Positions 1 through 60,243 of a stretch of 60,243 nt of DNA are shown here, piece after piece. The position numbers and the translations under genes are program-made. Origin of the DNA: a virus (Duplodnaviria; Caudoviricetes). Below the pieces are notes generated by a model that was given only the letters and a program-made list of their open reading frames with translations, was not told where the DNA came from and searched no databases. The stretch lies in the IMG/VR virus record IMGVR_UViG_3300034190_001683, positions 1 to 60,243 of that record; one strand, given 5' to 3'. How positions within the stretch are numbered: the stretch's first letter is position 1; the number at the start of each line of letters is the position of its first letter.

Positions 1-720
1 AAAAATCTCTTGCAGAGATTCACAAAGTATTATCAGAGGCTAGGGGTGGTTGGAAAACATTGATGTGGGCAGCAGGAGCAGGAAGTGCCGTGACTGCTTT
101 TATTATTGCAGTACAACAGATTTTTTGGGGAAAGTAATGACTAAAAAAATAAAAGGTAAAAAAGGCACACAGTCTGGTGAAGCAGGTGTAGAGAGAATAG
201 AGGCGTATGCAAGACCACAGGTTGATAAAAGAACTGAGGGAGAAAAACGTAGAGATGCTCGTAGAGAAAAAGTCAAAAATATCCCTAAAGACAAACTTTA
301 CTCTACAGGAGAAACAACTTCTGAAAAAATAGGGGATTTTGCTAACAAAATGTTTGACAAATTCGGTGCCATGACAGGGATGTCTCCTAAAGATATAGAA
401 TCTCGTGCAAGAAGAAGGTTAAACATGAGAGAAATGTTTAAGCAAATGGATGAGGCGCAAGCTTTAAGAGACGAAAGAATGGCTGACAAACGTTACCAAC
501 GAGAGCAAAGAAGAGAAGCAGAAGAAGGTGTGAGAAAGAAAGAGCTAAAAAATTTGGGTCTTAAAAAAGGCGGTAAAGTAAAAGCAAAAACTAAACCAAA
601 AACAACTAGAAAATTTAGAGGTGATGGTATTGCTAAAAAAGGTAAGACTAAATGTAAGATGAGATAAAGGAGGTTTAGGGTGGCATATTTAATTAGTAAC
701 ATTCCGTATACAAAGGTTTG
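1..720. repeat. Left-end copy of the locus repeated at the right end (59665-60243), with a different central allele
   Basis: 1-76 is identical to 59665-59740 and 644-720 is identical to 60167-60243; the sequence between is divergent. Confidence 0.95.
137..667 (+). CDS. Basic hypothetical protein, allele A (C-terminal KKGGKV...RGDGIAKKGKTKCKMR motif)
   Basis: ATG at 137 overlaps the upstream stop (TAATG); C-terminus shared with 59801-60190. Confidence 0.8.
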   Translation: MTKKIKGKKGTQSGEAGVERIEAYARPQVDKRTEGEKRRDARREKVKNIPKDKLYSTGETTSEKIGDFANKMFDKFGAMTGMSPKDIESRARRRLNMREMFKQMDEAQALRDERMADKRYQREQRREAEEGVRKKELKNLGLKKGGKVKAKTKPKTTRKFRGDGIAKKGKTKCKMR

Positions 721-1354
721 GATTAGAAAAGAATTTACACATGGACATCAAAAATATCACGGGGAGTTCATACATGGCTTGGCAGTCGCAGTCACAACAA
801 TGCCAGACCGATGCCTCAGTTTCCAAATCATCTTTACTGGGTGTGAGGAAGACGGAGAAGAAGTCGGACCTCATGGCGGAGCAATGTGGGCAAGGATGCC
901 AATCACAGCCTTATGTGGCGACATCCCATTGGATGAGTGGCCGGAAAGAATGGAAACCCACCTCGCACAGCCGTGGGACTGTCCATCGCATTACCACTCC
1001 ATTGTGTCCTTTGACAGGTGTAAGCCTAGCCCATGGTTATGTAAGATCGCCGGGGAGTTTCATACATCGAGATATTTATTTACAGTTGACTACACCAGAA
1101 GTGAAATCGCAGACTGTCCAGCCCAACATAAGCAGAGTCACGTTATGGTGTTAACAGACGGACCTTGGAAGGGCAACATGGTTGCATTACCCAACAATAG
1201 AGTTAGAGTTACAAGCCCTGCTCTTTGGGTTACAGGTGAAGGCGCACCTGATTTCAGACCCAGCCAACATACGCATTGTGCGGAGCAAGATGATTCGTAC
1301 ATGGATCCAGAAATAACATTTAATAATTTATACAAAGGAGATGAAGATGGCTAA
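680..1354 (+). CDS. Phage hypothetical protein, Cys/His/Trp-rich (possible enzyme)
   Basis: GTG start with AAGGAGG RBS; 224 aa, globular composition; motifs QPWDC, FTVDY, HKQSH, PNNR. Confidence 0.8.
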   Translation: MAYLISNIPYTKVWIRKEFTHGHQKYHGEFIHGLAVAVTTMPDRCLSFQIIFTGCEEDGEEVGPHGGAMWARMPITALCGDIPLDEWPERMETHLAQPWDCPSHYHSIVSFDRCKPSPWLCKIAGEFHTSRYLFTVDYTRSEIADCPAQHKQSHVMVLTDGPWKGNMVALPNNRVRVTSPALWVTGEGAPDFRPSQHTHCAEQDDSYMDPEITFNNLYKGDEDG

Positions 1355-1832
1355 AATGCCTATGATTAGAGATCCAAAAACAGGTAAAATGGTCCCAAGT
1401 TTCGCTATGGATGGTAAGGGAGCGGGAGATTTAAAAAAAGCAGCTAAAGGTGGCGCTATTAAAATGGCTAAAGGTGGTATGGCAGCTAAAGGAATGGCTA
1501 AAGGCGGTGCAGTAATGGCTAAAGGTGGTATGGCAGCTAAAGGAATGGCTAAAGGCGGCGCAATAATGGCTAAAGGCGGTTCTGTTAAGATGGCAAAAGG
1601 CGGTGCAGTAATGGCTAAGGGCGCCGAACCTATGAAGGGTATGAAGGGTATGAAAATGGCTGGTGGTGGTATGGCTAAAGGTTATAAAGCTGGTGGTATG
1701 ATGGCTAAAGGCTATAAAGCTGGTGGTGTTGCAACCAAAGGTGGTACAAAGGGTGGCGTTAGCGGTGGTACAAAAGTAACCAGAGCTGATGGTATTGCGA
1801 AAAGAGGTAAGACAAGAGGAAGAAAAGTATAA
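1347..1832 (+). CDS. Low-complexity MAKGG-repeat basic protein
   Basis: AAGGAG RBS is best spaced to ATG 1347 (alternative 1341); seven AKGG units plus MAGGG and 2x YKAGG; C-terminal RADGIAKRGKT. Confidence 0.85.
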   Translation: MAKMPMIRDPKTGKMVPSFAMDGKGAGDLKKAAKGGAIKMAKGGMAAKGMAKGGAVMAKGGMAAKGMAKGGAIMAKGGSVKMAKGGAVMAKGAEPMKGMKGMKMAGGGMAKGYKAGGMMAKGYKAGGVATKGGTKGGVSGGTKVTRADGIAKRGKTRGRKV

Positions 1833-2008
1833 TGGCTGTTAAAAAGAAAAAAACTACTAAAAAGAAATCAGGGGCTAAACCCACAAACCCATCTTTATAC
1901 GCTCGTGTAAAAGCTGAAGCAAAAAGAAAATTTAAGGTTTTTCCAAGCGCTTATGCTTCAGGGTACATAGTACGTGAGTACAAGAAAAGGGGTGGAGGGT
2001 ATAGATAA
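1832..2008 (+). CDS. Small basic protein (58 aa, PSAYA...YKKRGGGY; resembles DUF5872-type phage proteins)
   Basis: Hand-translated, below the ORF-track cutoff; TAATG coupling on both sides. Confidence 0.75.
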   Translation: MAVKKKKTTKKKSGAKPTNPSLYARVKAEAKRKFKVFPSAYASGYIVREYKKRGGGYR

Positions 2009-2298
2009 TGTCTCTAAAAGAATGGTTTGGTAAAGGTAAAAAAGGCGACTGGGTTGATATAGGTGCGCCTAAAAAGAAAGGTAAATACCAAGCCTGTGGA
2101 CGCAAGTCTGCAAAAGGAGATAGTAAGCGAGCATATCCAAAATGTGTACCTAGGTCAAAAGCTAAATCCATGACTGCGGCACAACGCAAGTCTGCTGTTC
2201 AAAGAAAAAGGGCAGCAGGTAATCCGGGTGGAAAACCCACAAACGTAAAAACTATTTTGAAAAAAAAGAAAGGGACTAAGGGTGGAAGGAAAGTTTAG
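2008..2298 (+). CDS. Small basic phage protein (SLKEWF...YPKCVP)
   Basis: ORF track; coupled start; K/R-rich. Confidence 0.75.
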   Translation: MSLKEWFGKGKKGDWVDIGAPKKKGKYQACGRKSAKGDSKRAYPKCVPRSKAKSMTAAQRKSAVQRKRAAGNPGGKPTNVKTILKKKKGTKGGRKV

Positions 2299-2527
2299 TT
2301 TTATACAAAAGCAGCTTGAAGCGTCTGAAAGATTATATGAAATAATGAAAAACGATCTTCGTGATCGAACTCAGCATCAGCTAAAGTATTTTGAATTAAT
2401 GACTGAAACAACACACAGTTTAATTTTAAAACTAGATGGTCGAGACAAAGAAATAAAAGAATTAAAAAATAGGATAGAAGAGTTAGAAAAAGAAAGAAAC
2501 AAAACTTTACTATATGATAAATCTTAA
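2282..2527 (+). CDS. Coiled-coil hypothetical protein
   Basis: ORF track; heptad-like composition. Confidence 0.55.
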   Translation: MEGKFSFIQKQLEASERLYEIMKNDLRDRTQHQLKYFELMTETTHSLILKLDGRDKEIKELKNRIEELEKERNKTLLYDKS

Positions 2528-2542
2528 TTAAAGGAGACTACT

Positions 2543-2704
2543 ATGGAAGTTATTTTTAATACATTACAACAAGCTCAGAAATACGGTATTGAGCAAGCAA
2601 AAAGCGCTATAGATTTTAATTCTCGTGCTGCTAAAGCAGTTATAGACCACTGTGCAACAAGTTTAGATTGGTGGAAAGATATACTATCTAAAAAAGATAA
2701 GTAG
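2543..2704 (+). CDS. Hypothetical protein (53 aa)
   Basis: Hand-translated MEVIFNTLQQ...WWKDILSKKDK; AAGGAG RBS. Confidence 0.65.
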   Translation: MEVIFNTLQQAQKYGIEQAKSAIDFNSRAAKAVIDHCATSLDWWKDILSKKDK

Positions 2705-2847
2705 TGTGGAGTAAAAAGTACAAGCGCTCTATTGACTGTAAAAATCCAAAAGGGTTTAGTCAAAGGGCGCATTGCCAAGGAAGAAAGAAACGTGCGGAAA
2801 TCAAATCCAAGAATACCAAGAAAACCCGGTCAACCCGCAAGGTCTAA
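2704..2847 (+). CDS. Small basic protein (WSKKYKRSIDCKNPKGFSQRAHC motif)
   Basis: Hand-translated 47 aa; GTG overlaps the upstream TAG; motif recalled from marine phage small proteins. Confidence 0.65.
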   Translation: MWSKKYKRSIDCKNPKGFSQRAHCQGRKKRAEIKSKNTKKTRSTRKV

Positions 2848-3082
2848 GAAACATTCTGATTTATATACGGATGAGAACCCCAAGGGTACGATAAAAGGAT
2901 TAAAGTTTGCCACACGAGAGGATGCAGTAAAAAGTGTAAGTAAGATTAGAAATAGCGGTAGATCAAAGGCACATAAGATACAAGCTGCTATCGCTATGGA
3001 GCAAAGAGCCAGAGTTATGGGTAAAAAAGATGCTGCTGGTGTTTACAGAAAATATATAAATAGCGTGAAAGCAAAGAAATAA
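2792..3082 (+). CDS. Small basic protein (SDLYTDENPKGT motif)
   Basis: ORF track 2732-3082; likely GTG start at 2792. Confidence 0.7.
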   Translation: MRKSNPRIPRKPGQPARSKKHSDLYTDENPKGTIKGLKFATREDAVKSVSKIRNSGRSKAHKIQAAIAMEQRARVMGKKDAAGVYRKYINSVKAKK

Positions 3083-3792
3083 TGGCTACTACAGACACAA
3101 CAAGTTTTAATTTAGATCTTAATGAATTAGCGGAAGAAGCGTTTTCACGATGTGGAACCGAGATGCGTACTGGATATGACCTTAAAACAGCCAGACGTTC
3201 TTTAAATTTATTAACTATTGATTGGGCTAACCGAGGTATAAACTTGTGGACAATAGAAGAGGGAACTATACCTTTGACTCAAGGCACTATTACGTATGAC
3301 CTCCCCGTAGACACTATAGATTTATTAGAGCATCAGGTAAGAACAGGTTCAGGTACAAATCAACAAGACCTAACAATTAGCCGTATATCTGTAAGTACAT
3401 ATGCAACAATACCGAATAAAAATGCGACAGGCCGACCCATACAGATATTTATTGACAGAAAGTCTGGGGCTACTAATTCTTCCGGTGTTGTTCAAACCCC
3501 TCAAGTAAAAGTATGGCCGACTCCAGATCAAAGTAATTTTTATACTCTTGTGTACTTTAGAATGAGAAGAATACAAGATGCAGGTAATGGTGTTAACACA
3601 CCAGACATACCGTTTAGAATGTTGCCTTGCTTGGTATCAGGATTAGCGTATTATCTTTCTTTAAAAATACCAGAAGCAACTGACAGAATACAGATGTTAA
3701 AACAAGACTATGAAGAGCAGTGGATGATAGCTTCTAGTGAAGATAGAGAGAAGGCTCCTTTGCGATTAGCACCGAGAGAGTTTTTATATTGA
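3082..3792 (+). CDS. Putative neck/head-tail adaptor protein
   Basis: 236 aa; N-terminal helical AEEAF.RCG...ARRSLN and VWPTPD pattern typical of podovirus adaptor-like proteins; position in structural module. Confidence 0.55.
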   Translation: MATTDTTSFNLDLNELAEEAFSRCGTEMRTGYDLKTARRSLNLLTIDWANRGINLWTIEEGTIPLTQGTITYDLPVDTIDLLEHQVRTGSGTNQQDLTISRISVSTYATIPNKNATGRPIQIFIDRKSGATNSSGVVQTPQVKVWPTPDQSNFYTLVYFRMRRIQDAGNGVNTPDIPFRMLPCLVSGLAYYLSLKIPEATDRIQMLKQDYEEQWMIASSEDREKAPLRLAPREFLY

Positions 3793-3793
3793 T

Positions 3794-4252
3794 ATGGGAT
3801 CTAACTATGCAAGAGGCAAAAGAGCTATCGCAGAGTGCGATAGATGTGGATTTAGGTATAAATTAAAGGAATTAAAACAGCTTACAATAAAGACAAAAAG
3901 TGTTAATATTCTGGTATGCCCAGAGTGTTTTGAGCAGGATCAGCCACAATTACAACTCGGCATGTTTCCTGTAAACGACCCTCAAGCTCTGAGGAACCCA
4001 CGACCAGATTTAACACGATTTGCAGAATCAGATTCCAGAAGTTATCAGTATGGGTTTGACCCTGTAGGTTTTAGCAATCCTTTTAATTTGGATCTAATAA
4101 ATAATTTGTTAATATCTGGAAGTGTAGGCACAATTACTATAGGAGGAGATGCGGTTTCTAGCACCGAATCTAGTAGTGATAGTAGTGATAGTAGTGATAG
4201 CGGAGACAGTGGTGATAGCGGAGACAGTGGTGATAGCGGAGGTGGGTATTAA
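3794..4252 (+). CDS. Zinc-finger (CDRC...CPEC) phage protein with Ser/Asp/Gly tail
   Basis: Two CxxC pairs; low-complexity C-terminus. Confidence 0.75.
   Translation: MGSNYARGKRAIAECDRCGFRYKLKELKQLTIKTKSVNILVCPECFEQDQPQLQLGMFPVNDPQALRNPRPDLTRFAESDSRSYQYGFDPVGFSNPFNLDLINNLLISGSVGTITIGGDAVSSTESSSDSSDSSDSGDSGDSGDSGDSGGGY
4172..4240 (+). repeat. In-frame 9-bp tandem repeat encoding (SSD)n/(SGD)n
   Basis: agtagtgat x3, then alternating agcggagac/agtggtgat. Confidence 0.85.
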
Positions 4253-4269
4253 ATAAATCAGGAGAACTT

Positions 4270-4422
4270 ATGAAAGACACCGGAAAATTTAAACAACCTA
4301 TGGATATGCCTGTACCAAAGCAAGATGGGTATCCAAACAATGTAGCAAACACTCAAACAGTTAAAACAAGAGGGACAGGTGCTGCTACAAAAGGTACAAA
4401 CTCTTCTAAGAAACTTGGATAA
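4270..4422 (+). CDS. Small basic protein (50 aa) with RGTGAATKG motif
   Basis: Hand-translated; AGGAG RBS; TAATG coupling to the next gene. Confidence 0.75.
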   Translation: MKDTGKFKQPMDMPVPKQDGYPNNVANTQTVKTRGTGAATKGTNSSKKLG

Positions 4423-5099
4423 TGAACTATAGTCAATTATTTGAAACTATAAAAGGTTATTGTGAGAATGACTTTCCTGATACTTCTTTTACAGATAGTG
4501 GTGGAAATACAATTACTCTTACAAGCACCGAGCAGATTAATACATTTATAGACCAAGCAGAACAAAAAGTTTTTAACTCTGTTCAGATATTAGATCTTAG
4601 GAAAAATGTGACAGGGGGTATGACTACAGGTAATCAGTATCTTACAGTTCCAACGGATTGGCTTGCTAACTTTTCTTTAGCGGTTATTGATTCTTCTGGA
4701 AACTATAGTTATTTGTTGAATAAAGATGTTAATTTTATTCGTGAGGCTTTCCCGAACCCTTCTACCACAGGGCAACCTACGCACTATGCGTTGTTTGACC
4801 AAAATTCTTATATATTGGGACCGACTCCAGACGCAAATTATTCTACTGAACTTCACTATTTTTATTATCCACCATCTATTGTTACAAGCAGTACTTCTTG
4901 GTTGGGTGATAACTTTGATTCTGTTTTACTTTATGGCGCTTTGATAGAAGCACACATATTTATGAAAGGTGAGGCAGACAGTTACCAAAGCTATGTGCAG
5001 AGGTATAATGAGTCTATGGCGTTACTGAAACAATTAAGTGAAGGTAAGAATCGTCAAGATATGTATAGAACTAAACAAGTTAGGTTGGGGGTACAATGA
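4422..5099 (+). CDS. Putative second adaptor/tail tubular-type protein
   Basis: 225 aa; FIDQAE...GPTPDANY...LLYGALIEA pattern paralleling 3082-3792. Confidence 0.55.
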   Translation: MNYSQLFETIKGYCENDFPDTSFTDSGGNTITLTSTEQINTFIDQAEQKVFNSVQILDLRKNVTGGMTTGNQYLTVPTDWLANFSLAVIDSSGNYSYLLNKDVNFIREAFPNPSTTGQPTHYALFDQNSYILGPTPDANYSTELHYFYYPPSIVTSSTSWLGDNFDSVLLYGALIEAHIFMKGEADSYQSYVQRYNESMALLKQLSEGKNRQDMYRTKQVRLGVQ

Positions 5100-5386
5100 T
5101 TGGTAATAGCACATCAGTATTGTTAGGTGGTGGAGTAAAAGTTATGACAACTTCTCGTAGAGGTTTTAATACTGAGGAAGTTGCTGAAAGAGCATTAAAT
5201 AAGATAATAGCTGTCGGTAGTGATTCACACCCTGCAGTTAGAGCGCAAGCTGAAGCTTTTAAAAAAGATATACGAAAAGTTTTAGTGCAATATATGAAAG
5301 AAATGGTCAGGAGCCATAATACAACCTTAGCTCATAGGTTTAGAGAGATGGGATATCCTGAACTAATTAAATTACTAGAGGAGTAA
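5096..5386 (+). CDS. Hypothetical protein
   Basis: ORF track; ATGA overlap. Confidence 0.7.
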   Translation: MIGNSTSVLLGGGVKVMTTSRRGFNTEEVAERALNKIIAVGSDSHPAVRAQAEAFKKDIRKVLVQYMKEMVRSHNTTLAHRFREMGYPELIKLLEE

Positions 5387-5389
5387 AAA

Positions 5390-5851
5390 ATGGCTATTAC
5401 ACAAGCAATGTGTACATCTTTTAAAGCAGAAGTATTATTGGGTGTTCACGATTTTAGACCTGACGCATCTGCTACATCGGACGTTTTTAAATTAGCGTTG
5501 TATTCTGCAGCAGCTACTTTAAGTGCTGGCACTACATCTTTTACAACAAGTAGTGAATCCACTGGAACTACTTCAGGTGGTTCTGCTCTTGTAAATTTAG
5601 GTGTTACTATAGGGGATTCTACGGGGTTTGTAGATTTCTCTGATTTAACATTTACTAACGTCACTATAAATGCGGCGGGGTGTTTAATTTATAACAGTAC
5701 GCCTTCTACAAATTCAAACACTGGAGCTTCTTTAACTAACCCTGCCGTATGTGTGTTAGATTTTGGAGGTACAAAAACATCCACTTCAGGTGATTTTAGT
5801 GTAATATTTCCAGCGAATACGAGTGCTGCAGCTATAATTAGAATAGCTTAA
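5390..5851 (+). CDS. Putative virion structural protein
   Basis: S/T/A-rich beta composition; GAGGAG RBS; tail module context. Confidence 0.6.
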   Translation: MAITQAMCTSFKAEVLLGVHDFRPDASATSDVFKLALYSAAATLSAGTTSFTTSSESTGTTSGGSALVNLGVTIGDSTGFVDFSDLTFTNVTINAAGCLIYNSTPSTNSNTGASLTNPAVCVLDFGGTKTSTSGDFSVIFPANTSAAAIIRIA

Positions 5852-5852
5852 A

Positions 5853-6320
5853 ATGGCTGATGTAAATGTTAATGTAGCAAGACAAGCCGTTGCAAACGGG
5901 TGGGGTAGAGCGGCTTGGGGTGACGGTGGTTGGAACGCATCAATAACTGAACCTGACATTAGCATGACAGGAGCTGTGGGGTCTACGTTTGTTAACGCAG
6001 ATGCAAATGTAAGTGGTCTATCCGGTGTCATAGGATTAAAGTTTGTAGGTGAAGAAGAAGTAGTCAGTAATAATAATCTAAGCGTTACTGGTTTTAGCGC
6101 AACAGTTGGTTTAGGTTCAATATCTGTAGCTTTAAATAATATAGTCTCTGCAACCGGGCTATCTGCAACGAGTAGTTTAGGTAGTGTATCAGCAGAAGCT
6201 AACGCTACTACAAATGTAACTGGAGTATCCTCTGCTATGAGTTTAGGTAATAATTTAGTATGGGGGCAAATAGACACAACACAAACACCCGATTGGGGAG
6301 AAATTAAAGAAGCAGCATAG
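5853..6320 (+). CDS. Putative tail-associated structural protein
   Basis: GWGxxxWG motif and repeated SATxxLGSxS units. Confidence 0.55.
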   Translation: MADVNVNVARQAVANGWGRAAWGDGGWNASITEPDISMTGAVGSTFVNADANVSGLSGVIGLKFVGEEEVVSNNNLSVTGFSATVGLGSISVALNNIVSATGLSATSSLGSVSAEANATTNVTGVSSAMSLGNNLVWGQIDTTQTPDWGEIKEAA

Positions 6321-6329
6321 GAGAATAAA

Positions 6330-7490
6330 ATGGCTTCATCATATTCAAATTTAAAAATACAACTCATGGGAACCGGAGATAACTCTGGAACTTGGGGTAC
6401 AATTACGAATACAAACTTAGGCACTGCCATAGAAGAAGCTATTTGTGAATCCGCAGATGTTGCTTTTTCTCAGGATAGCCTCACTCTTTCTTTGACAGAC
6501 AGTAATGCCACTCAAGTGGCTAGGCATTTACGCCTCAATCTAACTGGTACAGGATCTGCAGGGATAACTCTTACCGTTCCTGATATAGAAAAAAACTACA
6601 TAATTAATAATACTTTAGCCACTGATGTAGGAATAAAAAACTCTTCAGGATCACAAGTCACCGTCCCTAATGGTAGATCAGCGATAGTGTATAGCACAGG
6701 GTCTGGCGTAGTAGATGCGATTACAGGTTTAAATACTGCAGAAGTAACGGATTTAACAGTTACTACTAAGTTATCTGCTAACGGTACGTTAGATGTATCA
6801 GGTAACGGTTCTGTGGGAGGCACGTTTAATGTAGAAGGCGATTTAAAAAACGCTTCGGGTAATTTAACAGTAGACCCTGCTACACAAATTGTAGAAATTA
6901 GAGGTAATGGTTCAGATACAGAAGGGCAGATAAAATTAAACTGTCATGCTAATAGTCACGGACAAACTTTAAAAGCGCAACCACACTCTCTTAATATAAC
7001 TAATACTAATTTATTACCAAAAGGCGGTAACTCAACATTAGTTTCTGAAAGTGCCAGTGCGACTATTACTAATAAAATTTTTAACGCCAGTCTTAGAGAA
7101 AAAATAAATGTTTCTACAACCTCTGCTACGGGCGTAATTAATTTTAGTGTATTAGAACAAAATGCTGAATTAAGAACAAATGATGCGGCGGCAGACTTTG
7201 AGTTAAATTTTAGAGGTAGTGCAGGAGCAACATTCGCTTCCATTATGCCTACTGGCGAATCAGTATCGCTTGCATTTGAGTCAAAAATGGGTGCAACTGC
7301 GTATTATTTAGAAGCAATACAAATAGACGGTGCTACAGCCAACCCAGTGTATTGGCAAGGAGGCACTGCGCCATCTCAGGGTAATGTTAGTGGTGTGGAT
7401 AGTTATTTAATAAACATTACTAGGACTACGGGAACGGCTAATTACACTTGTTTAGCATCTCAAACACAGTTCGGGAAGGTTGATTACTAA
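6330..7490 (+). CDS. Putative tail fibre protein
   Basis: N-terminal MASSYS...GTWG..TNTN motif; S/T/N/G-rich. Confidence 0.6.
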   Translation: MASSYSNLKIQLMGTGDNSGTWGTITNTNLGTAIEEAICESADVAFSQDSLTLSLTDSNATQVARHLRLNLTGTGSAGITLTVPDIEKNYIINNTLATDVGIKNSSGSQVTVPNGRSAIVYSTGSGVVDAITGLNTAEVTDLTVTTKLSANGTLDVSGNGSVGGTFNVEGDLKNASGNLTVDPATQIVEIRGNGSDTEGQIKLNCHANSHGQTLKAQPHSLNITNTNLLPKGGNSTLVSESASATITNKIFNASLREKINVSTTSATGVINFSVLEQNAELRTNDAAADFELNFRGSAGATFASIMPTGESVSLAFESKMGATAYYLEAIQIDGATANPVYWQGGTAPSQGNVSGVDSYLINITRTTGTANYTCLASQTQFGKVDY

Positions 7491-10400
7491 TGCCAGTTAA
7501 AAGTCTAAAAGGCGGTATAGGAGTAAGACCTCTTGGTTTTGGTCTTGGAGCTGCTGAAGAAGAAACAGAGCCTAACTTTAATCAAACTGTATTACTTCTT
7601 CATGCAGATGGTTCTGAAGGTGCAGGAGATACATCAAATTTAGGAGATCCAAACTACAAAGCATTTAAAGATAACTCTACATCAGCTCATGCTCTTGCTG
7701 TAGCAGGTGATGCTTATGGTAATGACTTTAGCCCATATTATTATGCTGATGGGTATTGGAGTAATTTGTTTACTGTGAATAATACTACTATGAGTCTTAC
7801 ATCTACGGCTGCTTTACAATTAAGTGGAGTATTTACAGTAGAATGTTGGATTAATTTAAAGACTTTAGCAACTGATGGTGGGCCTCATCCAAGTATTCTT
7901 ACTTTTCCTACTAATGGAAGTTATCAAACACAACTTTACTTAAATTCTAGTAATGATTATGTTGGTTGGTATTATAATGGAGATATAGTTAAAACAACTA
8001 ATAATAGTATTTCATTAAACACATGGCATCATATTGCTGTTGCCAGAGATGCTTCAAATCAAATAGCTTTGTGGTTAGATGGAACTAGAATAAGTGCTTT
8101 AGCTACAGGGCAATCAACATCGTATGGAAATACAAGTGGTACTTTTTATATTGGTTCTTTTAGTACGACTGGAGAATTAGATGGCTATATATCAAATGTT
8201 AGAATAGTAAAAGGTTATGATGTTTATGGAACTACTAATACATCTATAACAGTACCTACTACTCCTCTTACAGCAATAACAGGAACTAGTTTATTAACTT
8301 GTCAATCAAATAGATTTATAGATAATGCCTCTAGCCCTCATGCTCTTACAGTGGGAAGTGGTCAATCAATATCTACCAACACACCATTCACAGTTACAAA
8401 AACTGCAAATGTAGGCGCAGGATTTTTTGATGGTAATACTGATAATTTAACAACATCAGGAAGTTCTGATTTTGCTTTTGGTACAGGAGACTTTACTGCT
8501 GAAGCTTGGGTATACCCTAGTAGTTTACCTTCAACTGCTGTTGTTTTAGACCTAAGATATAACAATAATGCTAATACAGATAATATATCCGCACTAACTT
8601 TGTTTGGTTCAACATTAGGATCTTTTATTGGAGCTAATAAAACAGCCGGATCTGATATACCGGTTGTAATAGGACAGTGGAATCATATTGTTGTTCAAAG
8701 AATAAGTAGCACTTTGTATTTTGCTGTTAATGGGAAAGTAAGTTCAACAACTGTTGCCTCATCAGACAATCTTAATAATACTAACCAAAGAGCAACAGTA
8801 GGTGGTAATGTAGACCAAACAACTGTGTCTATGTATACAGGTTATATAGCAGACCTTCGTGTAGTTAATGGAACAGGAGTATATGGAACAAGTAATTTCG
8901 ATGTACCAACAACATCATTAACAGCAGTAACAAATACTAAATTTCTTACATGTCAATACTCAGGAGCAGTTCGTAATGTAGGCTTCTTAGATGACTCTAA
9001 ATATAATCATCGTATAACTCGTAATGGTGATGTAAGCATAGGTACATTCAGCCCATTTAGTTTAGAAGATGGGTATTGGAGTTATTATGGAGGTAATACA
9101 GGAGGTTATTACTTTGCAGATTCTGCTGATCTTGAAATAGGTACTTCAGATTTTACAATCGAATTTTGGATGAATTTAGATACAATTAGTGGAGGTGACT
9201 ATCTTACTGGTAAAGTGCCTTCTAGTGGAGCAGGAGGTGATACAGCTTTTCAAATATATATGAGTGGTAGTGGAGGAGTAATAAATTTCTGGCTACAAGA
9301 CACATCAGGTACTACGACTATTTCAACTCCTTCTTCTACTATATCTGCACATACATGGCATTTTATTTCTTGTGTTCGACAGAGTGGAACAATGAGACTA
9401 TATGTAGATGGAGTTCAAAAAGCTACAGGAACTAGATCAGGTTCGGTAAAAGATGTTGCAGGAGGTGTTGGAATAGGCATGACTGGTGAATATGCTGATT
9501 ATCTTGCAGGATACATGAGTAACTATAGATTTGTAATTGGTACTTGTTTGCGAAACGATGGTACTACATTTAGTGTTCCAACAACGCCTTTAACTTCAAC
9601 TGGTTCAGAAACAAAAATACTTACGGCACAATCAAATAAATTTGTTGATAATTCTTCTACAGGAAGAACTCCTGTTCTTTCAGGTACAGCACCTAAAATA
9701 TTACCATTCTCACCTCTTGCGCCATCTAGGTCATATAGTAAAGATGCAGTAGGTGGTAGTGTTTACTATGATGGTACTGGAGATTATTTAACTTACACAA
9801 CAGATAATGCAACTCCTAGACTTAGTACAAACTGGAGCATAGAGTTTTGGATGTATTTAACTGCTCGTGGCTCTCATGGTTTTCTTCAGCAACATGGTGG
9901 AAGTGCAGGTGATTTTAACACCACAAATGGTATGTCATTTCAATTCTATGAGGTTAGTAGTACTATGTATTGGCAACCTGCAAATGGTTCAGGGGGTTCT
10001 GTAGCATTATCAACAGCAACCTTACCCCCATTATTTGCTTGGACTCACATGGTAATTAGTAATGATGGTACACAGACTTCAGTATTTATGAATGGAGTTA
10101 GGGTGTTAAATGGAACAACTGGTTATGAAGATATGCACAATGCAACAACATCTAATAAAATTCAATTAGGATATTTAGCAGGTTCTGACTATCCAACTGA
10201 TGGTTATTTTACTGGACTGCAATATCATAACACAGAAGTTTATGATGCTAGTTCTACAACAATAACAGTTCCAACTGCTCCTAAGTCTGCCGATGCTAAT
10301 ACTTTATTATTATCAAACTTTACTAATGCAGGTATCATTGACCACACAATGAAAAACAACCTTGAGACAGAAAATAATACAAGAGTCTCGGGACAACAAG

Positions 10401-10918
10401 TTAAGTTTGGTACTGGTAGTATGTATCTTGATGGTACTGGTGATTATTTATTTTTACCATCTAATGACAATTTAGTAATGGGGACTGGTGATTTTACTTT
10501 TGAAATGTTCTTTTATTATGATGCAGCTAGTTATGCTGATGGATATTTAATTGACCAAAGAAATACTGCTTCACAAGCTGCAATTGCAGTATATATTCAA
10601 GCAAGTACAGGAAAATTTATTTATTATGTAAGTGGTTCTGCACGAATTAATGATGCAACTCCTGCATCCGTTAGAGCATGGCAACATTTTGCATTGGTGC
10701 GATACAATGGAACAACAACAATTTATGTTAACGGAACTGCATCAGGTTCGACATACTCTGATTCAAATAATTATGTTGCACCTAATACATACATTGGTGC
10801 TAGATTTAATGCAACAAGTCCTTTTAATGGATATATGGACGATATTAGAATGACTAAAGGTGTTGCTAGATATACTTCAAACTTTACAGCCCCAACAAAA
10901 GCCTTTGCTAACAGATAG
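7490..10918 (+). CDS. Tail fibre/receptor-binding protein with about five concanavalin A-like (LamG) domains
   Basis: Repeated FT.E.W...W.H.A.VR...L..DG...GYI..R units separated by PTTPLT linkers. Confidence 0.85.
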   Translation: MPVKSLKGGIGVRPLGFGLGAAEEETEPNFNQTVLLLHADGSEGAGDTSNLGDPNYKAFKDNSTSAHALAVAGDAYGNDFSPYYYADGYWSNLFTVNNTTMSLTSTAALQLSGVFTVECWINLKTLATDGGPHPSILTFPTNGSYQTQLYLNSSNDYVGWYYNGDIVKTTNNSISLNTWHHIAVARDASNQIALWLDGTRISALATGQSTSYGNTSGTFYIGSFSTTGELDGYISNVRIVKGYDVYGTTNTSITVPTTPLTAITGTSLLTCQSNRFIDNASSPHALTVGSGQSISTNTPFTVTKTANVGAGFFDGNTDNLTTSGSSDFAFGTGDFTAEAWVYPSSLPSTAVVLDLRYNNNANTDNISALTLFGSTLGSFIGANKTAGSDIPVVIGQWNHIVVQRISSTLYFAVNGKVSSTTVASSDNLNNTNQRATVGGNVDQTTVSMYTGYIADLRVVNGTGVYGTSNFDVPTTSLTAVTNTKFLTCQYSGAVRNVGFLDDSKYNHRITRNGDVSIGTFSPFSLEDGYWSYYGGNTGGYYFADSADLEIGTSDFTIEFWMNLDTISGGDYLTGKVPSSGAGGDTAFQIYMSGSGGVINFWLQDTSGTTTISTPSSTISAHTWHFISCVRQSGTMRLYVDGVQKATGTRSGSVKDVAGGVGIGMTGEYADYLAGYMSNYRFVIGTCLRNDGTTFSVPTTPLTSTGSETKILTAQSNKFVDNSSTGRTPVLSGTAPKILPFSPLAPSRSYSKDAVGGSVYYDGTGDYLTYTTDNATPRLSTNWSIEFWMYLTARGSHGFLQQHGGSAGDFNTTNGMSFQFYEVSSTMYWQPANGSGGSVALSTATLPPLFAWTHMVISNDGTQTSVFMNGVRVLNGTTGYEDMHNATTSNKIQLGYLAGSDYPTDGYFTGLQYHNTEVYDASSTTITVPTAPKSADANTLLLSNFTNAGIIDHTMKNNLETENNTRVSGQQVKFGTGSMYLDGTGDYLFLPSNDNLVMGTGDFTFEMFFYYDAASYADGYLIDQRNTASQAAIAVYIQASTGKFIYYVSGSARINDATPASVRAWQHFALVRYNGTTTIYVNGTASGSTYSDSNNYVAPNTYIGARFNATSPFNGYMDDIRMTKGVARYTSNFTAPTKAFANR

Positions 10919-10926
10919 GAGACAAA

Positions 10927-11391
10927 ATGTATATTGCAAAAGTAGATGGAAATGTTGTCGGTGAAATAGTACATTACACAAAAGTGTTTCGTACTGTGCC
11001 TACTGATGACCAATTAACGAAAAGAGGTTATAAAAAGATTAACAAGTTTAAGCCTCACGATAATCTAACAGAAGCACTAACTGGAACAACTCCATACGTA
11101 TCTGGTTCTTACGTATTCACTGTAGAAAAAACTGATTTAACTTCTGATGAAATAACAGATAGAAAAAACTCAGCCATGAATAAAATAAGAGCCACTAGGG
11201 ATGAAATGTTAAAAGCTACAGACTGGGCTGCAATTAAAAAAGCCGAAACCGGAGAGGCTATGCCTAGCGCTATGGCTTCATATAGACAGGCTTTGCGTAA
11301 TGTCCCTGCTACAATCGGTAATGCAGATCCTAGAACATGGAGTGATTGGCCTACAATAAGTTTAGATGGTAGTTCTGCTACTGGGGTATAA
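10927..11391 (+). CDS. Tail fibre assembly chaperone-like protein
   Basis: IRATRDEMLKATDW...YRQALRNVP motif directly after the fibre gene. Confidence 0.75.
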   Translation: MYIAKVDGNVVGEIVHYTKVFRTVPTDDQLTKRGYKKINKFKPHDNLTEALTGTTPYVSGSYVFTVEKTDLTSDEITDRKNSAMNKIRATRDEMLKATDWAAIKKAETGEAMPSAMASYRQALRNVPATIGNADPRTWSDWPTISLDGSSATGV

Positions 11392-11419
11392 ATAGGGTGG
11401 AGAAAAGAGCCAATGTTAG

Positions 11420-11938
11420 ATGATAGATCCCATCACTGCATTGACTGCAGCAAATTTAGCCTTCAATGGTGTCAAGAAAGCCATTCAGGTAGGCAGAGAC
11501 CTAGAAGATATTTTTAGTCAATTATCGACTTGGAGCGGACATGTTTCTGATTTACAAGAATGGATGGGTCAGGAAAGGAAGTTCAAAAAACCGACTTTAT
11601 GGCAAAAACTAACATGGGATAAAAGCGAAACGGCAGAGGCATTTGATGAACTTATCGCAAAAAAGAAGATTAAAGAGATGGAAGATGCAATCAAACATGA
11701 ATTTACATGGGGAAAGCTTCACCATCTTGGAATGGATGGGCCTTATGGCTACCGAGCCTTTATTAAGATACGTCGGGAAATCAAAGAAAAACGGAAGAAA
11801 CAAATATACAATCAGATGCGAAGGCGGAAAGCTTTTATATATAACACAAAGATGGGAGTGGCAATTGGAACCCTTGTATTGATTTTGATATGGCTACTAC
11901 ATTTTGGATGGACAGCAATTATGGAAGCAAGTAAATGA
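11420..11938 (+). CDS. Membrane-anchored hypothetical protein
   Basis: MIDPIT N-terminus; C-terminal hydrophobic helix; precedes the lysis genes. Confidence 0.7.
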   Translation: MIDPITALTAANLAFNGVKKAIQVGRDLEDIFSQLSTWSGHVSDLQEWMGQERKFKKPTLWQKLTWDKSETAEAFDELIAKKKIKEMEDAIKHEFTWGKLHHLGMDGPYGYRAFIKIRREIKEKRKKQIYNQMRRRKAFIYNTKMGVAIGTLVLILIWLLHFGWTAIMEASK

Positions 11939-12141
11939 TTAGCGTGGCGTTTTGGGTGGCTACCATGGTTCCACATGTAGACCAGTACTATTGTAAGTTG
12001 CAATGGGTGGAAAGAGATTTATGTTATTACTGGTGTGCTAATACTAAAAGAGGATTTAATTGGTTTGAACCAAGAGCAGTAAAAGGATGTAAGCTAGAAA
12101 AGTTGTTTTATAAAGTAGAAAAGGAAAAATCGAGTGCTTAA
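11935..12141 (+). CDS. Small Cys-containing hypothetical protein
   Basis: ORF track; overlaps both neighbours; four Cys. Confidence 0.55.
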   Translation: MISVAFWVATMVPHVDQYYCKLQWVERDLCYYWCANTKRGFNWFEPRAVKGCKLEKLFYKVEKEKSSA

Positions 12142-12571
12142 TTTAATATCAGGGTTATTACCAATAGGAGAGAAGCTTGTAGATAAGTTAATTCCCGACC
12201 CGCAAGCTAAACAAAAGGCTCTTCAGCAACTAAAGAAGATGGAGCAAGACGGAAGTCTCAAACGCATGGAAGCTGAATTTGCTGATAAAGATAGCGCCAG
12301 AAAACGTGAGATGGCTATCTCTACCAGTGAACATAGCCCGTGGCTAAATAAAATCATTACCAGTCTACTCGCACTCGGCATTGTGGGGTTAGCTTTTGCT
12401 TTATTTGCTGTTATATTATTCTTAGAAGTCACACCTGCAAACAAGGATATACTTATTTTTTTACTCGGTAATTTGACAACATTGGTAGGTTTGGTGTGTT
12501 CATATTATTTTGGTAGTTCAGTAGGTAGTAAAGATAAAACAGAAGAGATAAAGGGGTTAATGAAGAAATGA
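12134..12571 (+). CDS. Putative holin
   Basis: LVDKLIPDP N-terminus, two TM helices, YYFGSS motif; adjacent to endolysin. Confidence 0.7.
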   Translation: MLNLISGLLPIGEKLVDKLIPDPQAKQKALQQLKKMEQDGSLKRMEAEFADKDSARKREMAISTSEHSPWLNKIITSLLALGIVGLAFALFAVILFLEVTPANKDILIFLLGNLTTLVGLVCSYYFGSSVGSKDKTEEIKGLMKK

Positions 12572-12954
12572 AAATGGATTGGAATACAAGCGCATATTTT
12601 TCTCAACATGAGTTTAAATGTTCACACACAGGTCAATGTGACATGAACCCAGAGTTTATAGATAAGTTAAATGATTTACGTTTAGCTTTTGGGAAACCTA
12701 TGAAAATAACTTCTGGATACAGACACGTTAGTCATCCCATTGAAAGAAAGAAAGAAACTCCGGGAGCGCACACTACAGGGCAAGCTGCAGATATAGCAGT
12801 ATCAAGAGAGGATGCGTTTCATTTATTATCATTAGCGTTAAGCAAAGGTTTTACAGGCATAGGCATACAACAAAAAGGTTCAGGTAGGTTTATACATTTA
12901 GATACATTAGAAAATTCACCGGAAAGACCAAGGCCAACAATCTGGTCTTATTAA
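12568..12954 (+). CDS. Endolysin, peptidase M15A family
   Basis: EFKC, ITSGYR, H..G.AADI, FIHLD motifs. Confidence 0.9.
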   Translation: MKMDWNTSAYFSQHEFKCSHTGQCDMNPEFIDKLNDLRLAFGKPMKITSGYRHVSHPIERKKETPGAHTTGQAADIAVSREDAFHLLSLALSKGFTGIGIQQKGSGRFIHLDTLENSPERPRPTIWSY

Positions 12955-12955
12955 T

Positions 12956-14836
12956 ATGACTTTACAGAAACTACAATTTAGACCCGGTATAAATAGAGAT
13001 GTAACTAACTACTCTAATGAGGGCGGTTGGTTTGAGTGCGATAAGGTGCGGTTTTTAAATGGCTATCCAGAAAAATTAAATGGGTGGGCCACGTATGCGC
13101 CATCTTCTATACTAGGTACTTGTAGGGCTTTGTTTGGGTGGATAACATCTTTTGAAGATAATTTTTTAGCCATAGGCACAAACTCTAAAGTATATGTAGA
13201 GGTTGGAACCAACTTAAACGATGTGACACCTTTGCGTTCTGCTAGTCCAACTTTGGCAGTTCATGCTTTCTCTGCTACAAACACTTCTGCAACAATAGCT
13301 GTAGAAGCCACAGCACATGGGACAAATACAGGAGATTTTGTAACTTTCTCTGGAGCATCCTCTTTGGGTGGAAACATAACCGCTGATGTATTAAACCAGA
13401 ACTATGAGATAACTGAAATAGATGCTGATAACTACAGCATATCCGCAGCGGTAACTGCTAATGCTTCTGATACAGGAGATGGTGGGGCAAGTGCCGAAGG
13501 ATCATATGAAATACCAACAGGTAATGGAACTGTTTCTTATGGTTACGGTTGGGGTGTAAGCACGTGGGGTAGACTAGGCTGGGGTTCTGGCGCATTACAA
13601 CCTTTGTTATTACCTTTAACTGTTTGGTTTTTTGATAACTTTGACAACGACTTAGTTATGAACGTGAATACTGGAGGTAAGGGTGCTGTATTTTATTGGG
13701 ATAGAGGAGCTTTAGATGACCCCGGTTCTTCTCTTGGAACTAGAGCTGTCAAATTATCTACGAGAGATGGAGCTAAAAACGTACCTGCAGAAGTAGGACA
13801 AATCATGGTGTCTCAAAACGACAGGCACTTGTTAGCTTTCGGAGCATCCCCGTTTTCAGGATTAGATACAACAGAGGATACAGGCACATTTGATCCGTTG
13901 TTAATTCGTTTTGCTGATCAAGATAATCCAGAAGATTTTAAGCCTACAACCACTAATAGTGCGGGGTTTTTAAGAGTCAGTAGTGGTTCAAGAATCGTTA
14001 CTGCATTTAGAACAAGACAAGAAACTCTAGTATTTACAGATATGTCTGTTCATTCACTACAGTTTTTAGGGACTACTGAAGTATTTAGTTTACAAGAATT
14101 AGAAACCAATATATCTATATCTAGTCCACGTTGTATAGCAGCAGCTAGTAATGTGTTGTTTTGGATGGGGACAGATAAGTTTTATTTATACAACGGACGT
14201 GTAGACACGTTACCGTGTACTTTAAGAGACCACGTATTTAATGATTTAAACTTTGATGCGTTGCCTTACATATACGCAGGTACTGTAGAGTCACACAATG
14301 AAGTGTGGTGGTTTTACCCATCTAAAGATAGCCAAACAAATGATTCTTACGTAACTTACAACTATAAAGACAACTTGTGGTTCTATGGAAAGCTAAACCG
14401 ATCTGCTTGGTTGGATGCTAATTTAAGGCAGTTCCCACAGGCTGTAGGGGAAAACACTTTATTTGACCACGAAAGTGGTATGGATGCTGATGGCTCGGCT
14501 ATGGAGTCGTTTATTACAAGCTCTGACTTTGATATAGGTGATGGAGAGAAATTTACTTTGGTTAGACGGATAATACCCGATGTAGATTTTACGGGTTCCA
14601 ATGCAGCAGAACCTCATGTTAAAATGACGGTGAAACCTAGAGACTTTCCCGGTAGTGCATACCGGATAGAAGATAATAAAAATGTTATTGAAACATCTGT
14701 AGGTGTCTACACCGATCAAGTATATTTAAGAGCAAGGGCAAGACAGATAGGTTTTAAAATAACATCCGATAGTCTAGGTACAATGTGGAAGTTAGGCTCT
14801 CCAAGATTAGATGGTAGACCTGATGGGAGAAGATAA
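12956..14836 (+). CDS. Putative tail nozzle/stabilisation protein
   Basis: 626 aa beta-rich; IRFADQ, VFWMG, EVWWFYP motifs; precedes the internal proteins. Confidence 0.6.
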   Translation: MTLQKLQFRPGINRDVTNYSNEGGWFECDKVRFLNGYPEKLNGWATYAPSSILGTCRALFGWITSFEDNFLAIGTNSKVYVEVGTNLNDVTPLRSASPTLAVHAFSATNTSATIAVEATAHGTNTGDFVTFSGASSLGGNITADVLNQNYEITEIDADNYSISAAVTANASDTGDGGASAEGSYEIPTGNGTVSYGYGWGVSTWGRLGWGSGALQPLLLPLTVWFFDNFDNDLVMNVNTGGKGAVFYWDRGALDDPGSSLGTRAVKLSTRDGAKNVPAEVGQIMVSQNDRHLLAFGASPFSGLDTTEDTGTFDPLLIRFADQDNPEDFKPTTTNSAGFLRVSSGSRIVTAFRTRQETLVFTDMSVHSLQFLGTTEVFSLQELETNISISSPRCIAAASNVLFWMGTDKFYLYNGRVDTLPCTLRDHVFNDLNFDALPYIYAGTVESHNEVWWFYPSKDSQTNDSYVTYNYKDNLWFYGKLNRSAWLDANLRQFPQAVGENTLFDHESGMDADGSAMESFITSSDFDIGDGEKFTLVRRIIPDVDFTGSNAAEPHVKMTVKPRDFPGSAYRIEDNKNVIETSVGVYTDQVYLRARARQIGFKITSDSLGTMWKLGSPRLDGRPDGRR

Positions 14837-15135
14837 TGGCGATGCGAAACTTTCGGTCTCCACCGTTGCCTTTGCCTCAAAACGAGTACGATCAGCAATA
14901 TTTCAATCAGTTAATAAAAGTTCTTCAGACATATTTCAGACAGTTGGATTCACAGAATCCATTACATTTAGATGGGCTTGTATTAACTGATTTAACAGAG
15001 AGTCCAGTAGGATTCCCTAATTATAGCTTATATAGAGAAGGTAGAGATGTTAAGATATTATTACCCGGTGATGCGGTGGTGGCAGGGAGTTCGGCAACAA
15101 CAGGTTTAGGATCAGTAACGGTGACAATAACATGA
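14836..15135 (+). CDS. Hypothetical structural protein
   Basis: ORF track; TAATG coupling. Confidence 0.65.
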   Translation: MAMRNFRSPPLPLPQNEYDQQYFNQLIKVLQTYFRQLDSQNPLHLDGLVLTDLTESPVGFPNYSLYREGRDVKILLPGDAVVAGSSATTGLGSVTVTIT

Positions 15136-15239
15136 ATATAGTTTTAACCTGCAGAAACAACCTCCTCGGTGGCATCACCACCCTACCTCTCCGCCTTGGG
15201 GGTTGGCAGGTCTTTACAGTATGATTAGGAACTAATAAT

Positions 15240-17201
15240 ATGGCTACAATTCAAAATGTAACAAGCGTTCCCGGAGGGTACGTAATAAGACGGGTAATAC
15301 CGGATCCAAATAACCCTGCATTTGGAGCATCAACTACTGTAGAAGATTTTATTCCCGCAGAAGACGTAATTAGTTCTTCGCAAAACTTTAGAAATTTTGG
15401 GCTGCAAACCGATATTCAGTTACCCGATGATTATGTTGTTGGGGCAACCTACACTCCCCCAGTAATTGGACAATCGTTAAATCAACCTGCAAAAGTAACT
15501 AATATAAACACGGGGGAATCAGCTCCAATTGATCGAGCCTCAGAAGTCATAAATAAAGGAGGCGACGCTCCAGTCAATGACAAAGATTTAGCTCGTGATG
15601 CAAATACAACTACGACCGCACCTACAACTGATATGGATGCTGAGAAATTTGATAAGCTCACTGACGCTGAACAAGATGATTACATGGCTCAGGTTTTAGG
15701 GTACGATGATTATGCTGATATGCAATCAGTTATACCTGATACACCTACAACTACGCCTACACCTGTTACACCATTTAATAGAGACACACTAAAAGAAAGA
15801 CTAGGGATACCTACATTAAGTTTTGCTGACTTTAATAAAGCTCCTGTAACAACAGGACCAACAGCAACAGCAGGTATTGAAAGATTAAGACCTACAGATA
15901 CAACAGGAACAATGGCTGGTGTATTTGCAAGCCCTCAGTTTACATCACCTTATTCTGTTCAAACTGAACAACAACAATTACCTGACACTTTTACACAACT
16001 TGGAGATTTGTTTAGTGAACAATTTAAAGAAGAGATAAGAGGTCCATTAGAAGAACAAATAAGAGCAGAAGTAGCCGAAGAAGCGGCAGGTAATAGAGCA
16101 GGTGGTCTTGCTAGCTTAGGATATAGACGTGGTGGTGTGGTGGATGAAAATGGTATACCTCGTTTGTTTATTGGAGGTTTGTTTAAAGGTATAGGTAGAG
16201 CGTTGAGTGGGGCAGTTAAAGGAATAACTAAGATAGCTCCGTTTGTATTACCATTTATACCGGGGTTTCAAGCTTTAACACCTTTTAAACAAGCTCTTGT
16301 GGCAGGAGGTATTGGTGGTTTTAGAGATGGTAAATTTGATCCAACCAGAGCTTTAACTGCTGGTGTTACTACTTACGGATTAGGAAAACTGGCTGAAGCT
16401 GCGGGAGCATCTGGGCAGGTAAGTGAAGGGATGGGTGGTGTTGATGCAAGTGTTGCAGAGCCAATGGTTAGGACAACTCCCGGAACAACTACAAGCTTTC
16501 CAGAAACACCTCTACCTGACGTTAAGACAGGTGCGTATAGACCAAATATTTCTTCAGGAATGGAAAACATAGCGCAAGGTAGTGTAACAGTTCCCACTGA
16601 AACGGCTTCATACGTAGATGTTTTTAGAACGCCAGCAACAACCTCTTCAGGGGTTGGTTTGGATTCACTAAAAGGGCAAGTAGTTGGCACAGGACAAAAC
16701 ATTCTTAGAACTGGAGAAGAATTAATATCTGGTAATATACCCATGAAAAAATTAATTACTCCTGCTATCTCTACTTTAGGCGGTATAACAGCTACAAAAG
16801 CTGGCGATGAAATTGCTAAACAAGAAGCAGAATACAAAGCTTTAACAGCGGCAGATGCAGCGGAAAAAGAAAGAAAACGTAGACTAGCTTTAGAAGCTAT
16901 GAGAAGAAACCCCTTTGGTTATAACAAAGGTGGTGAAACATCACTTCCTCCTAGATATTTAGATGGTGCGGGTGATGGTATGAGCGATTCAATACGAGCC
17001 AATATAGGTGGTATGCAAGAAGCAAGATTAGCTGATGGAGAATTTGTCGTCCCTGCCGATGTAGTGGCAGACCTTGGTAACGGTTCCTCAAATGCAGGAG
17101 CTGAAAGATTATACTCCATGATGGATAGAATTAGACAGGCACGTCATGGAACAACAAAACAACCGCCTGAAGTAAATGTAAACAAAACATTACCAGCGTA
17201 G
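15240..17201 (+). CDS. Putative internal virion/ejection protein
   Basis: C-terminal GAGDGMSDSI...LADGEFVVPAD motif (also seen in tape-measure C-termini); several xxGG motifs. Confidence 0.65.
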   Translation: MATIQNVTSVPGGYVIRRVIPDPNNPAFGASTTVEDFIPAEDVISSSQNFRNFGLQTDIQLPDDYVVGATYTPPVIGQSLNQPAKVTNINTGESAPIDRASEVINKGGDAPVNDKDLARDANTTTTAPTTDMDAEKFDKLTDAEQDDYMAQVLGYDDYADMQSVIPDTPTTTPTPVTPFNRDTLKERLGIPTLSFADFNKAPVTTGPTATAGIERLRPTDTTGTMAGVFASPQFTSPYSVQTEQQQLPDTFTQLGDLFSEQFKEEIRGPLEEQIRAEVAEEAAGNRAGGLASLGYRRGGVVDENGIPRLFIGGLFKGIGRALSGAVKGITKIAPFVLPFIPGFQALTPFKQALVAGGIGGFRDGKFDPTRALTAGVTTYGLGKLAEAAGASGQVSEGMGGVDASVAEPMVRTTPGTTTSFPETPLPDVKTGAYRPNISSGMENIAQGSVTVPTETASYVDVFRTPATTSSGVGLDSLKGQVVGTGQNILRTGEELISGNIPMKKLITPAISTLGGITATKAGDEIAKQEAEYKALTAADAAEKERKRRLALEAMRRNPFGYNKGGETSLPPRYLDGAGDGMSDSIRANIGGMQEARLADGEFVVPADVVADLGNGSSNAGAERLYSMMDRIRQARHGTTKQPPEVNVNKTLPA

Positions 17202-17211
17202 AGGAAAAGAT

Positions 17212-18132
17212 ATGGTACAACAAGTAACCCAAGTAACGAGTGAAATACCTGAGGTATTAGAACCTTATTTTATAGGCGATCCCGGTGCAGGTATAACAGG
17301 CATAATGCCGAAAGCCCAAGAACTATTTGGGAAAGGTTTTGATCAAGTATACGGAGCAGGAGCGCAATCTCTTATGGGACTTGGTGGCGTTGCACCTATG
17401 TCAGCCGCACAGCAAGAACTTGGTACGCAAATAGCAGGGCTACAAGCTCCAGAAGCATTTACTACAGCACAACAAGCTCAAGAAGCAGGTATTCAAGGAT
17501 TATTAGCAGCGCCCGGAAGATTTGATTCAGCGGCAGCTCAAGCTTATATGTCACCATATCAGCAAAGCGTAGTAGACATAGCGCAAAGAAAAGCGATAGA
17601 CGCTGCAAAAAAAGCTCAGTTGGATGCCAACTTAGCGTCAGCTAGACAAGGTACATATGGTGGTGCAAGACAAGCTCTTTTAACAGGAGCTAGAGAATCA
17701 GGACTTAGAACTCAACTCGGCGATATACAGTCTAGAGGGCTACAAGCGGCTTTTGAGAATGCACAAGCACAGTTTGAGAGAGACCGTGCCGCACAGATGG
17801 CAGCAGCTTCTGGATTAGGTACACTAGGACAACAACAAGGAGCATTAGGAGTTCAGCAACAAGCAGCAGAACTAGACCGACTCAAGACACTCGGTGCGTT
17901 TGGAGACTTAGAAAGAGCTATAATGCAAGAAGGTCTAAGCGCAGAAGGCGCATACCAAAGACGTAGAGACGAGTTTGGACAACAGCAACTAGGTAATCTT
18001 GCAAACATCTTGCGTGGTGTACCAACAACAGACACAACACAAACAACTGCTACACCTCCACCAAGCTTCGCATCACAACTAACAGGTCTTGGTATTACAG
18101 GTCTAAGTTTAGCTAAATTATTAGGGGGTTAA
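17212..18132 (+). CDS. Putative DNA pilot/ejection protein
   Basis: Q/A/G-rich helical protein; YMSPY...FGG-like pattern; C-terminal G-rich hydrophobic helix. Confidence 0.6.
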   Translation: MVQQVTQVTSEIPEVLEPYFIGDPGAGITGIMPKAQELFGKGFDQVYGAGAQSLMGLGGVAPMSAAQQELGTQIAGLQAPEAFTTAQQAQEAGIQGLLAAPGRFDSAAAQAYMSPYQQSVVDIAQRKAIDAAKKAQLDANLASARQGTYGGARQALLTGARESGLRTQLGDIQSRGLQAAFENAQAQFERDRAAQMAAASGLGTLGQQQGALGVQQQAAELDRLKTLGAFGDLERAIMQEGLSAEGAYQRRRDEFGQQQLGNLANILRGVPTTDTTQTTATPPPSFASQLTGLGITGLSLAKLLGG

Positions 18133-18134
18133 AA

Positions 18135-19916
18135 ATGATTCCGCAACAAGGTCTAACTACTATATTAAAAGATAAAATGGCTAATATAGAAGCCAAGGCT
18201 AGAGCTTTTTTAATGTCAGATGACAAAATAGGTTTTATAGCAAAACTTATGCAAGACAGCCCTACCGAAGTCGCTCCTATTGTGAACGCAGGAAGAAGAA
18301 TAGCAGGTGAACAAAAAGCTATGATGATGGCGCAAGCTCAAGACACACAACCTTCAGTTACACAAAACAATCTAAAAGCAATTACAGAGCCTGTAACTGC
18401 CGCTAGAAGTGGTGGAGCTATTTCATCTTTACCAATAAAAGATAGTATGTTTAGAGCAGCAGGTGGTGGTATCGTTGCGTTTGCAAATGGTGGTGGTATA
18501 CAACCAAATTTTTATCCGGGACTACCGGGTGTAAATAGGGCGCAAGCAATAGAAAATGAAAAAAGAAAAAGAATTATGGAGGCTGAAAGAGAAGCTAATA
18601 AACAAGGTAAAACTCTATTTACGCCTAGAAGAAGTCCGGGCTTTGTAGATTTCCTTGGAGGCGACAGCCCGATAACCACACCTTCATTACCTCCCGGACA
18701 ATCATACACGCCGGGTATATTTGGTTTAATGCGGGGACAGTCAGCAAATCAAAAAGCTGCTGAAGCTGTAGATGCGCCTCAGACTCAGGTGTCGAGAGCA
18801 GATATCGAAGCGTTAGCTGCAGGTGATAAAAAAATAGAAGATGTAGATTTAACAAGAGCTAGAAGTGATACTTCACTGGTTCCTAGATTCTCTGACGACG
18901 ATTTAAAAACAGCTTTAGAAGCAGATGATGTGTTAAAAACAAAACTTGATTTTGAAGACGCTGCGTTAAAACAAGATGGTACTCCGACAATGGAGGACAC
19001 GGGTCTTATGGGTCAAGCTGTAGATGATAAGAGAAAAGAAACACCTGACAGAATACAGTTTGAGTTTACAGATGCGGACACATTATTAAAAGAAGCTCAA
19101 GAAACAGCCGATAGTATATTTAAAAAAGTAGAAGGTTCAGATGACTTTGCAAATCCAGAAAAAGCGGTTGCAGATACAAGAGCATTTTTTGAGAAGTCTG
19201 GTGTAGATTTAACTAACGCAGCACAAAAAGCAGCTTTGGATAAGCAAGAAGCATTATTAGCCAAGGATAAAAAAGAAGGTGCTATGTATGCGTTACTTGA
19301 GTTTGGTTTTGGTTTAATGGCAGGTAAAAGCCCAAATGCTTTAACTAATGTGGGAGAAGCAGGTAAAGCAGTAGCGCCAAGACTATTCCAGTTACAAAAA
19401 GATATAAGAAAAGGTAACGAGCGTTTAACAGATGCTAGACTTAAATTAGCAGAATTAGAAAATACTCAAAAAATGGGTATAGCTAAAGTCTCTATGGACA
19501 GAATAGAAAAAGAGAAAGAAAGAATAGCTAGAGCAAACGACAGATTAATGCAAACTAAAGCTTCATTTATAAACTCTTTCATGCAAAACAGAAGAATGTT
19601 AGAAACTTCTAAACTTAGCGCAATGACAAATCTACGAACTGCTGAGATGAGAGTTGAGGCGCAAGATAGAGCAACGCAAGCTCAACTTGATAAGGTCACC
19701 AGAGATAAATTGATAGCGGAAGCGCTTAATATGCCAGAAGGTCCAGAAAGAACAAAACGTTTAGAAGAAATTAACAAGGTGTACTTTAGACCAGATCCTT
19801 TTGCGAGTCTTGGTGAGCGACTTAGGACGGCTGGTAAGGGAGCAGGACTAGAAGATAAAGAAATTACTGCTTTAGAAAATAGGTTAGGACTAACACAAAT
19901 AAAACAAATACCATGA
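18135..19916 (+). CDS. Putative internal virion/ejection protein
   Basis: AAGGGIVAFANGG motif; hydrophobic ALLEFGFGLMAG segment; coiled coils. Confidence 0.6.
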   Translation: MIPQQGLTTILKDKMANIEAKARAFLMSDDKIGFIAKLMQDSPTEVAPIVNAGRRIAGEQKAMMMAQAQDTQPSVTQNNLKAITEPVTAARSGGAISSLPIKDSMFRAAGGGIVAFANGGGIQPNFYPGLPGVNRAQAIENEKRKRIMEAEREANKQGKTLFTPRRSPGFVDFLGGDSPITTPSLPPGQSYTPGIFGLMRGQSANQKAAEAVDAPQTQVSRADIEALAAGDKKIEDVDLTRARSDTSLVPRFSDDDLKTALEADDVLKTKLDFEDAALKQDGTPTMEDTGLMGQAVDDKRKETPDRIQFEFTDADTLLKEAQETADSIFKKVEGSDDFANPEKAVADTRAFFEKSGVDLTNAAQKAALDKQEALLAKDKKEGAMYALLEFGFGLMAGKSPNALTNVGEAGKAVAPRLFQLQKDIRKGNERLTDARLKLAELENTQKMGIAKVSMDRIEKEKERIARANDRLMQTKASFINSFMQNRRMLETSKLSAMTNLRTAEMRVEAQDRATQAQLDKVTRDKLIAEALNMPEGPERTKRLEEINKVYFRPDPFASLGERLRTAGKGAGLEDKEITALENRLGLTQIKQIP

Positions 19917-22900
19917 CCCCAAAAGAAAAATACAGAGCTTTAGGAGAGAATTTCTTAAAAATATACCGCTCTCCAGAATATGGACCTGAAGTTGCTCAAC
20001 AGTATTTGGCTTCTTACAACTTAGACTTTGAAAGCCTTAATAAAGCCATAGATGCTACAGATGATGAGACTACTTTTAGTGAGTTTATAGATCAGGTTCA
20101 AGAAGGGTTTAAAGGTATTATCCCCGGTGCGGCAGGTACAATAGAGACTGGGGTTGTTGGTGCTTCTGCATTAGCACCTGACGAGGGGTTTATAACAGAA
20201 AAAGGTATCCGTGATACAGCATCAGATGTATTAAGACCATTACAAGAGTTTGCAGCTCCAGAAGCAGGATTTGAAGAATCTACTGGTAGAAAGATTGGTG
20301 AAGGTCTAGGTTCGTTTTTATCTTTTGTAGGTTTAGGGTTAATACCCGGATTTGGTAAAGCGGGGTTAGCAGGGTTTGCCGCAGCTACAGGAGCGGGTGA
20401 GGCACGTTTACGTGCAGAAGCAGAAAATGCTACTCCAGAACAAATTAGTGATGCGACATTCCGTGGAACTTTTGTTGGTCTATCAGAAGCGCTTGCTCCT
20501 GCTAAAGTTTTAGGCCGTATTAAACGAACTAAAGAGGGAGCTACAGCAGTAAATAAAGCTGTTGATAGAATCTCCAGTGCTGCTATAACGGGAGGAATAG
20601 AAGGCGCACAAGAAGCTGCCGCAGGTATAGCTCAAAACTTTATAGCTCAAGACATATATAAACCGGAACAAGAATTAGTAGAAGGTCTTGGGGAAAACTT
20701 TACGATTGGAGCCACAGTTGGTGTAATAGCACAAGGATTATTTGATTTAGCCATACCACGTGCAACAAAAACTGCAAAAGCTACCACAGAAGAAAAACCT
20801 GCTACTCAAGAAGATACAGAACCTGCAAAGATGCCTACAGTACAGGAAGAGTTATTTCCTGATGATAAAAAACCTAGTAGAGCTGAATTGTCAAAACTAT
20901 CAGATAAACAAAAAGAAATAAATAAATTCAAACGTGCAGACTTCAGAGACCTTGAAAAAGAACAGACAGATCAATTCATCATAAAAGAAATTAAAAATAC
21001 AAGAGATGAGTTTGATATGTTCCAGCGTGAGAACCAAAGGCTTGAGGCTGCTTTTAATAAATCAAAAGATACAGCGGAACGAAACAGGTTAGGAAAACTA
21101 GGCCAAGAGAATTTTGCTACTATGGCTACATTAGAGCAAAAGATAAACACGTTAAAAGAACAGGCCGCTAAACGCAGGATTGCTAAATCTAAGTATGAAA
21201 GACCGACAACTCCAAAAGGACAAGCAGAGCTTGATTTCTCTGGCACTTTAGAAGACACAAGAGACCCAGTTAAAGCCCCACTACCCAAAGCCACAGCACT
21301 AGGTGGATTAGACCCAAATGTAAAATTAACTCCTGAACAGGAAGATTTTTTTATACAAGAAAGAACTAAAGCAGCCGTAGGGAAAAAAACAAAGGGAGAG
21401 GTTTTATCTGCCGAAGAAAAAGTATTAACAGATGCAAGAGATAGAGAAATAAGACAGACAGAAGTTGACTTACAACAAACAGGGGTGCAAAAAAGAGTAC
21501 CACCCTTAGTATTAAAGTCTCCTGAAGATGTTGTGTTAGGCACTCGTCAACAAGAGCAAGAATTATTGGAAGATTTAGAAGGTATAAAAAGTATTAGACA
21601 AAAGCAGTTAGATGAATTAGAGCAAGAAATAGCTAATACCACTGATAGAAATGCAAAAAGAAGGCTACAGAGAAGATTTAACAGAGTTGCTGAAGATATA
21701 AAAGGTATAAATGAAAGATTACCTCAACAACTTTTTGATGTAAGTAGAGCTAAAGATGAGGCAGTGCCGACACCAGAAGCACCCCAAAAAATAACTGAAG
21801 CAGATTTTAAAGAAATGGGTATAGGTCCTACAAACAAAAGTCTGCGTAAAAAAATACTTGGTAAAGATTTAGATAACCCAAATGAAAGAGCTGAAGTACG
21901 TGATGCTTTAAACACATACGTGCAAACTGGCAATAAAAGTGAGGGTTTACGAAACCGAGTAGAAAGTTATTTATCTAAGCCTGTATTTGCAGAACAACTA
22001 TCCTTGGGTTTACCACAACCAGTAAAGGAGACAATAGATGATAGAAGAAGAGAAATTACCCCTGACAGCGAAAGAGCTGTCCTTGGCGATGCAGCATCTG
22101 TGGCTCCCGGACCCAGTCCCGAAACAATTACAGCACCTGTCGGAGAAAGAGTGGATACAGGTAGGACTGATACTAGACAGGCTGATGTCAGAAAGAGACA
22201 GGTCGACCCTACATTAGAAGGAGAAGGAGATCTTCCTATAGGAGAAGTTTCTCGCCCTGTTCCATTAGAAGTTACAGAAGATTTCAAAAAAGCTTTTCCT
22301 AAAACGACCACAGAAACAGAAGCTGTGAGTGAATCAATGGAGGGGTTAGGAAAGTCTTTAGAGAAGTTTATTAAAAGAATACGTAAAGCAAGAGAAGAAA
22401 AGAAAGAGAAAGAAGCTAAGAAAAAACCTACAAAACAAGAACAACAAGAGTCTTTACAGACGGCTATAGTTGCAACTCCTCTAAACGAATATATACAAAG
22501 ACAACACAAAACAAAAACCCTAAATGAAGATAGAGAGTTAGAATATTTTGCAGCAGATTTGTACGTAGAGGGAAGAGCTAAGTTAGGTAAGATAAACCTA
22601 ACTGACGTTGAGACTGGTCCAAAAAGAAGAGTAAATACAATAAAATACTCTGGTTTAACTAAAACCGAAAGAACCGTTTTAGAAAGTTTAAATGAAGAAC
22701 AAAAAGCAAAAGTAGATAATAAAGTTCTTGAACTAATAGCTACCGAAGAAAAAGCAAATAAATATCAGGCTAGGTTAGATCAAGAAAAAGAAACAAAAGT
22801 AGCTGAACTAAAAGAAGGTAATACACACGTAAAAGCTATCGTAAAAATAAAAAATGAAATCATAAAAGATTGGAAAAATGCTCCTAGGATAGATGTTGTA

Positions 22901-25900
22901 CCAAATGAAAACAGACTTCCTGCAAAAATACAAACTTACTTAGAAAACAAGCGTAACGAAGATCTTCTTGATGATGATAAAAGAGTAAGAGGTGTATTTG
23001 ATGCAGAAACTAATACTGTTTACTTAGTAGCCAACGCACTTAAAGCTAATAACCAACAAGTTGCAGAAACTATATTACATGAGTCCATAGGACACTTTGG
23101 TTTACGTGCTGTGCTAGGTGATAAATATTCAGAAACGATGCAAAACATCTATAAAAATGGTAATAAAGAATTACAACAAATAGTAAATACCATGATGCAG
23201 ACAGAAGGTTTGTCAAAAGAATCTGCTGTAGAAGAATTAATAGCCGATAGCGCTGAAAAGTTAGCTAGTGGGAAGAACATAATATCTACTCTAAAATCAC
23301 TTGTTAACAAGACAGTTGCTTTTATTAAAAAATTCTTGAGAGACAACTTAGGTATTAAGATATCTGACAATAAGACTGTAGAAGACTTAGTAGCTAAATC
23401 CCTAAACTTTGTTATAAATGGTAGAAAGAAAAAATTGAAAAGAAACCCATATGCGGCAGAAATAATGCTACAAAGTGTGGCGTTAGATGCACCGGGTACT
23501 CTTGCTATAGAGAATTTGCTTTCTAAAAATATTTCTAACAAAGGTAATAATGAAGTATTTAAAGAGTTCGTAGAAAAAAATTCTTCTGTCACTGCTATGA
23601 AAGGGTTTTTCTCTAGGGCAGCGGCTAGGATAGAAGTAGAAGTAGGCTTTAAAGGCGCTTCAGTAGAACGTAAATTAAAGAAACTATATAACGGAGCAAT
23701 TAGAAACGTATTAGGTGATATAAGACCTGACTTGTTTTTAACAATGGCTGAACACTCAGATACATTAGGAACGGCTGTTATGAAGCAAGGTAAGTTGATG
23801 TTCTCAAAAGAGACTGGATGGCAAGCCGTTAAAGATAAAGATTCTTTGTTTGAAGCATACCAACAAATCGCTGATTTTGGACAGCAAATACGTGACCCAC
23901 AAAAAGCTATGGATGTGGTTAGTGATGTGTTAGTCGCAGTAAGAGCAAGTGAACTTAAAAAATACAGAAAAGACATACCTGAAGAATTGTTACCTTCTCA
24001 AGATGCTATTAACGCAGGATTAAAAGTACGAGAAATGTATCCTCAGATACAAAAAATAGAAAACACATTAAAAAATTACAGATTTAATTTAATAGATGCT
24101 TTAGTAGAAGCAGGAAGCTTGTCAAAAGATAAAGCTGATTTATGGAAAAAGGCTTCAGGGTATATACCTTGGAATCGTATAAAAGATGAAGACATTAGTA
24201 GGTTTGAAAGAGAGCCTAAAAAAGTTATAAGAGAATTAGCAACCAGAACTGAAACACGTGCATTAAAAGGTAGTAAGTCAGAAATAAATAACGTGATGAG
24301 TAATATGGTTGGATTGTCTTTTTGGATGGTTAATAGCGCAGTGCGTAATCACGCCGCACTTAGTTTAGTTGATACATTTGCAAAACCACAAAAAGATGGT
24401 GGACTAGCTACGTACGAAAAAGGTGTTTTAGTTGAAGGCGCTAAGAAAGTTAAAGGTATAGCAGAAAGTGCGTCTCAAGATCAAAAAGATAGAACGGTGC
24501 AAGTATATAGAAATGGTAAAAGAGAGTTTTATGAATTTGCTGATGTATTAGACGTATATGCCTTTAAAGGTCTGGAAGTACCCACTTCAAAAATTATTGA
24601 CGGATTTACTCTTGCATCTAATGCTCTAAGAAAAGGTGTTACAGCTATGCCTGAATTTGCGTTTAGTCAGCTATTTCAAGACGCATCACGTGCATATGTA
24701 TTGTCTGGAACTCAAAATCCTTTTAGAACAGCAAGTGGTGTAGTTAACCCATTAGCATATTTTTCTTCTAGGTTTTTAAAAGACCCAACGATTGAAAAAT
24801 TACGTAGTTTTGGGATAACTGGATCTTACGATTTGATGCACGGTAAAGCGCAAAAAGAAATAATGAAAGAGTTTAACTTAAATGAGAAAAAACCTTATGA
24901 TGCTTTACTAAACCCTCTTTCTAAAACATTTGATTTCTTAGAAAATTTCTCAATAGCATCGGATGCTAACTTACGAAAAGCTATATATGAACAAACATTA
25001 AGAGAGACTAAGTCTGAAAGATTTCCTGACGGTGATATATTGGAAGCTAGATACAGGGCGCAAGAGATAATTAATTTTAAACGACAAGGCGCCAATAAAA
25101 CCGTAGCTGTTGCAAGACAGATAGTGCCATTTTTAAATGCGTATATACAAGGTATGAGTGTCTACTATAGAACAATGATGGGAGAAGGAATTACTAACCA
25201 AGAAAAACGTGCGGCATTTAATTTATTCCTAAGTTCAGCAGCTAAACTAACGGCTTTAAGTTTTTTATATGCCACATTAGTTGCAGGAGATGAAGAATAT
25301 GAAGCACAAGAAGATTATATAAAAAACAAAAATTTCTTTATACCGGGTACACCGTTAAAAATCCCTGTTGCTCCAGAAATAGGTTTTTTATTTAAAGTTT
25401 TACCCGAAAGAACATACAGTTACATAGCTAGTCAAGGAACAGAAAGGCCACAGGACGCAACTAAATTTCTTGAGGCTATGAGAACAGCTCTTGTTGATAG
25501 TTTTAGTGGCCCAAACTTAACTCCTCAATTACTTAAAACCCCTGTCGAGTTACTCGTAAATTATTCTTTTTTTAGAGATGCTCCTATCGTACCTACACGA
25601 TTAAAAAATTTAGAAGAAGAGCTTCAATTTACTTCATCTACGTCAGAGTTTTCTAAATTTATAGCGCCATATATGCTGGGTAATCCCATACAAATAGATT
25701 ATTTTATAAAAGGTATGTTTGGCATATTAGGAGGAAACGTATTATACGCAACTAACTTAATAACTGCGCCAAATAGAAGAGATTTTAACTATTATGAAAT
25801 ACCGATTGTAAAAACATTCACTCGTGATGCAATACCATCTGGTCTTAAATCAGAGTTTTATGCTCTTAGAGATGATATGGACAGAGTAGCAGATTCAATT

Positions 25901-26170
25901 CGTCAATTATCTTTAAACCCTGCCGATGCCGATAATTTAATAGAATATTTAAGTAAGGATAATAACTACGATAAGCTTTACATATCTAAAATATTAGATA
26001 GCGTACAAAGACAATTATCTATGTCCAGAAGAGCAAAGCGAGATATTGAAGCAAGTAAAGATTTATCCAGTGAGGAAAAACAAGAACTTGTTAACAGAAT
26101 AGACGAGCATGACAATATGCTTATAAGGTCTATAAACATACCTAAAATTAGAAAATTCCTAGGATATTAA
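19913..26170 (+). CDS. Large polyvalent/ejection protein (zincin-like HExxxH domain; LPD38-like C-terminus)
   Basis: 2085 aa; RGVFD...VYLVA...ILHESIGHFGL; C-terminal INF.R.G...VPFLNAYIQG motif. Confidence 0.7.
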   Translation: MTPKEKYRALGENFLKIYRSPEYGPEVAQQYLASYNLDFESLNKAIDATDDETTFSEFIDQVQEGFKGIIPGAAGTIETGVVGASALAPDEGFITEKGIRDTASDVLRPLQEFAAPEAGFEESTGRKIGEGLGSFLSFVGLGLIPGFGKAGLAGFAAATGAGEARLRAEAENATPEQISDATFRGTFVGLSEALAPAKVLGRIKRTKEGATAVNKAVDRISSAAITGGIEGAQEAAAGIAQNFIAQDIYKPEQELVEGLGENFTIGATVGVIAQGLFDLAIPRATKTAKATTEEKPATQEDTEPAKMPTVQEELFPDDKKPSRAELSKLSDKQKEINKFKRADFRDLEKEQTDQFIIKEIKNTRDEFDMFQRENQRLEAAFNKSKDTAERNRLGKLGQENFATMATLEQKINTLKEQAAKRRIAKSKYERPTTPKGQAELDFSGTLEDTRDPVKAPLPKATALGGLDPNVKLTPEQEDFFIQERTKAAVGKKTKGEVLSAEEKVLTDARDREIRQTEVDLQQTGVQKRVPPLVLKSPEDVVLGTRQQEQELLEDLEGIKSIRQKQLDELEQEIANTTDRNAKRRLQRRFNRVAEDIKGINERLPQQLFDVSRAKDEAVPTPEAPQKITEADFKEMGIGPTNKSLRKKILGKDLDNPNERAEVRDALNTYVQTGNKSEGLRNRVESYLSKPVFAEQLSLGLPQPVKETIDDRRREITPDSERAVLGDAASVAPGPSPETITAPVGERVDTGRTDTRQADVRKRQVDPTLEGEGDLPIGEVSRPVPLEVTEDFKKAFPKTTTETEAVSESMEGLGKSLEKFIKRIRKAREEKKEKEAKKKPTKQEQQESLQTAIVATPLNEYIQRQHKTKTLNEDRELEYFAADLYVEGRAKLGKINLTDVETGPKRRVNTIKYSGLTKTERTVLESLNEEQKAKVDNKVLELIATEEKANKYQARLDQEKETKVAELKEGNTHVKAIVKIKNEIIKDWKNAPRIDVVPNENRLPAKIQTYLENKRNEDLLDDDKRVRGVFDAETNTVYLVANALKANNQQVAETILHESIGHFGLRAVLGDKYSETMQNIYKNGNKELQQIVNTMMQTEGLSKESAVEELIADSAEKLASGKNIISTLKSLVNKTVAFIKKFLRDNLGIKISDNKTVEDLVAKSLNFVINGRKKKLKRNPYAAEIMLQSVALDAPGTLAIENLLSKNISNKGNNEVFKEFVEKNSSVTAMKGFFSRAAARIEVEVGFKGASVERKLKKLYNGAIRNVLGDIRPDLFLTMAEHSDTLGTAVMKQGKLMFSKETGWQAVKDKDSLFEAYQQIADFGQQIRDPQKAMDVVSDVLVAVRASELKKYRKDIPEELLPSQDAINAGLKVREMYPQIQKIENTLKNYRFNLIDALVEAGSLSKDKADLWKKASGYIPWNRIKDEDISRFEREPKKVIRELATRTETRALKGSKSEINNVMSNMVGLSFWMVNSAVRNHAALSLVDTFAKPQKDGGLATYEKGVLVEGAKKVKGIAESASQDQKDRTVQVYRNGKREFYEFADVLDVYAFKGLEVPTSKIIDGFTLASNALRKGVTAMPEFAFSQLFQDASRAYVLSGTQNPFRTASGVVNPLAYFSSRFLKDPTIEKLRSFGITGSYDLMHGKAQKEIMKEFNLNEKKPYDALLNPLSKTFDFLENFSIASDANLRKAIYEQTLRETKSERFPDGDILEARYRAQEIINFKRQGANKTVAVARQIVPFLNAYIQGMSVYYRTMMGEGITNQEKRAAFNLFLSSAAKLTALSFLYATLVAGDEEYEAQEDYIKNKNFFIPGTPLKIPVAPEIGFLFKVLPERTYSYIASQGTERPQDATKFLEAMRTALVDSFSGPNLTPQLLKTPVELLVNYSFFRDAPIVPTRLKNLEEELQFTSSTSEFSKFIAPYMLGNPIQIDYFIKGMFGILGGNVLYATNLITAPNRRDFNYYEIPIVKTFTRDAIPSGLKSEFYALRDDMDRVADSIRQLSLNPADADNLIEYLSKDNNYDKLYISKILDSVQRQLSMSRRAKRDIEASKDLSSEEKQELVNRIDEHDNMLIRSINIPKIRKFLGY

Positions 26171-26209
26171 AAAAATCCCCCAGTAAAGTGTCCGCTCTCT
26201 ACTAGGGGA
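26169..26209 (-). terminator. Intrinsic terminator of the leftward arm
   Basis: Minus strand UCCCCUAGUA...UACUGGGGGA followed by U7; one G.U pair forms only on this strand. Confidence 0.65.
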
Positions 26210-26278
26210 AAATGCCTTTCTAACTTTCGGTGAAGGAGAGCCAAAAACCTAGAAAGGACTTTTAAAATGAACGAATGT
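26169..26278 (-). ncRNA. Candidate small RNA with anti-Shine-Dalgarno apical loop
   Basis: Upstream promoter-like motif, long stem with loop CUCUCCUUCA, then terminator. Confidence 0.45.
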
Positions 26279-26284
26279 GAGTAA

Positions 26285-26314
26285 ATTCTACCATTCTATT
26301 CTCCAACATCGCAA
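26285..26314 (-). promoter_or_regulatory. Putative sigma70 promoter (TTGCGA-N18-TAGAAT, extended -10)
   Basis: Read on the minus strand; TG motif precedes TAGAAT. Confidence 0.45.
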
Positions 26315-26491
26315 CCCATATCTATTCTTATCTATAACTTGTTTGCATATTACGTTATATTTACGCCTATTTGCCTCCGCTAAGACATATTCTTTTACTG
26401 GTTTGACGTCCAAACAAGGGATAAAAACAGACGTACCAACCTCAAATTCATTCCAAGATATCCTCACTGGCAGACCCATTATCCGTATCAC
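26288..26491 (-). CDS. Hypothetical protein
   Basis: ORF track; GTG start after GAGGGG. Confidence 0.6.
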   Translation of the reverse strand: MIRIMGLPVRISWNEFEVGTSVFIPCLDVKPVKEYVLAEANRRKYNVICKQVIDKNRYGLRCWRIEW

Positions 26492-29312
26492 TTGCAAACC
26501 CCTCTAAATCAAAACTATCTAACTTTTTAGTATTGAACTCAAGACATCTAACACTATTTGTTGCGCTAGATAAAGACGTACCTGCTAATAATCTTTTCTT
26601 CTTTATGCCTAGATAAGACCCACTCTTCTTGTAATCTAACAAAGAGTCTTCAAAACTGATGTAGTTTCTACTGCAATACTGCTGATACATACTTTTAGAT
26701 ACATACAGTCTTTCCTCATCTTTCTCTAATCTAGCTACACAAGAGGTTCTAGGTTCTTTTATTGCGCCCATATCTAACCCTGTGCGTTTATCTTTACCCA
26801 CGTTAACAACTGTAATACCTAATGGGTGCGAGTTTAGGAACGCTCCTAGTATCTCTCCATATTCCGTCAAAGAATCTTTGTTACTCTTTCTACTGTGGTT
26901 AATTAAGTTAACGCAATAATCAAATACAGGTTTTATAGGTATATCGTGCAGTCCTAAATCTTTTGCTATCATCCCACCTGTTAGTGCAACTGCCGCACCT
27001 GCTGACCAAAACCTTTCAGTATTTTTAATGTTAGCGGCTCTATCCATTATCTGGTTTGTTTCGTTTAACTTAGCAATTACATCTGGTAAGTTGTTTACAC
27101 AGTATTGAATATACGGTTTTATTGCGTGTCCGTAGTGTTTACTTATCCTACCAAAGTGAGCCTTTGACCACGTTGGGTCATTAAATTTATCTACTGGTAA
27201 CTTGTCTTCCAGTATACGCATTAATTCGGCGTCGGGAAAAGCCTTAATAGATAATAATTTATCTCGTATTCTAGTATTAGAAGTAGATACCACAGGAATA
27301 GACCAAGTAGTTTTGTTTAATCTTTCTTTATTTGCTTTGGCATCCATTCTATTTTTGCCACGACCTGATGTAATGTCATAGATGAGGTTACTCATCATCT
27401 TTGGTTCCATGTTTGTTATTTCATCAATAGTCGGTGTTAAACTTTGCATAGAACCTAATCTTTGCATCCTAGAGTTGTGCGTATCATCCCACTTTAAAAC
27501 TAATGCTTTTGGGTTTCCATAAATACTATTTAACAAATGTAGCACCGAGGATTTACCTGCCCCACTTCCGGGAGATATCAAATTATATAACAACCCATCT
27601 AACATACCGTCTCCCACAAACTTCATGAGAGGACCACCAAAACCTAGAAAAAATGCAAAAGCTTTACCGATTCTATCTTCGTGTGCATAGGCATTGATAA
27701 TATCTTTCCACGTGTGGAAGTCTCCTCTTTCATGAAACATAGGTGTTAGTATTAGTGTGGGTGTTGTTGGAGGGCTGTATGATGGTTCTGCCTGTCCAAC
27801 TCTTATCTCTTTATCTCCATACACAAATAAACTATCTTCGTCATGCCAACCAAACTGTCTCCTAGCTATTTCTGCTTTCTTTTCATTCTGTAATTTTTCT
27901 ACTGATTTGTTTATGTATTGCATCAAATAATCCTGTCTTTTTCCTAAAGCTGTTACACCATGAAATGCCACCGCCGCTAAAAATTTATCTTTAGCCAGAG
28001 TAGAACTCAAAGGTACTATGAACTCTCTAACTCCATCCTTAGGTAAATGTAACCTAATTAAAAGACTTTCGCCATCTTCTGGGTCATGTATTCTCTTTAC
28101 TACATATAAATCGTATGGATAAACACATACATTTTCGGGCGGTTCTTCTTCACTCTTTTTAATTTCTATGTATACACCACCTGTAGGCGGTCTGTTAAAT
28201 CCACGTGGCGGTAATGGTATTTCATATGTTTGTTTTTCTTTTGTGACAGCATTTTCTTCTTTGACTACATAGTCTTCTACTTTAGATTTTATAAACTCTT
28301 TACCTAACACAACAGGAGAAGTTATCTTGTGTTGACATCCTTCACATCCACCCGGATTCAAAGTTTTAAATGTCTCACATTTATATGGTCCTTTAGTTTT
28401 CGATGCTTTATAAAATGCTTCTTCTTCATTGTAGTGTGGATGCTTGTTAGACATTATCCGAATAGCTTTTGACCTATCTGTACATACTTCTGCTATAGAT
28501 AAAACTGCTCTCCACATAGGTTCTTCTAAAGATTCTTGATTACCATATGCGTATACTATTTGGGCGCAACCAACACCCCCCATAGATTTCTTGAATATTG
28601 TTTTAAATTCAGTTTTAAAGTTGCCTTGTAGTTTCTTTGTTAGAGGGTCGGTGTAATCTCTAAAATCTTTTTTCCGTAGTTGGTCAAATAAAGATGCCGA
28701 ACTATATCCACTTACTGCATTTTCTATTTGTTCTAACTCTACAGGCTCACCCTTACTACGCACAACTACTGGTTTTGGTTCATCTCCCTTGAAGTTAAAT
28801 GTATCTGGTACACGTAAAATCCTAGCATTGTCAGCCGTGACGTTTGCATCAGCAGAGAAGTTTTTATCTGAACATAAGGCTTTTAAACTCTCAGCAATAG
28901 GCTTCCACGTCTCTTTTGATATCGACGTAGTTAAAACCCAGTAAACGTGTATACCGTTACCAGAATCTACTAACAAAGATGGTTTAGGTAAACCTGCTTC
29001 TCTACGAAAAGCTTTGAAGGCTTTTAAACCATCGGACTTTGTTTCATAGTCTTTATTAGGCCCACAGTCCACATCCATAAAAAAACATTTAAGTTCTTTA
29101 GAATTTTCTTGCGACCTACTACTATCATCAGTAAATGATGCCAAAGCGACGTACGCATCGCTCTTTCTTTCAACTATTCCTTCTGTATCTTTAACTAATT
29201 CATCAACAGTTCTATAAAATTTATCTTTATTATTTTTTCTTTTTATATCTGTAGAACAATATAGACCGTTAGTCGGTAATACAAAAGAAAGAAACTCTTT
29301 CTTTGTAAGCAT
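26448..29312 (-). CDS. Primase-helicase (AEP/RepB-like primase, DUF927-like region, P-loop helicase)
   Basis: FFMDVD, SGNGIHVYW and RILRVP primase motifs; Cys cluster; Walker A GSGAGKSS, Walker B IDE. Confidence 0.85.
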   Translation of the reverse strand: MLTKKEFLSFVLPTNGLYCSTDIKRKNNKDKFYRTVDELVKDTEGIVERKSDAYVALASFTDDSSRSQENSKELKCFFMDVDCGPNKDYETKSDGLKAFKAFRREAGLPKPSLLVDSGNGIHVYWVLTTSISKETWKPIAESLKALCSDKNFSADANVTADNARILRVPDTFNFKGDEPKPVVVRSKGEPVELEQIENAVSGYSSASLFDQLRKKDFRDYTDPLTKKLQGNFKTEFKTIFKKSMGGVGCAQIVYAYGNQESLEEPMWRAVLSIAEVCTDRSKAIRIMSNKHPHYNEEEAFYKASKTKGPYKCETFKTLNPGGCEGCQHKITSPVVLGKEFIKSKVEDYVVKEENAVTKEKQTYEIPLPPRGFNRPPTGGVYIEIKKSEEEPPENVCVYPYDLYVVKRIHDPEDGESLLIRLHLPKDGVREFIVPLSSTLAKDKFLAAVAFHGVTALGKRQDYLMQYINKSVEKLQNEKKAEIARRQFGWHDEDSLFVYGDKEIRVGQAEPSYSPPTTPTLILTPMFHERGDFHTWKDIINAYAHEDRIGKAFAFFLGFGGPLMKFVGDGMLDGLLYNLISPGSGAGKSSVLHLLNSIYGNPKALVLKWDDTHNSRMQRLGSMQSLTPTIDEITNMEPKMMSNLIYDITSGRGKNRMDAKANKERLNKTTWSIPVVSTSNTRIRDKLLSIKAFPDAELMRILEDKLPVDKFNDPTWSKAHFGRISKHYGHAIKPYIQYCVNNLPDVIAKLNETNQIMDRAANIKNTERFWSAGAAVALTGGMIAKDLGLHDIPIKPVFDYCVNLINHSRKSNKDSLTEYGEILGAFLNSHPLGITVVNVGKDKRTGLDMGAIKEPRTSCVARLEKDEERLYVSKSMYQQYCSRNYISFEDSLLDYKKSGSYLGIKKKRLLAGTSLSSATNSVRCLEFNTKKLDSFDLEGFASDTDNGSASEDILE

Positions 29313-29343
29313 AATAATCCCCTAGGGTAGGGGGAATTACCCC

Positions 29344-29577
29344 CTAGTTTTTTAATTTAGCAACTAACTTTTCTACCTGTTTGATATGCGTGTCTTGAAT
29401 TGTAGTAATACCTTTGAACCAATTGTAGACAGTCATCCGAGTAACATTAAGATACTCAGCCACATCATTTACAGGTATATCGTTTTGTACACAAATTAAC
29501 CCTAGTTTTACACCTAACAAGTCTGAGTCCGCTTCGTTAACCGCATTAACAAATTGCACGGAGTAACCTTTTGACAT
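29344..29577 (-). CDS. Cro/XRE-like helix-turn-helix protein
   Basis: VAEYLNVTRMTVYNWFKG. Confidence 0.8.
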   Translation of the reverse strand: MSKGYSVQFVNAVNEADSDLLGVKLGLICVQNDIPVNDVAEYLNVTRMTVYNWFKGITTIQDTHIKQVEKLVAKLKN

Positions 29578-29580
29578 ATA

Positions 29581-30450
29581 TCACTCCTCGTCGTCGTCCC
29601 ACTCGTCAATAACTTTCTCTACATCAACCTTAGACGGAGCCTCTTTTTCTTTCTTATTGGCTACCTTTTTAGGTTCAGCAGACTCGGCAGGTTCCTCTAT
29701 CTTAGCAGGTGCTTCCTTATGCTCTATCTGTTTGGCAGTTTGATTAACCGACATAGTAACTAACCTTTTTACCTCATCAGATTCAGACTTCTCAAGTGCT
29801 ACATCAAACTCGTCATTCTCTAATAAACGTACAGGCTTGAAAGTTATCTTACCAATACCAGAAGTATCAAAACGCATCTCTGTTACTACAGACATGATAG
29901 GTGCGCCCTGTGTAGCAATACGTCTTGCATATGCTTGTAAAGGCCACTTGTTATTTTCACCCTCACCGAAAATAGACTTAGCAGGTACATTCAATTGATA
30001 GACAGGGCCATTAATATCACCTTCCAAAACAACAGCAATACGTTGTTGGAATCTACAAGCACGGCTCTCCCCTTGCCCAGAACCTTTGATATTTTGTGGA
30101 CAGTCTACACAATTTTTAGACTGTGGGTTTTCTACTTTCGGGTCTGGTTTAGAACCATCAGCCGACCAACAATCAGGTGCAGATACTACACCTTTCTTAT
30201 AAGCCCCTGCATAATAAATCCTAGAGACGTGTTCAGATGCGCCAACAATAACTACATTCATGGCACGGTCTTCATTACAAGCAACTTCTTTACCGTCTAC
30301 CATCATGCGCCATACACCACCCTCAATGGAAATACGTCTAATTCCAGAACCACCAGAACCACCCATCAATGACTTCGTTAAATTATCTACACCACCCTTA
30401 TTACGAATGTGGTCAGGTAATCCTTTTTTAAATATTGCGATATCGCTCAT
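29581..30450 (-). CDS. Putative ssDNA-binding/annealing protein
   Basis: Replication module; CWS.DG..P and C..CP.N motifs; acidic C-terminal tail WDDDEE. Confidence 0.55.
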   Translation of the reverse strand: MSDIAIFKKGLPDHIRNKGGVDNLTKSLMGGSGGSGIRRISIEGGVWRMMVDGKEVACNEDRAMNVVIVGASEHVSRIYYAGAYKKGVVSAPDCWSADGSKPDPKVENPQSKNCVDCPQNIKGSGQGESRACRFQQRIAVVLEGDINGPVYQLNVPAKSIFGEGENNKWPLQAYARRIATQGAPIMSVVTEMRFDTSGIGKITFKPVRLLENDEFDVALEKSESDEVKRLVTMSVNQTAKQIEHKEAPAKIEEPAESAEPKKVANKKEKEAPSKVDVEKVIDEWDDDEE

Positions 30451-30469
30451 TTCACTCTCCCATAGTTAA

Positions 30470-30856
30470 TTAAGTTTTTCTACGAACTGTTACAGCATAA
30501 CGACTGTCCACATTAAGTCCCGGAGGTAACTTGTCAGGATTCTCCTGTAAAAACTGACTCATGTTGGATTGCGCTATGCGCTTCTCTAGTAACTCTAACG
30601 CATTGTTATCTTTTATAAACTCATACATAGATTGCCAATCAGCCGTATGGTATCTCTTCGATATACGTCTTGTTACCGTGCCATAATCTGTGCGTAAACT
30701 TTCCGCACCTGTATCTTTACAAACTTCAAGAAGTTCGTTTTCTATCACACGTAAAGCTTCTTTCAACTCTTCGTCTTTCTTTTCAAACTCGCTTTTAAGA
30801 TCAGCACGTTTGTCCCGAATCTTTACGTAGACTTTTACTAGCTTATCTACTTTCAT
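30470..30856 (-). CDS. Coiled-coil phage replication-module protein
   Basis: ORF track; GGAGGAGG RBS. Confidence 0.75.
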   Translation of the reverse strand: MKVDKLVKVYVKIRDKRADLKSEFEKKDEELKEALRVIENELLEVCKDTGAESLRTDYGTVTRRISKRYHTADWQSMYEFIKDNNALELLEKRIAQSNMSQFLQENPDKLPPGLNVDSRYAVTVRRKT

Positions 30857-30887
30857 TTACCCTCCTCCATTTAAAACACGTATATAA

Positions 30888-30916
30888 ATACTACAACCTA
30901 CTTTATACATTGTCAA
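30888..30916 (-). promoter_or_regulatory. Sigma70 promoter TTGACA-N17-TAGTAT
   Basis: Perfect -35 with 17-nt spacer upstream of 30856. Confidence 0.7.
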
Positions 30917-32460
30917 TCATCTTCTAAAATATTTTTATATAAATCGACAAGTTTATTATGTACATCAATTTTTGACTGTAGCATTTTGTACATTTTCTTT
31001 TCTGCATGAGACCCTTGTAAGTGTACGACAGTACATGGATTCTTTTGACCTGCCCTGTGTACTCTTGCGTTTGCTTGTAAATACGTTTCTACAGACATGA
31101 CAGCAGACCAATACACCACCACGTTTGCGGCGTGGAGCGTTACTCCATGCGATGCGGCTTGTGGTTGTATGACTAATATTCTTGGGTCTTTTGTTGTTTG
31201 GAATCTATTAAATATATCTGTTCTATTGTTTACAGATACTCCCCCATGTATCACATCACACGTATACTTGTTTTTAAGTAGATAGTCTTCTATTAAATTT
31301 ATTGCATGACGGTAGGGTGCAAACACAATAACTTTGTGACTTGCTTCATCAATAACTTCGGTCAACACTTGTAGTCTATTAGATACATCAAACTCTACTG
31401 TATCTCCATTATCCGTGTATACCGCACCACAAGATAATTGTAGGAGTTTGTTTAAGTTTGCAGCGGCATTAACAGAAGTTATTTCTTCTCCGGCTGCGAT
31501 AGTCATCATATCTTTTCTCATGCGTTCATAATACTTAGACTGTTGTTTTGTAAGAGGAATTTTCCTAGTTGTGTAGGTCATGTCTGGTAAATCCAAACAA
31601 TCTTTTTTTGTAAATCGTATCGCAGGTTGTAAAGCCTTGTGAACTACATCCTCTGCTTTTTCTTTTGGTAGCCATATAAATTGAGATACTTTATACATGA
31701 CAAGATCTTTGAACGTACCGAAATATTTAGGTACATTAGCGGGGTTTATAATTCTAGCCAAACCATACGCATCTGTGGGAGATTGCGATGCAGGTGTACC
31801 TGTCAGCATCCATACCCATGTATGTGGTTTTATTATCGAGTTTAGTATCTTCCATCTTTTTGTAGTAACCGTTTTATATGCGTTTGCTTCGTCTACTACT
31901 ATAAGGTCAAACTCATTGTTATTTACTGCATCTCGTATAATCTGCAATCCATCATAGTTACATATTACAAACTCAGCATCAGAGTTTACGACCTCTATCC
32001 TTTTTTCTCGTGAATAGCTATGGGCTATCGCTACCGACCTATGGATAGCAAATTTAAATAAGTCTCCACCCCACGCAGATTGCATGATAGATAGAGGACA
32101 TAGCACTAAAACTCTTTTGATAAACCCTAGTTTCATTAAATAATCAGCCGCCCATATTACACTAGCTGTTTTGCCCGTACCTTGTTCGTTAAAAACAAAC
32201 GCACGACGATTTAATGTTAGGAATGAGGATGTTTCTTTTTGATGTTCAAATGGTTTGTATTTACCACCCCATTTATAATTTCTACATATGGGACTGGGGA
32301 CGTTTTTTATTTTTAGATTTTTTAAAACTTGTGCTTCTTCTAAACCCCAATTTACTAATACTTCGTTAGAAGAAAGTGATTTGCTTTTTGGTATTACCTC
32401 TGTGATCTTATTAGGCTGTCGTACTTTTAGTAGCAAAGCCTTGTTGTCTATGATCTCCAT
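30913..32460 (-). CDS. SNF2-family (SF2) helicase
   Basis: QGTGKT, VDEA, LTGTP, QANARVHRAGQ motifs; AAGGAGAG RBS before ATG 32460. Confidence 0.92.
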   Translation of the reverse strand: MEIIDNKALLLKVRQPNKITEVIPKSKSLSSNEVLVNWGLEEAQVLKNLKIKNVPSPICRNYKWGGKYKPFEHQKETSSFLTLNRRAFVFNEQGTGKTASVIWAADYLMKLGFIKRVLVLCPLSIMQSAWGGDLFKFAIHRSVAIAHSYSREKRIEVVNSDAEFVICNYDGLQIIRDAVNNNEFDLIVVDEANAYKTVTTKRWKILNSIIKPHTWVWMLTGTPASQSPTDAYGLARIINPANVPKYFGTFKDLVMYKVSQFIWLPKEKAEDVVHKALQPAIRFTKKDCLDLPDMTYTTRKIPLTKQQSKYYERMRKDMMTIAAGEEITSVNAAANLNKLLQLSCGAVYTDNGDTVEFDVSNRLQVLTEVIDEASHKVIVFAPYRHAINLIEDYLLKNKYTCDVIHGGVSVNNRTDIFNRFQTTKDPRILVIQPQAASHGVTLHAANVVVYWSAVMSVETYLQANARVHRAGQKNPCTVVHLQGSHAEKKMYKMLQSKIDVHNKLVDLYKNILEDD

Positions 32461-32520
32461 CGTACTCTCCTTTCTATACACGTACAGACCAAAGTAACAT
32501 TTTTACTTAGTCAGAGGACA

Positions 32521-32796
32521 TTATACCTTTTTCTTTTTATAATTACGAGATCTATTTTTCTTTTTGGATTCTATTTTATATCCGTCTTTGTTTGTGCCAC
32601 CTTTACTCAACGGTTTACTGTGGGATATATCTTTACCCTCACGTTTGTCTGCTTTTCCGTTTTTGTTTCTGTCAGGATATTTTTTATCCATAGCACGTCT
32701 AGCACGTTGACGTTCCATTCGATCTTTGTGTTCGCCACGTTTCTTCTGCATCTTGTATTCGTGCTTGTATGGTCTTTGCTTCTTTGTATAAGGCAT
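32521..32796 (-). CDS. Small basic HNH-like protein
   Basis: KDISHSKPLSKGG.N...NRSRN resembles the beta-beta-alpha HNH motif. Confidence 0.6.
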   Translation of the reverse strand: MPYTKKQRPYKHEYKMQKKRGEHKDRMERQRARRAMDKKYPDRNKNGKADKREGKDISHSKPLSKGGTNKDGYKIESKKKNRSRNYKKKKV

Positions 32797-33012
32797 AATA
32801 TTTATTCTTCTCTAGTTTATGTTTTCTACTCATTAAATGAAAATAGTGAACAACTTTGTGGTTAGGAAAATCATTCATAAAAAACAACATAGCAAAATTA
32901 CTCTTAGGGACTAAATACCTACTTACCTTAATTTTTTCATCCCCAAATTTGTGGAATATAACTATGTTATGTAACCACCTTTCAACCACCGTCGTATATT
33001 TTTTCCCCACTT

Positions 33013-33690
33013 TTAATCTGCTCTTCCATTGTGAGGACAACTTAATACAGCGCAATAATTTTTACAAGTGAAGTTTGGTTTAGCGTTCCACGTGTTTGAT
33101 TTAAAAGAGTCTTCTAAATTATCTGTATTCTCAAACCAATACGACCAACTTTCGTCCTGATCTTCTGCCTTGTAATTGGCTTTTATAAACTCTTTGGATA
33201 TGACAAACAGTAAACCTGCCTTCACTTTCTTTATTTTAGGGAAATGTTTAAAGATTGCCAAGGATAATATTTCTAATTGTTTAATATCCGCATACTTACT
33301 GCTTTTTCCTGTTTTATAATCAATGAGATACGCTTTATCGTCTCCTAAAACTATTAGGTCTGCGATACCTCTCCACCACACGTTTTTATCAAAAAACCCA
33401 CAAGGTTCAAGATCTCTGGTCAAACCCATGCGATATTCGCACAATCTGTCTCCCTGTATTTCTTTTAGTTTAGCCAACATACCACCCAAGTAGCTTAGTT
33501 CTTCTGGTAGTGATACATTTTCTTTTAGATGGTCTTCGGCTACTTTGTGTACCCTGTTACCAAATGTAAGTGCCTCTGTCTGTGGTTCTTCGACATCTTT
33601 TACAACTTTCAAATGATAGTATTTCTTAGGACACATTTTGTACATACTCAATGCCGAGTATGACCACGAATATTTTTTAGGTGTCTCCAT
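33013..33690 (-). CDS. PD-(D/E)XK exonuclease (Cas4/RecB-like)
   Basis: WSYS...CP, GIADL, IDYKTG, QL and C-terminal C...C....C. Confidence 0.88.
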   Translation of the reverse strand: METPKKYSWSYSALSMYKMCPKKYYHLKVVKDVEEPQTEALTFGNRVHKVAEDHLKENVSLPEELSYLGGMLAKLKEIQGDRLCEYRMGLTRDLEPCGFFDKNVWWRGIADLIVLGDDKAYLIDYKTGKSSKYADIKQLEILSLAIFKHFPKIKKVKAGLLFVISKEFIKANYKAEDQDESWSYWFENTDNLEDSFKSNTWNAKPNFTCKNYCAVLSCPHNGRAD

Positions 33691-35497
33691 AACTTTTACC
33701 TGAGCCTAGTTCACAATCGAGAGGTAGATCTTTGCACCAACTAGGGCGCCACTTCATACATTCTTCAACATATGCTAATCCCTCATCTACCTCTTCTTCT
33801 TTTACGATACAGGCAACAGCATCGTGTACTGTCAACACTACTTTATACCTATTAGATATTCTAGCCATTTGTTGAGCAACAACACACCGTGCCAAAGCCT
33901 GACATACATTCTCTATAAGTTTACCACCATATATACTTGTTGTGGTATCTTTCGTCTTATAAGAATATTGAGCTAGTCCATTCTTATTTGTTGTGATATG
34001 AAGTCCTTTGTATCTTTGCCATAGTTTATTCGGTAATTGAAATCCTTCTTCGGTTGGGTCAAATAGTAATGCGCCCTCTCTACCTAAAGTGTTTCCTGTT
34101 CTATCCAAGATACTTTGTAAACACCTGTCAGCTTGTCTCCACAACTCTGATATTTTGTCATATTTGGATCTGTAAACCTCAACGATATAACGACACTCAT
34201 CCTGAGATACATCTACACCAAATGTTTTTAATTGGTCTCTAAAACGCACCGCACCCATACCATAACCACAGCCAAGAATCGTAGTCTTACCTACAAACCG
34301 TTCTTCTTTTTTTATTTCTTCGACTGGTTTACCATAGATAGACTTCGCCATAATTTTATATACATCTTCTCCATTTTCAAAAGCTTCTACTAAATCATCT
34401 TGTTCAGCTAACCACGCTAATATCCTAGCTTCTATCTGAGAAGAGTCTGCATCTATAATTGTGTAACCTTCCATCGGAATAATTGACTTCTTTAACTTGT
34501 TTGCGTTTTCTCCACGTGAGGGTAAGTTTTGTAAATTTATTTTGTCGTCTCCTCCCCACCTGCCTGTATGCGCCGCATAGTATCTCAAGGGAACTGGCAT
34601 CAAGCCTCTGTTTGCTATATCAATAAATCTCTGTGTTCTGGTTTCTTCAAGAGTAGTCTTGTTAGCTAAACGTGCGCTAACTAAATCACGTACATTCTCA
34701 TTCTCATGTTCTGCTAACTTTTTAAACTCTTCGTCAGTTTTCGCAAATGCCCATGCTTCCTTACCAGTACGTGCAGATATCTTTTTGGGAGGTTCTACAT
34801 ATTTACCCAGCAGAACTGCAAATTTATCATTACTCATGAGATCTTCTTTTGATACATTTGCTTTTTCCAGCAGCGAAAGCTTTTTCTTTGATATCTCTTG
34901 TAGATGACTTGTCAGGAGTTCAACATTAAGCCTTAATCCCGGTTCAGTAAACATCTTCAATGTTATGTCTATAATCTTGAGTTCTTTTGTCGGGAATCCA
35001 GTATGTAGATGGGTGAATAAATCATAAGTAAGTTGTACGTCGTTGCGACAATACTGAGCATACTGTTCTAATTCAGATGGAGTAAAATCTAGTCTGCGTT
35101 TACCTAGCGCTTCGTGTACTTCCAAACCTTTTTCGCCAAGGTTATATTTCTTAGCCAAGTTCGCAAGACTAGCAGATTCAAATACACCGTTTACAGCACG
35201 TGCCATACACAATGTATCTAGCAGTTTGTATGGGTGTATATCAAAATACCAAGACAGAATCGCCCCATCAAACATAGTGTTGTGTGCCAACACCATAGCG
35301 TTATCCCAATCAAATTGAGACAACCATTCTTTTGTTTCTTCTTTAGTTCCAGAAAACCATTGAGTGTTTTCTTCATCAACTTTTAACGCAACACCAACTA
35401 CCTCAAACCTCTCGTCACGTATGTATTCTTCTGTGGTTAATTTAACTAAACTAAATTTTTTATCGTAATAAGTTTCAAAGTCTATTGTTATCAGCAT
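33677..35497 (-). CDS. polA: DNA polymerase family A with 3'-5' exonuclease
   Basis: DFET, AHN..FD, YC.ND exonuclease motifs; HTGRW, NLQNLP, DSSQIEAR, K...LG..YG, VHD polymerase motifs. Confidence 0.95.
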   Translation of the reverse strand: MLITIDFETYYDKKFSLVKLTTEEYIRDERFEVVGVALKVDEENTQWFSGTKEETKEWLSQFDWDNAMVLAHNTMFDGAILSWYFDIHPYKLLDTLCMARAVNGVFESASLANLAKKYNLGEKGLEVHEALGKRRLDFTPSELEQYAQYCRNDVQLTYDLFTHLHTGFPTKELKIIDITLKMFTEPGLRLNVELLTSHLQEISKKKLSLLEKANVSKEDLMSNDKFAVLLGKYVEPPKKISARTGKEAWAFAKTDEEFKKLAEHENENVRDLVSARLANKTTLEETRTQRFIDIANRGLMPVPLRYYAAHTGRWGGDDKINLQNLPSRGENANKLKKSIIPMEGYTIIDADSSQIEARILAWLAEQDDLVEAFENGEDVYKIMAKSIYGKPVEEIKKEERFVGKTTILGCGYGMGAVRFRDQLKTFGVDVSQDECRYIVEVYRSKYDKISELWRQADRCLQSILDRTGNTLGREGALLFDPTEEGFQLPNKLWQRYKGLHITTNKNGLAQYSYKTKDTTTSIYGGKLIENVCQALARCVVAQQMARISNRYKVVLTVHDAVACIVKEEEVDEGLAYVEECMKWRPSWCKDLPLDCELGSGKSYGDT

Positions 35498-35720
35498 CTC
35501 GGACAATCGAATAAAAATTGGTTGGTTTTTTAGACTCCCCCATCATGTGGGTATACCGAACATAGATAATATTATGTTCAAGCAAGATAGGCAAGTATCG
35601 TCTTATACTTCTCACACTCAGTTTTAATCTTTGTGCTAACTGCTTTACAGACAATGCGTAGTTCCTTTCCAAACATCGAAACACTTGCAACTGTCTACTC
35701 GTATGAGGTCTCCTCATCAC
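35475..35720 (-). CDS. Winged-HTH protein
   Basis: LSVKQLAQRLKLSVRSIRRYLPIL. Confidence 0.7.
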   Translation of the reverse strand: MMRRPHTSRQLQVFRCLERNYALSVKQLAQRLKLSVRSIRRYLPILLEHNIIYVRYTHMMGESKKPTNFYSIVRDADNNRL

Positions 35721-36003
35721 GTATACTCCTTAACATATATTCTACATCACTTATGTTGTTTTCGTTAATTATCATAGCCATACCACCTGCACTCATGATG
35801 TCAGATAAGTTCTTGTTTTGTAGAGCAGTAGGTTTGTTTCCTTTTGCTTTACACTCGATACCAAAAAATATACCACGATAACAACCAACGATATCAGGCA
35901 CACCACTTCTACCATAACCACCTGTCATAGGATAGAAATAGTATGCCTTGTGTTCTTTCAGTATCGCTACTACTTTGTTTTTAACTTTCTTCTCAGGTGT
36001 CAT
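35695..36003 (-). CDS. VRR-NUC nuclease
   Basis: PEKKVK, GVPDI, IECKA, PTALQ motifs. Confidence 0.88.
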   Translation of the reverse strand: MTPEKKVKNKVVAILKEHKAYYFYPMTGGYGRSGVPDIVGCYRGIFFGIECKAKGNKPTALQNKNLSDIMSAGGMAMIINENNISDVEYMLRSIRDEETSYE

Positions 36004-36263
36004 TTTTCTAAGTGTTCAATTAAATACGACAACACGTGATGCGCTTTCTTAATGTCTTGTAGTCCACCCTTACCTTCGATGTCTTTAACATTGACTCGTG
36101 ATAAATAATGAATCGTTGTACCGAGTAGGTAGCCTTTGAACTGCGCCGGGGAAAGCCAAGACTTCAACACCTCCCAAGGTGTTATTGTAAGGTTGGTATA
36201 GTGCGAACCACCAATCTGCTTGTCTCCTGCTTTTTCTTCTTTGTCTTTAAATATCATCACCAC
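36000..36263 (-). CDS. DUF3310-like (T7 gp1.7/SaV-like) protein
   Basis: QIGGSHY...G....Y..R...KGG.QDIKKA. Confidence 0.75.
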   Translation of the reverse strand: MVMIFKDKEEKAGDKQIGGSHYTNLTITPWEVLKSWLSPAQFKGYLLGTTIHYLSRVNVKDIEGKGGLQDIKKAHHVLSYLIEHLEK

Positions 36264-36429
36264 CTCCTTCTAGTTTTTCAAATTTACTAACTACAACTTT
36301 TTTGATTAAATCATTTAGCACGTACTCGTACCCCAAGTCTTTTAGATACTCTGCAAACTCTTCAACAGACATTTCCAAAACCTCATCATGTAAAGACTCA
36401 ATGATATTCTGATTCACATCGTTACTCAT
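36247..36429 (-). CDS. Hypothetical protein
   Basis: ORF track; GAGGAGG RBS before ATG 36429. Confidence 0.6.
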   Translation of the reverse strand: MSNDVNQNIIESLHDEVLEMSVEEFAEYLKDLGYEYVLNDLIKKVVVSKFEKLEGGGDDI

Positions 36430-36439
36430 ACACCCTCCT

Positions 36440-36592
36440 CTAAAATAAACAATCGTCAAGTTCGCTCATCAACTTCTTAATACGTTCACGTTCTTTTTTG
36501 TTCTCTTCACGTTTTTGTTTTTGTTCTAACTTACTAACATACTCAGGGTCGATTTCTTTTAGCAATTTTATTTCTTCTTCATCTATCTGCAT
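36440..36592 (-). CDS. Small charged hypothetical protein (50 aa)
   Basis: Hand-translated MQIDEEEIK...LDDCLF; fills the gap. Confidence 0.5.
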   Translation of the reverse strand: MQIDEEEIKLLKEIDPEYVSKLEQKQKREENKKERERIKKLMSELDDCLF

Positions 36593-36616
36593 GTTGGTTT
36601 ATATGTATACGTTTTT

Positions 36617-37441
36617 TCATTGTCCCATGTTCCTCACAGTAGTTAAGTCTCCCTCAAAAGCATGAGTGCCAATATGTTTCAAATGAATACTAAGGTCTAC
36701 AAAAACCTTACCACCATGCTTTGCCCACAACTCACAGAAGTGATAGTCCTCAGATAGTAACGCTCCTGTATCATCTATACTCGTGTCAAAATATTGTCGT
36801 ACGAGTGGTTTTATATATTTACCTGTTGGGTCTTGAAGTGTTGATGACCTGTATTCTGGCACGTGTTGTTCTAACTTCTCAAACACTTCTCGTTTAATCA
36901 TCATAAACCCTGTACCTGCATGGCGTACTTCTAATAAACCCTTGCTGTCTAGTTCTACTTTTGTTTTACCATGAGGTAGGTTGAGTACGAATTGCGATGC
37001 GTAGTAACTTAAATCTTTTCTGTTCATCTGAACAGCTTGTCTAACTCTATCCCAGTCAATCTCTTTTTTAGGATACAAAGCACAAACGATATCTCTGTCA
37101 GCATCAAGTAATCTACTCACAGCATCAGCTTCAAAATACATATCCGCATCAATAAACATCAGGTGTGTGCAGTCGGTGTTCTTTAGGAACATACGTACCA
37201 ACTCGTTTCTGGCTCTTGTAATTAAAGACTCATTCATCAAGTTAGCAAGAAACGCTTCAACTTTTCGTTCTCGTAAATTATTTATGGTGTTTATTGTTGC
37301 GATTGTGTAGTGCCCTGTACACATACCACCATACATAGGTGTAGCTATGAGGATTGATTTTTCTTTTGTTTGTTCTCCTACATTCAAACCCATTTCAGAA
37401 ACATAATCCCCAATCGTAAATGGCTTATCTTCTACTTGCAT
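36617..37441 (-). CDS. GT-A fold glycosyltransferase-like protein
   Basis: ILIATPMYGG, ESLITRARN, MFIDAD (DxD), GTGFMMIKR, LSEDY.FC. Confidence 0.8.
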   Translation of the reverse strand: MQVEDKPFTIGDYVSEMGLNVGEQTKEKSILIATPMYGGMCTGHYTIATINTINNLRERKVEAFLANLMNESLITRARNELVRMFLKNTDCTHLMFIDADMYFEADAVSRLLDADRDIVCALYPKKEIDWDRVRQAVQMNRKDLSYYASQFVLNLPHGKTKVELDSKGLLEVRHAGTGFMMIKREVFEKLEQHVPEYRSSTLQDPTGKYIKPLVRQYFDTSIDDTGALLSEDYHFCELWAKHGGKVFVDLSIHLKHIGTHAFEGDLTTVRNMGQ

Positions 37442-37641
37442 TATCTCTCTCCTTGGTCTAATCCTTCCCAATCCATACGAATCCTATCCAACAACAAAAT
37501 CATATCGCTTTTTGTTTTTATGTCGTGCTTTTCAACACGCCCTGTGTCGGGACAAAATTCCTTCATACATTTTTCAGCTTCACGCTTTGAACTAAATGCC
37601 TGAAAAATACCGCTACCTGCATCGCAAACATAAATAATCAT
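37441..37641 (-). CDS. Hypothetical protein
   Basis: ORF track; tight packing. Confidence 0.55.
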   Translation of the reverse strand: MIIYVCDAGSGIFQAFSSKREAEKCMKEFCPDTGRVEKHDIKTKSDMILLLDRIRMDWEGLDQGER

Positions 37642-37656
37642 ACCCTACCCCTTCCA

Positions 37657-37875
37657 TTAATGGTCTTTATATAAAAACATACACATATGCTCTTTCATCA
37701 GCCACGGATAATCATTTATGTCACGCTCTGCATGACCGAGTCTGTAGCCATCGTCTTTACCAACTGTGTAAGCTTCTGTCCATAAGTCAAACGTATCGCC
37801 ATTGTATTTATCCATGAACACCCAACAAATAAATACACCCAAAACAAACGTAATGCTAGGTAATAACTTTGCCAT
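37657..37875 (-). CDS. Small membrane protein
   Basis: N-terminal hydrophobic helix; GGGGAGG RBS. Confidence 0.6.
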   Translation of the reverse strand: MAKLLPSITFVLGVFICWVFMDKYNGDTFDLWTEAYTVGKDDGYRLGHAERDINDYPWLMKEHMCMFLYKDH

Positions 37876-38152
37876 AATACCTCCCCTTTCTCATTGGCGG
37901 TCTCGATACAATAGATGGGTCTATGTCTTGTTTCTTTTTCAATTTAAAATAGTACTTATTTTTGTGTCCCCTATCTTCTTGTACACAAATTAAAAACCCA
38001 TCATCAACTAACTCTTTCATAACAGACCTAGTATGTCCTACGTTTACACCAAGACCTTGTGACACATCAGTAGGATGGTATACGGTATCCTCTGGTCTTC
38101 TTTTTATGTAATCTATTACTCTTTGTTTTACCGACTTCACAAGTTTCTTCAT
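37856..38152 (-). CDS. Winged-HTH-like protein
   Basis: PTDVSQGLGVNVGHTRSVMKELVDDGFL. Confidence 0.6.
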   Translation of the reverse strand: MKKLVKSVKQRVIDYIKRRPEDTVYHPTDVSQGLGVNVGHTRSVMKELVDDGFLICVQEDRGHKNKYYFKLKKKQDIDPSIVSRPPMRKGRYYGKVIT

Positions 38153-38438
38153 CAAGTTCCTCCGTTTGTTTTTCAATTACACGAACTTCTTGTGGTGTGA
38201 GATACACCCAGTATATTTTGTCCGTTAGTTTCCTACCCCATCCTTCTATCTCATCACCCCTATCTATCATATGTAACATACACATTTTAGACCAAAGTAA
38301 ATCAGGAAAAGGAGGGGTGCTTATTTTAAGATTATGGTCTAAGCAAAAGAAAGTACCTGTCTTGTAGGCATCATCAAGATACTCAAACCGGAATCTATAT
38401 TTAAAATAATCTGAACCGTTCATGATTACCTCACACAA
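38067..38438 (-). CDS. Hypothetical protein
   Basis: ORF track. Confidence 0.55.
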   Translation of the reverse strand: MCEVIMNGSDYFKYRFRFEYLDDAYKTGTFFCLDHNLKISTPPFPDLLWSKMCMLHMIDRGDEIEGWGRKLTDKIYWVYLTPQEVRVIEKQTEELDEETCEVGKTKSNRLHKKKTRGYRIPSY

Positions 38439-39627
38439 TCTTTTCAGTTAATACCCAAGAGTTTAGTATATCAATACGCTTACCAAAACCTGCCACAAAG
38501 TCTTCGCCAGACACATCAATCATAGACATACACTTTCTCACACCTTCTGGTAAGTCATCGTATGATTTGTATATATCAGATACAAACTTTGAATCGTCGT
38601 ATCTGTATCCGGCGCAGTTCTTATCGCTATCCCAATGCACACAATTCTTGTACTCATTGTCATAACCACCATAGCCTTTAACTTGTTTTGTATTTTCTAA
38701 GAAAGAATATACCTTGTAAGATTCATCAGACAGTTTCGTAACCCAATACACGTTAAATGGTCTGTTACCGTGTTTAACATACTTCTGATATTTAGGTAAA
38801 CTTTTCTCCAAAACAGATTTTAGTGAGTTAGAAACAAAAGCATCTCTAGGTACGTTGTGATTTGTCATAAGATTTGTAACCTCTTTACACATATCCATAG
38901 TCACACCACAACTCAATCCATCTGCTTCAAAAGACTCAAGTAATTTCTTTTCATAGTCATTTACAGATGATTTAACAGTATTCAAGTTCAGTCCTATAAT
39001 CTCTTCATAGCTGTAGGGGCGTAGATGTTCTGTAACTTCTTTGATAATTTTATTTTTTGTAACAGACCTAGTGTAGTCTTGCCCTCTTTTTTTACGAGGA
39101 CGTAAGTGTGTATAAAGATAATAACTTAGAAATACTTTCCCACTAGATCGAACCTCGTGATTGCTAATTGCTAACTGCATCAATGGTCGTATTGCATTAT
39201 CGTTTGGATGACGTCGCATTGTATCTTCATCAGAAAAATTAGCAATGTACACATCACACCCAGAAGCAGTTGTTAATTTTTTTACAGCATCAGGATTGAA
39301 AAACTTACGGTCAAAAATCCACAGACGAACAGCGGAGTTTATATTGTGTTGGACAAACACATAGTCGTTAATGTTATGGTCAGGTGACCGTTCGATGGTA
39401 TACAACACATCATCTATAAAGTTTTTAACAAGCTTCTTACAGTCAGCTTCGTCTAAGTCTTTGTCACGCTCTGCGTTTGCATACGTAGAGAAACCGTTAT
39501 ATTTTGGGTCTTGTAATACAACCCACCCATCATCATGCGCTATCGTGTCTACAAAACCTAACTCAGATTCTTCGATACAAAAATTAGAAAGACCTGTAGC
39601 TTTATAAGTGTTTTTACGCTCGTTCAT
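38431..39627 (-). CDS. Hypothetical early protein (398 aa)
   Basis: Long ORF with AAGGAGAGC RBS. Confidence 0.85.
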   Translation of the reverse strand: MNERKNTYKATGLSNFCIEESELGFVDTIAHDDGWVVLQDPKYNGFSTYANAERDKDLDEADCKKLVKNFIDDVLYTIERSPDHNINDYVFVQHNINSAVRLWIFDRKFFNPDAVKKLTTASGCDVYIANFSDEDTMRRHPNDNAIRPLMQLAISNHEVRSSGKVFLSYYLYTHLRPRKKRGQDYTRSVTKNKIIKEVTEHLRPYSYEEIIGLNLNTVKSSVNDYEKKLLESFEADGLSCGVTMDMCKEVTNLMTNHNVPRDAFVSNSLKSVLEKSLPKYQKYVKHGNRPFNVYWVTKLSDESYKVYSFLENTKQVKGYGGYDNEYKNCVHWDSDKNCAGYRYDDSKFVSDIYKSYDDLPEGVRKCMSMIDVSGEDFVAGFGKRIDILNSWVLTEKIV

Positions 39628-39647
39628 ATTTGCTCTCCTTTTTAAAA

Positions 39648-40703
39648 TTATTCGTAACTTACGCTATTAACTTTCGTATAATATTTACGACTAGGTTCAA
39701 ATAATACACTCTTCTTATACCCACCATCGGACAACACTTTTACAGTATAATCTGCAACATCCTCAAAAGTAAAGTGTTCACGTTTATGAATACTAAACAA
39801 AGAAAAATAACCACCTTGAGAATCTCTAGCCTGATTAAATAGATGACATAACAATGCAATCAACCTGTTATAGTTCGTTGGGTTGTCTTTAATCTTATCT
39901 ATGTAATCGTAGAAACCTACAGAAGCAAGGTACGCTCCTTCATCTCCGATATCATTATCAAAGTTTTTGGTGTATCCGTCTAAGCCCCAGTAGCGTTGCA
40001 TGGAAAGTTGTATAGCTTCAAGTGGGGGATTACTATTACGCACATACTTACCTGCATACTTCTCATAAAACTTCTCAGAGACAGGTGCGCCACCAGACAT
40101 CTTGTGCATAGACCTGAGATACGTGAGAAGAGGTTTTAGTCTGTCACGTAGCTGTCTCATTCTACCTTGGTCAACCGTATCACGATATATTTTCACAGGT
40201 GCATCTGTAAAGTAAGTGCCTTTGTAATCACTTCCATCATCGCTCTCTGCTCTGTCTGGACTCCAATAGTCATTAGTTTTTACAGGATTACCACGATACA
40301 AATAAAGTGTGTCATCCCCTTCAAGTGGATACTTGATATCCCCTGCGCCTGTTATCCACAACCTATTGTGACGTTTAACACACTCCATGTTAGTGTAGGA
40401 ATTTATAAATTCGGCAGTACAAAGAGTATCCCACCGACCCATGTTAATCTCTACGATACCATCATCACGATAGGTCACAACTTCTGTACTACCAAGACAC
40501 AAGCCAACACAATTTATTGTCTCGTGTGGTGCGCCTTTTCGTTTAAAACTATACGCATTAAAGTAATGGTCATCACGTCTTCTAAGACCGATAGGTCTCA
40601 CGTCTTCTTTTCTACCCCTGATAGGTTTTGTTGTTTCATATAATCTTTTCGCACAATCAAAGCTATCAATTATTTCTCTTGCCGTGTGTCCGTTCCCAAA
40701 CAT
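39648..40703 (-). CDS. Hypothetical early protein (351 aa)
   Basis: Long ORF with AAGGAGAG RBS; N-terminal TKPIRGR..DVRPIG.RR motif. Confidence 0.85.
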   Translation of the reverse strand: MFGNGHTAREIIDSFDCAKRLYETTKPIRGRKEDVRPIGLRRRDDHYFNAYSFKRKGAPHETINCVGLCLGSTEVVTYRDDGIVEINMGRWDTLCTAEFINSYTNMECVKRHNRLWITGAGDIKYPLEGDDTLYLYRGNPVKTNDYWSPDRAESDDGSDYKGTYFTDAPVKIYRDTVDQGRMRQLRDRLKPLLTYLRSMHKMSGGAPVSEKFYEKYAGKYVRNSNPPLEAIQLSMQRYWGLDGYTKNFDNDIGDEGAYLASVGFYDYIDKIKDNPTNYNRLIALLCHLFNQARDSQGGYFSLFSIHKREHFTFEDVADYTVKVLSDGGYKKSVLFEPSRKYYTKVNSVSYE

Positions 40704-40706
40704 ATA

Positions 40707-40880
40707 TCACTCTCCTTTATCTTTTTTGATTTTAGCTAACTCAGACAATAACGTAGCGAGCGCATCTATTGTTCCATGCACCATCATTCTAACTTGCACT
40801 ATCTTTTTGTAGATAGTCATATGCAGATAGATAATGTACGTCACTAACAAACTAATAATAATCGCCACTTCATCACTCAT
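40707..40880 (-). CDS. Small membrane protein (57 aa)
   Basis: Hand-translated MSDEVAIIISLLVTYIIYL...; AAGGAG RBS. Confidence 0.6.
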   Translation of the reverse strand: MSDEVAIIISLLVTYIIYLHMTIYKKIVQVRMMVHGTIDALATLLSELAKIKKDKGE

Positions 40881-41047
40881 ATTTTCTCCTTAATTTGTTT
40901 ACTCCAAACCCACAACTGCAAACAAAAGCCATCTTCTTGGTCTTCCCATTCATACTCAAATTGATGGTTCTTTCCAAAATGTTTATCTAATAAACAGTAA
41001 AAGTCTTTATCAAAGTCCTCTGATACCTCAGGTTTATTTTCACTCAT
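40877..41047 (-). CDS. Small acidic hypothetical protein (56 aa)
   Basis: Hand-translated MSENKPEVSEDF...; ATGA overlaps on both sides. Confidence 0.55.
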   Translation of the reverse strand: MSENKPEVSEDFDKDFYCLLDKHFGKNHQFEYEWEDQEDGFCLQLWVWSKQIKEKI

Positions 41048-41244
41048 TCAGTCCCTCCAATCTTTGAATCAGGTTTAATAATCTCAGACATCAAGACACG
41101 TTTACACAAGAGGGTAACAGTTTGGCTGTAATTTAACTTCATACCTAAGTGACTCTCTAGTTGCTTTTTTGCTTTATCAATAAGATTTCGTGCATCTTTG
41201 TGTATTAATAAAGCTTTGTAGTTTTTAGACATTGGCATTACCAT
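41044..41244 (-). CDS. Small hypothetical protein (possibly DNA-binding)
   Basis: ORF track; short beta strand followed by two helices. Confidence 0.5.
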   Translation of the reverse strand: MVMPMSKNYKALLIHKDARNLIDKAKKQLESHLGMKLNYSQTVTLLCKRVLMSEIIKPDSKIGGTE

Positions 41245-41396
41245 TTCCTTTCTTTAATTTTTTGTACAAGATATACTTCTTCGTTAATCTTAATCAGAGG
41301 AAGCTTACGCTTCTCGGTTTCCGTTGGTTTTTTATTCCAAAGTGTAACCTTGTAGCCTTTAGTTTCTAGTTCCTTGATTTGCTCAGATGTTGTCAT
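41238..41396 (-). CDS. Small hypothetical protein (MTTSEQ..., 52 aa)
   Basis: Hand-translated; AGGAG RBS. Confidence 0.6.
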   Translation of the reverse strand: MTTSEQIKELETKGYKVTLWNKKPTETEKRKLPLIKINEEVYLVQKIKERKW

Positions 41397-41554
41397 GTAT
41401 CTCCTTTAGTTTCGTTATTAATTTTTTCAACGTATAGCCGTATATCAGCTAGCACTGGACATCTGTCGCATGGTGTGTCGGTCAGTAGGAAGCTTCCACA
41501 GCACCCTACCTCATAACACTTCTCTAACATTTCCTCAGTCTCAGATGTTGTCAT
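41393..41554 (-). CDS. Small Cys-rich protein (MTTSET...)
   Basis: GGAGGAG RBS; five Cys. Confidence 0.6.
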   Translation of the reverse strand: MTTSETEEMLEKCYEVGCCGSFLLTDTPCDRCPVLADIRLYVEKINNETKGDT

Positions 41555-41801
41555 GTATCTCCTCCAAGTCTTTTTCCTCTGGTTTATCATCTCTTGTCTT
41601 TAGATACACGACATCGGATATATGTTTAAGTACCCACATAGTACCTACACCACCAAAGCCAAAGATTATGGCAGATGATTCTAGGACATCATACAAACCA
41701 TAGTTTGCTATACCCTCAAACATCATACCTGCGGTAAAAAATACAAGACCCCAAATTAAAAACAACCCTGCCACATCAAAAATTATTTTAAGCTTCTTCA
41801 T
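41541..41801 (-). CDS. Two-TM membrane protein
   Basis: Two hydrophobic helices; GAGGAGG RBS. Confidence 0.65.
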   Translation of the reverse strand: MKKLKIIFDVAGLFLIWGLVFFTAGMMFEGIANYGLYDVLESSAIIFGFGGVGTMWVLKHISDVVYLKTRDDKPEEKDLEEIHDNI

Positions 41802-41942
41802 TTACACCTCCTCTTTTTGTTTAATTAAATCTAACAACTCATGAGCCAAATCCAACCTACCTCTCAACATATCGTAGTGTGATGAGTGTAAACGGACGTC
41901 AGACTTAGCTTTCTCTATTGCCCTCATAACATCTTGGTTCAT
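41802..41942 (-). CDS. Small hypothetical protein
   Basis: ORF track 41802-41993; start uncertain. Confidence 0.45.
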   Translation of the reverse strand: MNQDVMRAIEKAKSDVRLHSSHYDMLRGRLDLAHELLDLIKQKEEV

Positions 41943-41992
41943 GACAACTTCTCTCTCTAACAACTTCACTATCACTTCGAGTAATTTAACCA

Positions 41993-42466
41993 TCAGTATT
42001 TCCTTTCAGGTAAAGTGTCCTCATCAACTTCTTTAAGACTAGGTTTGTTTAAATCAAAGTCAAAATACTCACCCTCATCTTCATCGTAGTAATACTCATC
42101 GCCATTCTCATCGCATGGAGTCATCTTTGGTGCGAGGTTACGGAAACTACCCCACCCATCATCAGGGACTTCTATTCTGTAATCATAGAATTGTTCTTCT
42201 ATGTATTCGGGTATGACTCTTTCAAAAAACTGTCGAGCAGAATCATAACAGTCTCTAACGAACCAACCATTTAATTGGTCTAAATCTCTAACCTTTACGA
42301 TGGTGTCTAACGGAACAGTTACATCCCCAAAGTCTTCTGTATTAAGATGGATTGTCCCAGTTATACGAACAAGTATGTACTTGTTCTCTTTAGAGTAATT
42401 ACCAAACGTAACGACCGATTTTGGGTTATCTAAACACTCCTCAATGTGTTGTTGTATCTTACTCAT
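41993..42466 (-). CDS. Acidic hypothetical early protein
   Basis: AAGGAGAGC RBS; D/E-rich C-terminus. Confidence 0.75.
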   Translation of the reverse strand: MSKIQQHIEECLDNPKSVVTFGNYSKENKYILVRITGTIHLNTEDFGDVTVPLDTIVKVRDLDQLNGWFVRDCYDSARQFFERVIPEYIEEQFYDYRIEVPDDGWGSFRNLAPKMTPCDENGDEYYYDEDEGEYFDFDLNKPSLKEVDEDTLPERKY

Positions 42467-42476
42467 TTGCTCTCCT

Positions 42477-42758
42477 TTAGTTAATTATTGAATCAATCTT
42501 AGCTTTGGCATTTGCGAGATAAACTTCTTCATCTGTGTTGGGGTTTGGACTATACAATCTCTCATCAACAACATTTCCGTTTTTATCCACAACTTGGTAA
42601 GTATATTTTTTTAATCCTGATACCATGTTGCAACTTTCAAAAGGAAAATTCATAATTGCTGATATAAGTATGTCATAACCTCTATACTCAACAAGTTCCC
42701 CTGAATTTATCTTGAGGTTTCGTATGTGGTTTGTTACAGAGTCTTTATCTTTACTCAT
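42477..42758 (-). CDS. Hypothetical early protein
   Basis: AAGGAGAGC RBS. Confidence 0.7.
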   Translation of the reverse strand: MSKDKDSVTNHIRNLKINSGELVEYRGYDILISAIMNFPFESCNMVSGLKKYTYQVVDKNGNVVDERLYSPNPNTDEEVYLANAKAKIDSIIN

Positions 42759-42778
42759 TTTGCTCTCCTTTAGTTAAA

Positions 42779-44038
42779 TTAAACTTCTACATCTACGTGA
42801 ACACTCGTGCCATTGTCTGCTTGGATATGCTTGTCGGTAATACCCCAGAAGACAGGACAGTTCCAACCACTACCCCAGTTCGGTACATAACCATCTGTGA
42901 ACATGATGACTGACTGTGGTCTCATCTTGTTGTCGTTTATATATCTGGACACACACGATGGGTCAGTACCACCACCACCTGCGACTTTTGTAGATGCGAT
43001 TAGATTTTCTAGTTCGCTTTGTTGATACGTTTCGACAGGCGTGTAGACTTCTCCGTCCCAGTACATCAAGTCAATTTTCTCTGGTGCGATGTCCTTACAG
43101 ATAGCGGATATCTCTCCGAGGAACGCAGATATTTGTTTCTGACTGACTGAGCCTGATGTATCCACACCAATCACAATCGGCCCTGCGTTTTCACTAACAA
43201 GAGATGGCATGATGATATCCTGTGAAACCCACCTACGGTTTGGTCTGCGCCACGAGGAAACGTCTTTACGTGAGTTGTAATTACTGATGAATGACCGGAG
43301 CATATCTCGCCAGTTAATCTTAGGCTCAAGTATCTCTGTCACACCTCTCGCTACCTTAGCCGACACCATCTCCGCATATGCTTTACCCTGTCGCAATGCT
43401 TCTTCGATGCGTTGGTCTAGTGCTTCCTGTGCGTTGGGGTCATCAGACCTTGCTTTCGCTTCTTCCCACATATGGTCATCAAGTGTCTGTCCTTTACTGC
43501 TATCGCTTTGGTCTTGGTCACCCTGTTCAGAGTCACCACTAGTGGCTTCTCCATTTCCTCCTCCTTGTTTAGATTTACTGCCGTTGAAGATATCATCGAA
43601 TATCTTTTTAGTATCCAACACTCGACCATCTTGGTAATACTTGTCGTCACATATCCCACCCTCGATAGGCTCTAAGAACTTCTCCGATGGGTCAATCTCA
43701 TACTTCATTGTGAGATTAATGACGTTATCAGTAGCCAGATTGGTAGACATAGCGCACTTAAGAAACAAGGCTCTCCATACTGTCATATGCTTGAACGCCA
43801 CGTGCATGACCTCGTGCATAATCAAGTACCGCAACTGTGCATCAGTAAGTTTGCGTATGAACTCGATGTTGAGATAAACATTCAAACCATCAGTCGCACC
43901 TGTTTTTATCTTGTGGTCTTTGTCTACTACATGAAACAGACACATCATAATCACAGCGGAAAACATGACCGTACGTGGGTCATTCATCAATACGACTTTC
44001 TGTTTGGTTACTCTCCTAATAGCTTGTTGCTTTGTCAT
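42779..44038 (-). CDS. Metallopeptidase-vWA protein (DUF2201-like)
   Basis: TGATDG, HEVMH zincin motif; vWA MIDAS DTSGS, GGGGTD, FTDG. Confidence 0.9.
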   Translation of the reverse strand: MTKQQAIRRVTKQKVVLMNDPRTVMFSAVIMMCLFHVVDKDHKIKTGATDGLNVYLNIEFIRKLTDAQLRYLIMHEVMHVAFKHMTVWRALFLKCAMSTNLATDNVINLTMKYEIDPSEKFLEPIEGGICDDKYYQDGRVLDTKKIFDDIFNGSKSKQGGGNGEATSGDSEQGDQDQSDSSKGQTLDDHMWEEAKARSDDPNAQEALDQRIEEALRQGKAYAEMVSAKVARGVTEILEPKINWRDMLRSFISNYNSRKDVSSWRRPNRRWVSQDIIMPSLVSENAGPIVIGVDTSGSVSQKQISAFLGEISAICKDIAPEKIDLMYWDGEVYTPVETYQQSELENLIASTKVAGGGGTDPSCVSRYINDNKMRPQSVIMFTDGYVPNWGSGWNCPVFWGITDKHIQADNGTSVHVDVEV

Positions 44039-44051
44039 AACTTCTCCTTTC

Positions 44052-44975
44052 TTATTGACCTAGACCATACTTACTTACAACATCTTCAAGTGAACGCTTT
44101 GTAGCATGACGGACACTATCACTATCACGACACATCTTCGCATCACGCCCATTAACAGCTTGTCGTAAGTCAGATATTAACTTCGTAATATTCGGGTCAT
44201 CAGTTAGATTCAAAGAGTCACCGATATCACAGATGTCATGTATATTACCCAACAACGTGGCTCTAAATATCTTATGATTCTTGAGTCCTTGCTTAGTCTT
44301 AATAGGCACAGGTTCATCTTCAAGACCCTTGATTGCATTTTTAACTACCTCTTGGATTCTACCTACCACATCTTCCATTGACGCTGTCAACTTTTCTGTC
44401 ATGGTAGCTATCATATCGGACTCTAACTTCTGTCTGACTTCCTCAGTAGCTTGGACATGAAACGAACCACTAGGAACAGGACACTCCTCTAGTCTGTATC
44501 TAAACTTGCGCTTGATTTCTTGTGCGCTTGGATACTCTCCACGTGTGACAAGATTATTCAGTAAGAATATAGAAGACGTCACGGACTCCTCGTAGTTTGT
44601 CTCATCTGTAAAGTCCTCAATAAGTTTCTCAAGCTTATCTAGCATGGGGTTTATCTGCTCACAAAATGGTATGTAATTACTAAACTTCATGATTCTCCAA
44701 CCACCCTTCTCAAACACGTTTGTATTCGTGTTAACAAAGTCACGAACCACATTGATTTGCTTACCTATTGCCTTAAACCTTTCGCATTGGGGGAATAATA
44801 TCTTGTTGTAATTACCACCTTTGGTCTTGGTTTGTTTCTGCTCATCAATCTCTGCGGATACATTCTTGTCTAGCTTTCTACCTGTGTATGCGGACACATT
44901 TAGTTTCACAAGAATACAACGCTTGAAAAGATTAGATGTAGCTTGGGGTGTTACGGTATCAAATATCTTTGACAT
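44052..44975 (-). CDS. Helical protein between AAA and vWA genes (DUF3150-like, tentative)
   Basis: 307 aa; YPSA.EI..KF and LNLTDDP motifs. Confidence 0.6.
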   Translation of the reverse strand: MSKIFDTVTPQATSNLFKRCILVKLNVSAYTGRKLDKNVSAEIDEQKQTKTKGGNYNKILFPQCERFKAIGKQINVVRDFVNTNTNVFEKGGWRIMKFSNYIPFCEQINPMLDKLEKLIEDFTDETNYEESVTSSIFLLNNLVTRGEYPSAQEIKRKFRYRLEECPVPSGSFHVQATEEVRQKLESDMIATMTEKLTASMEDVVGRIQEVVKNAIKGLEDEPVPIKTKQGLKNHKIFRATLLGNIHDICDIGDSLNLTDDPNITKLISDLRQAVNGRDAKMCRDSDSVRHATKRSLEDVVSKYGLGQ

Positions 44976-45004
44976 AATGCTCTCCTTAGTTAAGTTAAAA
45001 AATT

Positions 45005-45022
45005 GTAGGAGTCGACTCCTAC
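45005..45022. repeat. Palindrome GTAGGAGTCGACTCCTAC, copy 1
   Basis: Perfect 18-bp palindrome, intergenic. Confidence 0.95.
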
Positions 45023-45027
45023 GTGAA

Positions 45028-46146
45028 CTACTTAGTGAAAATCCAATTCATCTCCATCGCACGTTTCTGGAACGTGTCGTTGTCGATTGCGATTTCCTGC
45101 TTCTTACTACTCATGATTGACCGATAAAATACAGCTTCCCATTCGTCCTTGAACTTGTCACGCATCATGTACTGACACAATGCTGTGAGTGTATCCTCTG
45201 CTGTTGTGACAATAGCTTTAGTCATCAACATACATTGAACCATCGTGTCTTCAGGGATAGGTGCGGTCTTAGGATTAGATAACAGATTACCCCAGTCTGG
45301 TAACTTGTAACCCATCTTGACCTCGGTCATCAGGTCTATACCACTAAGCGTACCAATTGCGCCACACAAAGATGCGGTCAACTCTTCCTCATCTAGTTCG
45401 TCTTTGGCTTTAATCATGTCACTAGCCGCTTCAAGTGAATACGGACACACAAACATATCTGTGCTAGGTTCTCTGCTTGGGTTGAAAATACGCTTACTGT
45501 CAGACCCATCTAGGTATGACTCCAAACAGTCGGGATGATTACGCACAAACATAATGACCTCTGGTGCAATATCATTATCCAACGCATACTCCATCCAACT
45601 ATCAGGCTCGACAAACTCCTTGCCATTCTCATCTACACCAATACCTGCGTGTGGCTTACGTACCAATACCTTTACAGTACGTCTACGTTGATGAGCCTTG
45701 AGTGTATCCATCAACCCATCACTCGCACAGTTTGTAGTGGCAAACACTAGCGAACCCTCTGGCAGATAATTCATACCTTGTCTACGTTCTTGAAGAATAG
45801 GTAATATACTATTGAGTGTACTCTGTGGTGCTTTACCCAACTCATCAAACATAATTATCTGTGGCTTGTTGTCCTGAAAACCTAACAAATGGTTCGGTGC
45901 AAATACTGTGACGTGCATACCATTCATTTCGACAACACGTGGCATTTGAATGTCACCTGTATCTAGCGTAGTACAGTCAACAATGTTGTACCCATACTTA
46001 TCGCCAAATTCCTCAATAAACGAATACAGAATATAAGACTTACCAATACCTGTCTCGCCCTCAAACAAATACGTACGCTTACGACCCAATACTTTGACTA
46101 GGTTCTTCGCACCACGCAAACTTACAGAATGATTGTATCCAATCAT
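45028..46146 (-). CDS. AAA+ ATPase (MoxR/dynein-related type)
   Basis: GETGIGKS Walker A, MFDE Walker B, ATTN sensor 1; linked to the vWA gene. Confidence 0.88.
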   Translation of the reverse strand: MIGYNHSVSLRGAKNLVKVLGRKRTYLFEGETGIGKSYILYSFIEEFGDKYGYNIVDCTTLDTGDIQMPRVVEMNGMHVTVFAPNHLLGFQDNKPQIIMFDELGKAPQSTLNSILPILQERRQGMNYLPEGSLVFATTNCASDGLMDTLKAHQRRRTVKVLVRKPHAGIGVDENGKEFVEPDSWMEYALDNDIAPEVIMFVRNHPDCLESYLDGSDSKRIFNPSREPSTDMFVCPYSLEAASDMIKAKDELDEEELTASLCGAIGTLSGIDLMTEVKMGYKLPDWGNLLSNPKTAPIPEDTMVQCMLMTKAIVTTAEDTLTALCQYMMRDKFKDEWEAVFYRSIMSSKKQEIAIDNDTFQKRAMEMNWIFTK

Positions 46147-46177
46147 TTGACTCTCCTTAATTTAAGATTAAAAAAAC

Positions 46178-46195
46178 GTAGGAGTCGACTCCTAC
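46178..46195. repeat. Palindrome copy 2
   Basis: Identical 18-mer in the 5' leader of the AAA gene. Confidence 0.95.
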
Positions 46196-46215
46196 ACACC
46201 ACACTACATACACAT

Positions 46216-46244
46216 ATACTATATGTATACATTTACAATGTCAA
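46216..46244 (-). promoter_or_regulatory. Sigma70 promoter TTGACA-N17-TAGTAT
   Basis: Same -35/-10 pair as 30888-30916. Confidence 0.65.
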
Positions 46245-46251
46245 TATCCAA

Positions 46252-46428
46252 TCATTTTTCCTCCTTTCTTATTTTTTCTATTTCAGGGTTTACAGCAAAA
46301 TCACGAACGATTCTCTTAAGTTCTTCTCTTCTTTTGAATCTCGCTTCCGCTTCTCGGTGTCTGCGTTCATGCTCAAACATAAACGCTAGGTGTTTAAGAC
46401 CAAACTCACAACTCCACTTTTTTCTCAT
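46252..46428 (-). CDS. Small charged hypothetical protein (58 aa)
   Basis: Hand-translated MRKKWSCEFG...; ATGA overlap with the upstream gene. Confidence 0.55.
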   Translation of the reverse strand: MRKKWSCEFGLKHLAFMFEHERRHREAEARFKRREELKRIVRDFAVNPEIEKIRKEEK

Positions 46429-46637
46429 CTCGTACTCCCATATAAATCTCTGTATGCTTCAATGACTTGCTTTGCAGACAAATCAAGTTTAGCCATTACT
46501 TCTCTCACTTGTTGTTTGGATATAGTATCCATTTCAATTTGGTCAAATACCTCTTCAACATCCTCAGGACTAATTCCAAATCGCTGTGCTACTTTTAACG
46601 CTACATCTACTGCTACATGACTGTGTGATAAATTCAT
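46425..46637 (-). CDS. Hypothetical early protein
   Basis: AAGGAGAGC RBS. Confidence 0.7.
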   Translation of the reverse strand: MNLSHSHVAVDVALKVAQRFGISPEDVEEVFDQIEMDTISKQQVREVMAKLDLSAKQVIEAYRDLYGSTR

Positions 46638-46647
46638 TACGCTCTCC

Positions 46648-46833
46648 TTATTTTTTGTGAACAGTTTTTAAATCATCGGTGTTTGTGATTAGTTGTGGTG
46701 CGCCCTTGTTGTAGGCACACGCCACTGTGCGTGTAGGTGCGACGAAACAAGCAGGGCAATACTGATACCCTGCTTTCCATCTGCGTTTCGTTACTCGGAC
46801 ACCACACCTACACGTGTATTTACGCATGGGCAT
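46648..46833 (-). CDS. Small zinc-ribbon protein
   Basis: CRC...RRWKAGYQYCPAC...NKG. Confidence 0.7.
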   Translation of the reverse strand: MPMRKYTCRCGVRVTKRRWKAGYQYCPACFVAPTRTVACAYNKGAPQLITNTDDLKTVHKK

Positions 46834-47056
46834 AGTTTCTCCTCTTGGTAGGTTTCAGCGGTATCACTCTTTTCACACCCTTGTCATTCAGAAACACATC
46901 ACGCTCGGACATGACGAATGGTACGTTGCCATCGTGCGTAGTCGTTCCTCTACGTTCGATTACTTTCACTTTATCAAGTGCTTCTACCGTTTTGGCAATG
47001 GCTTTCATTTGAAGCAACTGTTCAGGGGTTACTACTGATTTGACTTTGAATGTCAT
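46820..47056 (-). CDS. Hypothetical early protein (first ORF after the long leader)
   Basis: AAGGAGAGC RBS before ATG 47056. Confidence 0.7.
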   Translation of the reverse strand: MTFKVKSVVTPEQLLQMKAIAKTVEALDKVKVIERRGTTTHDGNVPFVMSERDVFLNDKGVKRVIPLKPTKRRNYAHA

Positions 47057-47127
47057 AATGCTCTCCTTTAAATAAAAATAAATAAAAACAAATTGACACA
47101 AACAGAGTGTCGATGAACACTTAGGTC

Positions 47128-47145
47128 GTAGGAGTCGACTCCTAC
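47128..47145. repeat. Palindrome copy 3
   Basis: Identical 18-mer. Confidence 0.95.
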
Positions 47146-47535
47146 ACGTGGACACGTAAATGCTCATCGCCACCCTGTTTTCAAAATGGCTAGTTCCTCT
47201 GCTACTTCTCCGCAGTTCATGGTATTGAGGTTAGGAACAAAAGACGTCAAGATGCTGTAGTGCCAACACGACAAACTCGACACAACAAATCGTGCTACAA
47301 CAAAGTGACGTACGGAGGTACTCACAACGAACTACAAACAAAGGGAGGATAACCAGAAAGAAAGCTTACTCCGGCAAACAAGAGACAGAGGACTAAACCA
47401 CCCGAAACACAAAATGTCAAAGTCTTGAAACGTGGTTGCCAATGGAGAGCGGATATCGAAAGAGTCCGCATATAACTAAAGAACCAGTCATAGCCTGTAT
47501 GAATGTAGAAGCGATGCCCCTACTCCGTACCCGAC

Positions 47536-47554
47536 GTAGGAGTCAGACTCCTAC
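47536..47554. repeat. Palindrome copy 4 (19-bp variant with central A; arms extend to 47533-47557)
   Basis: GACGTAGGAGTC-A-GACTCCTACGTC. Confidence 0.95.
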
Positions 47555-47573
47555 GTCAATGGCGTTTCCGAAT

Positions 47574-47585
47574 TGTTAAAGAACA
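47574..47585 (-). promoter_or_regulatory. boxA antitermination motif
   Basis: TGTTCTTTAACA, 11/12 match to rrn boxA TGCTCTTTAACA, about 30 nt downstream of a promoter. Confidence 0.65.
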
Positions 47586-47621
47586 AACAACTTGCGTTGC
47601 AATCCCAAATGGACTTCGTCC

Positions 47622-47650
47622 ATTGTATCATATTTATATGAGATTGTCAA
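47622..47650 (-). promoter_or_regulatory. Strong early sigma70 promoter TTGACA-N17-TACAAT with extended -10
   Basis: TTGACAatctcatataaataTGaTACAAT on the minus strand. Confidence 0.8.
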
Positions 47651-47678
47651 TAGGTAACCACTTTGGAATTTTCGTGAT

Positions 47679-47697
47679 GTAGGAGTCAGACTCCTAC
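47679..47697. repeat. Palindrome copy 5 (19-bp variant)
   Basis: GTAGGAGTC-A-GACTCCTAC, 28 bp upstream of the -35 box. Confidence 0.95.
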
Positions 47698-47699
47698 GT

Positions 47700-48060
47700 T
47701 TGTTCCAAGCGTTCCACGTTTGTTCCACCCTGCGGAACGATAGTTTTGTCAAATATATCATGAGGTTACGTGCGATAGTGTCAGCCTGTTCCGCTGTTCC
47801 ACCCTAATACAAACACCTGCCGAGAGGGTCGAATGAAGAGTTTCAACCACGACATCTTTGATACCAGTTATGGGAGGTCGTTCGTATATGTTACCTTTTA
47901 CAATAATAATAATAATAATAATAATAATATCCTTTAGAATCAAAAACTTAGGTGCAAAAAAGTCTGTTCCACCTCTGGAACGCACGTAAACTTTCTTCAA
48001 TAATATCAAGTGCTTAGAGTGTTCCACAATCTGGAACAGGCTGGAACAGCCGGAACAACG
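47700..48060. other. Putative replication origin: GTTCC/GGAAC iteron-like repeats around an (AAT)9 tract
   Basis: About a dozen GTTCC/GGAAC units; AAT x9 at 47902-47928; non-coding. Confidence 0.5.
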
Positions 48061-48080
48061 ACATTATATGTATATTAGAT

Positions 48081-48098
48081 GTAGGAGTCGACTCCTAC
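48081..48098. repeat. Palindrome copy 6
   Basis: Identical 18-mer followed by GCCAC. Confidence 0.95.
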
Positions 48099-48316
48099 GC
48101 CACTTTAGTATGATGTTATGTATTTGTAATCTAGTATTTGTATGATGTAATTTATTTTTTACGATGTGGATTTGGTTCGTAGCTTGACTGAACTTGACAA
48201 CTCTTGATGGAACTGGCTTCGAAGAAGCCCGCCGTCCTTCAGACGGCGAAGCGGGGCGGCGCTGCCTTTGCGACGCCCCGCTTTTGACACCAGTTCTCTG
48301 CGAGAAATTTTAGGCG

Positions 48317-48345
48317 AAAAAAAACCCCGACCGGAGTCGGGGTTT
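48317..48345 (-). terminator. Intrinsic terminator
   Basis: AAACCCCGAC-TCCG-GTCGGGG followed by T8 on the minus strand, just after stop 48364. Confidence 0.85.
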
Positions 48346-48363
48346 GTGAGGAGTGTTGCAAGG

Positions 48364-49011
48364 TTAGGCTTTCTTTTCGTCAGCCTGTTGAGCGTTTGTG
48401 AGAGCATCTCTGACGTAGGACAACACGTCTAGCATTGGAGCGTGATTCTCAGCATCAGCCTTTTCTTGTAGTTTGATAATGGATTTTGAAAAGTCTTCGA
48501 CTATTTCACTTTTGTTTTTATCAGCCTTAATTCTAACCTGATAGAAAACATCGCCATTGCTATTGCTAGAGCCAGACTGTCTCGCAGGGTTGAAACTGAA
48601 TTTCTCTTTATTGTTGACAACATTGCGGAGAATCTTCAAATACGTTTGAACAGTTTGAGCCGTATAGAATGGCTCGCCATCTTCATCGACTAGGTCGTAA
48701 AGATATTGTGCAATCGCATTGGCGTTAGGGCAAGACCTAGCGGTATCTTGCGTTTGCCTAGTCTCAAAACCCTTCTGACCATTTTCGCCTTTAGCGTAAC
48801 CAGCCTTTCCAATCGTGACGCCAGCCTTTCGTAGTTCCTTGGCTTTGTCATCGAATTGTTTTTGCTTATCCTTAACGCCAGCCTTAGCGTTTATAAGAGC
48901 GTCTTGAGCGATATCCAAATCCGCCTTTGCGCCAGTACCTTCTAAGAAAGCCTTAGTAAGACCGATGGATAAAGCAACAGTATTAACAACAACGTTTGTT
49001 TTGGTAGTCAT
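48364..49011 (-). CDS. Stand-alone leftward hypothetical protein (probable immediate-early gene)
   Basis: GAAGGAGA RBS before ATG 49011; own terminator; TTGACA at 49094-49099 (weak -10). Confidence 0.8.
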   Translation of the reverse strand: MTTKTNVVVNTVALSIGLTKAFLEGTGAKADLDIAQDALINAKAGVKDKQKQFDDKAKELRKAGVTIGKAGYAKGENGQKGFETRQTQDTARSCPNANAIAQYLYDLVDEDGEPFYTAQTVQTYLKILRNVVNNKEKFSFNPARQSGSSNSNGDVFYQVRIKADKNKSEIVEDFSKSIIKLQEKADAENHAPMLDVLSYVRDALTNAQQADEKKA

Positions 49012-49132
49012 AATTTTCTCCTTCAAAATGACTGTTAATGAAATATGGCAATTACCGCAACCACAACTATATAGTCTCACAACCCTGTTACACTGTCAAA
49101 TAATACGTGGTAATTAATTGTCGTGTGTTGTC

Positions 49133-49150
49133 GTAGGAGTCGACTCCTAC
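49133..49150. repeat. Palindrome copy 7
   Basis: Identical 18-mer followed by GCCAC. Confidence 0.95.
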
Positions 49151-49286
49151 GCCACCCCTTTTCGAGTTATAGCCTAGAGAACTGGTCTCCCCCACCCCCC
49201 TGTGTGTGTCAGATGGGACCCGGCTGTCTGTACTGTGTGTTTTGCTCGTTAGATTTCAAATTTTTTGAAAATAGACCCACCCCCTA

Positions 49287-49315
49287 TTGACTTTTTATGA
49301 GACCCGTGGTAGGTT
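49287..49315 (+). promoter_or_regulatory. Putative rightward promoter TTGACT-N17-TAGGTT (extended -10)
   Basis: Upstream of the terminase genes. Confidence 0.5.
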
Positions 49316-49365
49316 CAAAATCTAACAAGTACCCCCTAACGAAAAAAGGAGTCCCGTTTCCTCTC

Positions 49366-49950
49366 ATGCCACTAACAATTACACCAGACGTAGGAATACC
49401 ACTACCATTTGATGTAACACCAGAAGAGGTAAAGGATTTTAGAAAGAAGGCAAAAGCAGCCTTTAACACTATCAAATCTCTACTAGATGCTGGCGCTCAG
49501 ATGCCAGAATTAGACGAGGGTACATCCACACAAGCACACGAATTAATGGCACGGGAAAAACTCCCGGTTGCTAAGACACCGCCCGGTGTAATAATAAAAC
49601 TAGAAGCCTTGCTGACTCATTATGATCATGAGTTTCTAAATGCAAATGACAGGCTCGCAAATTATGTAACGAATAGATTATTGGAAGAAACTGAGAATGA
49701 AGATGCACGTTTTCGATTAAAGGCATTGGAGTTGCTTGGAAAGCGCAGAGGGGTAAACTTATTCTCAGAGCAACACGATGTCACAATAAGACAGAAACCT
49801 ACCGAAGATATAGAAAACAGATTGAATCAGATATTGGGTAGGTATGTAACAGATGTAGAAACAGTGGAGGAGAACACTAATGAACTTTTAGAGAATGAAT
49901 CAGATCACACCTCTACAGATTATCAAGAAAAACCCGCATCTACTAAGTAA
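49366..49950 (+). CDS. Putative terminase small subunit
   Basis: Directly before terL; RLKALELLGK...LFSE motif; ATG 49366 lies downstream of the promoter. Confidence 0.7.
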   Translation: MPLTITPDVGIPLPFDVTPEEVKDFRKKAKAAFNTIKSLLDAGAQMPELDEGTSTQAHELMAREKLPVAKTPPGVIIKLEALLTHYDHEFLNANDRLANYVTNRLLEETENEDARFRLKALELLGKRRGVNLFSEQHDVTIRQKPTEDIENRLNQILGRYVTDVETVEENTNELLENESDHTSTDYQEKPASTK

Positions 49951-51421
49951 GTTACCTGCTGAAGTAAAAGCAGAAGTAGCAGATTATTTAGAAGAGCTTG
50001 CAGATAGAGAACGGTCTGAAAAGGCTAAGAGTTCTTTCATGGAGTTTGTTACACAGGTCTGGCCTAGCTTTATTCATGGCGCACACCACAAGAGGATGGC
50101 AGGGGCGTTTGAAGAAGTGATGAGTGGACAATGTAAAAGACTTATCGTAAATATGCCTCCACGGCATACGAAGTCAGAATTTGCTAGTTATTTGTTGCCA
50201 GCATGGTTTTTAGGGAAGTATCCTGATAAAAAAGTAATCCAAACCTCGCATACGGCAGAACTTGCGGTTGGTTTTGGTAGAAAGGTACGAAATCTTGTCG
50301 ATTCTGAAACGTATAAAAACATATTTCCAGACGTTGGACTTCAGGCTGACTCAAAGGCGGCTGGGCGTTGGGCTACCAACAAGGGAGGAGACTACTTTGC
50401 TATCGGTGTTGGAGGCGCTGTTACGGGTAAAGGTGCGGATGTCCTCATCATTGATGACCCTCATTCGGAGCAAGAAGCAGCGCAAGCCGAAATAAACCCT
50501 GAAATCTACGATAAAACCTACGAATGGTACACATCTGGTCCTCGACAGCGTCTACAACCGGGCGGAGCGATCATAATTGTTATGACAAGGTGGTCAAAAA
50601 GGGACTTAACAGGTCAAGTTATGCGTGCTGCAGCGCAAAGAGGTGGTGAAGATTGGAAAGTTATAGAATTTCCTGCGATTTTACCGAGTGGTAACCCACT
50701 TTGGCCTCAATTTTGGCCTCTAATCGAGCTAAATGCACTAAAAGAAGAGCTACCTAACTCAAAATGGATGGCTCAGTACCAACAAAACCCCACATCTGAG
50801 GGTTCAGCCATTGTAAAACGAGAATGGTGGCAGATTTGGGAGAAAGAAGACCCACCTGCTTGTGAATTTGTCCTACAATCTTGGGATACAGCGTTTGAAA
50901 AGAACAATCGAGCAGACTATTCAGCCTGTACTACATGGGGTGTGTTTTATAAAGAGGATGATACAGGTGTGCCACAGGCTCAGATTATGTTATTAAATGC
51001 GTTTCGCAGAAGAATGGAGTTTCCAGAGCTAAAAAAAGTTGCTTTAGAAGAGTATACGGATTGGGAACCAGATTCTATAATAATAGAGAAGAAAGCATCG
51101 GGCGCTCCGCTAATTTATGAGATGAGAGCGATGGGAGTGCCTGTGCAGGAGTTTACTCCTAGTAAAGGTAACGACAAAATATCACGATTAAACGCAGTTT
51201 CAGATTTATTCGCTTCGGGCAGAGTATGGATACCCAACACAAACTGGGCAGAAGAGGTTGTAGATGAAGTAGCAAGTTTTCCTGCAGGAGAGCATGATGA
51301 CTATGTGGACTCAACTTCTTTAGCAATGATGAGATTTAGAAAAGGTGGGTTTATACGCACTCTTCTTGATGAAGAAGATGAAGCACCAAATTATAGAAGG
51401 CACAGAGAGCCTTACTACTAA
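49895..51421 (+). CDS. terL: Terminase large subunit
   Basis: MPPRHTKS Walker A, IIDDP Walker B, MTRW, YQQ.P, SWDTA and HDDYVD nuclease motifs. Confidence 0.95.
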   Translation: MNQITPLQIIKKNPHLLSKLPAEVKAEVADYLEELADRERSEKAKSSFMEFVTQVWPSFIHGAHHKRMAGAFEEVMSGQCKRLIVNMPPRHTKSEFASYLLPAWFLGKYPDKKVIQTSHTAELAVGFGRKVRNLVDSETYKNIFPDVGLQADSKAAGRWATNKGGDYFAIGVGGAVTGKGADVLIIDDPHSEQEAAQAEINPEIYDKTYEWYTSGPRQRLQPGGAIIIVMTRWSKRDLTGQVMRAAAQRGGEDWKVIEFPAILPSGNPLWPQFWPLIELNALKEELPNSKWMAQYQQNPTSEGSAIVKREWWQIWEKEDPPACEFVLQSWDTAFEKNNRADYSACTTWGVFYKEDDTGVPQAQIMLLNAFRRRMEFPELKKVALEEYTDWEPDSIIIEKKASGAPLIYEMRAMGVPVQEFTPSKGNDKISRLNAVSDLFASGRVWIPNTNWAEEVVDEVASFPAGEHDDYVDSTSLAMMRFRKGGFIRTLLDEEDEAPNYRRHREPYY

Positions 51422-51430
51422 GGATAAAAT

Positions 51431-53953
51431 ATGGCAATTAATAATATGGAAAAACCAATGGAACCCACAGACTTAACTCAAGTTATGGGAGAGCCTGATA
51501 TAGAGATAGAAATCGAAGATCCAGAAAAAGTTACAGTTGGTATCGGGGATATGGAGATCGTTATAGATCCAGATGCAGAAAGCGATGATGATTTCAACGC
51601 AAACTTAGCAGAGGATATGAGTGACGAAGAATTACAGACTATATCCACAGATCTTCTTAATGATTTTGAAGAGGACTTATCTAGTCGGAAAGACTGGATG
51701 CAAACATATGTAGATGGTCTTGATTTACTGGGTCTGAAGCTAGAAGAAAGAACCGAGCCTTGGCCCGGAGCTTGTGGTGTACATCACCCACTGTTGACAG
51801 AAGCACTTGTAAAGTTTCAATCAGAAACAATTATGGAGACATTTCCTGCACAAGGACCTGTTAAAACACAGATTATTGGAGAGCAAACCAGAGAAAAGAA
51901 AGAAGCAGCTAACAGAGTAAAAGCTGATATGAACTATCAGTTAACTGAGAAGATGGTTGAGTACAGACCAGAACATGAAAGAATGTTGTGGGGTCTTGGT
52001 TTATCTGGTAATGCGTTTAAAAAAGTTTATTACGATCCTAGCTTAGAAAGACAAGTTTCTATATTTATACCAGCAGAAGATATTGTTGTACCGTACGGTG
52101 CATCTGACTTAGAGACAGCAGAGCGGGTAACTCACGTGATGCGTAAGACACCAAATGACTTAAAAAAATTACAGGTATCTGGATTTTATAGAGACATCGA
52201 GTTAGAAGAACCAACAGATTATTTAGATGAAGTAGAGAAAAAAATCGCAGAAAAAATGGGATTCTCTGCTTCTCATGATGACCGATACAAAATCTTAGAG
52301 ATGCACGTAGATTTAGACTTGCCGGGATATGAAGACAAAGACAAAGATGGAAAAACAACAGGCATAGCTCTACCATATGTTGTGACCCTTGAAAAAGGCA
52401 CTGGCACGATTCTTGCAATTCGTAGAAATTACCAACCAGACGATTCTGCTAAGAAAAAGCGTAACCATTTTGTTCATTATGGGTATGTCCCAGGGTTTGG
52501 TTTTTATCATTTTGGTTTAATACATCTAGTAGGAGCTTTTGCTAAATCAGGCACTTCACTCATACGACAACTTGTTGACGCAGGTACGTTATCTAACTTA
52601 CCCGGTGGATTTAAAACTAAAGGTCTACGAGTAAAAGGTGATGATACACCAATTAGTCCAGCAGAGTTTAGAGATGTGGATGTACCAAGTGGTTCAATAA
52701 AAGACAATATTATGCCGCTCCCATACAAAGAGCCAAGTCAGGTGTTATATAGTCTATTGGGTACGATTGTTGATGAGGGCAGAAGATTCGCCAGCGCAGC
52801 AGATTTAAAGATATCTGATATGTCAGCGCAAAGTCCTGTAGGGACAACCCTAGCTATATTGGAGAGAGCGTTAAAAGTTATGTCTGCCGTACAGGCTAGA
52901 GTTCACTACTCTATGCGTCAGGAGTTTAAATTACTCAAAGAGATAATTAGAGACTACACACCGGATAAATATAATTACAAACCTGAGACTGCTTCACCTG
53001 TAGTAAAGAGGTCAGACTATGACATGGTAGAGGTGTTACCTATATCTGATCCTAATTCTTCTACAATGGCTCAAAAAGTAGTGCAGTATCAGGCTGTTAT
53101 GCAAATGGCACAGGCTGCGCCGCAGATTTATGATTTACCCCGTCTCCATAGACAGATGTTAGATGTATTAGGGATTAAAGATGCTGCAAAGCTTGTGCCT
53201 CTTGAAGATGATCAAAAACCAAAAGATCCTTTGACAGAGAATATGAACGCATTGAAAGTTAAGCCTATGAAGGCATTTATGTATCAGGATCATGACGCAC
53301 ATATATTGTCACACATGAATTTTTTAAACGATCCTATCGTAGGACAACTTCTTGCTCAGAACCCTAAGGCTAAACTCATAGCAACAAATATACAGGCGCA
53401 TGTAGCAGAACATCTTGGATTTAAATATAGGATGGATATTGAGAAGCGAGTGGGCGCTCCTTTACCAAAACCAGACTCAGATTTACCAGAGGATATGGAA
53501 TTAGAGGTATCAAGACTTATAGCTCAGGCTTCCAGTCAGTTGTCTCAAAACAACATGGCACAGGTTGCTCAACAAAAAGCACAGCAACAGGCACAAGATC
53601 CTATTATCCAGATGCAACAGCAAGAGCTACAACTTAAAGCTCAAGATGCTATGCGTAAGGCTCAGAAAGATCAGGCAGATATTGCTCTTAAACAAGCTCA
53701 GATTGCTGTGGAGCAAGAAAGAATTGCTTCTCAAGAACGACAAGCCCAGCTTAATACACTGGCAAAGGCAGCTACAGATGACGCTAAACTAGAGGAAAAA
53801 CAATCTAGTCAGGTAGTGAAAGCATTGGTGGAAGAGCAAAAGATTGAGAATCAGGCTGATAATGCGATAGCACAAACATTATTACAACAGGCCTTAAATC
53901 AACAGCCTACAGAGCAACCTACAGAACCCCCACCACCTGAGGAGAAACAATAA
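51431..53953 (+). CDS. Portal protein
   Basis: 840 aa directly after terL; G.AFKKVYYD, GFYHFGLI; Q-rich C-terminal coiled coil as in P22-like portals. Confidence 0.85.
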   Translation: MAINNMEKPMEPTDLTQVMGEPDIEIEIEDPEKVTVGIGDMEIVIDPDAESDDDFNANLAEDMSDEELQTISTDLLNDFEEDLSSRKDWMQTYVDGLDLLGLKLEERTEPWPGACGVHHPLLTEALVKFQSETIMETFPAQGPVKTQIIGEQTREKKEAANRVKADMNYQLTEKMVEYRPEHERMLWGLGLSGNAFKKVYYDPSLERQVSIFIPAEDIVVPYGASDLETAERVTHVMRKTPNDLKKLQVSGFYRDIELEEPTDYLDEVEKKIAEKMGFSASHDDRYKILEMHVDLDLPGYEDKDKDGKTTGIALPYVVTLEKGTGTILAIRRNYQPDDSAKKKRNHFVHYGYVPGFGFYHFGLIHLVGAFAKSGTSLIRQLVDAGTLSNLPGGFKTKGLRVKGDDTPISPAEFRDVDVPSGSIKDNIMPLPYKEPSQVLYSLLGTIVDEGRRFASAADLKISDMSAQSPVGTTLAILERALKVMSAVQARVHYSMRQEFKLLKEIIRDYTPDKYNYKPETASPVVKRSDYDMVEVLPISDPNSSTMAQKVVQYQAVMQMAQAAPQIYDLPRLHRQMLDVLGIKDAAKLVPLEDDQKPKDPLTENMNALKVKPMKAFMYQDHDAHILSHMNFLNDPIVGQLLAQNPKAKLIATNIQAHVAEHLGFKYRMDIEKRVGAPLPKPDSDLPEDMELEVSRLIAQASSQLSQNNMAQVAQQKAQQQAQDPIIQMQQQELQLKAQDAMRKAQKDQADIALKQAQIAVEQERIASQERQAQLNTLAKAATDDAKLEEKQSSQVVKALVEEQKIENQADNAIAQTLLQQALNQQPTEQPTEPPPPEEKQ

Positions 53954-54153
53954 TGGATGGGTTGGAGTTATTACTAGAGAAGTTTGAAAACGAAATATCA
54001 GAGATAAAAGATAATATGGCTGACGGATCAGCTAAGTCTTATGAAGAATATCAAAAGTTTTGCGGTATGGTTAAAGGTCTTGCCATCGCAATTAATCACG
54101 TAATAGACCTGCAAGAAGCAAATAGAGAGGGTGAATACGAGGATGACGACTGA
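53953..54153 (+). CDS. Small hypothetical protein
   Basis: ORF track; coupled start. Confidence 0.7.
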   Translation: MDGLELLLEKFENEISEIKDNMADGSAKSYEEYQKFCGMVKGLAIAINHVIDLQEANREGEYEDDD

Positions 54154-54499
54154 AAATGAAGAAAAAGCTAAACAATTACCAGAACCTTCTGGGTATCACA
54201 TTTTATGTACAGTACCTGATGCCGAGGAGAAGTATGATAGTGGTCTATTAAAAGCTGACACTACGAAGCATTTTGAAGAAGTTCTTAGCACTGTATTTTT
54301 CGTAATTAAACTTGGACCTGATTGTTATCAAGACAAAGATAGGTTTCCAAGCGGTCCTTGGTGTAAGGAGGGGGATTTTATTTTAGCCCGACCAAACTCA
54401 GGAACCAGAGTGAAAATACATGGCAAAGAGTTTCGATTAATTAACGACGACAGCGTGGAGGCGGTAGTACAAGATCCACGAGGAATATCACGAGCATAG
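54131..54499 (+). CDS. GroES/Cpn10-like co-chaperonin
   Basis: P.PSGYHIL...GP..Y...CKEGDFI...G.EFRLINDDSVEAVV. Confidence 0.75.
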   Translation: MNTRMTTENEEKAKQLPEPSGYHILCTVPDAEEKYDSGLLKADTTKHFEEVLSTVFFVIKLGPDCYQDKDRFPSGPWCKEGDFILARPNSGTRVKIHGKEFRLINDDSVEAVVQDPRGISRA

Positions 54500-54508
54500 G
54501 AGATGAAA

Positions 54509-55462
54509 ATGGCTGAAGAGCAAAACTTACCTAACGAAGAGGATGTTAAGAAACCTGAAGCTGCTTTAGAGGCAAAGGCGTCTGATGTTGAGATAGAGAT
54601 TGAGGATGATACTCCTGAAGAGGATCAGAACCGGAAAAATCTACCCAAAGAGTTAGTCCATAAATTAGAGTCTGATGAACTTGATGATTACGATGACAAA
54701 GTAAAAGACAAGATTTATCAGCTCAAAAAAGTCTGGCACGATGAGCGTCGTGAAAAAGAGCGGATAGCAAGAGAGAATGCAGAAGCTATAAGAGCAGCTC
54801 AAAAGTTAAGAGAAGAGAATAAGCAACTAAAAGCAAATTCTGAAAATAACCAGACAGAGTACTTGAAAGCTATTGAGTCTGCTGCTGATTATGAATTGTT
54901 AGCTGCGAAACAAGCTTATAAAACTGCTCATGATGATGGCGATACTGACAAGATGACAGAAGCCCAGCAAAAGATAAGCGAAGCTACATATAAAAAAGAA
55001 AAAGTAAATCAATACAAAACTTCTTTACAAAATAAAGAAAATGATGTAAAACAAGAAGATAAAGATACACCCGCTGCTCTACCACCTGACGCAAAGGCTG
55101 TGGAATGGCAGAAACAAAATGACTGGTTCGGACAAGACGAAGAAATGACGAGCCTTGCGTTGGGGTTACATGAAAAGTTGGTAAGACAAAACGGCAGTTC
55201 TTACGCAACAACAGACGAATACTATAAACGAATTGACGAAACCATGAGAAAAAGGTTTCCAGAGCATTTCGACGTTGAAGAAGTAGAAACGAGAGAACCT
55301 ACTAAATCAAAACCTGCGGCAGTAGTTGCTCCAGTAACACGAACAACTTCATCAAAGAAGATACGATTGACAACGTCACAAGTAAATTTAGCGAAAAAGT
55401 TGGGGTTGTCGCCAGAGCAATATGCTAAAGAAATGATTAAATTGGAGAATAGAAATGGCTGA
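54509..55462 (+). CDS. Putative capsid scaffolding protein
   Basis: Acidic coiled coil; W...N.WFG; C-terminal LT.SQ..LAKKLGLS.EQYAK. Confidence 0.7.
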   Translation: MAEEQNLPNEEDVKKPEAALEAKASDVEIEIEDDTPEEDQNRKNLPKELVHKLESDELDDYDDKVKDKIYQLKKVWHDERREKERIARENAEAIRAAQKLREENKQLKANSENNQTEYLKAIESAADYELLAAKQAYKTAHDDGDTDKMTEAQQKISEATYKKEKVNQYKTSLQNKENDVKQEDKDTPAALPPDAKAVEWQKQNDWFGQDEEMTSLALGLHEKLVRQNGSSYATTDEYYKRIDETMRKRFPEHFDVEEVETREPTKSKPAAVVAPVTRTTSSKKIRLTTSQVNLAKKLGLSPEQYAKEMIKLENRNG

Positions 55463-55904
55463 AAACAGATTATCTCGTGAATTACAAAACAGAGCTTCAA
55501 AGGAAAGACCAAAAACTTGGAAACCTCCTTCTACGTTACCGGAAGTTATTCCGTTACCCGGATTTAACTATCAATGGAAAAGAATAGCTATATTAAACGA
55601 TCCTGATCCTAGAAACATATCTATGGCTCTTAGAGAAGGGTATGAAATGGTTAAAGCAGAAGAGCAACCACATATGAAAATAGTGGCTGACTCTAATTCC
55701 AGATATCCCGGTTGTATAGAAATAGGCGGACTTGTACTTTGTAAAATTCCTACAGAGCTTGCTAAACAGCGTAATGACTATTATTTAGAGAAAGCTGACC
55801 AACAAATGCAGTCTGTAGATAATAATCTTATGCGACAAAGCGACCCAAGAGCGCCGATATTTAAGGAACACAAATCCACGGTGTCTTTTGGAAAAGGTAA
55901 ATAA
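55455..55904 (+). CDS. Head-module hypothetical protein
   Basis: WKPPSTLP, REGYE.V, GGLVLCKIP motifs. Confidence 0.75.
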   Translation: MAENRLSRELQNRASKERPKTWKPPSTLPEVIPLPGFNYQWKRIAILNDPDPRNISMALREGYEMVKAEEQPHMKIVADSNSRYPGCIEIGGLVLCKIPTELAKQRNDYYLEKADQQMQSVDNNLMRQSDPRAPIFKEHKSTVSFGKGK

Positions 55905-55924
55905 TTTTTAATTGGAGAAATTAG

Positions 55925-56584
55925 ATGGCAACCACTGCTGCATATAAAGGGTTAGTACCAGTCAATTTGATTGGTGGCGCACCCTACAATGGCGGAGCTA
56001 TGAGGGAGTATAAAGTTGCTTCCAATAACAGTGCCGCTATGTTCGCTGGTGATCTCATTGCATTAACAACTGCAGGGCAACCTGCTGCTTTAACTGCTAC
56101 TCCTACAGCCGAAGATATTAATGCTGGTGCTGACGCACAAGCTGGTACTATGGGTGTTATGACGGGTTGTAGATATGTTGATGCTAATGGCGTTCAGCAA
56201 TTCGCCCAGTTCCTACCTGTTAATTCTATTACAGGTGGGTTTTCTGATGTCCATATTTTTGTTAATGATGAACCACGTCAGTTGTACAGAGTTGTTGGAA
56301 GTGCTGCTTTAGGTACATTCAACAGTGGTACAGACGGATCAGGGTTTCCGGGAGCGATTGGTAAAAATGCTCAATTAGGTAACTTCTCTTCTGGAAGTAC
56401 AACAACTGGTAATTCAGGAGTGAACCTTCTTGTAGGCACTAATGGTGCTGGTTTACTAACTACTAATACATTCGCAGTGAGAGTTGTTGATGTAGTTAGA
56501 GGTACTGAAAGCGAAGCTTATCCTGAGTTTATCGTTAAGTTCAACGTTGGCGTACACTCGTATGACAACTCATTAGGCATATAA
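55925..56584 (+). CDS. Putative capsid decoration/cement protein
   Basis: G/A/T-rich beta protein immediately before the MCP. Confidence 0.55.
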   Translation: MATTAAYKGLVPVNLIGGAPYNGGAMREYKVASNNSAAMFAGDLIALTTAGQPAALTATPTAEDINAGADAQAGTMGVMTGCRYVDANGVQQFAQFLPVNSITGGFSDVHIFVNDEPRQLYRVVGSAALGTFNSGTDGSGFPGAIGKNAQLGNFSSGSTTTGNSGVNLLVGTNGAGLLTTNTFAVRVVDVVRGTESEAYPEFIVKFNVGVHSYDNSLGI

Positions 56585-56596
56585 GGAGATTTTTAA

Positions 56597-57514
56597 ATGG
56601 CGATTTCAAGATCACAATTACTAAAAGAACTCCTTCCCGGCTTAAATGCTTTGTTTGGTTTAGAGTATGCCAAATATGGTGAAGAGCATAAGGAGATCTA
56701 TGAGCAAGAGACTTCTGAGCGTTCGTTTGAAGAAGAGACAAAGCTTTCTGGCTTTGGAGCAGCCCCAGTAAAATCTGAAGGCGCAGCTATCGAATACGAT
56801 AACGCACAAGAAGCATTTACAGCTCGCTATACGCACGAAACTGTTGCTATGGGCTTTGCGATAACCGAAGAGGCTTCTGAAGATAATCTTTATGATAGTC
56901 TTGGCGCTCGTTATACAAAGGCTTTGGCTCGTGCTATGGCTTACACAAAGCAGGTTAAAGCTGCTGCAGTTTTAAACAAAGGCTTTACTGGAACAGGTAA
57001 TCCTACCTATGGTGACGGAAAAGTATTGTTTGCAACTGACCACCCACTAGTTTCTGGTGGAACAAACAGCAACCGTCCTACAACAGGCGCAGACTTAAAT
57101 GAAACATCTCTTGAAGATGCGGTAATTCAAATTGCAGCTTGGACAGACGAGCGTGGTTTGTTAATTGCAGCTAAACCAAGAAAGCTAATTATCCCTCCTG
57201 CACTTCAGTTCGTGGCAACACGTATACTTGAAACACAGCAGAGAGTAGGAACAGCAGATAACGATATTAACGCTATTGTGACAACTGGAGCTATTCCAGA
57301 GGGTTACACAGTTAATCATTATCTAACTGATACTAACGCTTTCTTCTTAACAACTGATGTACCTAATGGATTGAAGCACTTTGTTCGTGCGCCTATGGCG
57401 ACTTCTATGGACGGAGACTTTGATACAGGTAACGTACGTTACAAGGCTCGTGAGCGCTATTCATTTGGCGTATCTGATCCTTTGGGTATGTTTGGTTCTC
57501 CGGGAGCTTCGTAA
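56597..57514 (+). CDS. Major capsid protein (Mu gpT-like HK97 fold)
   Basis: MAISRSQLLKELLPGLNALFG, LIIPPAL, GDFDTGN.RYKARERYSFG; strong RBS and terminator. Confidence 0.9.
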   Translation: MAISRSQLLKELLPGLNALFGLEYAKYGEEHKEIYEQETSERSFEEETKLSGFGAAPVKSEGAAIEYDNAQEAFTARYTHETVAMGFAITEEASEDNLYDSLGARYTKALARAMAYTKQVKAAAVLNKGFTGTGNPTYGDGKVLFATDHPLVSGGTNSNRPTTGADLNETSLEDAVIQIAAWTDERGLLIAAKPRKLIIPPALQFVATRILETQQRVGTADNDINAIVTTGAIPEGYTVNHYLTDTNAFFLTTDVPNGLKHFVRAPMATSMDGDFDTGNVRYKARERYSFGVSDPLGMFGSPGAS

Positions 57515-57888
57515 GAAGTTTTCACTTGGGAAAGGGAGCGTTTTGCTCCCTTTTTCTTTTTCTTATCTACTCTTTCTTGATGGTGAAGCTTTCTATGACA
57601 GTTAGCGCACAACACCATACACTTTTTTATTTCTTCATAGGCTTCTTTGAAATTGTGATTTGACACTAATTTATTAACTGGCCTATTATCTTTACTTCTT
57701 TTTATATGATGAAAATCTATAGTGGATATGTGTCTTTCTCCACATATTTCACAAGATAAAGATTCTTTAAATTCTAACCACTGTTTTTTCAGTCTTTTTT
57801 TTCTTTCTTTATTTCTCCTAAGATATGTATCTTTATTTTTTAAGTAGTGATCTCTTTTATACTGTTTTCTTTTTTCATCATCTGTCAT
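57457..57888 (-). CDS. HNH endonuclease
   Basis: CEIC...IDFHH...EIKKC.VLCANCHRKLH. Confidence 0.88.
   Translation of the reverse strand: MTDDEKRKQYKRDHYLKNKDTYLRRNKERKKRLKKQWLEFKESLSCEICGERHISTIDFHHIKRSKDNRPVNKLVSNHNFKEAYEEIKKCMVLCANCHRKLHHQERVDKKKKKGAKRSLSQVKTSYEAPGEPNIPKGSDTPNE
57531..57560 (+). terminator. Intrinsic terminator after MCP
   Basis: AAAGGGAGC-GTTTT-GCTCCCTTT followed by a T-rich tract. Confidence 0.85.
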
Positions 57889-58313
57889 AGTCTTTTAGCC
57901 CAATAGATTGAATTTTCATTACCCCAAGGGGAGCTTGGATATATTATTTTGTACTTACATCGTATTAAGGAATTACTGGATGCAGGATTGTCAGTTGATG
58001 TATCCGTTATAATCCATGTATGTCCTTTTTTTCTACTAAATCGTTCTCTTCTACGAATTAGTGATTTTTGTATACCCAAACCTCTATTATCTGGATGCAC
58101 ACAGCAGCGAGATAAATATGCTGTATCTAACCATTGTCTTGATGGAGTAATTAAACCAAAAGCTATTAGTATTTTGTTTTCATATACTAAAAACCATTCT
58201 CCTTCTGGTTCTTCAGACGGTGTAACTGGGTCATCAGCAGGTAGAGACAGTTTTTGTAAGAAGATTAGTTGATTTACTTGTTTTTGGTTTAAATCTAAAG
58301 AGTTAACTCTCAT
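57885..58313 (-). CDS. GNAT acetyltransferase
   Basis: VHPDNRGLGIQKSLI acetyl-CoA motif; N.AS.N.L. Confidence 0.85.
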   Translation of the reverse strand: MRVNSLDLNQKQVNQLIFLQKLSLPADDPVTPSEEPEGEWFLVYENKILIAFGLITPSRQWLDTAYLSRCCVHPDNRGLGIQKSLIRRRERFSRKKGHTWIITDTSTDNPASSNSLIRCKYKIIYPSSPWGNENSIYWAKRL

Positions 58314-58327
58314 GATAATTTGTTGTG

Positions 58328-58356
58328 TTGCATTTGATGTATTTTAATGGTATAAG
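58328..58356 (+). promoter_or_regulatory. Putative promoter TTGCAT-N17-TATAAG (extended -10)
   Basis: Intergenic, before a structured leader. Confidence 0.55.
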
Positions 58357-58366
58357 AAGTAAATAT

Positions 58367-58434
58367 CTAGGGTTAATCTACACACTTAACTGACCTAGCA
58401 GACATAGTAGAGAAAGTGTGTATATGTGCTACTA
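58367..58434 (+). ncRNA. Candidate pseudoknotted RNA element (possibly Mu-gpT-DE-like)
   Basis: CTAGG/CCTAG stem crossed by TACACACTT/AAGTGTGTA pairing. Confidence 0.5.
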
Positions 58435-58448
58435 CACAGGAGAAATAA

Positions 58449-58919
58449 ATGGGTACAACTACCTTTTCTGGTCCAGTTAAGGCCGGAACAATCAAAGACA
58501 CAACAGGCACGACTGTAGGAACTGACGTAAATAACGTTGGTTTTGTACTAATGGCTCAGTCAGCAGTAATTGATATTACTGGCACGACCGCTACAACCAC
58601 AGTTGGTGTTATCCCAGCAAATTCTAAAATTACAGAAGTGATGTTAAACGTTGTGGAAGCTTCAAACTCCCCTTCAGCAGCTACGGTTTCAGTAGGGTTT
58701 TCAGGAGCAACAACAGCTTTATTAAACGGGACAAACGCTAAAGCCGCAGCTTTAACATACAGCACAGGTATGGCTACCGCTTCTATTAATATAGGAACTG
58801 TTGATCGCACGGTAATCGCTACATTTAATCCAATAGCCACGGCAACTGGAACAGAGGGCATTGCTGACGTAACTGTTAAATATTTACAAGATACTAATCT
58901 AGACGTAACCGATTCTTAA
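58449..58919 (+). CDS. Putative virion structural/decoration protein
   Basis: MGTTTFSGPV N-terminus; IPANS.I; T/A/G-rich. Confidence 0.65.
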   Translation: MGTTTFSGPVKAGTIKDTTGTTVGTDVNNVGFVLMAQSAVIDITGTTATTTVGVIPANSKITEVMLNVVEASNSPSAATVSVGFSGATTALLNGTNAKAAALTYSTGMATASINIGTVDRTVIATFNPIATATGTEGIADVTVKYLQDTNLDVTDS

Positions 58920-58930
58920 AGGAGTAAGAC

Positions 58931-59236
58931 ATGAGTTTTGCATCTGACGTAAAAGCTCTTACTACAAAGGATACGGGTCAAAAGATTAGTGGTAGAACCA
59001 GAATACAAGGTATTCAGTATGTGCATAACGCTAGTGCTGATATAACTCTCAGCAATGGTGATACTGCTACGGGAACTACCTTACTACAATTAACTTCTTC
59101 TAGTGCGATTGGCACGGAAGATGTTTTCATACCTGATAACGGTATATTGTTTGATTCTGGTATGCACTTAACTAACAGCAATACTGCTGCAATAACCAGC
59201 GTAACCGTATTCTATGTAGGTGGCGGCGAGACCTAA
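58931..59236 (+). CDS. Putative small virion protein
   Basis: Beta-rich; IPDNGILF; AAGGAG RBS. Confidence 0.65.
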   Translation: MSFASDVKALTTKDTGQKISGRTRIQGIQYVHNASADITLSNGDTATGTTLLQLTSSSAIGTEDVFIPDNGILFDSGMHLTNSNTAAITSVTVFYVGGGET

Positions 59237-59238
59237 TA

Positions 59239-59538
59239 ATGGTCGAGAAGAAAAAACGAAAAGGAATGGGGATTAAAACCTCTGTGAAGTCGGGTAATTT
59301 TCGCCCGACTAAACAAGGTGCGGGCATGACTAAAAAAGGTGTGGCTGCATACCGCAGAGCTAATCCCGGTTCTAAATTAAAAACTGCTGTTACAGGTAAA
59401 GTTAAAAAAGGTTCTAAAGACGCAAAAAGGCGTAAGTCATTCTGCGCTCGTTCTGCAGGACAAATGAAACAATTCCCCAAAGCAGCAAAAGACCCTAATA
59501 GCCGTTTACGGCAAGCTAGAAGAAGGTGGAAGTGTTAA
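59239..59538 (+). CDS. Small basic protein (GMTKKG...NPGSKLK...RRKSFCARS; DUF6321-like, tentative)
   Basis: Very K/R-rich; motif recalled from marine phages. Confidence 0.75.
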   Translation: MVEKKKRKGMGIKTSVKSGNFRPTKQGAGMTKKGVAAYRRANPGSKLKTAVTGKVKKGSKDAKRRKSFCARSAGQMKQFPKAAKDPNSRLRQARRRWKC

Positions 59539-59801
59539 TGGAAAAAGAAGAGATACAGAAAATCTTCAGAGGTGATATTAAAAGTGAAGTTGCTGTTCAG
59601 GCAAATGAGATAAAACACCTTCATTCTGACGTAGAGGATATGAAAGCTGATATAGAAGAAATTAAAAAATCTCTTGCAGAGATTCACAAAGTATTATCAG
59701 AGGCTAGGGGTGGTTGGAAAACATTGATGTGGGCAGCAGGCGCAGGAAGCGCTGTAACTGCTTTTATTATTGCAATACAACAAATTTTTTGGGGAAAGTA
59801 A
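59538..59801 (+). CDS. Coiled-coil protein with one C-terminal TM helix
   Basis: TAATG coupling on both sides; its 3' part is repeated at 1-137. Confidence 0.7.
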   Translation: MEKEEIQKIFRGDIKSEVAVQANEIKHLHSDVEDMKADIEEIKKSLAEIHKVLSEARGGWKTLMWAAGAGSAVTAFIIAIQQIFWGK

Positions 59802-60190
59802 TGAATCAAAAAGAAAAAAAACGTCTTTTAAGTGTTGACGCTATACCCGCTGCAGGAAAGATGGATGAGTTTATAGAAAAAAGAATGCAAGCAAAATTCC
59901 CAAAGCTGTACCCTGATGATGAAGCAAAGAAAACAATGTCAAAAAAAGACAAGGCTGAGATTGATGCTTTTATGAAACGTTATGAAAAAGATAAAGATCT
60001 TACAGATGAGTTTAAGAAAAAAATTAGGGGGGAATTAGAAGACGGCTATGCACGGGTTAGAGGTAAATCAAAAGCTCAAAGTGGAGGCATGAAAGCCGGA
60101 GGTAAAGTAAAAGCTAAGAAAAAAACAACCAGAAAATTTAGAGGTGATGGTATTGTTAAAAAAGGCAAGACTAAATGTAAGATGAGATAA
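59801..60190 (+). CDS. Basic hypothetical protein, allele B
   Basis: Same position and C-terminus (MKAGGKV...RGDGIVKKGKTKCKMR) as 137-667. Confidence 0.8.
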   Translation: MNQKEKKRLLSVDAIPAAGKMDEFIEKRMQAKFPKLYPDDEAKKTMSKKDKAEIDAFMKRYEKDKDLTDEFKKKIRGELEDGYARVRGKSKAQSGGMKAGGKVKAKKKTTRKFRGDGIVKKGKTKCKMR

Positions 60191-60243
60191 AGGAGGTTTA
60201 GGGTGGCATATTTAATTAGTAACATTCCGTATACAAAGGTTTG

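Follow-up and report, generated by a model that had tools for sequence, protein, structure and literature searches.

The window analysed here, that is, the whole 60,243-nt stretch of DNA of an uncultured marine phage, carries a leftward replication module whose last large gene encodes a primase/helicase (DUF927; 26448..29312, minus strand), the marker by which relatives were found. The 3′ end of this gene is overlapped by a conserved small ORF (67 aa; 26288..26491, minus strand) that starts with GTG here and with ATG in relatives, and whose product is without a match in Pfam or PHROG. The -35 element and the spacer of the putative RNA gene fall inside the last codons of this ORF. The -35-like hexamer TTGCGA (26309..26314, minus strand) coincides with the Leu-Arg codons of the conserved YGLR motif and is separated by an 18-nt spacer from TAGAAT (26290-26285), which together with the preceding TG forms an extended -10 element, TGgTAGAAT (26285..26293, minus strand); the TAG at 26290-26288 doubles as the stop codon of the small ORF. 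This minus-strand site, TTGCGA-N18-(TG)TAGAAT at 26314-26285, is present exactly as an earlier note on this DNA had given it. As a consensus match it is weak by itself, with 10 promoter-like sites found in 25000-30000 against 17.2 expected from shuffles; in this A+T-rich DNA, the promoter match alone is at chance level.

Downstream of this site lies a predicted small RNA of about 109 nt (26170..26278, minus strand; its putative 5′ and 3′ ends are placed by the -10 element and the U run, respectively), which contains no ORF of at least 30 aa. In the predicted fold of 26165-26284 (minus strand), a hairpin at 26261-26210 is followed by a terminator stem at 26209-26176 and then by a U run, and the minimum free energy is -36.0 kcal/mol compared to -22.6 +/- 3.0 kcal/mol for shuffled sequences (z = -4.5; 0 of 200 shuffles as stable). 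Hairpin 1 (26210..26261, minus strand) has a long imperfect stem, with CCUUUCUA/UAGAAAGG as the outer and UUUUGG/CCGAAA as the inner part, and a predicted 10-nt apical loop, CUCUCCUUCA (26231..26240, minus strand), which is the proposed seed and within which CUCUCCUU is the exact complement of AAGGAGAG; a ninth seed-target pair (G:C) requires opening of the loop-closing base pair. Predicted folds of both the window RNA and the RNAs of relatives leave the seed unpaired. The intrinsic terminator (26169..26209, minus strand) consists of a 13-pair stem, an 8-nt loop and U7. The long hairpin with the loop CUCUCCUUCA and the terminator after it were recovered as the earlier note had described them. 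Taken by itself, the second hairpin is a GC-rich stem with a T run, i.e., an intrinsic terminator. The locus as a whole does not answer to the description of a plain terminator, a GC-rich stem and T run with nothing else conserved, given that hairpin 1, the seed and the promoter are conserved as well. At the level of sequence, this is a short non-coding stretch bounded by its own promoter and a Rho-independent terminator, and most likely 26169-26314 is the gene of a discrete, structured small regulatory RNA.

A pattern consisting of a promoter, a C/U-rich seed, a hairpin and a terminator detects the same module in 82 related loci from marine and freshwater viral contigs, in each case after the primase gene and the small ORF and in 49 distinct versions altogether; further clades carrying it were read by eye. 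The sequences have diverged among the loci, where the primases are 42-96% identical to the query of each scan; the closest relative of the primase from a cultured source shares 27% identity. Other searches were less productive: the Rfam search of the window gave no family at gathering score, 25600-27000 had no match in the phage collection at the DNA level, an exact 14-mer pattern scan of viral contigs gave at least 120 stretches, nearly all by chance, with the module in two known contigs only, and a scan of bacterial genomes with the primase profile found no relative and hence no host lead. The RNA family is large, apparently undescribed and found in uncultured aquatic phages.

The structure of the RNA is conserved through compensatory changes. 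In an alignment of 10 sequences of the marine type, 11 of the 20 predicted pairs, distributed over both hairpins, stay paired via changes on both sides. The relatives also include short forms of 54-75 nt, compared to about 109 nt in the window. Because the length of hairpin 1 varies in the alignment of these short RNAs (MAFFT and RNAalifold on 32 sequences recover the terminator alone), this hairpin was judged by single folds, in which the stems differ, examples being UCUCC/GGAGA, CUUCC/GGAAG, ACUUC/GAAGU, CCUAUC/GAUAGG and UUCUUCUC/GAGAAGAA. Each of the 42 folded relatives has a terminator made of a GC-rich stem and a U run, again with compensatory changes. The loop core is retained in the clade with 69% identity despite an altered stem sequence, and the loop of the 60% clade, CUUUCCUU, remains complementary to AAGGAGAG if one G-U pair is allowed; the loop is thus conserved in relatives where the stem covaries. 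Depending on the clade, a conserved GCACUCU motif falls in one or the other of two reading frames or is not part of the small ORF at all, and protein coding is therefore not its explanation.

The promoter shows a constraint of its own. The Leu codon of the -35 element is TTG or TTA in all 49 distinct versions, even though the search pattern permitted all six Leu codons, whereas in the primase ORFs next to it 39% of 4265 Leu codons are TTR. Among 42 distinct RNAs, the -35 element is TTGCGN in 36 and TTACGN in 6, and the spacer is 17 nt in 34, 18 nt in 5 and 16 nt in 3. A TAnnnT hexamer at a spacing of 16-18 nt was called in 39 of the 42 distinct folded relatives; in the remaining 3, automated calling gave GATATT (spacer 16) and reading by eye gave TATTCT (spacer 18). 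A constraint on synonymous codons inside a protein-coding gene thus holds the promoter in place.

These observations bear on the possibility that no separate RNA exists and that the hairpins only form the 3′ untranslated region and the terminator with which the leftward operon ends, serving as a barrier to the convergent late operon, with a coincidental loop complementarity. The location would suit such an arrangement, the region being situated between convergent genes (the ends are at 26170 for a 2085-aa ORF and at 26288 for the small ORF), and the promoter score alone is unremarkable. Likewise, metatranscriptome contigs from 4 RNA runs over 16000-35999 yielded scattered late and early pieces, none of which, among those listed, spans 26169-26314, although contigs can show neither ends nor absence. 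(In the run search, 17 DNA runs contained the phage, with small RNA shares only.) The conservation of the -10 element at a fixed spacing from a -35 element that is itself held in fixed synonymous codons, the persistence of the seed motifs across changing reading frames and the co-variation of seed and target (see below) nevertheless make this explanation highly improbable. Moreover, on the plus strand, hairpin 1 is without a T run after it in several relatives and is accordingly not a plus-strand terminator, and even without a promoter of its own a 3′-end fragment could act by pairing.

Seed-target pairs among the related loci were sought by exact-complement search, and the best-supported conserved target is the gene of a 128-aa protein (30470..30856, minus strand) located two genes upstream of the primase. 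The protein matches the DUF7307 (Pam3 gp33-like) and Mu Gam/Gp157-like models, in all cases below the cut-offs. In the window, the start region of this gene, UGGAGGAGGGU (30859..30869, minus strand), is predicted to form 11 pairs, 3 of them G-U, with the loop sequence GCUCUCCUUCA; the loop-limited duplex energy of -17.5 kcal/mol ranks 3 of 86 start regions, with the AAGGAGAG genes coming next. The sister genomes have AAGGAGAGC(C) at the same position, a perfect complement, compared to the three G-U pairs needed by the site in the window. Across the family, the seed and the start region of the gene change together: GGAGAGUGAA pairs with UUCACUCUCC, GGAGAAUGCG with CGCAUUCUCC, CAAGGAGAAC with GUUCUCCUUG, and GAGUGC, found either ahead of the AUG or in codons 2-3, with GCACUC.

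When RNAs and start regions from 14 clades were combined, own RNA-target pairs of the 128-aa gene had a mean energy of -17.6 kcal/mol versus -14.6 kcal/mol for cross pairs (permutation p = 3.5e-4, in a test that does not model phylogeny and whose clade representatives are not entirely independent). Extending the start regions to +18 gave -20.5 and -17.3 kcal/mol, respectively (p = 3e-4). The duplex energies ignore accessibility and the target start codons were picked by a heuristic. For five control genes (primase, 289-aa, 77-aa, helicase and DNA polymerase), the corresponding p values ranged from 0.036 to 0.60. The own-pair energies are weak, -8.9 to -13.1 kcal/mol, in 4 of the 14 clade representatives (-30..+6 window). 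All seeds and targets have a common SD-like core, and part of the complementarity is generic. Co-evolution of the seed with the start region of the 128-aa gene ortholog across the family is the best-supported conclusion on targets that these comparisons suggest.

The start region of the neighbouring helicase gene also bears a long complement to the RNA in other clades, and in some of these the predicted pairing is strong (-23.5 to -32.8 kcal/mol). As a co-evolving target, the helicase gene was rejected, the own-versus-cross difference being non-significant (p = 0.38 and 0.14, 9 clades).

A further possibility is a general anti-Shine-Dalgarno mimic, similar to the 'toxic small RNAs' of Betaproteobacteria, that would bind many host and phage RBSs unspecifically, for example in host shut-off. 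The RNAs of relatives do have a double-hairpin layout with C/U-rich unpaired stretches like that of RF02278, and 5 of the 14 loci searched match this family at 30.6, 30.4, 29.3, 29.0 and 24.9 bits, 3 of them also matching anti-hemB at 22.5-28.2 bits. All the RF02278 matches, however, are below the gathering score of 50 bits, and the window RNA has none over 25900-26600 even at E up to 10. Furthermore, the co-variation extends outside the SD core, in the form of the GAGUGC:GCACUC helix, and is specific to one gene among the six tested, so that unspecific binding appears very unlikely as the function of the RNA.

The complement of the loop recurs in the window far beyond expectation. There are 11 matches to AAGGAGAG in the 60-kb genome compared to 1.95 expected (0 of 100 shuffles reach 11), and a single one of them, at 26233-26240, is on the plus strand, where it belongs to the RNA gene and is simply the loop's complement. 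The other 10 copies are on the minus strand, 3-6 nt ahead of the ATG of leftward genes, and six of them extend to AAGGAGAGC. Four are RBSs with plain AAGGAGAG: 32465..32472, ahead of the helicase gene (30913-32460) and kept in all marine clades; 37447..37454 (gene 36617-37441); 40710..40717 (gene 39648-40703); and 46151..46158 (gene 45028-46146, a PHROG ATPase, with the second-best loop duplex energy, -18.5 kcal/mol). The form AAGGAGAG(C) is found at 39633..39640 (gene 38431-39627), 42470..42477 (gene 41993-42466), 42763..42770 (gene 42477-42758), 44980..44987 (gene 44052-44975), 46642..46649 (gene 46425-46637) and 47061..47068 (gene 46820-47056), all on the minus strand. The motif is thus located at 10 of the 40 predicted leftward genes and at none of the 46 rightward genes (Fisher p = 2.4e-4); all ten leftward sites listed in the earlier note were found when RBS class was tabulated by strand, as was the lack of the 8-mer in rightward genes. 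Five related contigs show this bias again, with 2-12 copies of AAGGAGAG on the early strand and a single copy, that of the RNA gene, on the opposite one. Several motif copies have longer common flanks (TTAACTAAAGGAGAGCA), and some may accordingly have spread by recombination. In orthologous genes of close relatives, the motif alternates between AAGGAGAG and GGAGGAGG.

From this distribution the earlier note had derived a broader proposal, namely that a single RNA silences the genes of the early regulon as one class via the common RBS AAGGAGAG and so brings about an early-to-late translational switch. The strand bias in the window and in the five related contigs points in this direction, as do the preservation of the loop where the stem has changed and the energies of the AAGGAGAG genes, nine of which are within the best 14 of 86 start regions (-14.4 to -18.5 kcal/mol), the start of the tenth having been set wrongly by the gene caller. 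However, the motif is missing from 30 of the 40 leftward genes, many of which have GGAGG-type sites; the mean loop-pairing energies of early and late genes do not differ significantly (Mann-Whitney p = 0.06), and the difference vanishes after subtraction of the general SD strength (p = 0.47). Of the proposal, then, the antisense relation of the loop to leftward RBSs and the leftward-only class of 8-mers stand, whereas its extension to the whole early regulon is only partly supported, the class amounting to a quarter of the leftward genes and the mean energies not differing significantly.

Nor does single-position covariation between the RNA and the RBS class emerge in relatives. The ninth base does not covary significantly between two clades (C in 6 of 10 versus 2 of 9, p = 0.17), and the excess of GGAGAG is confined to marine clades; non-marine clades lack it even where their C-UCUCC seed is identical. 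Outside the marine clades, there is no general correlation between the RNA base that precedes UCUCC and the base that follows GGAGA in the RBSs. Duplex scanning of the whole window was uninformative: the 21-nt probe, which extended into stem bases, gave many chance matches to G-rich sequences. With the toggling between AAGGAGAG and GGAGGAGG and the possible recombination of flanked copies also counting against it, silencing of the whole early regulon seems unlikely. If true, it would make the RNA a counterpart of a global translational repressor.

A restricted variant can be tentatively considered for the marine branch, although it too is rather doubtful: the seed may have moved to the exposed apical loop, and 10 of the 40 early genes together with the ancestral target may have converged on the extended RBS AAGGAGAG, an exact complement, such that an 8-nt loop would shut off this class of early mRNAs and spare the late genes. 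In this reading, too, the RNA would act in the manner of a global translational repressor, and its regulon would have grown by RBS convergence. Should the RBS-class reading hold in the marine clade, it would provide a simple, portable way to switch off sets of genes by RBS type.

Based on the above considerations, the RNA is, on balance, probably a trans-acting antisense RNA that occludes ribosome-binding sites, with the 128-aa gene as the conserved primary target. Under this scheme, an RNA of about 109 nt would be transcribed leftward from its own sigma-70-type promoter, with the -35 element in the last codons of the small ORF, and transcription would stop at the intrinsic terminator that faces the last rightward gene head-on; the RNA could possibly also be produced as the 3′ end of the replication-operon transcript. 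The pyrimidine-rich seed is predicted to pair with the Shine-Dalgarno/start-codon region of the phage's own leftward mRNAs; in this phage it would be formed by the apical loop CUCUCCUUCA, and in most relatives it would be placed at the very 5′ end of the RNA, GCACUCU..UCUCC. Besides the presumptive primary target (30470-30856), the neighbouring helicase gene is a likely second target in several clades, and in the marine clade of the window nine further early genes with the RBS AAGGAGAG are candidates. Pairing at the RBS would be expected to block 30S binding, and the translation of replication-module and early genes would fall as the RNA accumulates. The comparative data demonstrate the sequence features and their conservation, the covariation in the structure and the joint change of seed and target; we infer from them that a discrete RNA is produced, pairs in vivo and has a repressive effect.

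Supported targets are scarce among the small RNAs of virulent or uncultured phages; in sections 2 and 7 of a 2025 review (PMC12197685), most phage sRNA examples come from temperate coliphages, prophages and the Vibrio phage VP882, and one set from a Pseudomonas phage. In the present case, comparison alone gives a widespread family (82 loci) with a fixed address after the primase and a target supported by co-variation, and the proposed function is directly testable although the hosts are uncultured.

The layout of the predicted RNA resembles that of known bacterial regulators. Enterobacterial-type trans-acting sRNAs begin with a 5′-terminal seed, continue through a hairpin and an A/U-rich spacer and end in a Rho-independent terminator, and in the Gram-positive sRNA LhrC, C/U-rich loops pair over the SD sequence or the start codon and thereby repress translation. 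The likeness to both is one of layout; there is no sequence relation, and the RNAs described here are phage-encoded, with proposed targets in the phage genome. In bacteriophage T4, a single factor, the RegA repressor, acts at the ribosome-binding sites of many early mRNAs and lowers their translation, in the way that the earlier note proposed for the RNA. RegA differs in being a protein rather than an RNA, and the evidence presented here favours one to few conserved targets over the whole early class.

Closer parallels come from the RF02278 family which, according to PMC5688073, consists of double-hairpin RNAs of 57-67 nt whose C/U-rich regions are the reverse complement of ribosome-binding sites. 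The RNAs analysed here share with RF02278 and with the anti-hemB RNA of Burkholderia (RF02837) a short double hairpin, composed of a hairpin and an intrinsic terminator, and C/U-rich stretches complementary to RBSs. The RF02278 covariance model aligns the RNAs of relatives end to end (model positions 1-64), and the short forms of relatives conform to the layout of about 57-67 nt outlined in PMC5688073, whereas the window form is about 109 nt long, with two hairpins and a C/U-rich loop, its motif being in the apical loop of a long stem. In contrast to the chromosomal multicopy genes of RF02278, the RNAs described here are phage-encoded, occupy a fixed place after the primase gene and co-vary with a phage mRNA. 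The sub-threshold likeness hints at a link with the 'toxic small RNAs' of Betaproteobacteria, for which growth inhibition upon expression in E. coli counts as a characteristic trait.

Among phage RNAs, the c4 antisense RNA of P1/P7 acts in trans on the phage's own mRNA, its loops pairing around the RBS and blocking translation (PMC12197685, section 7), and the action at the RBS of the phage's own mRNA that is proposed here would be analogous. Unlike c4, which is processed from an operon upstream of its target ant, the putative RNA in the window has its own promoter and is located downstream of its proposed targets, at the end of the replication module; these targets are replication-module genes rather than an antirepressor, and the genes examined include no lysogeny functions. 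Nor does the window contain an Rfam match to a known phage RNA family at gathering score. Judging from these comparisons, the RNAs of this group would represent a new family of a known kind of RNA, the trans-acting antisense RNAs that occlude ribosome-binding sites.

The window is a complete phage contig of 60,243 bp (G+C content 38.7%) in which neither a tRNA nor, at gathering score, an Rfam family was found. Rightward genes, among them those for the terminase, a 1142-aa lectin-fold protein and a 2085-aa LPD38 protein, occupy positions 1-26170 and 49.3-60.2 kb, and leftward genes, including those for DNA polymerase, helicase and a DUF927 primase/helicase, occupy 26288-49011. The contig ends are 94% identical to each other (1-154 and 59665-59818; 581-720 and 60104-60243), a repeat due either to terminal redundancy or to two variants overlapping in the assembly, and the sequences upstream of genes 50-667 and 59714-60190 are identical. 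A 51-nt coding repeat is present three times at 1463-1720 (plus strand), inside gene 1347-1832, with two copies at 96-100% identity and one at 65%.

The putative small RNA gene lies on the minus strand in a 117-nt gap between convergent ORFs, the 2085-aa ORF with its stop at 26170 and a small leftward ORF with its stop at 26288. A -35-like TTGCGA (26314-26309) and an 18-nt spacer that includes TG precede a -10-like TAGAAT (26290-26285); the -35 and the spacer sit within the small ORF, the stop codon of which is part of the -10. Downstream come a predicted hairpin (26261-26210), the apex of which is the 10-nt loop CUCUCCUUCA (26240-26231), and a terminator stem (26209-26176) followed by a U7 run. 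The promoter-like site, stem-loop and terminator described in the earlier note are thus all present, and folding of the 120 nt starting at 26284 (minus strand) predicts both the hairpin and the terminator, with a minimum free energy of -36.0 kcal/mol vs -22.6 +/- 3.0 in 200 shuffled sequences, none of which folds as well. The promoter match by itself is no better than chance in the region (10 sites seen vs 17.2 expected). On the plus strand, no convincing terminator is found 3' of the LPD38 gene (26170-26260), both hairpins preceding A-rich or mixed sequence; late read-through past this gene would yield a perfect antisense of the small RNA that, speculatively, could titrate it.

No close cultured phage was detected: the DNA search gave no match, and the best primase match is 27% identical. 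Relatives were collected by primase-based scans of viral and metagenome contigs, their primases being 34-96% identical to that of the window or 42-100% to secondary queries. In a pattern scan, a conserved module directly follows the primase and the small ORF in 82 loci (49 distinct sequences), further clades carrying it were recognised by eye, and one relative (L174) has no module. The module begins with a -35 that coincides with the Leu and Arg codons of a conserved YGLR motif. A TAnnnT-type -10 comes 16-18 nt later, at the stop codon or beyond it. Next are a short stretch rich in C and U and a small hairpin, and last a GC-rich terminator ending in a U run, beyond which lies the convergent gene. 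Of 42 distinct RNAs, 36 have TTGCGN and six have TTACGN as the -35, and the spacer is 17 nt in 34, 18 nt in five and 16 nt in three. The Leu codon of the -35 is TTG or TTA in all 49 versions (the pattern permitted all six Leu codons) vs 39% TTR among 4265 Leu codons in the primase ORFs of module loci, which favours selection for promoter function at the DNA level. L146, the most distant of the relatives that carry the module (primase 34% identical), has a different and better promoter, TTGACC-N17-TATTAT (L146:5970-6300), and its RNA carries two tandem UCUCCGUAAUA/ACUCCGUAAUA motifs (repeated UCUCCG/ACUCCG) before the terminator. Because relatives keep the module, the region is very probably a real, conserved phage small RNA gene.

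The long hairpin of the window is common to the close and middle marine clades with differing stem sequences; in the clade at 69% identity, the stem GACUUUUUUGUGGUUUG...CCAAAUGAUAAAAAAGUC encloses the loop ACUCUCCUUCC, and across ten aligned sequences 11 of the 20 predicted pairs are maintained despite substitutions in both partners. The majority of the remaining clades have a shorter RNA, 54-75 nt, predicted to have an unpaired 5' end, GCACUCU, leading into hairpin 1, then a spacer rich in U and A, and finally the terminator. The stems of hairpin 1 are diverse (UCUCC/GGAGA, CUUCC/GGAAG, ACUUC/GAAGU, CCUAUC/GAUAGG, UUCUUCUC/GAGAAGAA), a variety that rests on single folds, automatic alignment having recovered the terminator alone. 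In some clades the small ORF extends into the RNA, with GCACUCU falling in two different frames, and in others, the window included, GCACUCU lies outside the ORF; its conservation is therefore not explained by coding.

The small ORF itself (67 aa; 26288-26491, minus strand), which overlaps the 3' end of the primase gene, is present throughout the family in conserved form, with the motifs FIPC.D, CKQV and YGLR.WR; it has no Pfam or PHROG match, and DUF7303, an Atlas lead, has a score of only 0.86. The freshwater versions continue 10-20 codons into the RNA, with a tail ..HSSSP.. in differing frames. At the other end of the primase gene, relatives carry an int-alpA RNA motif (RF02996) shortly before the start codon, in the interval that separates the primase from an HTH-type 77-aa gene (L200:1997-2062, L195:1903-1967, L212:9809-9874). 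Among 14 loci searched, it exceeds the gathering score (35.8 bits) in three (41.2, 37.3 and 36.3 bits) and falls below it in five more. The corresponding 31-nt gap of the window has no RF02996 hit and contains a short GC hairpin (29328-29346).

When exact complements of its own RNA were sought in each genome, one gene, located about 4.6 kb upstream of the RNA, was prominent in several diverged clades. This gene is orthologous (47-57% identity) to the 128-aa gene of the window (30470-30856, minus strand), the product of which matches the DUF7307 (Pam3 gp33-like) and Mu Gam/Gp157-like models below cut-offs. Its start region is complementary to the RNA in a sequence that varies by clade: GGAGAGUGAA with UUCACUCUCC, GGAGAAUGCG with CGCAUUCUCC, CAAGGAGAAC with GUUCUCCUUG, and AAGGAGAGUGCGA with UCGCACUCUUCUU. 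In clades in which the gene starts AUG AGU GCA, the invariant GCACUC pairs with GAGUGC (codons 2-3) and UUCUCC with the SD, so that the start codon is bracketed; the energies are -21.8 to -31.1 kcal/mol in seven of nine examples and -13.8 and -16.8 in the other two. Own RNA-target pairs were compared with mismatched pairs by permutation across 14 clade representatives, ignoring phylogeny and accessibility. Own pairs averaged -17.6 and cross pairs -14.6 kcal/mol in the start window -30..+6 (p = 3.5e-4), and -20.5 and -17.3 kcal/mol in -30..+18 (p = 3e-4); own pairs were weak (-8.9 to -13.1 kcal/mol, shorter window) in four of the 14 clades. For the control genes, the p values in the shorter and longer windows were 0.26 and 0.39 (primase), 0.036 and 0.16 (289-aa gene), 0.29 and 0.53 (77-aa gene), 0.38 and 0.14 (helicase), and 0.60 and 0.29 (DNA polymerase).

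In the window, UGGAGGAGGGU (30869-30859, minus strand) before the ATG of the 128-aa gene is predicted to form 11 base pairs, including three G-U pairs, with the loop GCUCUCCUUCA, and the loop-limited energy (-17.5 kcal/mol) ranks third among 86 start regions; in four sister versions this gene carries a perfect AAGGAGAGC or AAGGAGAGCC, or else AAGGAGAGUC. Most likely, the RNA would act in trans as an antisense RNA occluding the RBS and start region of this replication-module gene. The helicase is a plausible candidate second target: its start region contains long complements to the RNA in some clades (-23.5 to -32.8 kcal/mol), and it keeps AAGGAGAG in all marine clades.

The earlier note had proposed that the loop silences an entire early regulon through an RBS class. 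The class itself is genuine and strand-specific: AAGGAGAG occurs 11 times in the window vs 1.95 expected (0 of 100 shuffles reach 11). Ten copies are on the minus strand, all of them located 3-6 nt 5' of an ATG and six reading AAGGAGAGC, and the eleventh, on the plus strand, is the complement of the loop. By heuristic gene calls, the 8-mer precedes 10 of the 40 leftward genes and none of the 46 rightward ones (Fisher p = 2.4e-4), and the class recurs in five related contigs, with 2-12 early-strand copies and a single opposite-strand copy within the RNA gene. Loop pairing reaches -14.4 to -18.5 kcal/mol for nine of the ten genes, the tenth lacking a valid energy owing to a start mis-set in gene calling; of the nine class members other than the helicase, only two have PHROG matches (an ATPase and a family of unknown function). 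Silencing of the early regulon as a whole is supported only in part. Only a quarter of leftward genes belong to the class, many others having GGAGG-type sites; early start regions pair with the loop only slightly better than late ones do (means -11.2 vs -10.0 kcal/mol, p = 0.06), and early ones also pair better with a generic anti-SD, the difference between loop and generic anti-SD not separating early from late (p = 0.47). Non-marine clades show no GGAGAG excess, even with a C-UCUCC seed. The base flanking the loop is G in the clade of the window and A in the clade at 69% identity, and the ninth RBS base shifts with it only weakly (C in 6/10 vs 2/9 sites, p = 0.17). Moreover, orthologous genes of close relatives switch between AAGGAGAG and GGAGGAGG; the 128-aa gene has GGAGGAGG in the window (30857-30886, minus strand) and AAGGAGAG in three relatives (G003, G004 and G005) with proteins 80-93% identical. 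Given these observations, a class-wide switch is only possible, and we consider it rather unlikely in the marine clade of the window; the RNA would probably also act on further early genes with the complementary RBS.

In the far leftward (earliest) region, an 18-nt palindrome, GTAGGAGTCGACTCCTAC, is present in five exact copies vs 0 expected, about 1 kb apart (45005-45022, 46178-46195, 47128-47145, 48081-48098 and 49133-49150). In the two copies whose context was read, a T run and then a AAGGAGAG RBS lie just downstream on the minus strand. The palindromes could act between early units as terminators or attenuators, or serve as sites for a regulator.

Three metatranscriptome runs contain small shares of the region. 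Contigs of these and of a fourth RNA run are scattered over late and early genes, and none of the listed pieces spans 26169-26314, contigs being unable to show ends or absence.

The RNA matches no Rfam family at gathering score, and a limited set of literature, searched for this family and for phage RNAs of such a kind, yielded no description of the family. The RNAs of relatives score 24.9-30.6 bits against RF02278, a Betaproteobacteria toxic small RNA (threshold 50), in five of 14 loci, and 22.5-28.2 bits against anti-hemB in three of those five. RF02278 RNAs are described as double hairpins, 57-67 nt long and of unknown function, whose unpaired C/U-rich regions are complementary to RBSs (PMC5688073, PMC6321483); the RNAs of relatives share this architecture but score below the threshold for membership. 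The RNA probably represents a new family of a known kind, that of trans-acting antisense RNAs. Among the phage RNAs covered by one review (PMC12197685), the nearest functional precedent is c4 of P1/P7, whose loops pair around the RBS of the phage's own ant mRNA; VpdS and PreS act largely on host RNAs.

What the first reader, a model, noticed from the sequence alone, without database searches (positions are those of the whole stretch)
45005..49150. Seven copies of a perfect 18/19-bp palindrome confined to the early control region
Seen: GTAGGAGTCGACTCCTAC at 45005, 46178, 47128, 48081 and 49133, and a variant with one extra central base at 47536 and 47679. All are intergenic and I noticed none elsewhere. 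The arms are invariant while the centre tolerates an insertion, which fits a stem-loop or cruciform (GUAGGAG/CUCCUAC with a 4-5 nt loop) better than a rigid operator. Each pairs an SD-like AGGAG with its complement. Two lie about 30 bp upstream of TTGACA boxes, three lie in 5' leaders, and one follows boxA. Inference: binding sites for a phage regulator or an injected protein, antitermination/RNA-processing hairpins, or signals used during DNA entry.
Basis: partly seen in the sequence, partly recalled or inferred. Interest (0 to 1): 0.8.

Follow-up and report, generated by a model that had tools for sequence, protein, structure and literature searches.

The report
Lineage-specific palindromes paired with early protein
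Seven identical palindromes in the early region of an uncultured marine phage look like the recognition sites of the phage's own first early protein, and both parts change together between nearly identical phages.

Summary
There are five 18-mers and two 19-mers at the stated coordinates, none elsewhere in the 60,243-bp virus record, and 0 expected by chance.

Relatives carry their own perfect palindromes at the same early-region spots. Arms are invariant within a genome and differ between genomes; the centre base is free.

A phage with 99.8% identical TerL, and 97-100% nucleotide identity in most 200-nt bins, has GTAGAAG instead of GTAGGAG in every copy. Its first early gene (window 48364-49011) is replaced by a homolog that is only 16-21% identical by the alignment used.

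Among close phage pairs, the N-terminal part of this orphan, mostly basic protein tracks the palindrome type in 7 of 7 pairs. Its C-terminal part does not. It is predicted to form a homodimer.

Best reading (about 0.5): these are duplex-DNA operators of that early protein, forming a fast-switching specificity pair that controls early transcription. Some copies also act as hairpin terminators.

Main rival (about 0.25): RNA hairpins of a nut-like or processing system. Binding was not tested, and no DNA-binding fold was recognised.

The parts
49133..49150 (.). Palindrome copy 1 (18-mer). It lies 33 nt upstream of the -35 box of the leftward promoter P1, in the divergent region next to the TerS gene.
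   Evidence: syntenic copy in relatives
48081..48098 (.). Palindrome copy 2 (18-mer). It lies after the terminator of the first early gene and overlaps a promoter-like TCGACT-17-TATAAT (48091-48063, minus strand).
47679..47697 (.). Palindrome copy 3 (19-mer). It lies 28 nt upstream of the -35 box of P2.
47536..47554 (.). Palindrome copy 4 (19-mer). It sits in the P2 leader, 18 nt after a boxA-like element. Its flanks extend the symmetry to 12-bp arms.
47128..47145 (.). Palindrome copy 5 (18-mer). It lies at the end of the long untranslated P2 leader, about 50 nt before the SD of the 78-aa gene.
46178..46195 (.). Palindrome copy 6 (18-mer). It sits in the 5' leader of the MoxR-type ATPase gene and is followed by GTTTTTTT.
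45005..45022 (.). Palindrome copy 7 (18-mer). It starts 5 nt after the ATPase stop codon, is followed by AATTTTTT, and lies 17 nt before the SD of the next gene.
48364..49011 (-). First early gene (215 aa). It belongs to an orphan helical family that begins 'MTTK...'. It is the proposed palindrome-recognition protein, with the N-terminal part (about residues 1-140) giving specificity.
49071..49099 (-). P1, inferred: TTGACA-17-GACTAT with TG before the -10 element. It is conserved in relatives.
   Evidence: read. The scan did not list it (-10 matches 3 of 6).
47622..47650 (-). P2: TTGACA-17-TACAAT, matching 11 of 12 consensus positions.
   Evidence: conserved in relatives
47573..47585 (-). boxA-like TGTTCTTTAACAA in the P2 leader.
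   Evidence: A perfect 12-mer sits at the same spot in L079, L080, L066 and L063.
46216..46244 (-). Promoter-like TTGACA-17-TAGTAT in front of copy 6.
48322..48345 (-). Strong intrinsic terminator after the first early gene. It is identical in L006.

Best explanation
The seven palindromes are the cis half of a two-part, lineage-specific recognition system. The trans half is the product of the first early gene (48364-49011). This gene is transcribed from the host-type promoter P1 and is followed by a strong terminator.

The protein is an orphan, all-helical protein and is predicted to be a symmetric homodimer. I propose that it reads the 9-bp half-sites of the palindrome as duplex DNA, mainly through its N-terminal part. 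The centre base pair is not read, and the spacing tolerates 0 or 1 bp.

The sites lie upstream of P1 and P2, in the leaders behind P2 and the ATPase promoter, and between cistrons. Through them the protein would act as a global regulator of the early region. The most likely actions are autoregulation and turning early host-RNA-polymerase transcription down, or blocking it, in the manner of Cro, stoperator-type or KorB-type regulators.

When transcribed, the same sequences fold as hairpins of -8 to -11 kcal/mol. Where a T-run follows (copies 6 and 7), they also look like intrinsic terminators.

Shown here: the sites; their family-wide synteny with lineage-specific sequences; the concerted switch; the covariation with the N-terminal part; and the predicted dimer.

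Inferred: that the protein binds the sites, that it binds DNA rather than RNA, and the direction of regulation.
For: 1. Non-random and confined. There are 7 copies against 0 expected, and none elsewhere in the record.

2. Relatives have their own palindromes at syntenic early-region spots.
- L005 and L006: GTAGAAGTC(N)GACTTCTAC, 7 copies each.
- L082 contig: GTTAAGTCNGACTTAAC, 7 perfect copies plus 2 with one mismatch, all within 41576-47966 of 48,940 bp.
- L079 and L080: CTCAAGTCNGACTTGAG, 5 copies each. L066: 5 copies. L063: 4 copies.
- L039 contig: CCTAACAWTGTTAGG, 14 perfect copies plus 8 with one mismatch, all in about 12 kb adjoining TerL on a 65-kb complete record.

3. Symmetry reaches the innermost bases in all 12 palindrome types, while the centre base varies. 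A homodimer on duplex DNA predicts this. A hairpin does not.

4. Natural swap between the window and L006. TerL is 99.8% identical, and nucleotide identity is 97-100% in most 200-nt bins over about 14 kb. Yet all 5 shared palindrome positions carry the symmetric G>A / C>T change. The early gene is 33-41% identical at the nucleotide level and about 21% at the protein level (BLASTP E = 1.1). Its SD, its 'MTTK' start and its terminator are unchanged.

5. Among pairs with TerL at least 91% identical, N-part identity follows the palindrome.
- Same palindrome: N-part 81% identical (2 of 2 pairs).
- Different palindrome: N-part 19-38% identical (5 of 5 pairs).
- The C-part does not follow: 44% with the same palindrome, 81-83% with different ones.
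- In L066 against L063, blastn similarity breaks at the N-terminal half of the gene.

6. Co-occurrence. All 14 loci with a family member carry such palindromes. None of the 8 loci with at least 4 kb upstream of TerL and no recurrent palindrome has a family member.

7. Homodimer prediction. The score is 0.82 against a best control of 0.00. The runs agree in at least 95% of contacts, and the partner's pLDDT is at least 76. In the tool's calibration this mark was reached by 20 of 30 proteins solved as pairs of one chain and by 1 of 23 solved as single chains; these counts hold only roughly because my own alignment was used.

8. 10 of 13 family members have a pI of 9.5-10.1.

9. Within-contig homogeneity. 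Both short metagenome contigs that hold two copies carry a single type.

10. Precedent. Cluster A mycobacteriophage repressors act at up to about 30 dispersed stoperators, and the motifs diverge together with the repressor (PMC6550527, passages read; PMC9283540, abstract in the search listing).
Against: - Binding was not tested in any way.
- No DNA-binding fold or family was recognised. Pfam and PHROGs gave nothing. Three of 145 representatives gave stray Pfam hits in two unrelated families. The PDB sequence profile gave E of 1 or worse. Foldseek's best E was 1.1. VIA-align gave a best Z of 7.5 on a generic helical hairpin for the whole model and Z 4.6 for the N-part. The models have only medium confidence (pLDDT 70.5 and 71.2).
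- A Mantel test of half-site distance against N-part distance over all 13 proteins is not significant (r = 0.15, p = 0.19). The signal rests on 5 independent close contrasts.
- On the early-sense strand, the centre base of perfect odd copies is A 14, T 10, C 9, G 0 (C against G, p = 0.004; about 0.016 if syntenic copies are merged). Pure duplex symmetry does not predict this strand bias. It hints at a constraint at the RNA or single-strand level.
- The window mixes 18-mers and 19-mers, so the spacing between half-sites is not fixed.
- Site positions relative to promoters vary: 1 to 53 nt upstream of the P2 -35 box across lineages. No single classical operator geometry fits.
- Five palindrome-bearing loci of other types (L022, L024, L037, L039, L089) have no detectable family member.
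- Other small cassettes also differ between the window and L006: 46226-46648 and 42447-42628.
- The HTH proteins at 29344, 35475 and 37856 could be compared only with L005, and only in part: 37856 is 83% identical, 35475 is 97% identical over 38 aa, and 29344 is not covered.
Confidence: 0.5

Rival explanations
1. The palindromes act as RNA (or single-strand DNA) hairpins in early transcripts. They would be nut-like loading sites for an N-like antiterminator, or processing or stability signals that punctuate the polycistronic early RNA. The same first early protein would recognise them.
For: - The candidate protein is the first gene behind an early promoter, is followed by a strong terminator, and in most members has a basic, poorly ordered N-terminus. 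As I recall it, lambda N has a similar layout.
- A boxA element sits at a syntenic place in the P2 leader, 18-50 nt before a palindrome. It is a perfect 12-mer in L079, L080, L066 and L063, and has 1 mismatch in the window, L005 and L006.
- Copies 6 and 7 have T-runs and score as terminators.
- The hairpins fold at -8 to -11 kcal/mol, and the boxA-adjacent copy folds at -18.6 kcal/mol.
- Two copies bracket a conserved, apparently structured leader RNA in several lineages.
- G is absent from the centre on the sense strand: 0 of 33 copies against 9 C.
Against: - Stems are invariant and the loop is free. This is the opposite of loop-reading hairpin binders such as N with boxB (recalled).
- Complementarity extends into positions that cannot pair, in all 12 palindrome types.
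- There are 7-22 copies per genome, some inside ORFs in the L039 contig by a crude ORF call.
- Copy 1 lies upstream of P1. It is transcribed only if a weak rightward promoter-like site (49076-49104, 9 of 12 matches) is real.
- T-runs are missing after most copies: present after 2 of 7 in the window and 0 of 7 in L082.
- One-mismatch copies do not favour G-U pairing on the sense strand (1 of 8 in the L039 contig).
- The protein is predicted to be a folded symmetric dimer.
Confidence: 0.25
2. The palindromes are binding sites of another factor, such as one of the small HTH proteins (29344, 35475, 37856) or a protein encoded outside the compared region. The hypervariable first early gene would be something else, for instance an anti-defence gene, and its turnover would only coincide with the palindrome switch.
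For: - The first early protein has no recognisable nucleic-acid-binding fold.
- First early genes of lytic phages are often fast-evolving host-takeover genes (general knowledge, recalled).
- The winged-helix protein at 37856-38176 is 83% identical in L005, so a specificity change there cannot be excluded.
- Lineages with the CTAACA-type palindrome lack the family.
Against: - Five independent close contrasts tie the N-part, not the C-part, to the palindrome type.
- All 14 loci with a family member carry palindromes.
- Among the cassettes that differ between the window and L006, the 58-aa, 70-aa and 93-aa genes do not behave alike in L005 and L006, although these two share one palindrome type.
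Confidence: 0.12
3. The palindromes are structural or mobile DNA elements rather than regulatory sites. They could be recombination hot spots at module borders (like the promoter-stem-loop cassettes of T4-type phages), miniature mobile palindromes, or signals for packaging, replication or stepwise DNA entry.
For: - Copies are gained and lost as short indels in otherwise identical DNA. Examples are a 63-bp insert carrying a copy in L006 and the replacement of copy 3.
- The copies sit at borders of functional modules.
- The cluster adjoins TerS and a conserved G-rich block, and lies beside an iteron-rich, AT-rich stretch.
Against: - The replaced early-gene segment ends at the gene's own borders, not at palindromes.
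- The family has no conserved catalytic-looking residues. Invariant positions are M1 and L125 in A3; A2 adds D202, which is only nearly invariant in A3. No His or Tyr motif is conserved.
- 18 bp is short for homologous exchange.
- The spread over 4-12 kb does not fit a single origin or pac site.
Confidence: 0.08
4. The palindromes are ordinary intrinsic terminators or chance or assembly repeats.
For: Copies 6 and 7 score as terminator-like.
Against: - Only 2 of 7 copies have a T-run.
- Seven hairpins with identical sequence are not needed for termination.
- Zero copies are expected by chance.
- The stretch recurs in 17 DNA runs from 10 studies and in independent contigs.
Confidence: 0.03

Closest known systems
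Stoperators and the immunity repressor of Cluster A mycobacteriophages (L5, Bxb1). Sources: PMC6550527, passages read; PMC9283540, abstract in the search listing.
   Same: Many near-identical short sites are dispersed through part of the phage genome. Many lie just downstream of promoters or between genes. One phage protein is bound at all of them. The motif and the protein diverge together between related phages, giving specificity groups.
   Different: Stoperators are asymmetric and are bound by a monomeric HTH repressor of a temperate phage (PMC9283540 abstract). Here the sites are perfect palindromes. The candidate protein is an orphan helical predicted homodimer with no HTH detected. No lysogeny genes were seen among the 32 ORFs scanned, all from the early region and its borders; the rest of the genome was not scanned.
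Conserved inverted repeats (CIRs) of Streptomyces phage phiC31 and its repressor. Recalled from memory; one search did not retrieve the papers.
   Same: As I recall, these are highly conserved 17-bp inverted repeats in many intergenic positions. They are bound by the phage repressor, which autoregulates, and some could also act as RNA stem-loops or terminators.
   Different: phiC31 is a temperate actinophage with an unrelated repressor.
Lambda Cro/CI operators and the immunity (imm) specificity regions of lambdoid phages (recalled).
   Same: A small homodimer encoded by the first gene of an early operon binds dyad-symmetric sites of about 17 bp. Near-identical phages differ in a matched protein/site cassette.
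   Different: Lambda has six sites that overlap two promoters. Here there are 7-22 sites spread over 4-12 kb, mostly outside promoter cores. No HTH was detected.
Lambda N / nut (boxA plus boxB) antitermination (recalled).
   Same: The first early gene is followed by a terminator. A boxA lies next to a hairpin in an early leader. The protein/hairpin specificity differs between related phages.
   Different: boxB is read through its loop, and there are two nut sites. Here the loop is free, the stems are invariant, there are many copies, and the protein is a predicted folded dimer.
KorA/KorB global regulators of IncP plasmids, and KfrA (recalled).
   Same: Identical palindromic operators repeated at many promoters or at a distance from them coordinate a whole gene set. 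KfrA is an alanine-rich helical autoregulator.
   Different: These are plasmid systems, and no sequence or fold relation was found.

Membership tests
Stoperator-type dispersed operator system | Many near-identical sites dispersed through a genome region, largely intergenic | tested here: met
   7 copies in the window. 7-22 copies in relatives, confined to the early region.
Stoperator-type dispersed operator system | The site motif diverges together with the phage-encoded binding protein | tested here: met
   The window/L006 swap. In close pairs, 7 of 7 are consistent for the N-part. The global Mantel test was not significant.
Stoperator-type dispersed operator system | Asymmetric site with an orientation bias relative to transcription; monomeric HTH repressor | tested here: not met
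   The sites are perfect palindromes. A homodimer is predicted. No HTH was detected.
Stoperator-type dispersed operator system | The protein physically binds the sites and blocks transcription | not testable with these tools
   Needs EMSA or footprinting and reporter assays.
Lambda N / nut antitermination | boxA followed by a hairpin within an early transcript | tested here: met
   Met for 1 of 7 copies (47536), where a boxA-like element lies 18 nt upstream. The other six copies have no boxA.
Lambda N / nut antitermination | Hairpin recognised through a conserved loop | tested here: not met
   The centre or loop base varies (A, T, C) while the stems are invariant.
Lambda N / nut antitermination | Small, intrinsically disordered arginine-rich protein | tested here: inconclusive
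   The N-terminus is basic and has low confidence in the monomer model. The protein is 215 aa and is predicted to be a folded dimer.
Intrinsic (Rho-independent) terminators | GC-containing hairpin directly followed by a T-run | tested here: not met
   Only 2 of 7 copies qualify (46178 and 45005). 0 of 7 qualify in L082.
N4-type hairpin promoters for a virion RNA polymerase | The phage encodes a giant virion RNA polymerase | tested here: inconclusive
   No RNA polymerase family was found in the 32 ORFs scanned. These included the 2085-aa protein, which carries LPD38 only. The structural-gene half was not scanned.
REP / RAYT-type mobile palindromes | Palindromes flank a HUH-Y1 transposase gene | tested here: not met
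   The gene is flanked by copies 1 and 2, but the family has no conserved His-x-His or Tyr. Invariant positions are M1 and L125 in A3 (A2 adds D202).
Cro-type early repressor | Homodimer binding dyad-symmetric operators that overlap early promoter cores | tested here: inconclusive
   A dimer is predicted. Only copy 2 overlaps a promoter-like site; the others lie upstream or downstream of promoters.

The most novel reading that the evidence does not exclude
The palindromes and the orphan early protein form a rapidly diversifying 'self-recognition code' in abundant lytic marine phages. The first protein made after infection would bind every copy of its own palindrome type. It would silence or insulate the early region of its own genome, and also that of any same-type superinfecting phage.

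Rare specificity types would then be favoured. Protein and sites would persist as islands of divergence while recombination homogenises everything between them.

The protein would also be a new kind of sequence-specific DNA-binding fold, and the sites would work both as DNA operators and as RNA hairpins.
Probability: 0.18. Interest if true: 0.8.

Novelty: new variant of a known kind. Interest (0 to 1): 0.62.

Why it matters
If the pairing is real, it gives three things.

1. A function for an orphan protein family. The family has 173 clusters at 50% identity at E up to 0.001 in 1.84 billion representatives and no annotation anywhere.

2. A regulatory logic for the early region of a large group of uncultured marine phages. 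The stretch itself occurs in seawater runs from 10 studies.

3. A clean natural example of protein/site co-switching. Two phages with 99.8% identical TerL differ in all shared sites and in the regulator. This makes specificity evolution directly testable by swapping 18-bp sites and one gene.

The work also shows that the absence of a motif from close relatives can reflect a specificity switch rather than lack of function.

Tried and rejected
- **Cultured relatives.** Megablast of 44000-50000 against 50,697 phage records found no match. Cultured relatives share only 45% or less portal identity. The nearest, phage 023Pt_psg01, has no recurrent palindrome in 41.9 kb.
- **RNA families.** No tRNA was found. 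Rfam gave nothing at gathering score for the whole window. In 46900-49300 there were only two hits, at E about 0.9-1.0.
- **The exact motif elsewhere.** GTAGNAGTCGACTNCTAC in IMG/VR gave 12 stretches. Multi-copy hits occur only in the two close relatives; 6 other contigs have single hits, taken as chance.
- **More carriers of the early protein.** Searches of IMG/VR with the window's protein, with L006's protein and with P0051 found no new carrier. Alignment A2 was too variable for a locus search.
- **Context-anchored search.** A pattern anchored on the conserved flanks of copy 5 gave only the 2 known viral contigs and 4 short metagenome contigs.
- **Fold and family of the early protein.** Nothing was recognised. 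PHROGs and Pfam were empty. The PDB profile gave E of 1 or worse. Foldseek's best E was 1.1. VIA-align on the whole model gave Z 7.5 on a generic C-terminal helical hairpin, and on the N-part Z 4.6 to chorismate mutases, which is within noise. The ESM Atlas returned only viral hypothetical clusters, best score 0.88.
- **RNA evidence.** Three RNA-library runs hold small shares of the stretch as contigs. Contigs cannot show ends, strand or level, so they say nothing firm about hairpin function.
- **Ideas dropped.** The SD-like AGGAG as a functional part was rejected because it is not conserved. GTCGAC or GAGTC as restriction-type sites were rejected because the flanks and cores differ between lineages.
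- **Literature.** One search for conserved inverted repeats in phage repressor systems and one for the boxA 12-mer gave nothing usable. No search was made for prior descriptions of this phage group, so I make no claim that it is unpublished.

Full report
**1. The observation**

The exact 18-mer occurs at 45005, 46178, 47128, 48081 and 49133. No further copy appears at up to 2 mismatches. The gapped pattern adds the 19-mers at 47536 and 47679. One hundred dinucleotide-preserving shuffles gave none.

The window is a whole virus record (60,243 bp, completeness 96) and has no other copy. Outside the palindromes each 7-mer arm occurs only twice.

All copies lie between ORFs that have plausible ribosome-binding sites.

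The stretch 44900-49300 is held at 99% or more of sampled words by 17 DNA runs from 10 seawater or marine studies; some of these may be the source. One DNA run covers all seven copies without a difference. An artefact is excluded.

**2. Setting**

Genes from 26448 to 49080 run leftward. They include DNA polymerase A, an SNF2 helicase, a DUF927 primase-helicase, a PD-(D/E)XK nuclease, a MoxR-type ATPase and a DUF2201/VWA protein. TerS-like, TerL and portal genes run rightward from 49297.

Read leftward, the order of elements is as follows:

- copy 1
- P1 (inferred: TTGACA-17-GACTAT preceded by TG)
- a 215-aa gene (48364-49011)
- a strong terminator (48345-48322)
- copy 2
- an iteron-rich and (AAT)n stretch
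- copy 3
- P2 (TTGACA-17-TACAAT)
- a boxA-like element
- copy 4
- a long untranslated leader
- copy 5
- four small genes
- a TTGACA-17-TAGTAT promoter
- copy 6, followed by a T-run
- the ATPase gene
- copy 7, followed by a T-run
- the remaining early genes, which carry no further copy

No cultured phage is close. Megablast found nothing, and the best portal identity is 45%.

**3. Relatives**

Two IMG/VR contigs encode an ATPase that is 91-93% identical. Neither holds the window's motif. Both hold seven copies of GTAGAAGTC(N)GACTTCTAC. This is the same palindrome with one symmetric base-pair change per arm.

TerL gave more than 601 relatives, of which the best 80 loci were kept. Thirteen of the 80 loci show a recurrent perfect palindrome: 11 with arms of 7 or more, plus L022 and L024 with arms of 6. 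Among the 18 loci with at least 4 kb upstream of TerL, 10 show one and 8 do not.

The sequences differ from lineage to lineage. Examples are GTTAAGTCNGACTTAAC, CTCAAGTCNGACTTGAG, TTACTGTCNGACAGTAA, AACTTCACACNGTGTGAAGTT and CCTAACAWTGTTAGG. The positions, however, are syntenic: upstream of P1, upstream of P2, after boxA, in the ATPase leader, and just before the SD sequences of other genes.

On two long contigs all copies sit in the early region beside TerL. One is 48.9 kb and has 9 copies. The other is a complete 65-kb record with 22 copies, some inside ORFs by a crude ORF call.

T-runs after the palindrome are not conserved.

**4. DNA duplex or hairpin?**

In all 12 palindrome types seen, the complementarity runs to the innermost bases, while the single centre base is free. 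Folded as RNA, the innermost 3-4 bases are loop. A hairpin therefore gives no reason for them to be complementary, whereas a homodimer reading two identical half-sites on duplex DNA does. Stems are invariant and the loop is variable. This is the reverse of known loop-reading hairpin binders (recalled).

Against a purely duplex reading stands a strand bias. On the early-sense strand, the centre base of perfect odd copies is A 14, T 10, C 9, G 0. G appears only in three copies upstream of P1. I cannot explain this bias. It keeps an RNA or single-strand role open, at least as a second function.

**5. The partner**

I aligned the window with L006. TerL is 99.8% identical, and most 200-nt bins over about 14 kb are 97-100% identical. 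The exceptions are:

- the first early gene (33-41% nucleotide identity)
- short indels that add or remove palindrome copies
- two small-gene cassettes

Every one of the five shared palindrome positions carries the symmetric change.

The two early proteins are about 21% identical (BLASTP E = 1.1). They nevertheless belong to one family. Their SD, their 'MTTK' start and their terminator are identical. An HMM built from seven members finds 14 members in the loci, and they align over their whole length.

L066 and L063 behave in the same way. Their flanks are identical, their palindromes differ, and blastn similarity breaks at the N-terminal half of the gene.

Among pairs with TerL at least 91% identical:

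| Palindrome | N-part identity | Pairs |
|---|---|---|
| same | 81% | 2 of 2 |
| different | 19-38% | 5 of 5 |

The C-part does not follow: it is 44% identical in a pair with the same palindrome and 81-83% identical in pairs with different palindromes. These seven pairs amount to five independent contrasts. A Mantel test over all 13 proteins is not significant (r = 0.15, p = 0.19).

All 14 loci with a family member carry palindromes, and the 8 long loci without palindromes have no member. Five loci with other palindrome types have no detectable member but carry a different gene at that place.

The other cassettes that vary between the window and L006 do not behave alike in L005 and L006, although these two share one palindrome type.

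Physical linkage cannot explain the pattern. The co-switching copies lie up to 4 kb from the gene and are separated from it by identical DNA. The simplest population picture is selection for matched protein/site sets, with recombination homogenising the DNA in between (inference).

**6. The protein**

No family is known for it:

- Pfam and PHROGs gave nothing.
- 51 homologs in the 5.8-billion-protein set are all unnamed, apart from one stray label.
- There are 173 clusters at 50% identity at E up to 0.001. Of 145 scanned against Pfam, 3 gave stray hits in two unrelated families.

The AlphaFold models are all-helical and of medium confidence (pLDDT 70.5 and 71.2). No structural relative stands out.

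Ten of 13 members have a pI of 9.5-10.1. The window's own protein has a pI of 8.4.

A homodimer prediction passes. The score is 0.82 against a best control of 0.00; the runs agree in at least 95% of contacts; the partner's pLDDT is at least 76. In the tool's calibration, 20 of 30 proteins solved as pairs of one chain and 1 of 23 solved as single chains reached the mark, and these counts hold only roughly because my own alignment was used. This supports a dimer but does not show one, and it says nothing about nucleic-acid binding.

**7. Mechanism proposed**

The first early protein, as a dimer, binds its own palindrome type on duplex DNA through its N-terminal part. Through sites around P1 and P2, in leaders and between cistrons, it regulates the early region as a whole. 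I judge autoregulation together with turn-down or roadblock of host-polymerase transcription the most likely action.

In several lineages the copies upstream of P1 are imperfect, as might be expected of a weaker autoregulatory site (inference).

Copies followed by T-runs probably also terminate transcription. The boxA in the P2 leader suggests that Nus-factor-modified polymerase reads through them (inference from recalled knowledge of boxA).

Confidence is about 0.5. The RNA-hairpin version, with the same protein as binder, gets about 0.25.

**8. Comparison and novelty**

The system works most like dispersed operator systems whose motif diverges with the regulator. The closest documented case is the stoperators of Cluster A mycobacteriophages (PMC6550527, passages read; PMC9283540, abstract in the listing). 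It also resembles phiC31 CIRs, lambdoid immunity cassettes and KorA/KorB operators (all recalled).

It is not a member of the stoperator family. The sites are palindromic, the protein is unrelated and predicted dimeric, and the 32 scanned ORFs (early region and its borders) show no lysogeny genes.

I rate it a new variant of a known kind. The protein family and the phage group are undescribed in the libraries searched. I did not search the literature for this phage group, so I make no claim that it is unpublished.

Noticed in passing
window 47057-47615 (minus strand); L082 5200-5770, L079 3105-3610, L066 7075-7610, L063 7155-7665: The P2 leader is a 450-560-nt untranslated stretch with blocks conserved across lineages. 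A long-range helix shows two compensatory pairs: GTACGGAG (47530-47523) pairs with CTCCGTAC (47317-47310) in the window and L006, against GCAGAG/CTCTGC in the other lineages. This looks like a structured RNA, protected by boxA and bracketed by two palindrome copies. Rfam has no match.
   Followed up: partly
window 47573-47585 (minus strand); same place in L079, L080, L066, L063, L005, L006: A boxA-type element sits about 25-35 nt after the P2 -10 element. It is a perfect 12-mer, GCTCTTTAACAA, in four lineages and has one mismatch in the window. The consensus is recalled, not taken from a paper read here.
   Followed up: partly
window 47700-48060: GGAACA/TGTTCC repeats are concentrated here: 10 of the 35 occurrences in the window lie in 47150-48360. 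A run of AAT repeats lies at about 47902-47930. The stretch is 100% identical in L006 and recurs in other lineages, so it looks like an origin or another protein's binding array.
   Followed up: partly
window 49151-49296: A G-rich block lies between copy 1 and the TerS-like start (GGGGGGTGGGGG..., CGGGTCCCAT, GCAAAACACAC). It is conserved in all relatives examined. It may be a packaging site, a genome end or late-promoter signals.
   Followed up: no
window 47955-48208: In one RNA-library run (X18), contigs over this stretch have depth 50-100, against 3-7 for its other contigs on the region. One contig joins 48177 back to 47955. Contigs cannot show strand, ends or level, so this is only a hint of an abundant small RNA or a repeat.
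   Followed up: no
window 48195-48300: A GC-rich, hairpin-rich element lies just after the early-gene terminator. It is nearly identical in L006, and no ORF there has any family match.
   Followed up: no
window 1-720 and 59665-60243: The record's ends hold diverged copies of each other: 1-154 matches 59665-59818 at 93.5%, and 581-720 matches 60104-60243 at 94.3%. This could be an imperfect circular overlap of two strains or a real duplicated gene.
   Followed up: partly
window 19913-26170 (+): A 2085-aa protein carries an LPD38 'large polyvalent protein' domain, and I read an HExxH-like motif in its translation. It is probably a virion-delivered multi-domain protein. No RNA polymerase family was detected.
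   Followed up: no
window 46648-46833 (-); L079 2560-2778, L063 6489-6890, L089 87-299: A small Cys-rich, zinc-ribbon-like protein has a conserved C-terminal motif (..APMHKSNY..DLKGINNKGG in relatives). It is conserved across lineages with different palindromes, so it is unlikely to be the specificity factor.
   Followed up: partly
L006 7598-7660 against window about 48150: L006 has a 63-bp insert that carries an extra palindrome copy. It appears to be flanked by the same TAC triplet on both sides, which resembles a small insertion event.
   Followed up: no
L039 5554-6081 and 7022-7534; L089 1359-2141: Lineages with the CCTAACAWTGTTAGG palindrome carry a different protein of 170-175 aa, in two paralogs in L039, where the 'MTTK' family sits in the window. 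It may be an analogous partner.
   Followed up: no

Follow-up and report, generated by a model that had tools for sequence, protein, structure and literature searches.

The locus described here raises a simple question, namely what is achieved by a stretch of several hundred nucleotides that lies between a strong promoter and the first credible start codon of a phage early arm. The window, by which we mean the whole stretch of DNA that was analysed, is a 60,243-nt virus record (IMGVR_UViG_3300034190_001683) with an estimated completeness of 96%. Its leftward gene block, which spans 49080 down to 26448, provides early and replication functions and includes an AAA ATPase gene (45028-46146) together with genes for a DUF2201 protein, a family A DNA polymerase, a PD-(D/E)XK nuclease, a SNF2 helicase and a DUF927 primase-like protein. 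The rightward block from 49297 contains the terminase, portal and structural genes, and no tRNA was found in the window. No close cultured relative of the phage emerged, as blastn of the region against the phage collection, from which records close to the window may be missing, gave no match and the ATPase reached at most 24% identity among the 25 of 205 tblastn matches listed for the same collection.

On the evidence set out below, the minus strand of 47615-47070 is a real, conserved and folded non-coding RNA of an uncultivated phage group. The best reading of the leader is that of a new family of structured early RNA, approximately 260-500 nt in length, with a boxA of the rRNA operon (rrn) type at its head.

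Promoter and boxA

The initial annotation had placed a consensus promoter at 47650-47622, a boxA at 47585-47574 and a hairpin with 12-bp arms 16 nt farther on, and all three were borne out. The sigma-70 promoter on the minus strand consists of TTGACA (47650-47645), a spacer of 17 nt and TG-a-TACAAT (47627-47622), with the TG of the extended -10 element at -15/-14. It scores 11/12 and is the best promoter-like site in 44800-49400, and transcription would be expected to start near 47615. Upstream of this promoter lies an array of GAACA/TGGAACA words in both orientations (47701-48048), which surrounds an (ATT)n run at approximately 47900-47930. The array holds seven of the 21 TGGAACA copies in the window, for which the whole-window expectation is 9. 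Across 30 elements, GAACA/TGTTC words occur upstream of the promoter at 4.15 per 250 nt versus a background of 0.58, and these words are likely to be regulator sites or origin iterons.

The boxA (47573-47585, minus strand) reads TGTTCTTTAACAA and includes the annotated 12-mer TGTTCTTTAACA (47585-47574). Shifted by one position, GTTCTTTAACAA (47584-47573) matches 11 of the 12 positions of GCTCTTTAACAA, the boxA of E. coli rrnB (TGCTCTTTAACAA). The word alone is not above chance level in the window (7 matches with at most two mismatches versus 10.2 expected), so its weight comes from its conservation in relatives. With up to three mismatches it is present in all 30 non-redundant relatives: 14 carry GCTCTTTAACAA exactly, 3 differ by one mismatch, 12 by two and one by three. 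In each of the 30 it is promoter-proximal and on the strand of the downstream genes, lying 19-156 nt after the -10 hexamer of a promoter that scores at least 10/12. The sequence NNNGNN-AAATGC directly follows boxA in most relatives, and in the window the transcribed strand of the early arm yielded a single boxA.

From its sequence, the boxA of the element would be predicted to recruit host NusB/NusE. A 2025 review describes the recruitment of NusB/E by boxA as a key step in the formation of the rrn and lambda-N complexes, which protect polymerase from Rho, and notes that boxA can also enhance Rho termination, as in suhB (PMC12360218).

Coding capacity and composition

The first credible start after the element is the ATG at 47056 on the minus strand, which follows an AAGGAG site. 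The annotation had seen no credible open reading frame ahead of it, and the comparison with relatives agrees. Reading frames within 47070-47620 are at most 53 aa long and are broken by one-base indels in two close relatives (L009 and L010), and no conserved reading frame was found inside the element in 30 loci, with lower limits of 45 aa for the plus strand and 60 aa for the minus strand.

The transcribed strand had also been described as rich in UUUGU words. TTTGT does occur 10 times in the 581 nt of the leader versus 1.7 expected from the genome-wide density, and this richness is confined to the lineage of the window, the corresponding region being C/A-rich in other subfamilies. A C-rich, G-poor stretch before and inside helix P4 (described below) is found in most subfamilies.

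Just before the ribosome-binding site and the ATG at 47056, a weak terminator-like hairpin (GACAC..GTGTC) with a T-rich tract lies at 47070-47111 on the minus strand. Since a terminator-like site within 260 nt after P4 is present in only 16 of 30 relatives, and there at varying places, we rejected it as a terminator that closes the RNA. For the same reason the RNA probably serves as a genuine leader of the genes that follow it as well.

Distribution and conservation of the element

An alignment of ATPase homologues supplied 80 loci out of 393 relatives confirmed by tblastn. When 81 related phage sequences were searched by iterated nhmmer seeded with the leader of the window, 33 of them proved to contain the element, in all 33 cases upstream of the ATPase or early genes and on the strand of the ATPase gene. 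Pattern scans found it in 19 of 87 loci from viral contigs and in 16 of 115 loci from metagenome DNA, and removal of near-duplicates reduced 46 full elements to the 30 non-redundant ones used throughout. Two viral contigs whose ATPase is 91-93% identical to that of the window share the leader region, and an exact-word scan of viral contigs with a 22-mer from the core returned nothing beyond these two. In prokaryote genomes (14-mer scan, at least 120 stretches), the element occurred in none of the 124 loci that were profile-scanned, which yielded no clue to a host or a prophage.

Exceptional nucleotide conservation was considered as evidence and rejected, as the core is 95.6-96.2% identical among close relatives versus 78-99% for its neighbours. 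The case therefore rests on the distant members, among them relatives in which the element is kept next to an ATPase that is only 37-42% identical to that of the window. In addition to boxA, three further blocks recur: GTGCAGAGTAGGCGTAGG (block 4), GAGCAGTATCTCTGCGG (block 5) and CCC-GAAC..ACAGGACTGC-loop-AGCAGAGGG (block 6). Together with boxA, blocks 4 and 6 are kept in 30 of 30 elements, and the consensus of block 5 is matched in 28; the window and L009 have a divergent form of block 5, which was located by eye. The spacing between blocks 4 and 5 ranges from 13 to 233 nt, and 82-183 nt separate block 5 from the point 12 nt beyond block 6. Such wide variation is typical of an RNA whose peripheral domains vary, not of a protein gene. 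Relatives of the same phage group that have no RNA are devoid of the whole module; L066, for example, has approximately 160 nt in its place.

One candidate for a protein partner of the RNA, a small zinc-ribbon protein (46648-46833) that belongs to no Pfam family, was rejected, as it is encoded in 28 of 30 loci with the RNA but also in 22 loci without it.

Secondary structure

The minus-strand RNA has a fold z-score of -5.14 relative to shuffled sequences, versus -2.49 for the plus strand, and it can be described as a series of helices that we call P0 to P5, all on the minus strand. P0 is the annotated hairpin (47533-47557; GACGTAGGAGTC-T-GACTCCTACGTC), which begins 16 nt after boxA and is built on the palindrome specific to this genome. 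A hairpin at the position of P0 is predicted by alifold in the short subfamily, and hairpins of different sequence are readable there in the alignments of other subfamilies.

P1 is the pairing of block 4 with block 5. Its 5' strand GTACGGAG (47523-47530), followed by the conserved block GTAGG, pairs with CTCCGTAC (47310-47317), so that a complementarity first noticed in a single sequence is now backed by covariation. Standard pairs occupy 99.4% of 330 cells, both sides have changed in 6 of 11 pairs, and the covariation score was reached by none of 500 shuffles, while slid registers pair in 21-57% of cells. The variants are GCAGAG/CTCTGC, ACGGAG/CTCCGT (the form in the window), GCAAGG/CCTTGC, GCGTAG/CTACGC, ATAGGG/CCCTAT, TTAGAG/CTCTAA and GCAGGG/CCCTGC, and the helix carries a conserved purine-rich internal loop.

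Enclosed by P1 is the P2 region (47318-47522), which is a lineage-specific expansion. Two of the complementary pairs listed in the annotation fall in this insert and stand as local hairpins with modest support: GCGGA/TCCGC (47469-47449), at the place of which other subfamilies have a covarying hairpin, and AACCAC/GTGGTT (47437-47432 with 47401-47396), which shows one compensatory change in L009 and L010. A third, the pairing of CATCGC with GCGATG, has no counterpart in relatives and was unsupported.

P3 is a long-range helix (47309-47294 with 47263-47246) in which the 16 nt that follow P1 pair with the stretch preceding P4, and it has a tip hairpin, CACGA/TCGTG, with a U/G-rich loop. In the window, the duplex with its own partner has an energy of -15.5 kcal/mol versus -5.8 kcal/mol with foreign partners, and the family means are -17.1 and -9.4 kcal/mol, respectively. 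When the 30 partners are ranked for each sequence, its own is among the top 5 in 28 of the 30 cases, the exceptions being L039 and L091.

P4 (47238-47233 with 47198-47193) is the GTTCCT/AGGAAC pairing of the annotation and encloses a C/A-rich loop and P5. Two of its pairs covary in the family, with 12 and 15 double changes (alternatives UA/GC/AU and GC/CG/AU/UA), counts in which the window and L009 were scored as unpaired because MAFFT misregistered them at P4. The hairpin P5, CTGC/GCAG (47215-47212 with 47202-47199), is invariant in the family and provides covariation information neither for nor against itself.

P1, P3 and P4 are thus kept through compensatory changes in distant homologues, and the large structured non-coding RNA that had been proposed from the single sequence is confirmed in this respect.

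Known RNA families and RNA libraries

The leader matches no family in Rfam. Rfam 15 (4227 models, including 5S rRNA) gave no match at gathering score in the window, and E-value scans of the element of the window (E<=5) and of four relatives (E<=10) returned chance-level matches only (E>=0.37). A search of the literature found no description of this RNA.

A likeness to 5S rRNA was followed as a lead only. Elements and 5S rRNA share 176 7-mers versus 77 +/- 25 for shuffled 5S (0 of 300 shuffles as high) and 72 8-mers versus 20 +/- 14 (3 of 300 shuffles as high), and the shared words are partly colinear in one subfamily. They do not occur in all subfamilies, their structural contexts differ, and the 5S rRNA model found nothing at E<=10.

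The exact stretch is present in 14 runs, 13 of which appear to be labelled as DNA, mostly from seawater, marine and estuary metagenomes. As the initial annotation suggested looking for, four RNA libraries, each from a different study, have contigs that cover the element; the contigs come from relatives and were matched to the window at a likeness of at least 88%, and they show presence in RNA libraries, where DNA can also occur, and not strand, ends or level. The X16 contig corresponds exactly to 47198-47554 (357 nt). Coverage in X18 comprises 47190-47395 and 47451-47582, and that in X20 comprises 47201-47348 and 47444-47531, the loose ends of the contigs in both libraries resembling the hairpin or boxA region of relatives. 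Contigs of three studies therefore end at 47190-47201, the 3' edge of P4, although these shared stops may reflect only where the relatives cease to be 88% alike. The fourth library, X15, contains this exact phage; its contig at 47066-47235 bridges the proposed 3' end, and the body at 47236-47557 is without coverage. Parts of the window left uncovered in the four libraries were rejected as evidence, as they prove nothing.

Genome-specific palindromes

The palindrome on which P0 is built, GTAGGAGTC(N)GACTCCTAC, has seven exact copies in the window, all within 45005-49150, versus none expected. One copy (47679-47697, 19 nt) lies just upstream of the -35 hexamer and another (47128-47145, 18 nt) lies 3' of the RNA body and has no T-run, while two copies on the minus strand (46197-46176 and 45022-45005) are followed by a T-run and have the form of intrinsic terminators. 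Both close relatives have GTAGAAGTC(N)GACTTCTAC at all seven copies, so that both arms have changed relative to the window. Distant relatives have TACTGTC-N-GACAGTA, TATAGTC-N-GACTATA, TCAAGTC-N-GACTTGA or GTTAAGTA-N-TACTTAAC; the GTC-N-GAC centre is kept in most of these types and the stem differs between genomes.

In 22 loci that were counted, there are 5-13 palindrome copies per locus. The view that the hairpins form a series of terminators was rejected as a general statement, as a T-run follows only 22 of 196 copies in these loci (and two of seven in the window). In L047 and L083, among other loci, copies lie directly 5' of a ribosome-binding site, and the order of promoter, hairpin with T-run and ATPase gene recurs in L037. 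We conclude that the seven identical palindromes are genome-specific punctuation hairpins that are mostly not terminators. Their identity within a genome and divergence between genomes indicate either a factor that recognises the hairpin or the spread of a cassette, as in the PeSLs discussed below.

Where the upstream flank reaches 5 kb or more, a repeated palindrome family is present in 19 of 20 loci with the RNA versus 5 of 29 without it, and one of the five families in loci without the RNA is a plain AT repeat. This co-occurrence may be a matter of shared descent.

Comparison with known systems

A close likeness is to the rrn leader and its antitermination complex (NusA/B/E/G, SuhB and S4). 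The pre-rRNA transcript combines the antitermination elements boxB, boxA and boxC with long leader-trailer helices (PMC10250234). The element has the boxA word of E. coli rrnB (with one mismatch in the window), a strong sigma-70 promoter lies ahead of this boxA, several subfamilies have a hairpin immediately before boxA, in the place of boxB in rrn, and the long untranslated RNA that comes after boxA has long-range helices, which may be compared with the leader-trailer helices of that account. The differences are that the cargo is not rRNA, given that the 5S model and all of Rfam gave no match, that no boxC was identified in the element, and that the element belongs to an early operon of a phage, with protein genes after it.

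The earlier proposal of a nut-like antitermination leader stands in part: the boxA is conserved throughout the family but is of the rrn and not of the lambda type. That the leader serves the whole leftward arm of some 21 kb, as also proposed, remains conjectural in view of further promoters downstream (for example 46244-46216). In both systems an early phage leader has boxA and then a hairpin, with terminators farther on. In lambda, nutR reads CGCTCTTA, 9 nt and a 15-nt hairpin, and the window has boxA, 16 nt and a 25-nt hairpin. The boxA of the element is not CGCTCTTA, it is the single boxA seen on the strand from which the early arm is transcribed, and nut sites are not followed by a conserved structured RNA of 260-500 nt. 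The adjacent hairpin is also not specific to the site; since the same hairpin occurs seven times in the window (5-13 times in the relatives counted) and few copies resemble terminators, its identity as a boxB is not supported. No N-like or other antiterminator family was recognised among the genes scanned against PHROGs and Pfam, including small flanking reading frames, and the small early reading frames matched no PHROG or Pfam family at all. A small gene after the RNA in some subfamilies encodes an RRKKSWRK-like stretch, and by BLASTP it is not similar to the gene that comes first after the RNA in the window.

Phage HK022 offers another comparison, in which a structured RNA in a phage early leader could act on its own polymerase. 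The put RNA of HK022 is approximately 70 nt long, forms two stem-loops and supports processive antitermination by RNA only, for which neither boxA nor Nus factors are known to be needed. The element is several times larger and has a boxA, and is set apart from put by this description. Outside phages, Stringer et al. reportedly described in 2020 a boxA upstream of CRISPR arrays that prevents Rho termination of a long untranslated transcript; the arrangement of boxA ahead of such a transcript is the same, whereas the cargo is different and the arrays are chromosomal and not phage-borne.

Large structured RNAs without an assigned function are rarely encountered, and a link to phages exists for several of those known. 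With GOLLD and ROOL the element shares a length of several hundred nucleotides, many helices, an association with phages and the absence of a known function. It differs from them in its boxA-led leader position, in a modular architecture of three domains with genome-specific hairpins, and in the empty Rfam scans, the library for which presumably includes the GOLLD and ROOL families. Both are named among large ornate RNAs linked to phages and prophages (PMC12286853).

For the palindromes only, the PeSLs of T4-like phages invite comparison, which are composite promoter/terminator stem-loop cassettes (PMC4122927). The likeness to that account lies in identical short stem-loops repeated in an early variable region, some with sigma-70 promoters or T-runs. 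In the group of the window, by contrast, stems differ between genomes with the GTC-N-GAC centre mostly kept, and most copies have neither a promoter nor a T-run.

Proposed mechanism and alternatives

The explanation that we favour, and which we hold to be somewhat more probable than not, joins two readings: the locus is a new non-coding RNA gene and also a leader, in which boxA-Nus antitermination serves a folded cargo RNA. Host RNA polymerase would start at the near-consensus sigma-70 early promoter and transcribe the rrn-type boxA before the modular fold of P0, P1 (enclosing the variable P2), P3 and P4 (enclosing P5). The boxA in the nascent RNA would bind host NusB/NusE and nucleate an antitermination complex of the rRNA-operon type, which would protect the polymerase from Rho while it traverses 260-500 nt of untranslated and partly C-rich RNA. 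This complex may also aid the co-transcriptional formation of the long-range helices P1 and P3, and would let transcription run on into the small early genes downstream. As boxA is known to recruit NusB/NusE and pre-rRNA combines antitermination elements with helices, the role suggested for boxA is to let polymerase complete the untranslated RNA.

The folded body would be the cargo, bracketed by punctuation hairpins in the manner of the early cistrons, and is probably a functional RNA in its own right. Most likely it is released as a discrete RNA of approximately 360 nt (about 47557-47193) with a protein as its binding partner. Further promoters in the early arm downstream of the element (for example 46244-46216) and the inconsistent terminator after P4 are in keeping with a leader that also undergoes processing. 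The promoter, the boxA, the fold and their conservation are observed, as is the presence in RNA libraries; binding of Nus factors, protection from Rho, processing of the transcript and a possible function in trans are what we infer. We counted against this explanation the Rho-promoting role of boxA in suhB, the uncovered body and bridging contig in X15, the unexceptional identity of the core among close relatives, and the finding of a terminator-like site after P4 in only about half of the relatives.

A different use of the same parts, which we regard as rather unlikely, is a host-takeover RNA that works through borrowed rRNA machinery, either as a decoy for ribosomal or other RNA-binding proteins, carrying the 5S-rRNA-like words AGAGTAGG, CCCATGCC, GGAACTGC and GTAGTGTGGG, or as an RNA-only antiterminator that works with the punctuation hairpins. 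A somewhat stronger contender, although still an unlikely one, is that the folded RNA is a processive antiterminator acting in cis, similar to put but larger and combined with boxA. Such an RNA would stay with its polymerase, carry it past the hairpin terminators at 46197-46176 and 45022-45005 and so switch on the leftward replication arm. The element does head a co-directional early arm with two intrinsic terminators downstream that are made of its own hairpin; the order of boxA and hairpin is that of lambda nut in the window and that of rrn (hairpin, then boxA) in other subfamilies; and the palindrome family accompanies the RNA. That association may, however, reflect shared descent only, a T-run follows few of the hairpin copies, the promoters inside the arm could express the downstream genes with no need of read-through, and the size of the RNA is far from that of put.

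The remaining alternatives receive considerably less credence. We give little weight to a negative boxA, as in the suhB leader, where Nus factors at boxA promote Rho termination and the leader would be an attenuator that limits early expression. An enhancement of Rho termination that depends on boxA is described for suhB, where the effect acts by blocking translation beside the ribosome-binding site (PMC12360218), and most subfamilies have the C-rich, G-poor stretch at P4. In the window, though, more than 450 nt and a large conserved fold separate boxA from the next start codon. Slightly less weight still goes to a replication origin, in which the GAACA words would be initiator sites, the (ATT)n run an unwinding element and the RNA an activator or primer similar to ColE1 RNA II. 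The roughly 7-fold enrichment of these words upstream of the promoter in the 30 elements, the seven TGGAACA copies flanking the (ATT)n run, the phage-encoded family A DNA polymerase and the distance of approximately 550 nt from promoter to T-rich end are all consistent with this proposal. Against it, the phage has its own primase-helicase-like gene (DUF927), transcription of the RNA points away from the word array, RNA-less relatives of the same group do without the whole module, and GC skew in the window follows gene direction only. A role of boxA in the ColE1 RNA II system is not known. That the region encodes small proteins and owes its structure to them as a by-product is scarcely credible: minus-strand reading frames of 36-53 aa do exist, but they are broken by one-base indels in the close relatives, no family of reading frames (at least 45 aa on the plus strand or 60 aa on the minus strand) occurs inside the element in 30 loci, the inserts between conserved blocks vary more than 10-fold in length, and the compensatory changes are of the base-pairing kind.

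Conclusions

The boxA-led early RNA provides a clear handle for further work, as a conserved boxA of the rRNA type stands ahead of a long untranslated RNA in a phage in which no lambda-like N system was seen. The genome-specific hairpins that accompany the RNA point to a regulator that recognises them. With its promoter, boxA and foldable cargo, the element is a compact natural module that is directly testable in E. coli reporters. Members of the family occur in marine, estuarine and other metagenomes as well as in metatranscriptomes, and the RNA is therefore not a curiosity of one genome. If boxA acts in the proposed manner, its use in protecting and folding long non-coding RNA would extend from rRNA, and reportedly CRISPR arrays, to RNA encoded by phages.

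Candidate small RNA upstream of the boxA-headed RNA

X15 is an RNA library that contains the window's own phage and in which contigs indicate presence rather than strand, ends or level. Contig depth in X15 was 50-100 at 47955-48208 (minus strand), compared with 2-7 in the rest of the region, and 48177 is joined head-to-tail to 47955 (48177->47955). The lower boundary of this feature coincides with the T-run that follows a minus-strand hairpin, GTTCCAGAGGTGGAAC (47981-47966), and a copy of the identical palindrome repeated in this part of the genome (48081-48098) falls within it. The feature could be a second small RNA, abundant and approximately 223 nt in length.

Genes and regulatory elements of the region

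The first early gene (48364-49080, minus strand, 238 aa) had no family in PHROGs or Pfam. Its DNA is not conserved in the close relative L010, where both flanks are conserved, and the same position in 22 of the 30 non-redundant loci carrying the RNA is occupied by a protein of ~180 aa whose C-terminal motif is similar. Directly 3' of this gene is a strong intrinsic terminator (48322-48345, minus strand; 10-bp stem, then 8 T); the listed 82-aa ORF at 48159-48407 runs across it and is probably not a gene. Located 3' of the RNA in 28/30 loci, and found also in 22 relatives lacking the RNA, is the gene for a 61-aa zinc-ribbon protein (CxxC...CxxC; 46648-46833, minus strand), which matched no Pfam family and whose homologues in most relatives share a conserved PMHKSNY...NNKGGLVK tail.

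An order of sigma-70-like promoter, hairpin with T-run and AAA ATPase ribosome binding site is conserved between the window (46176-46244) and the relative L037 (7873-7970). In both, the hairpin is genome-specific and sits ~20-50 nt downstream of the promoter, and the arrangement resembles an attenuator or a unit for a short RNA.

Similarity to 5S rRNA and ends of the record

Within the RNA family, two of the conserved blocks (4 and 6) and the strand of P3 were compared with E. coli 5S rRNA (L300:5838-5957). The two have the words AGAGTAGG, CCCATGCC, GGAACTGC and GTAGTGTGGG in common and share 176 7-mers, versus 77 +/- 25 in shuffles; the shared words are partly colinear in one subfamily, and a 5S covariance model found no match. 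At the ends of the record, stretches 1-154 and 59665-59818, and likewise 581-720 and 60104-60243, are 94% identical and fall within genes rich in MAKGG-like repeats; they look like gene duplicates rather than a terminal repeat.

Enriched words ahead of the RNA promoter

In the 250 nt preceding the promoter of the RNA, GAACA/TGGAACA words are enriched ~7-fold over the 30 loci and their various subfamilies, and in the window the array (47701-48048) flanks an (ATT)n run. These words could be recognized by a conserved DNA-binding regulator or serve as iterons of an origin.
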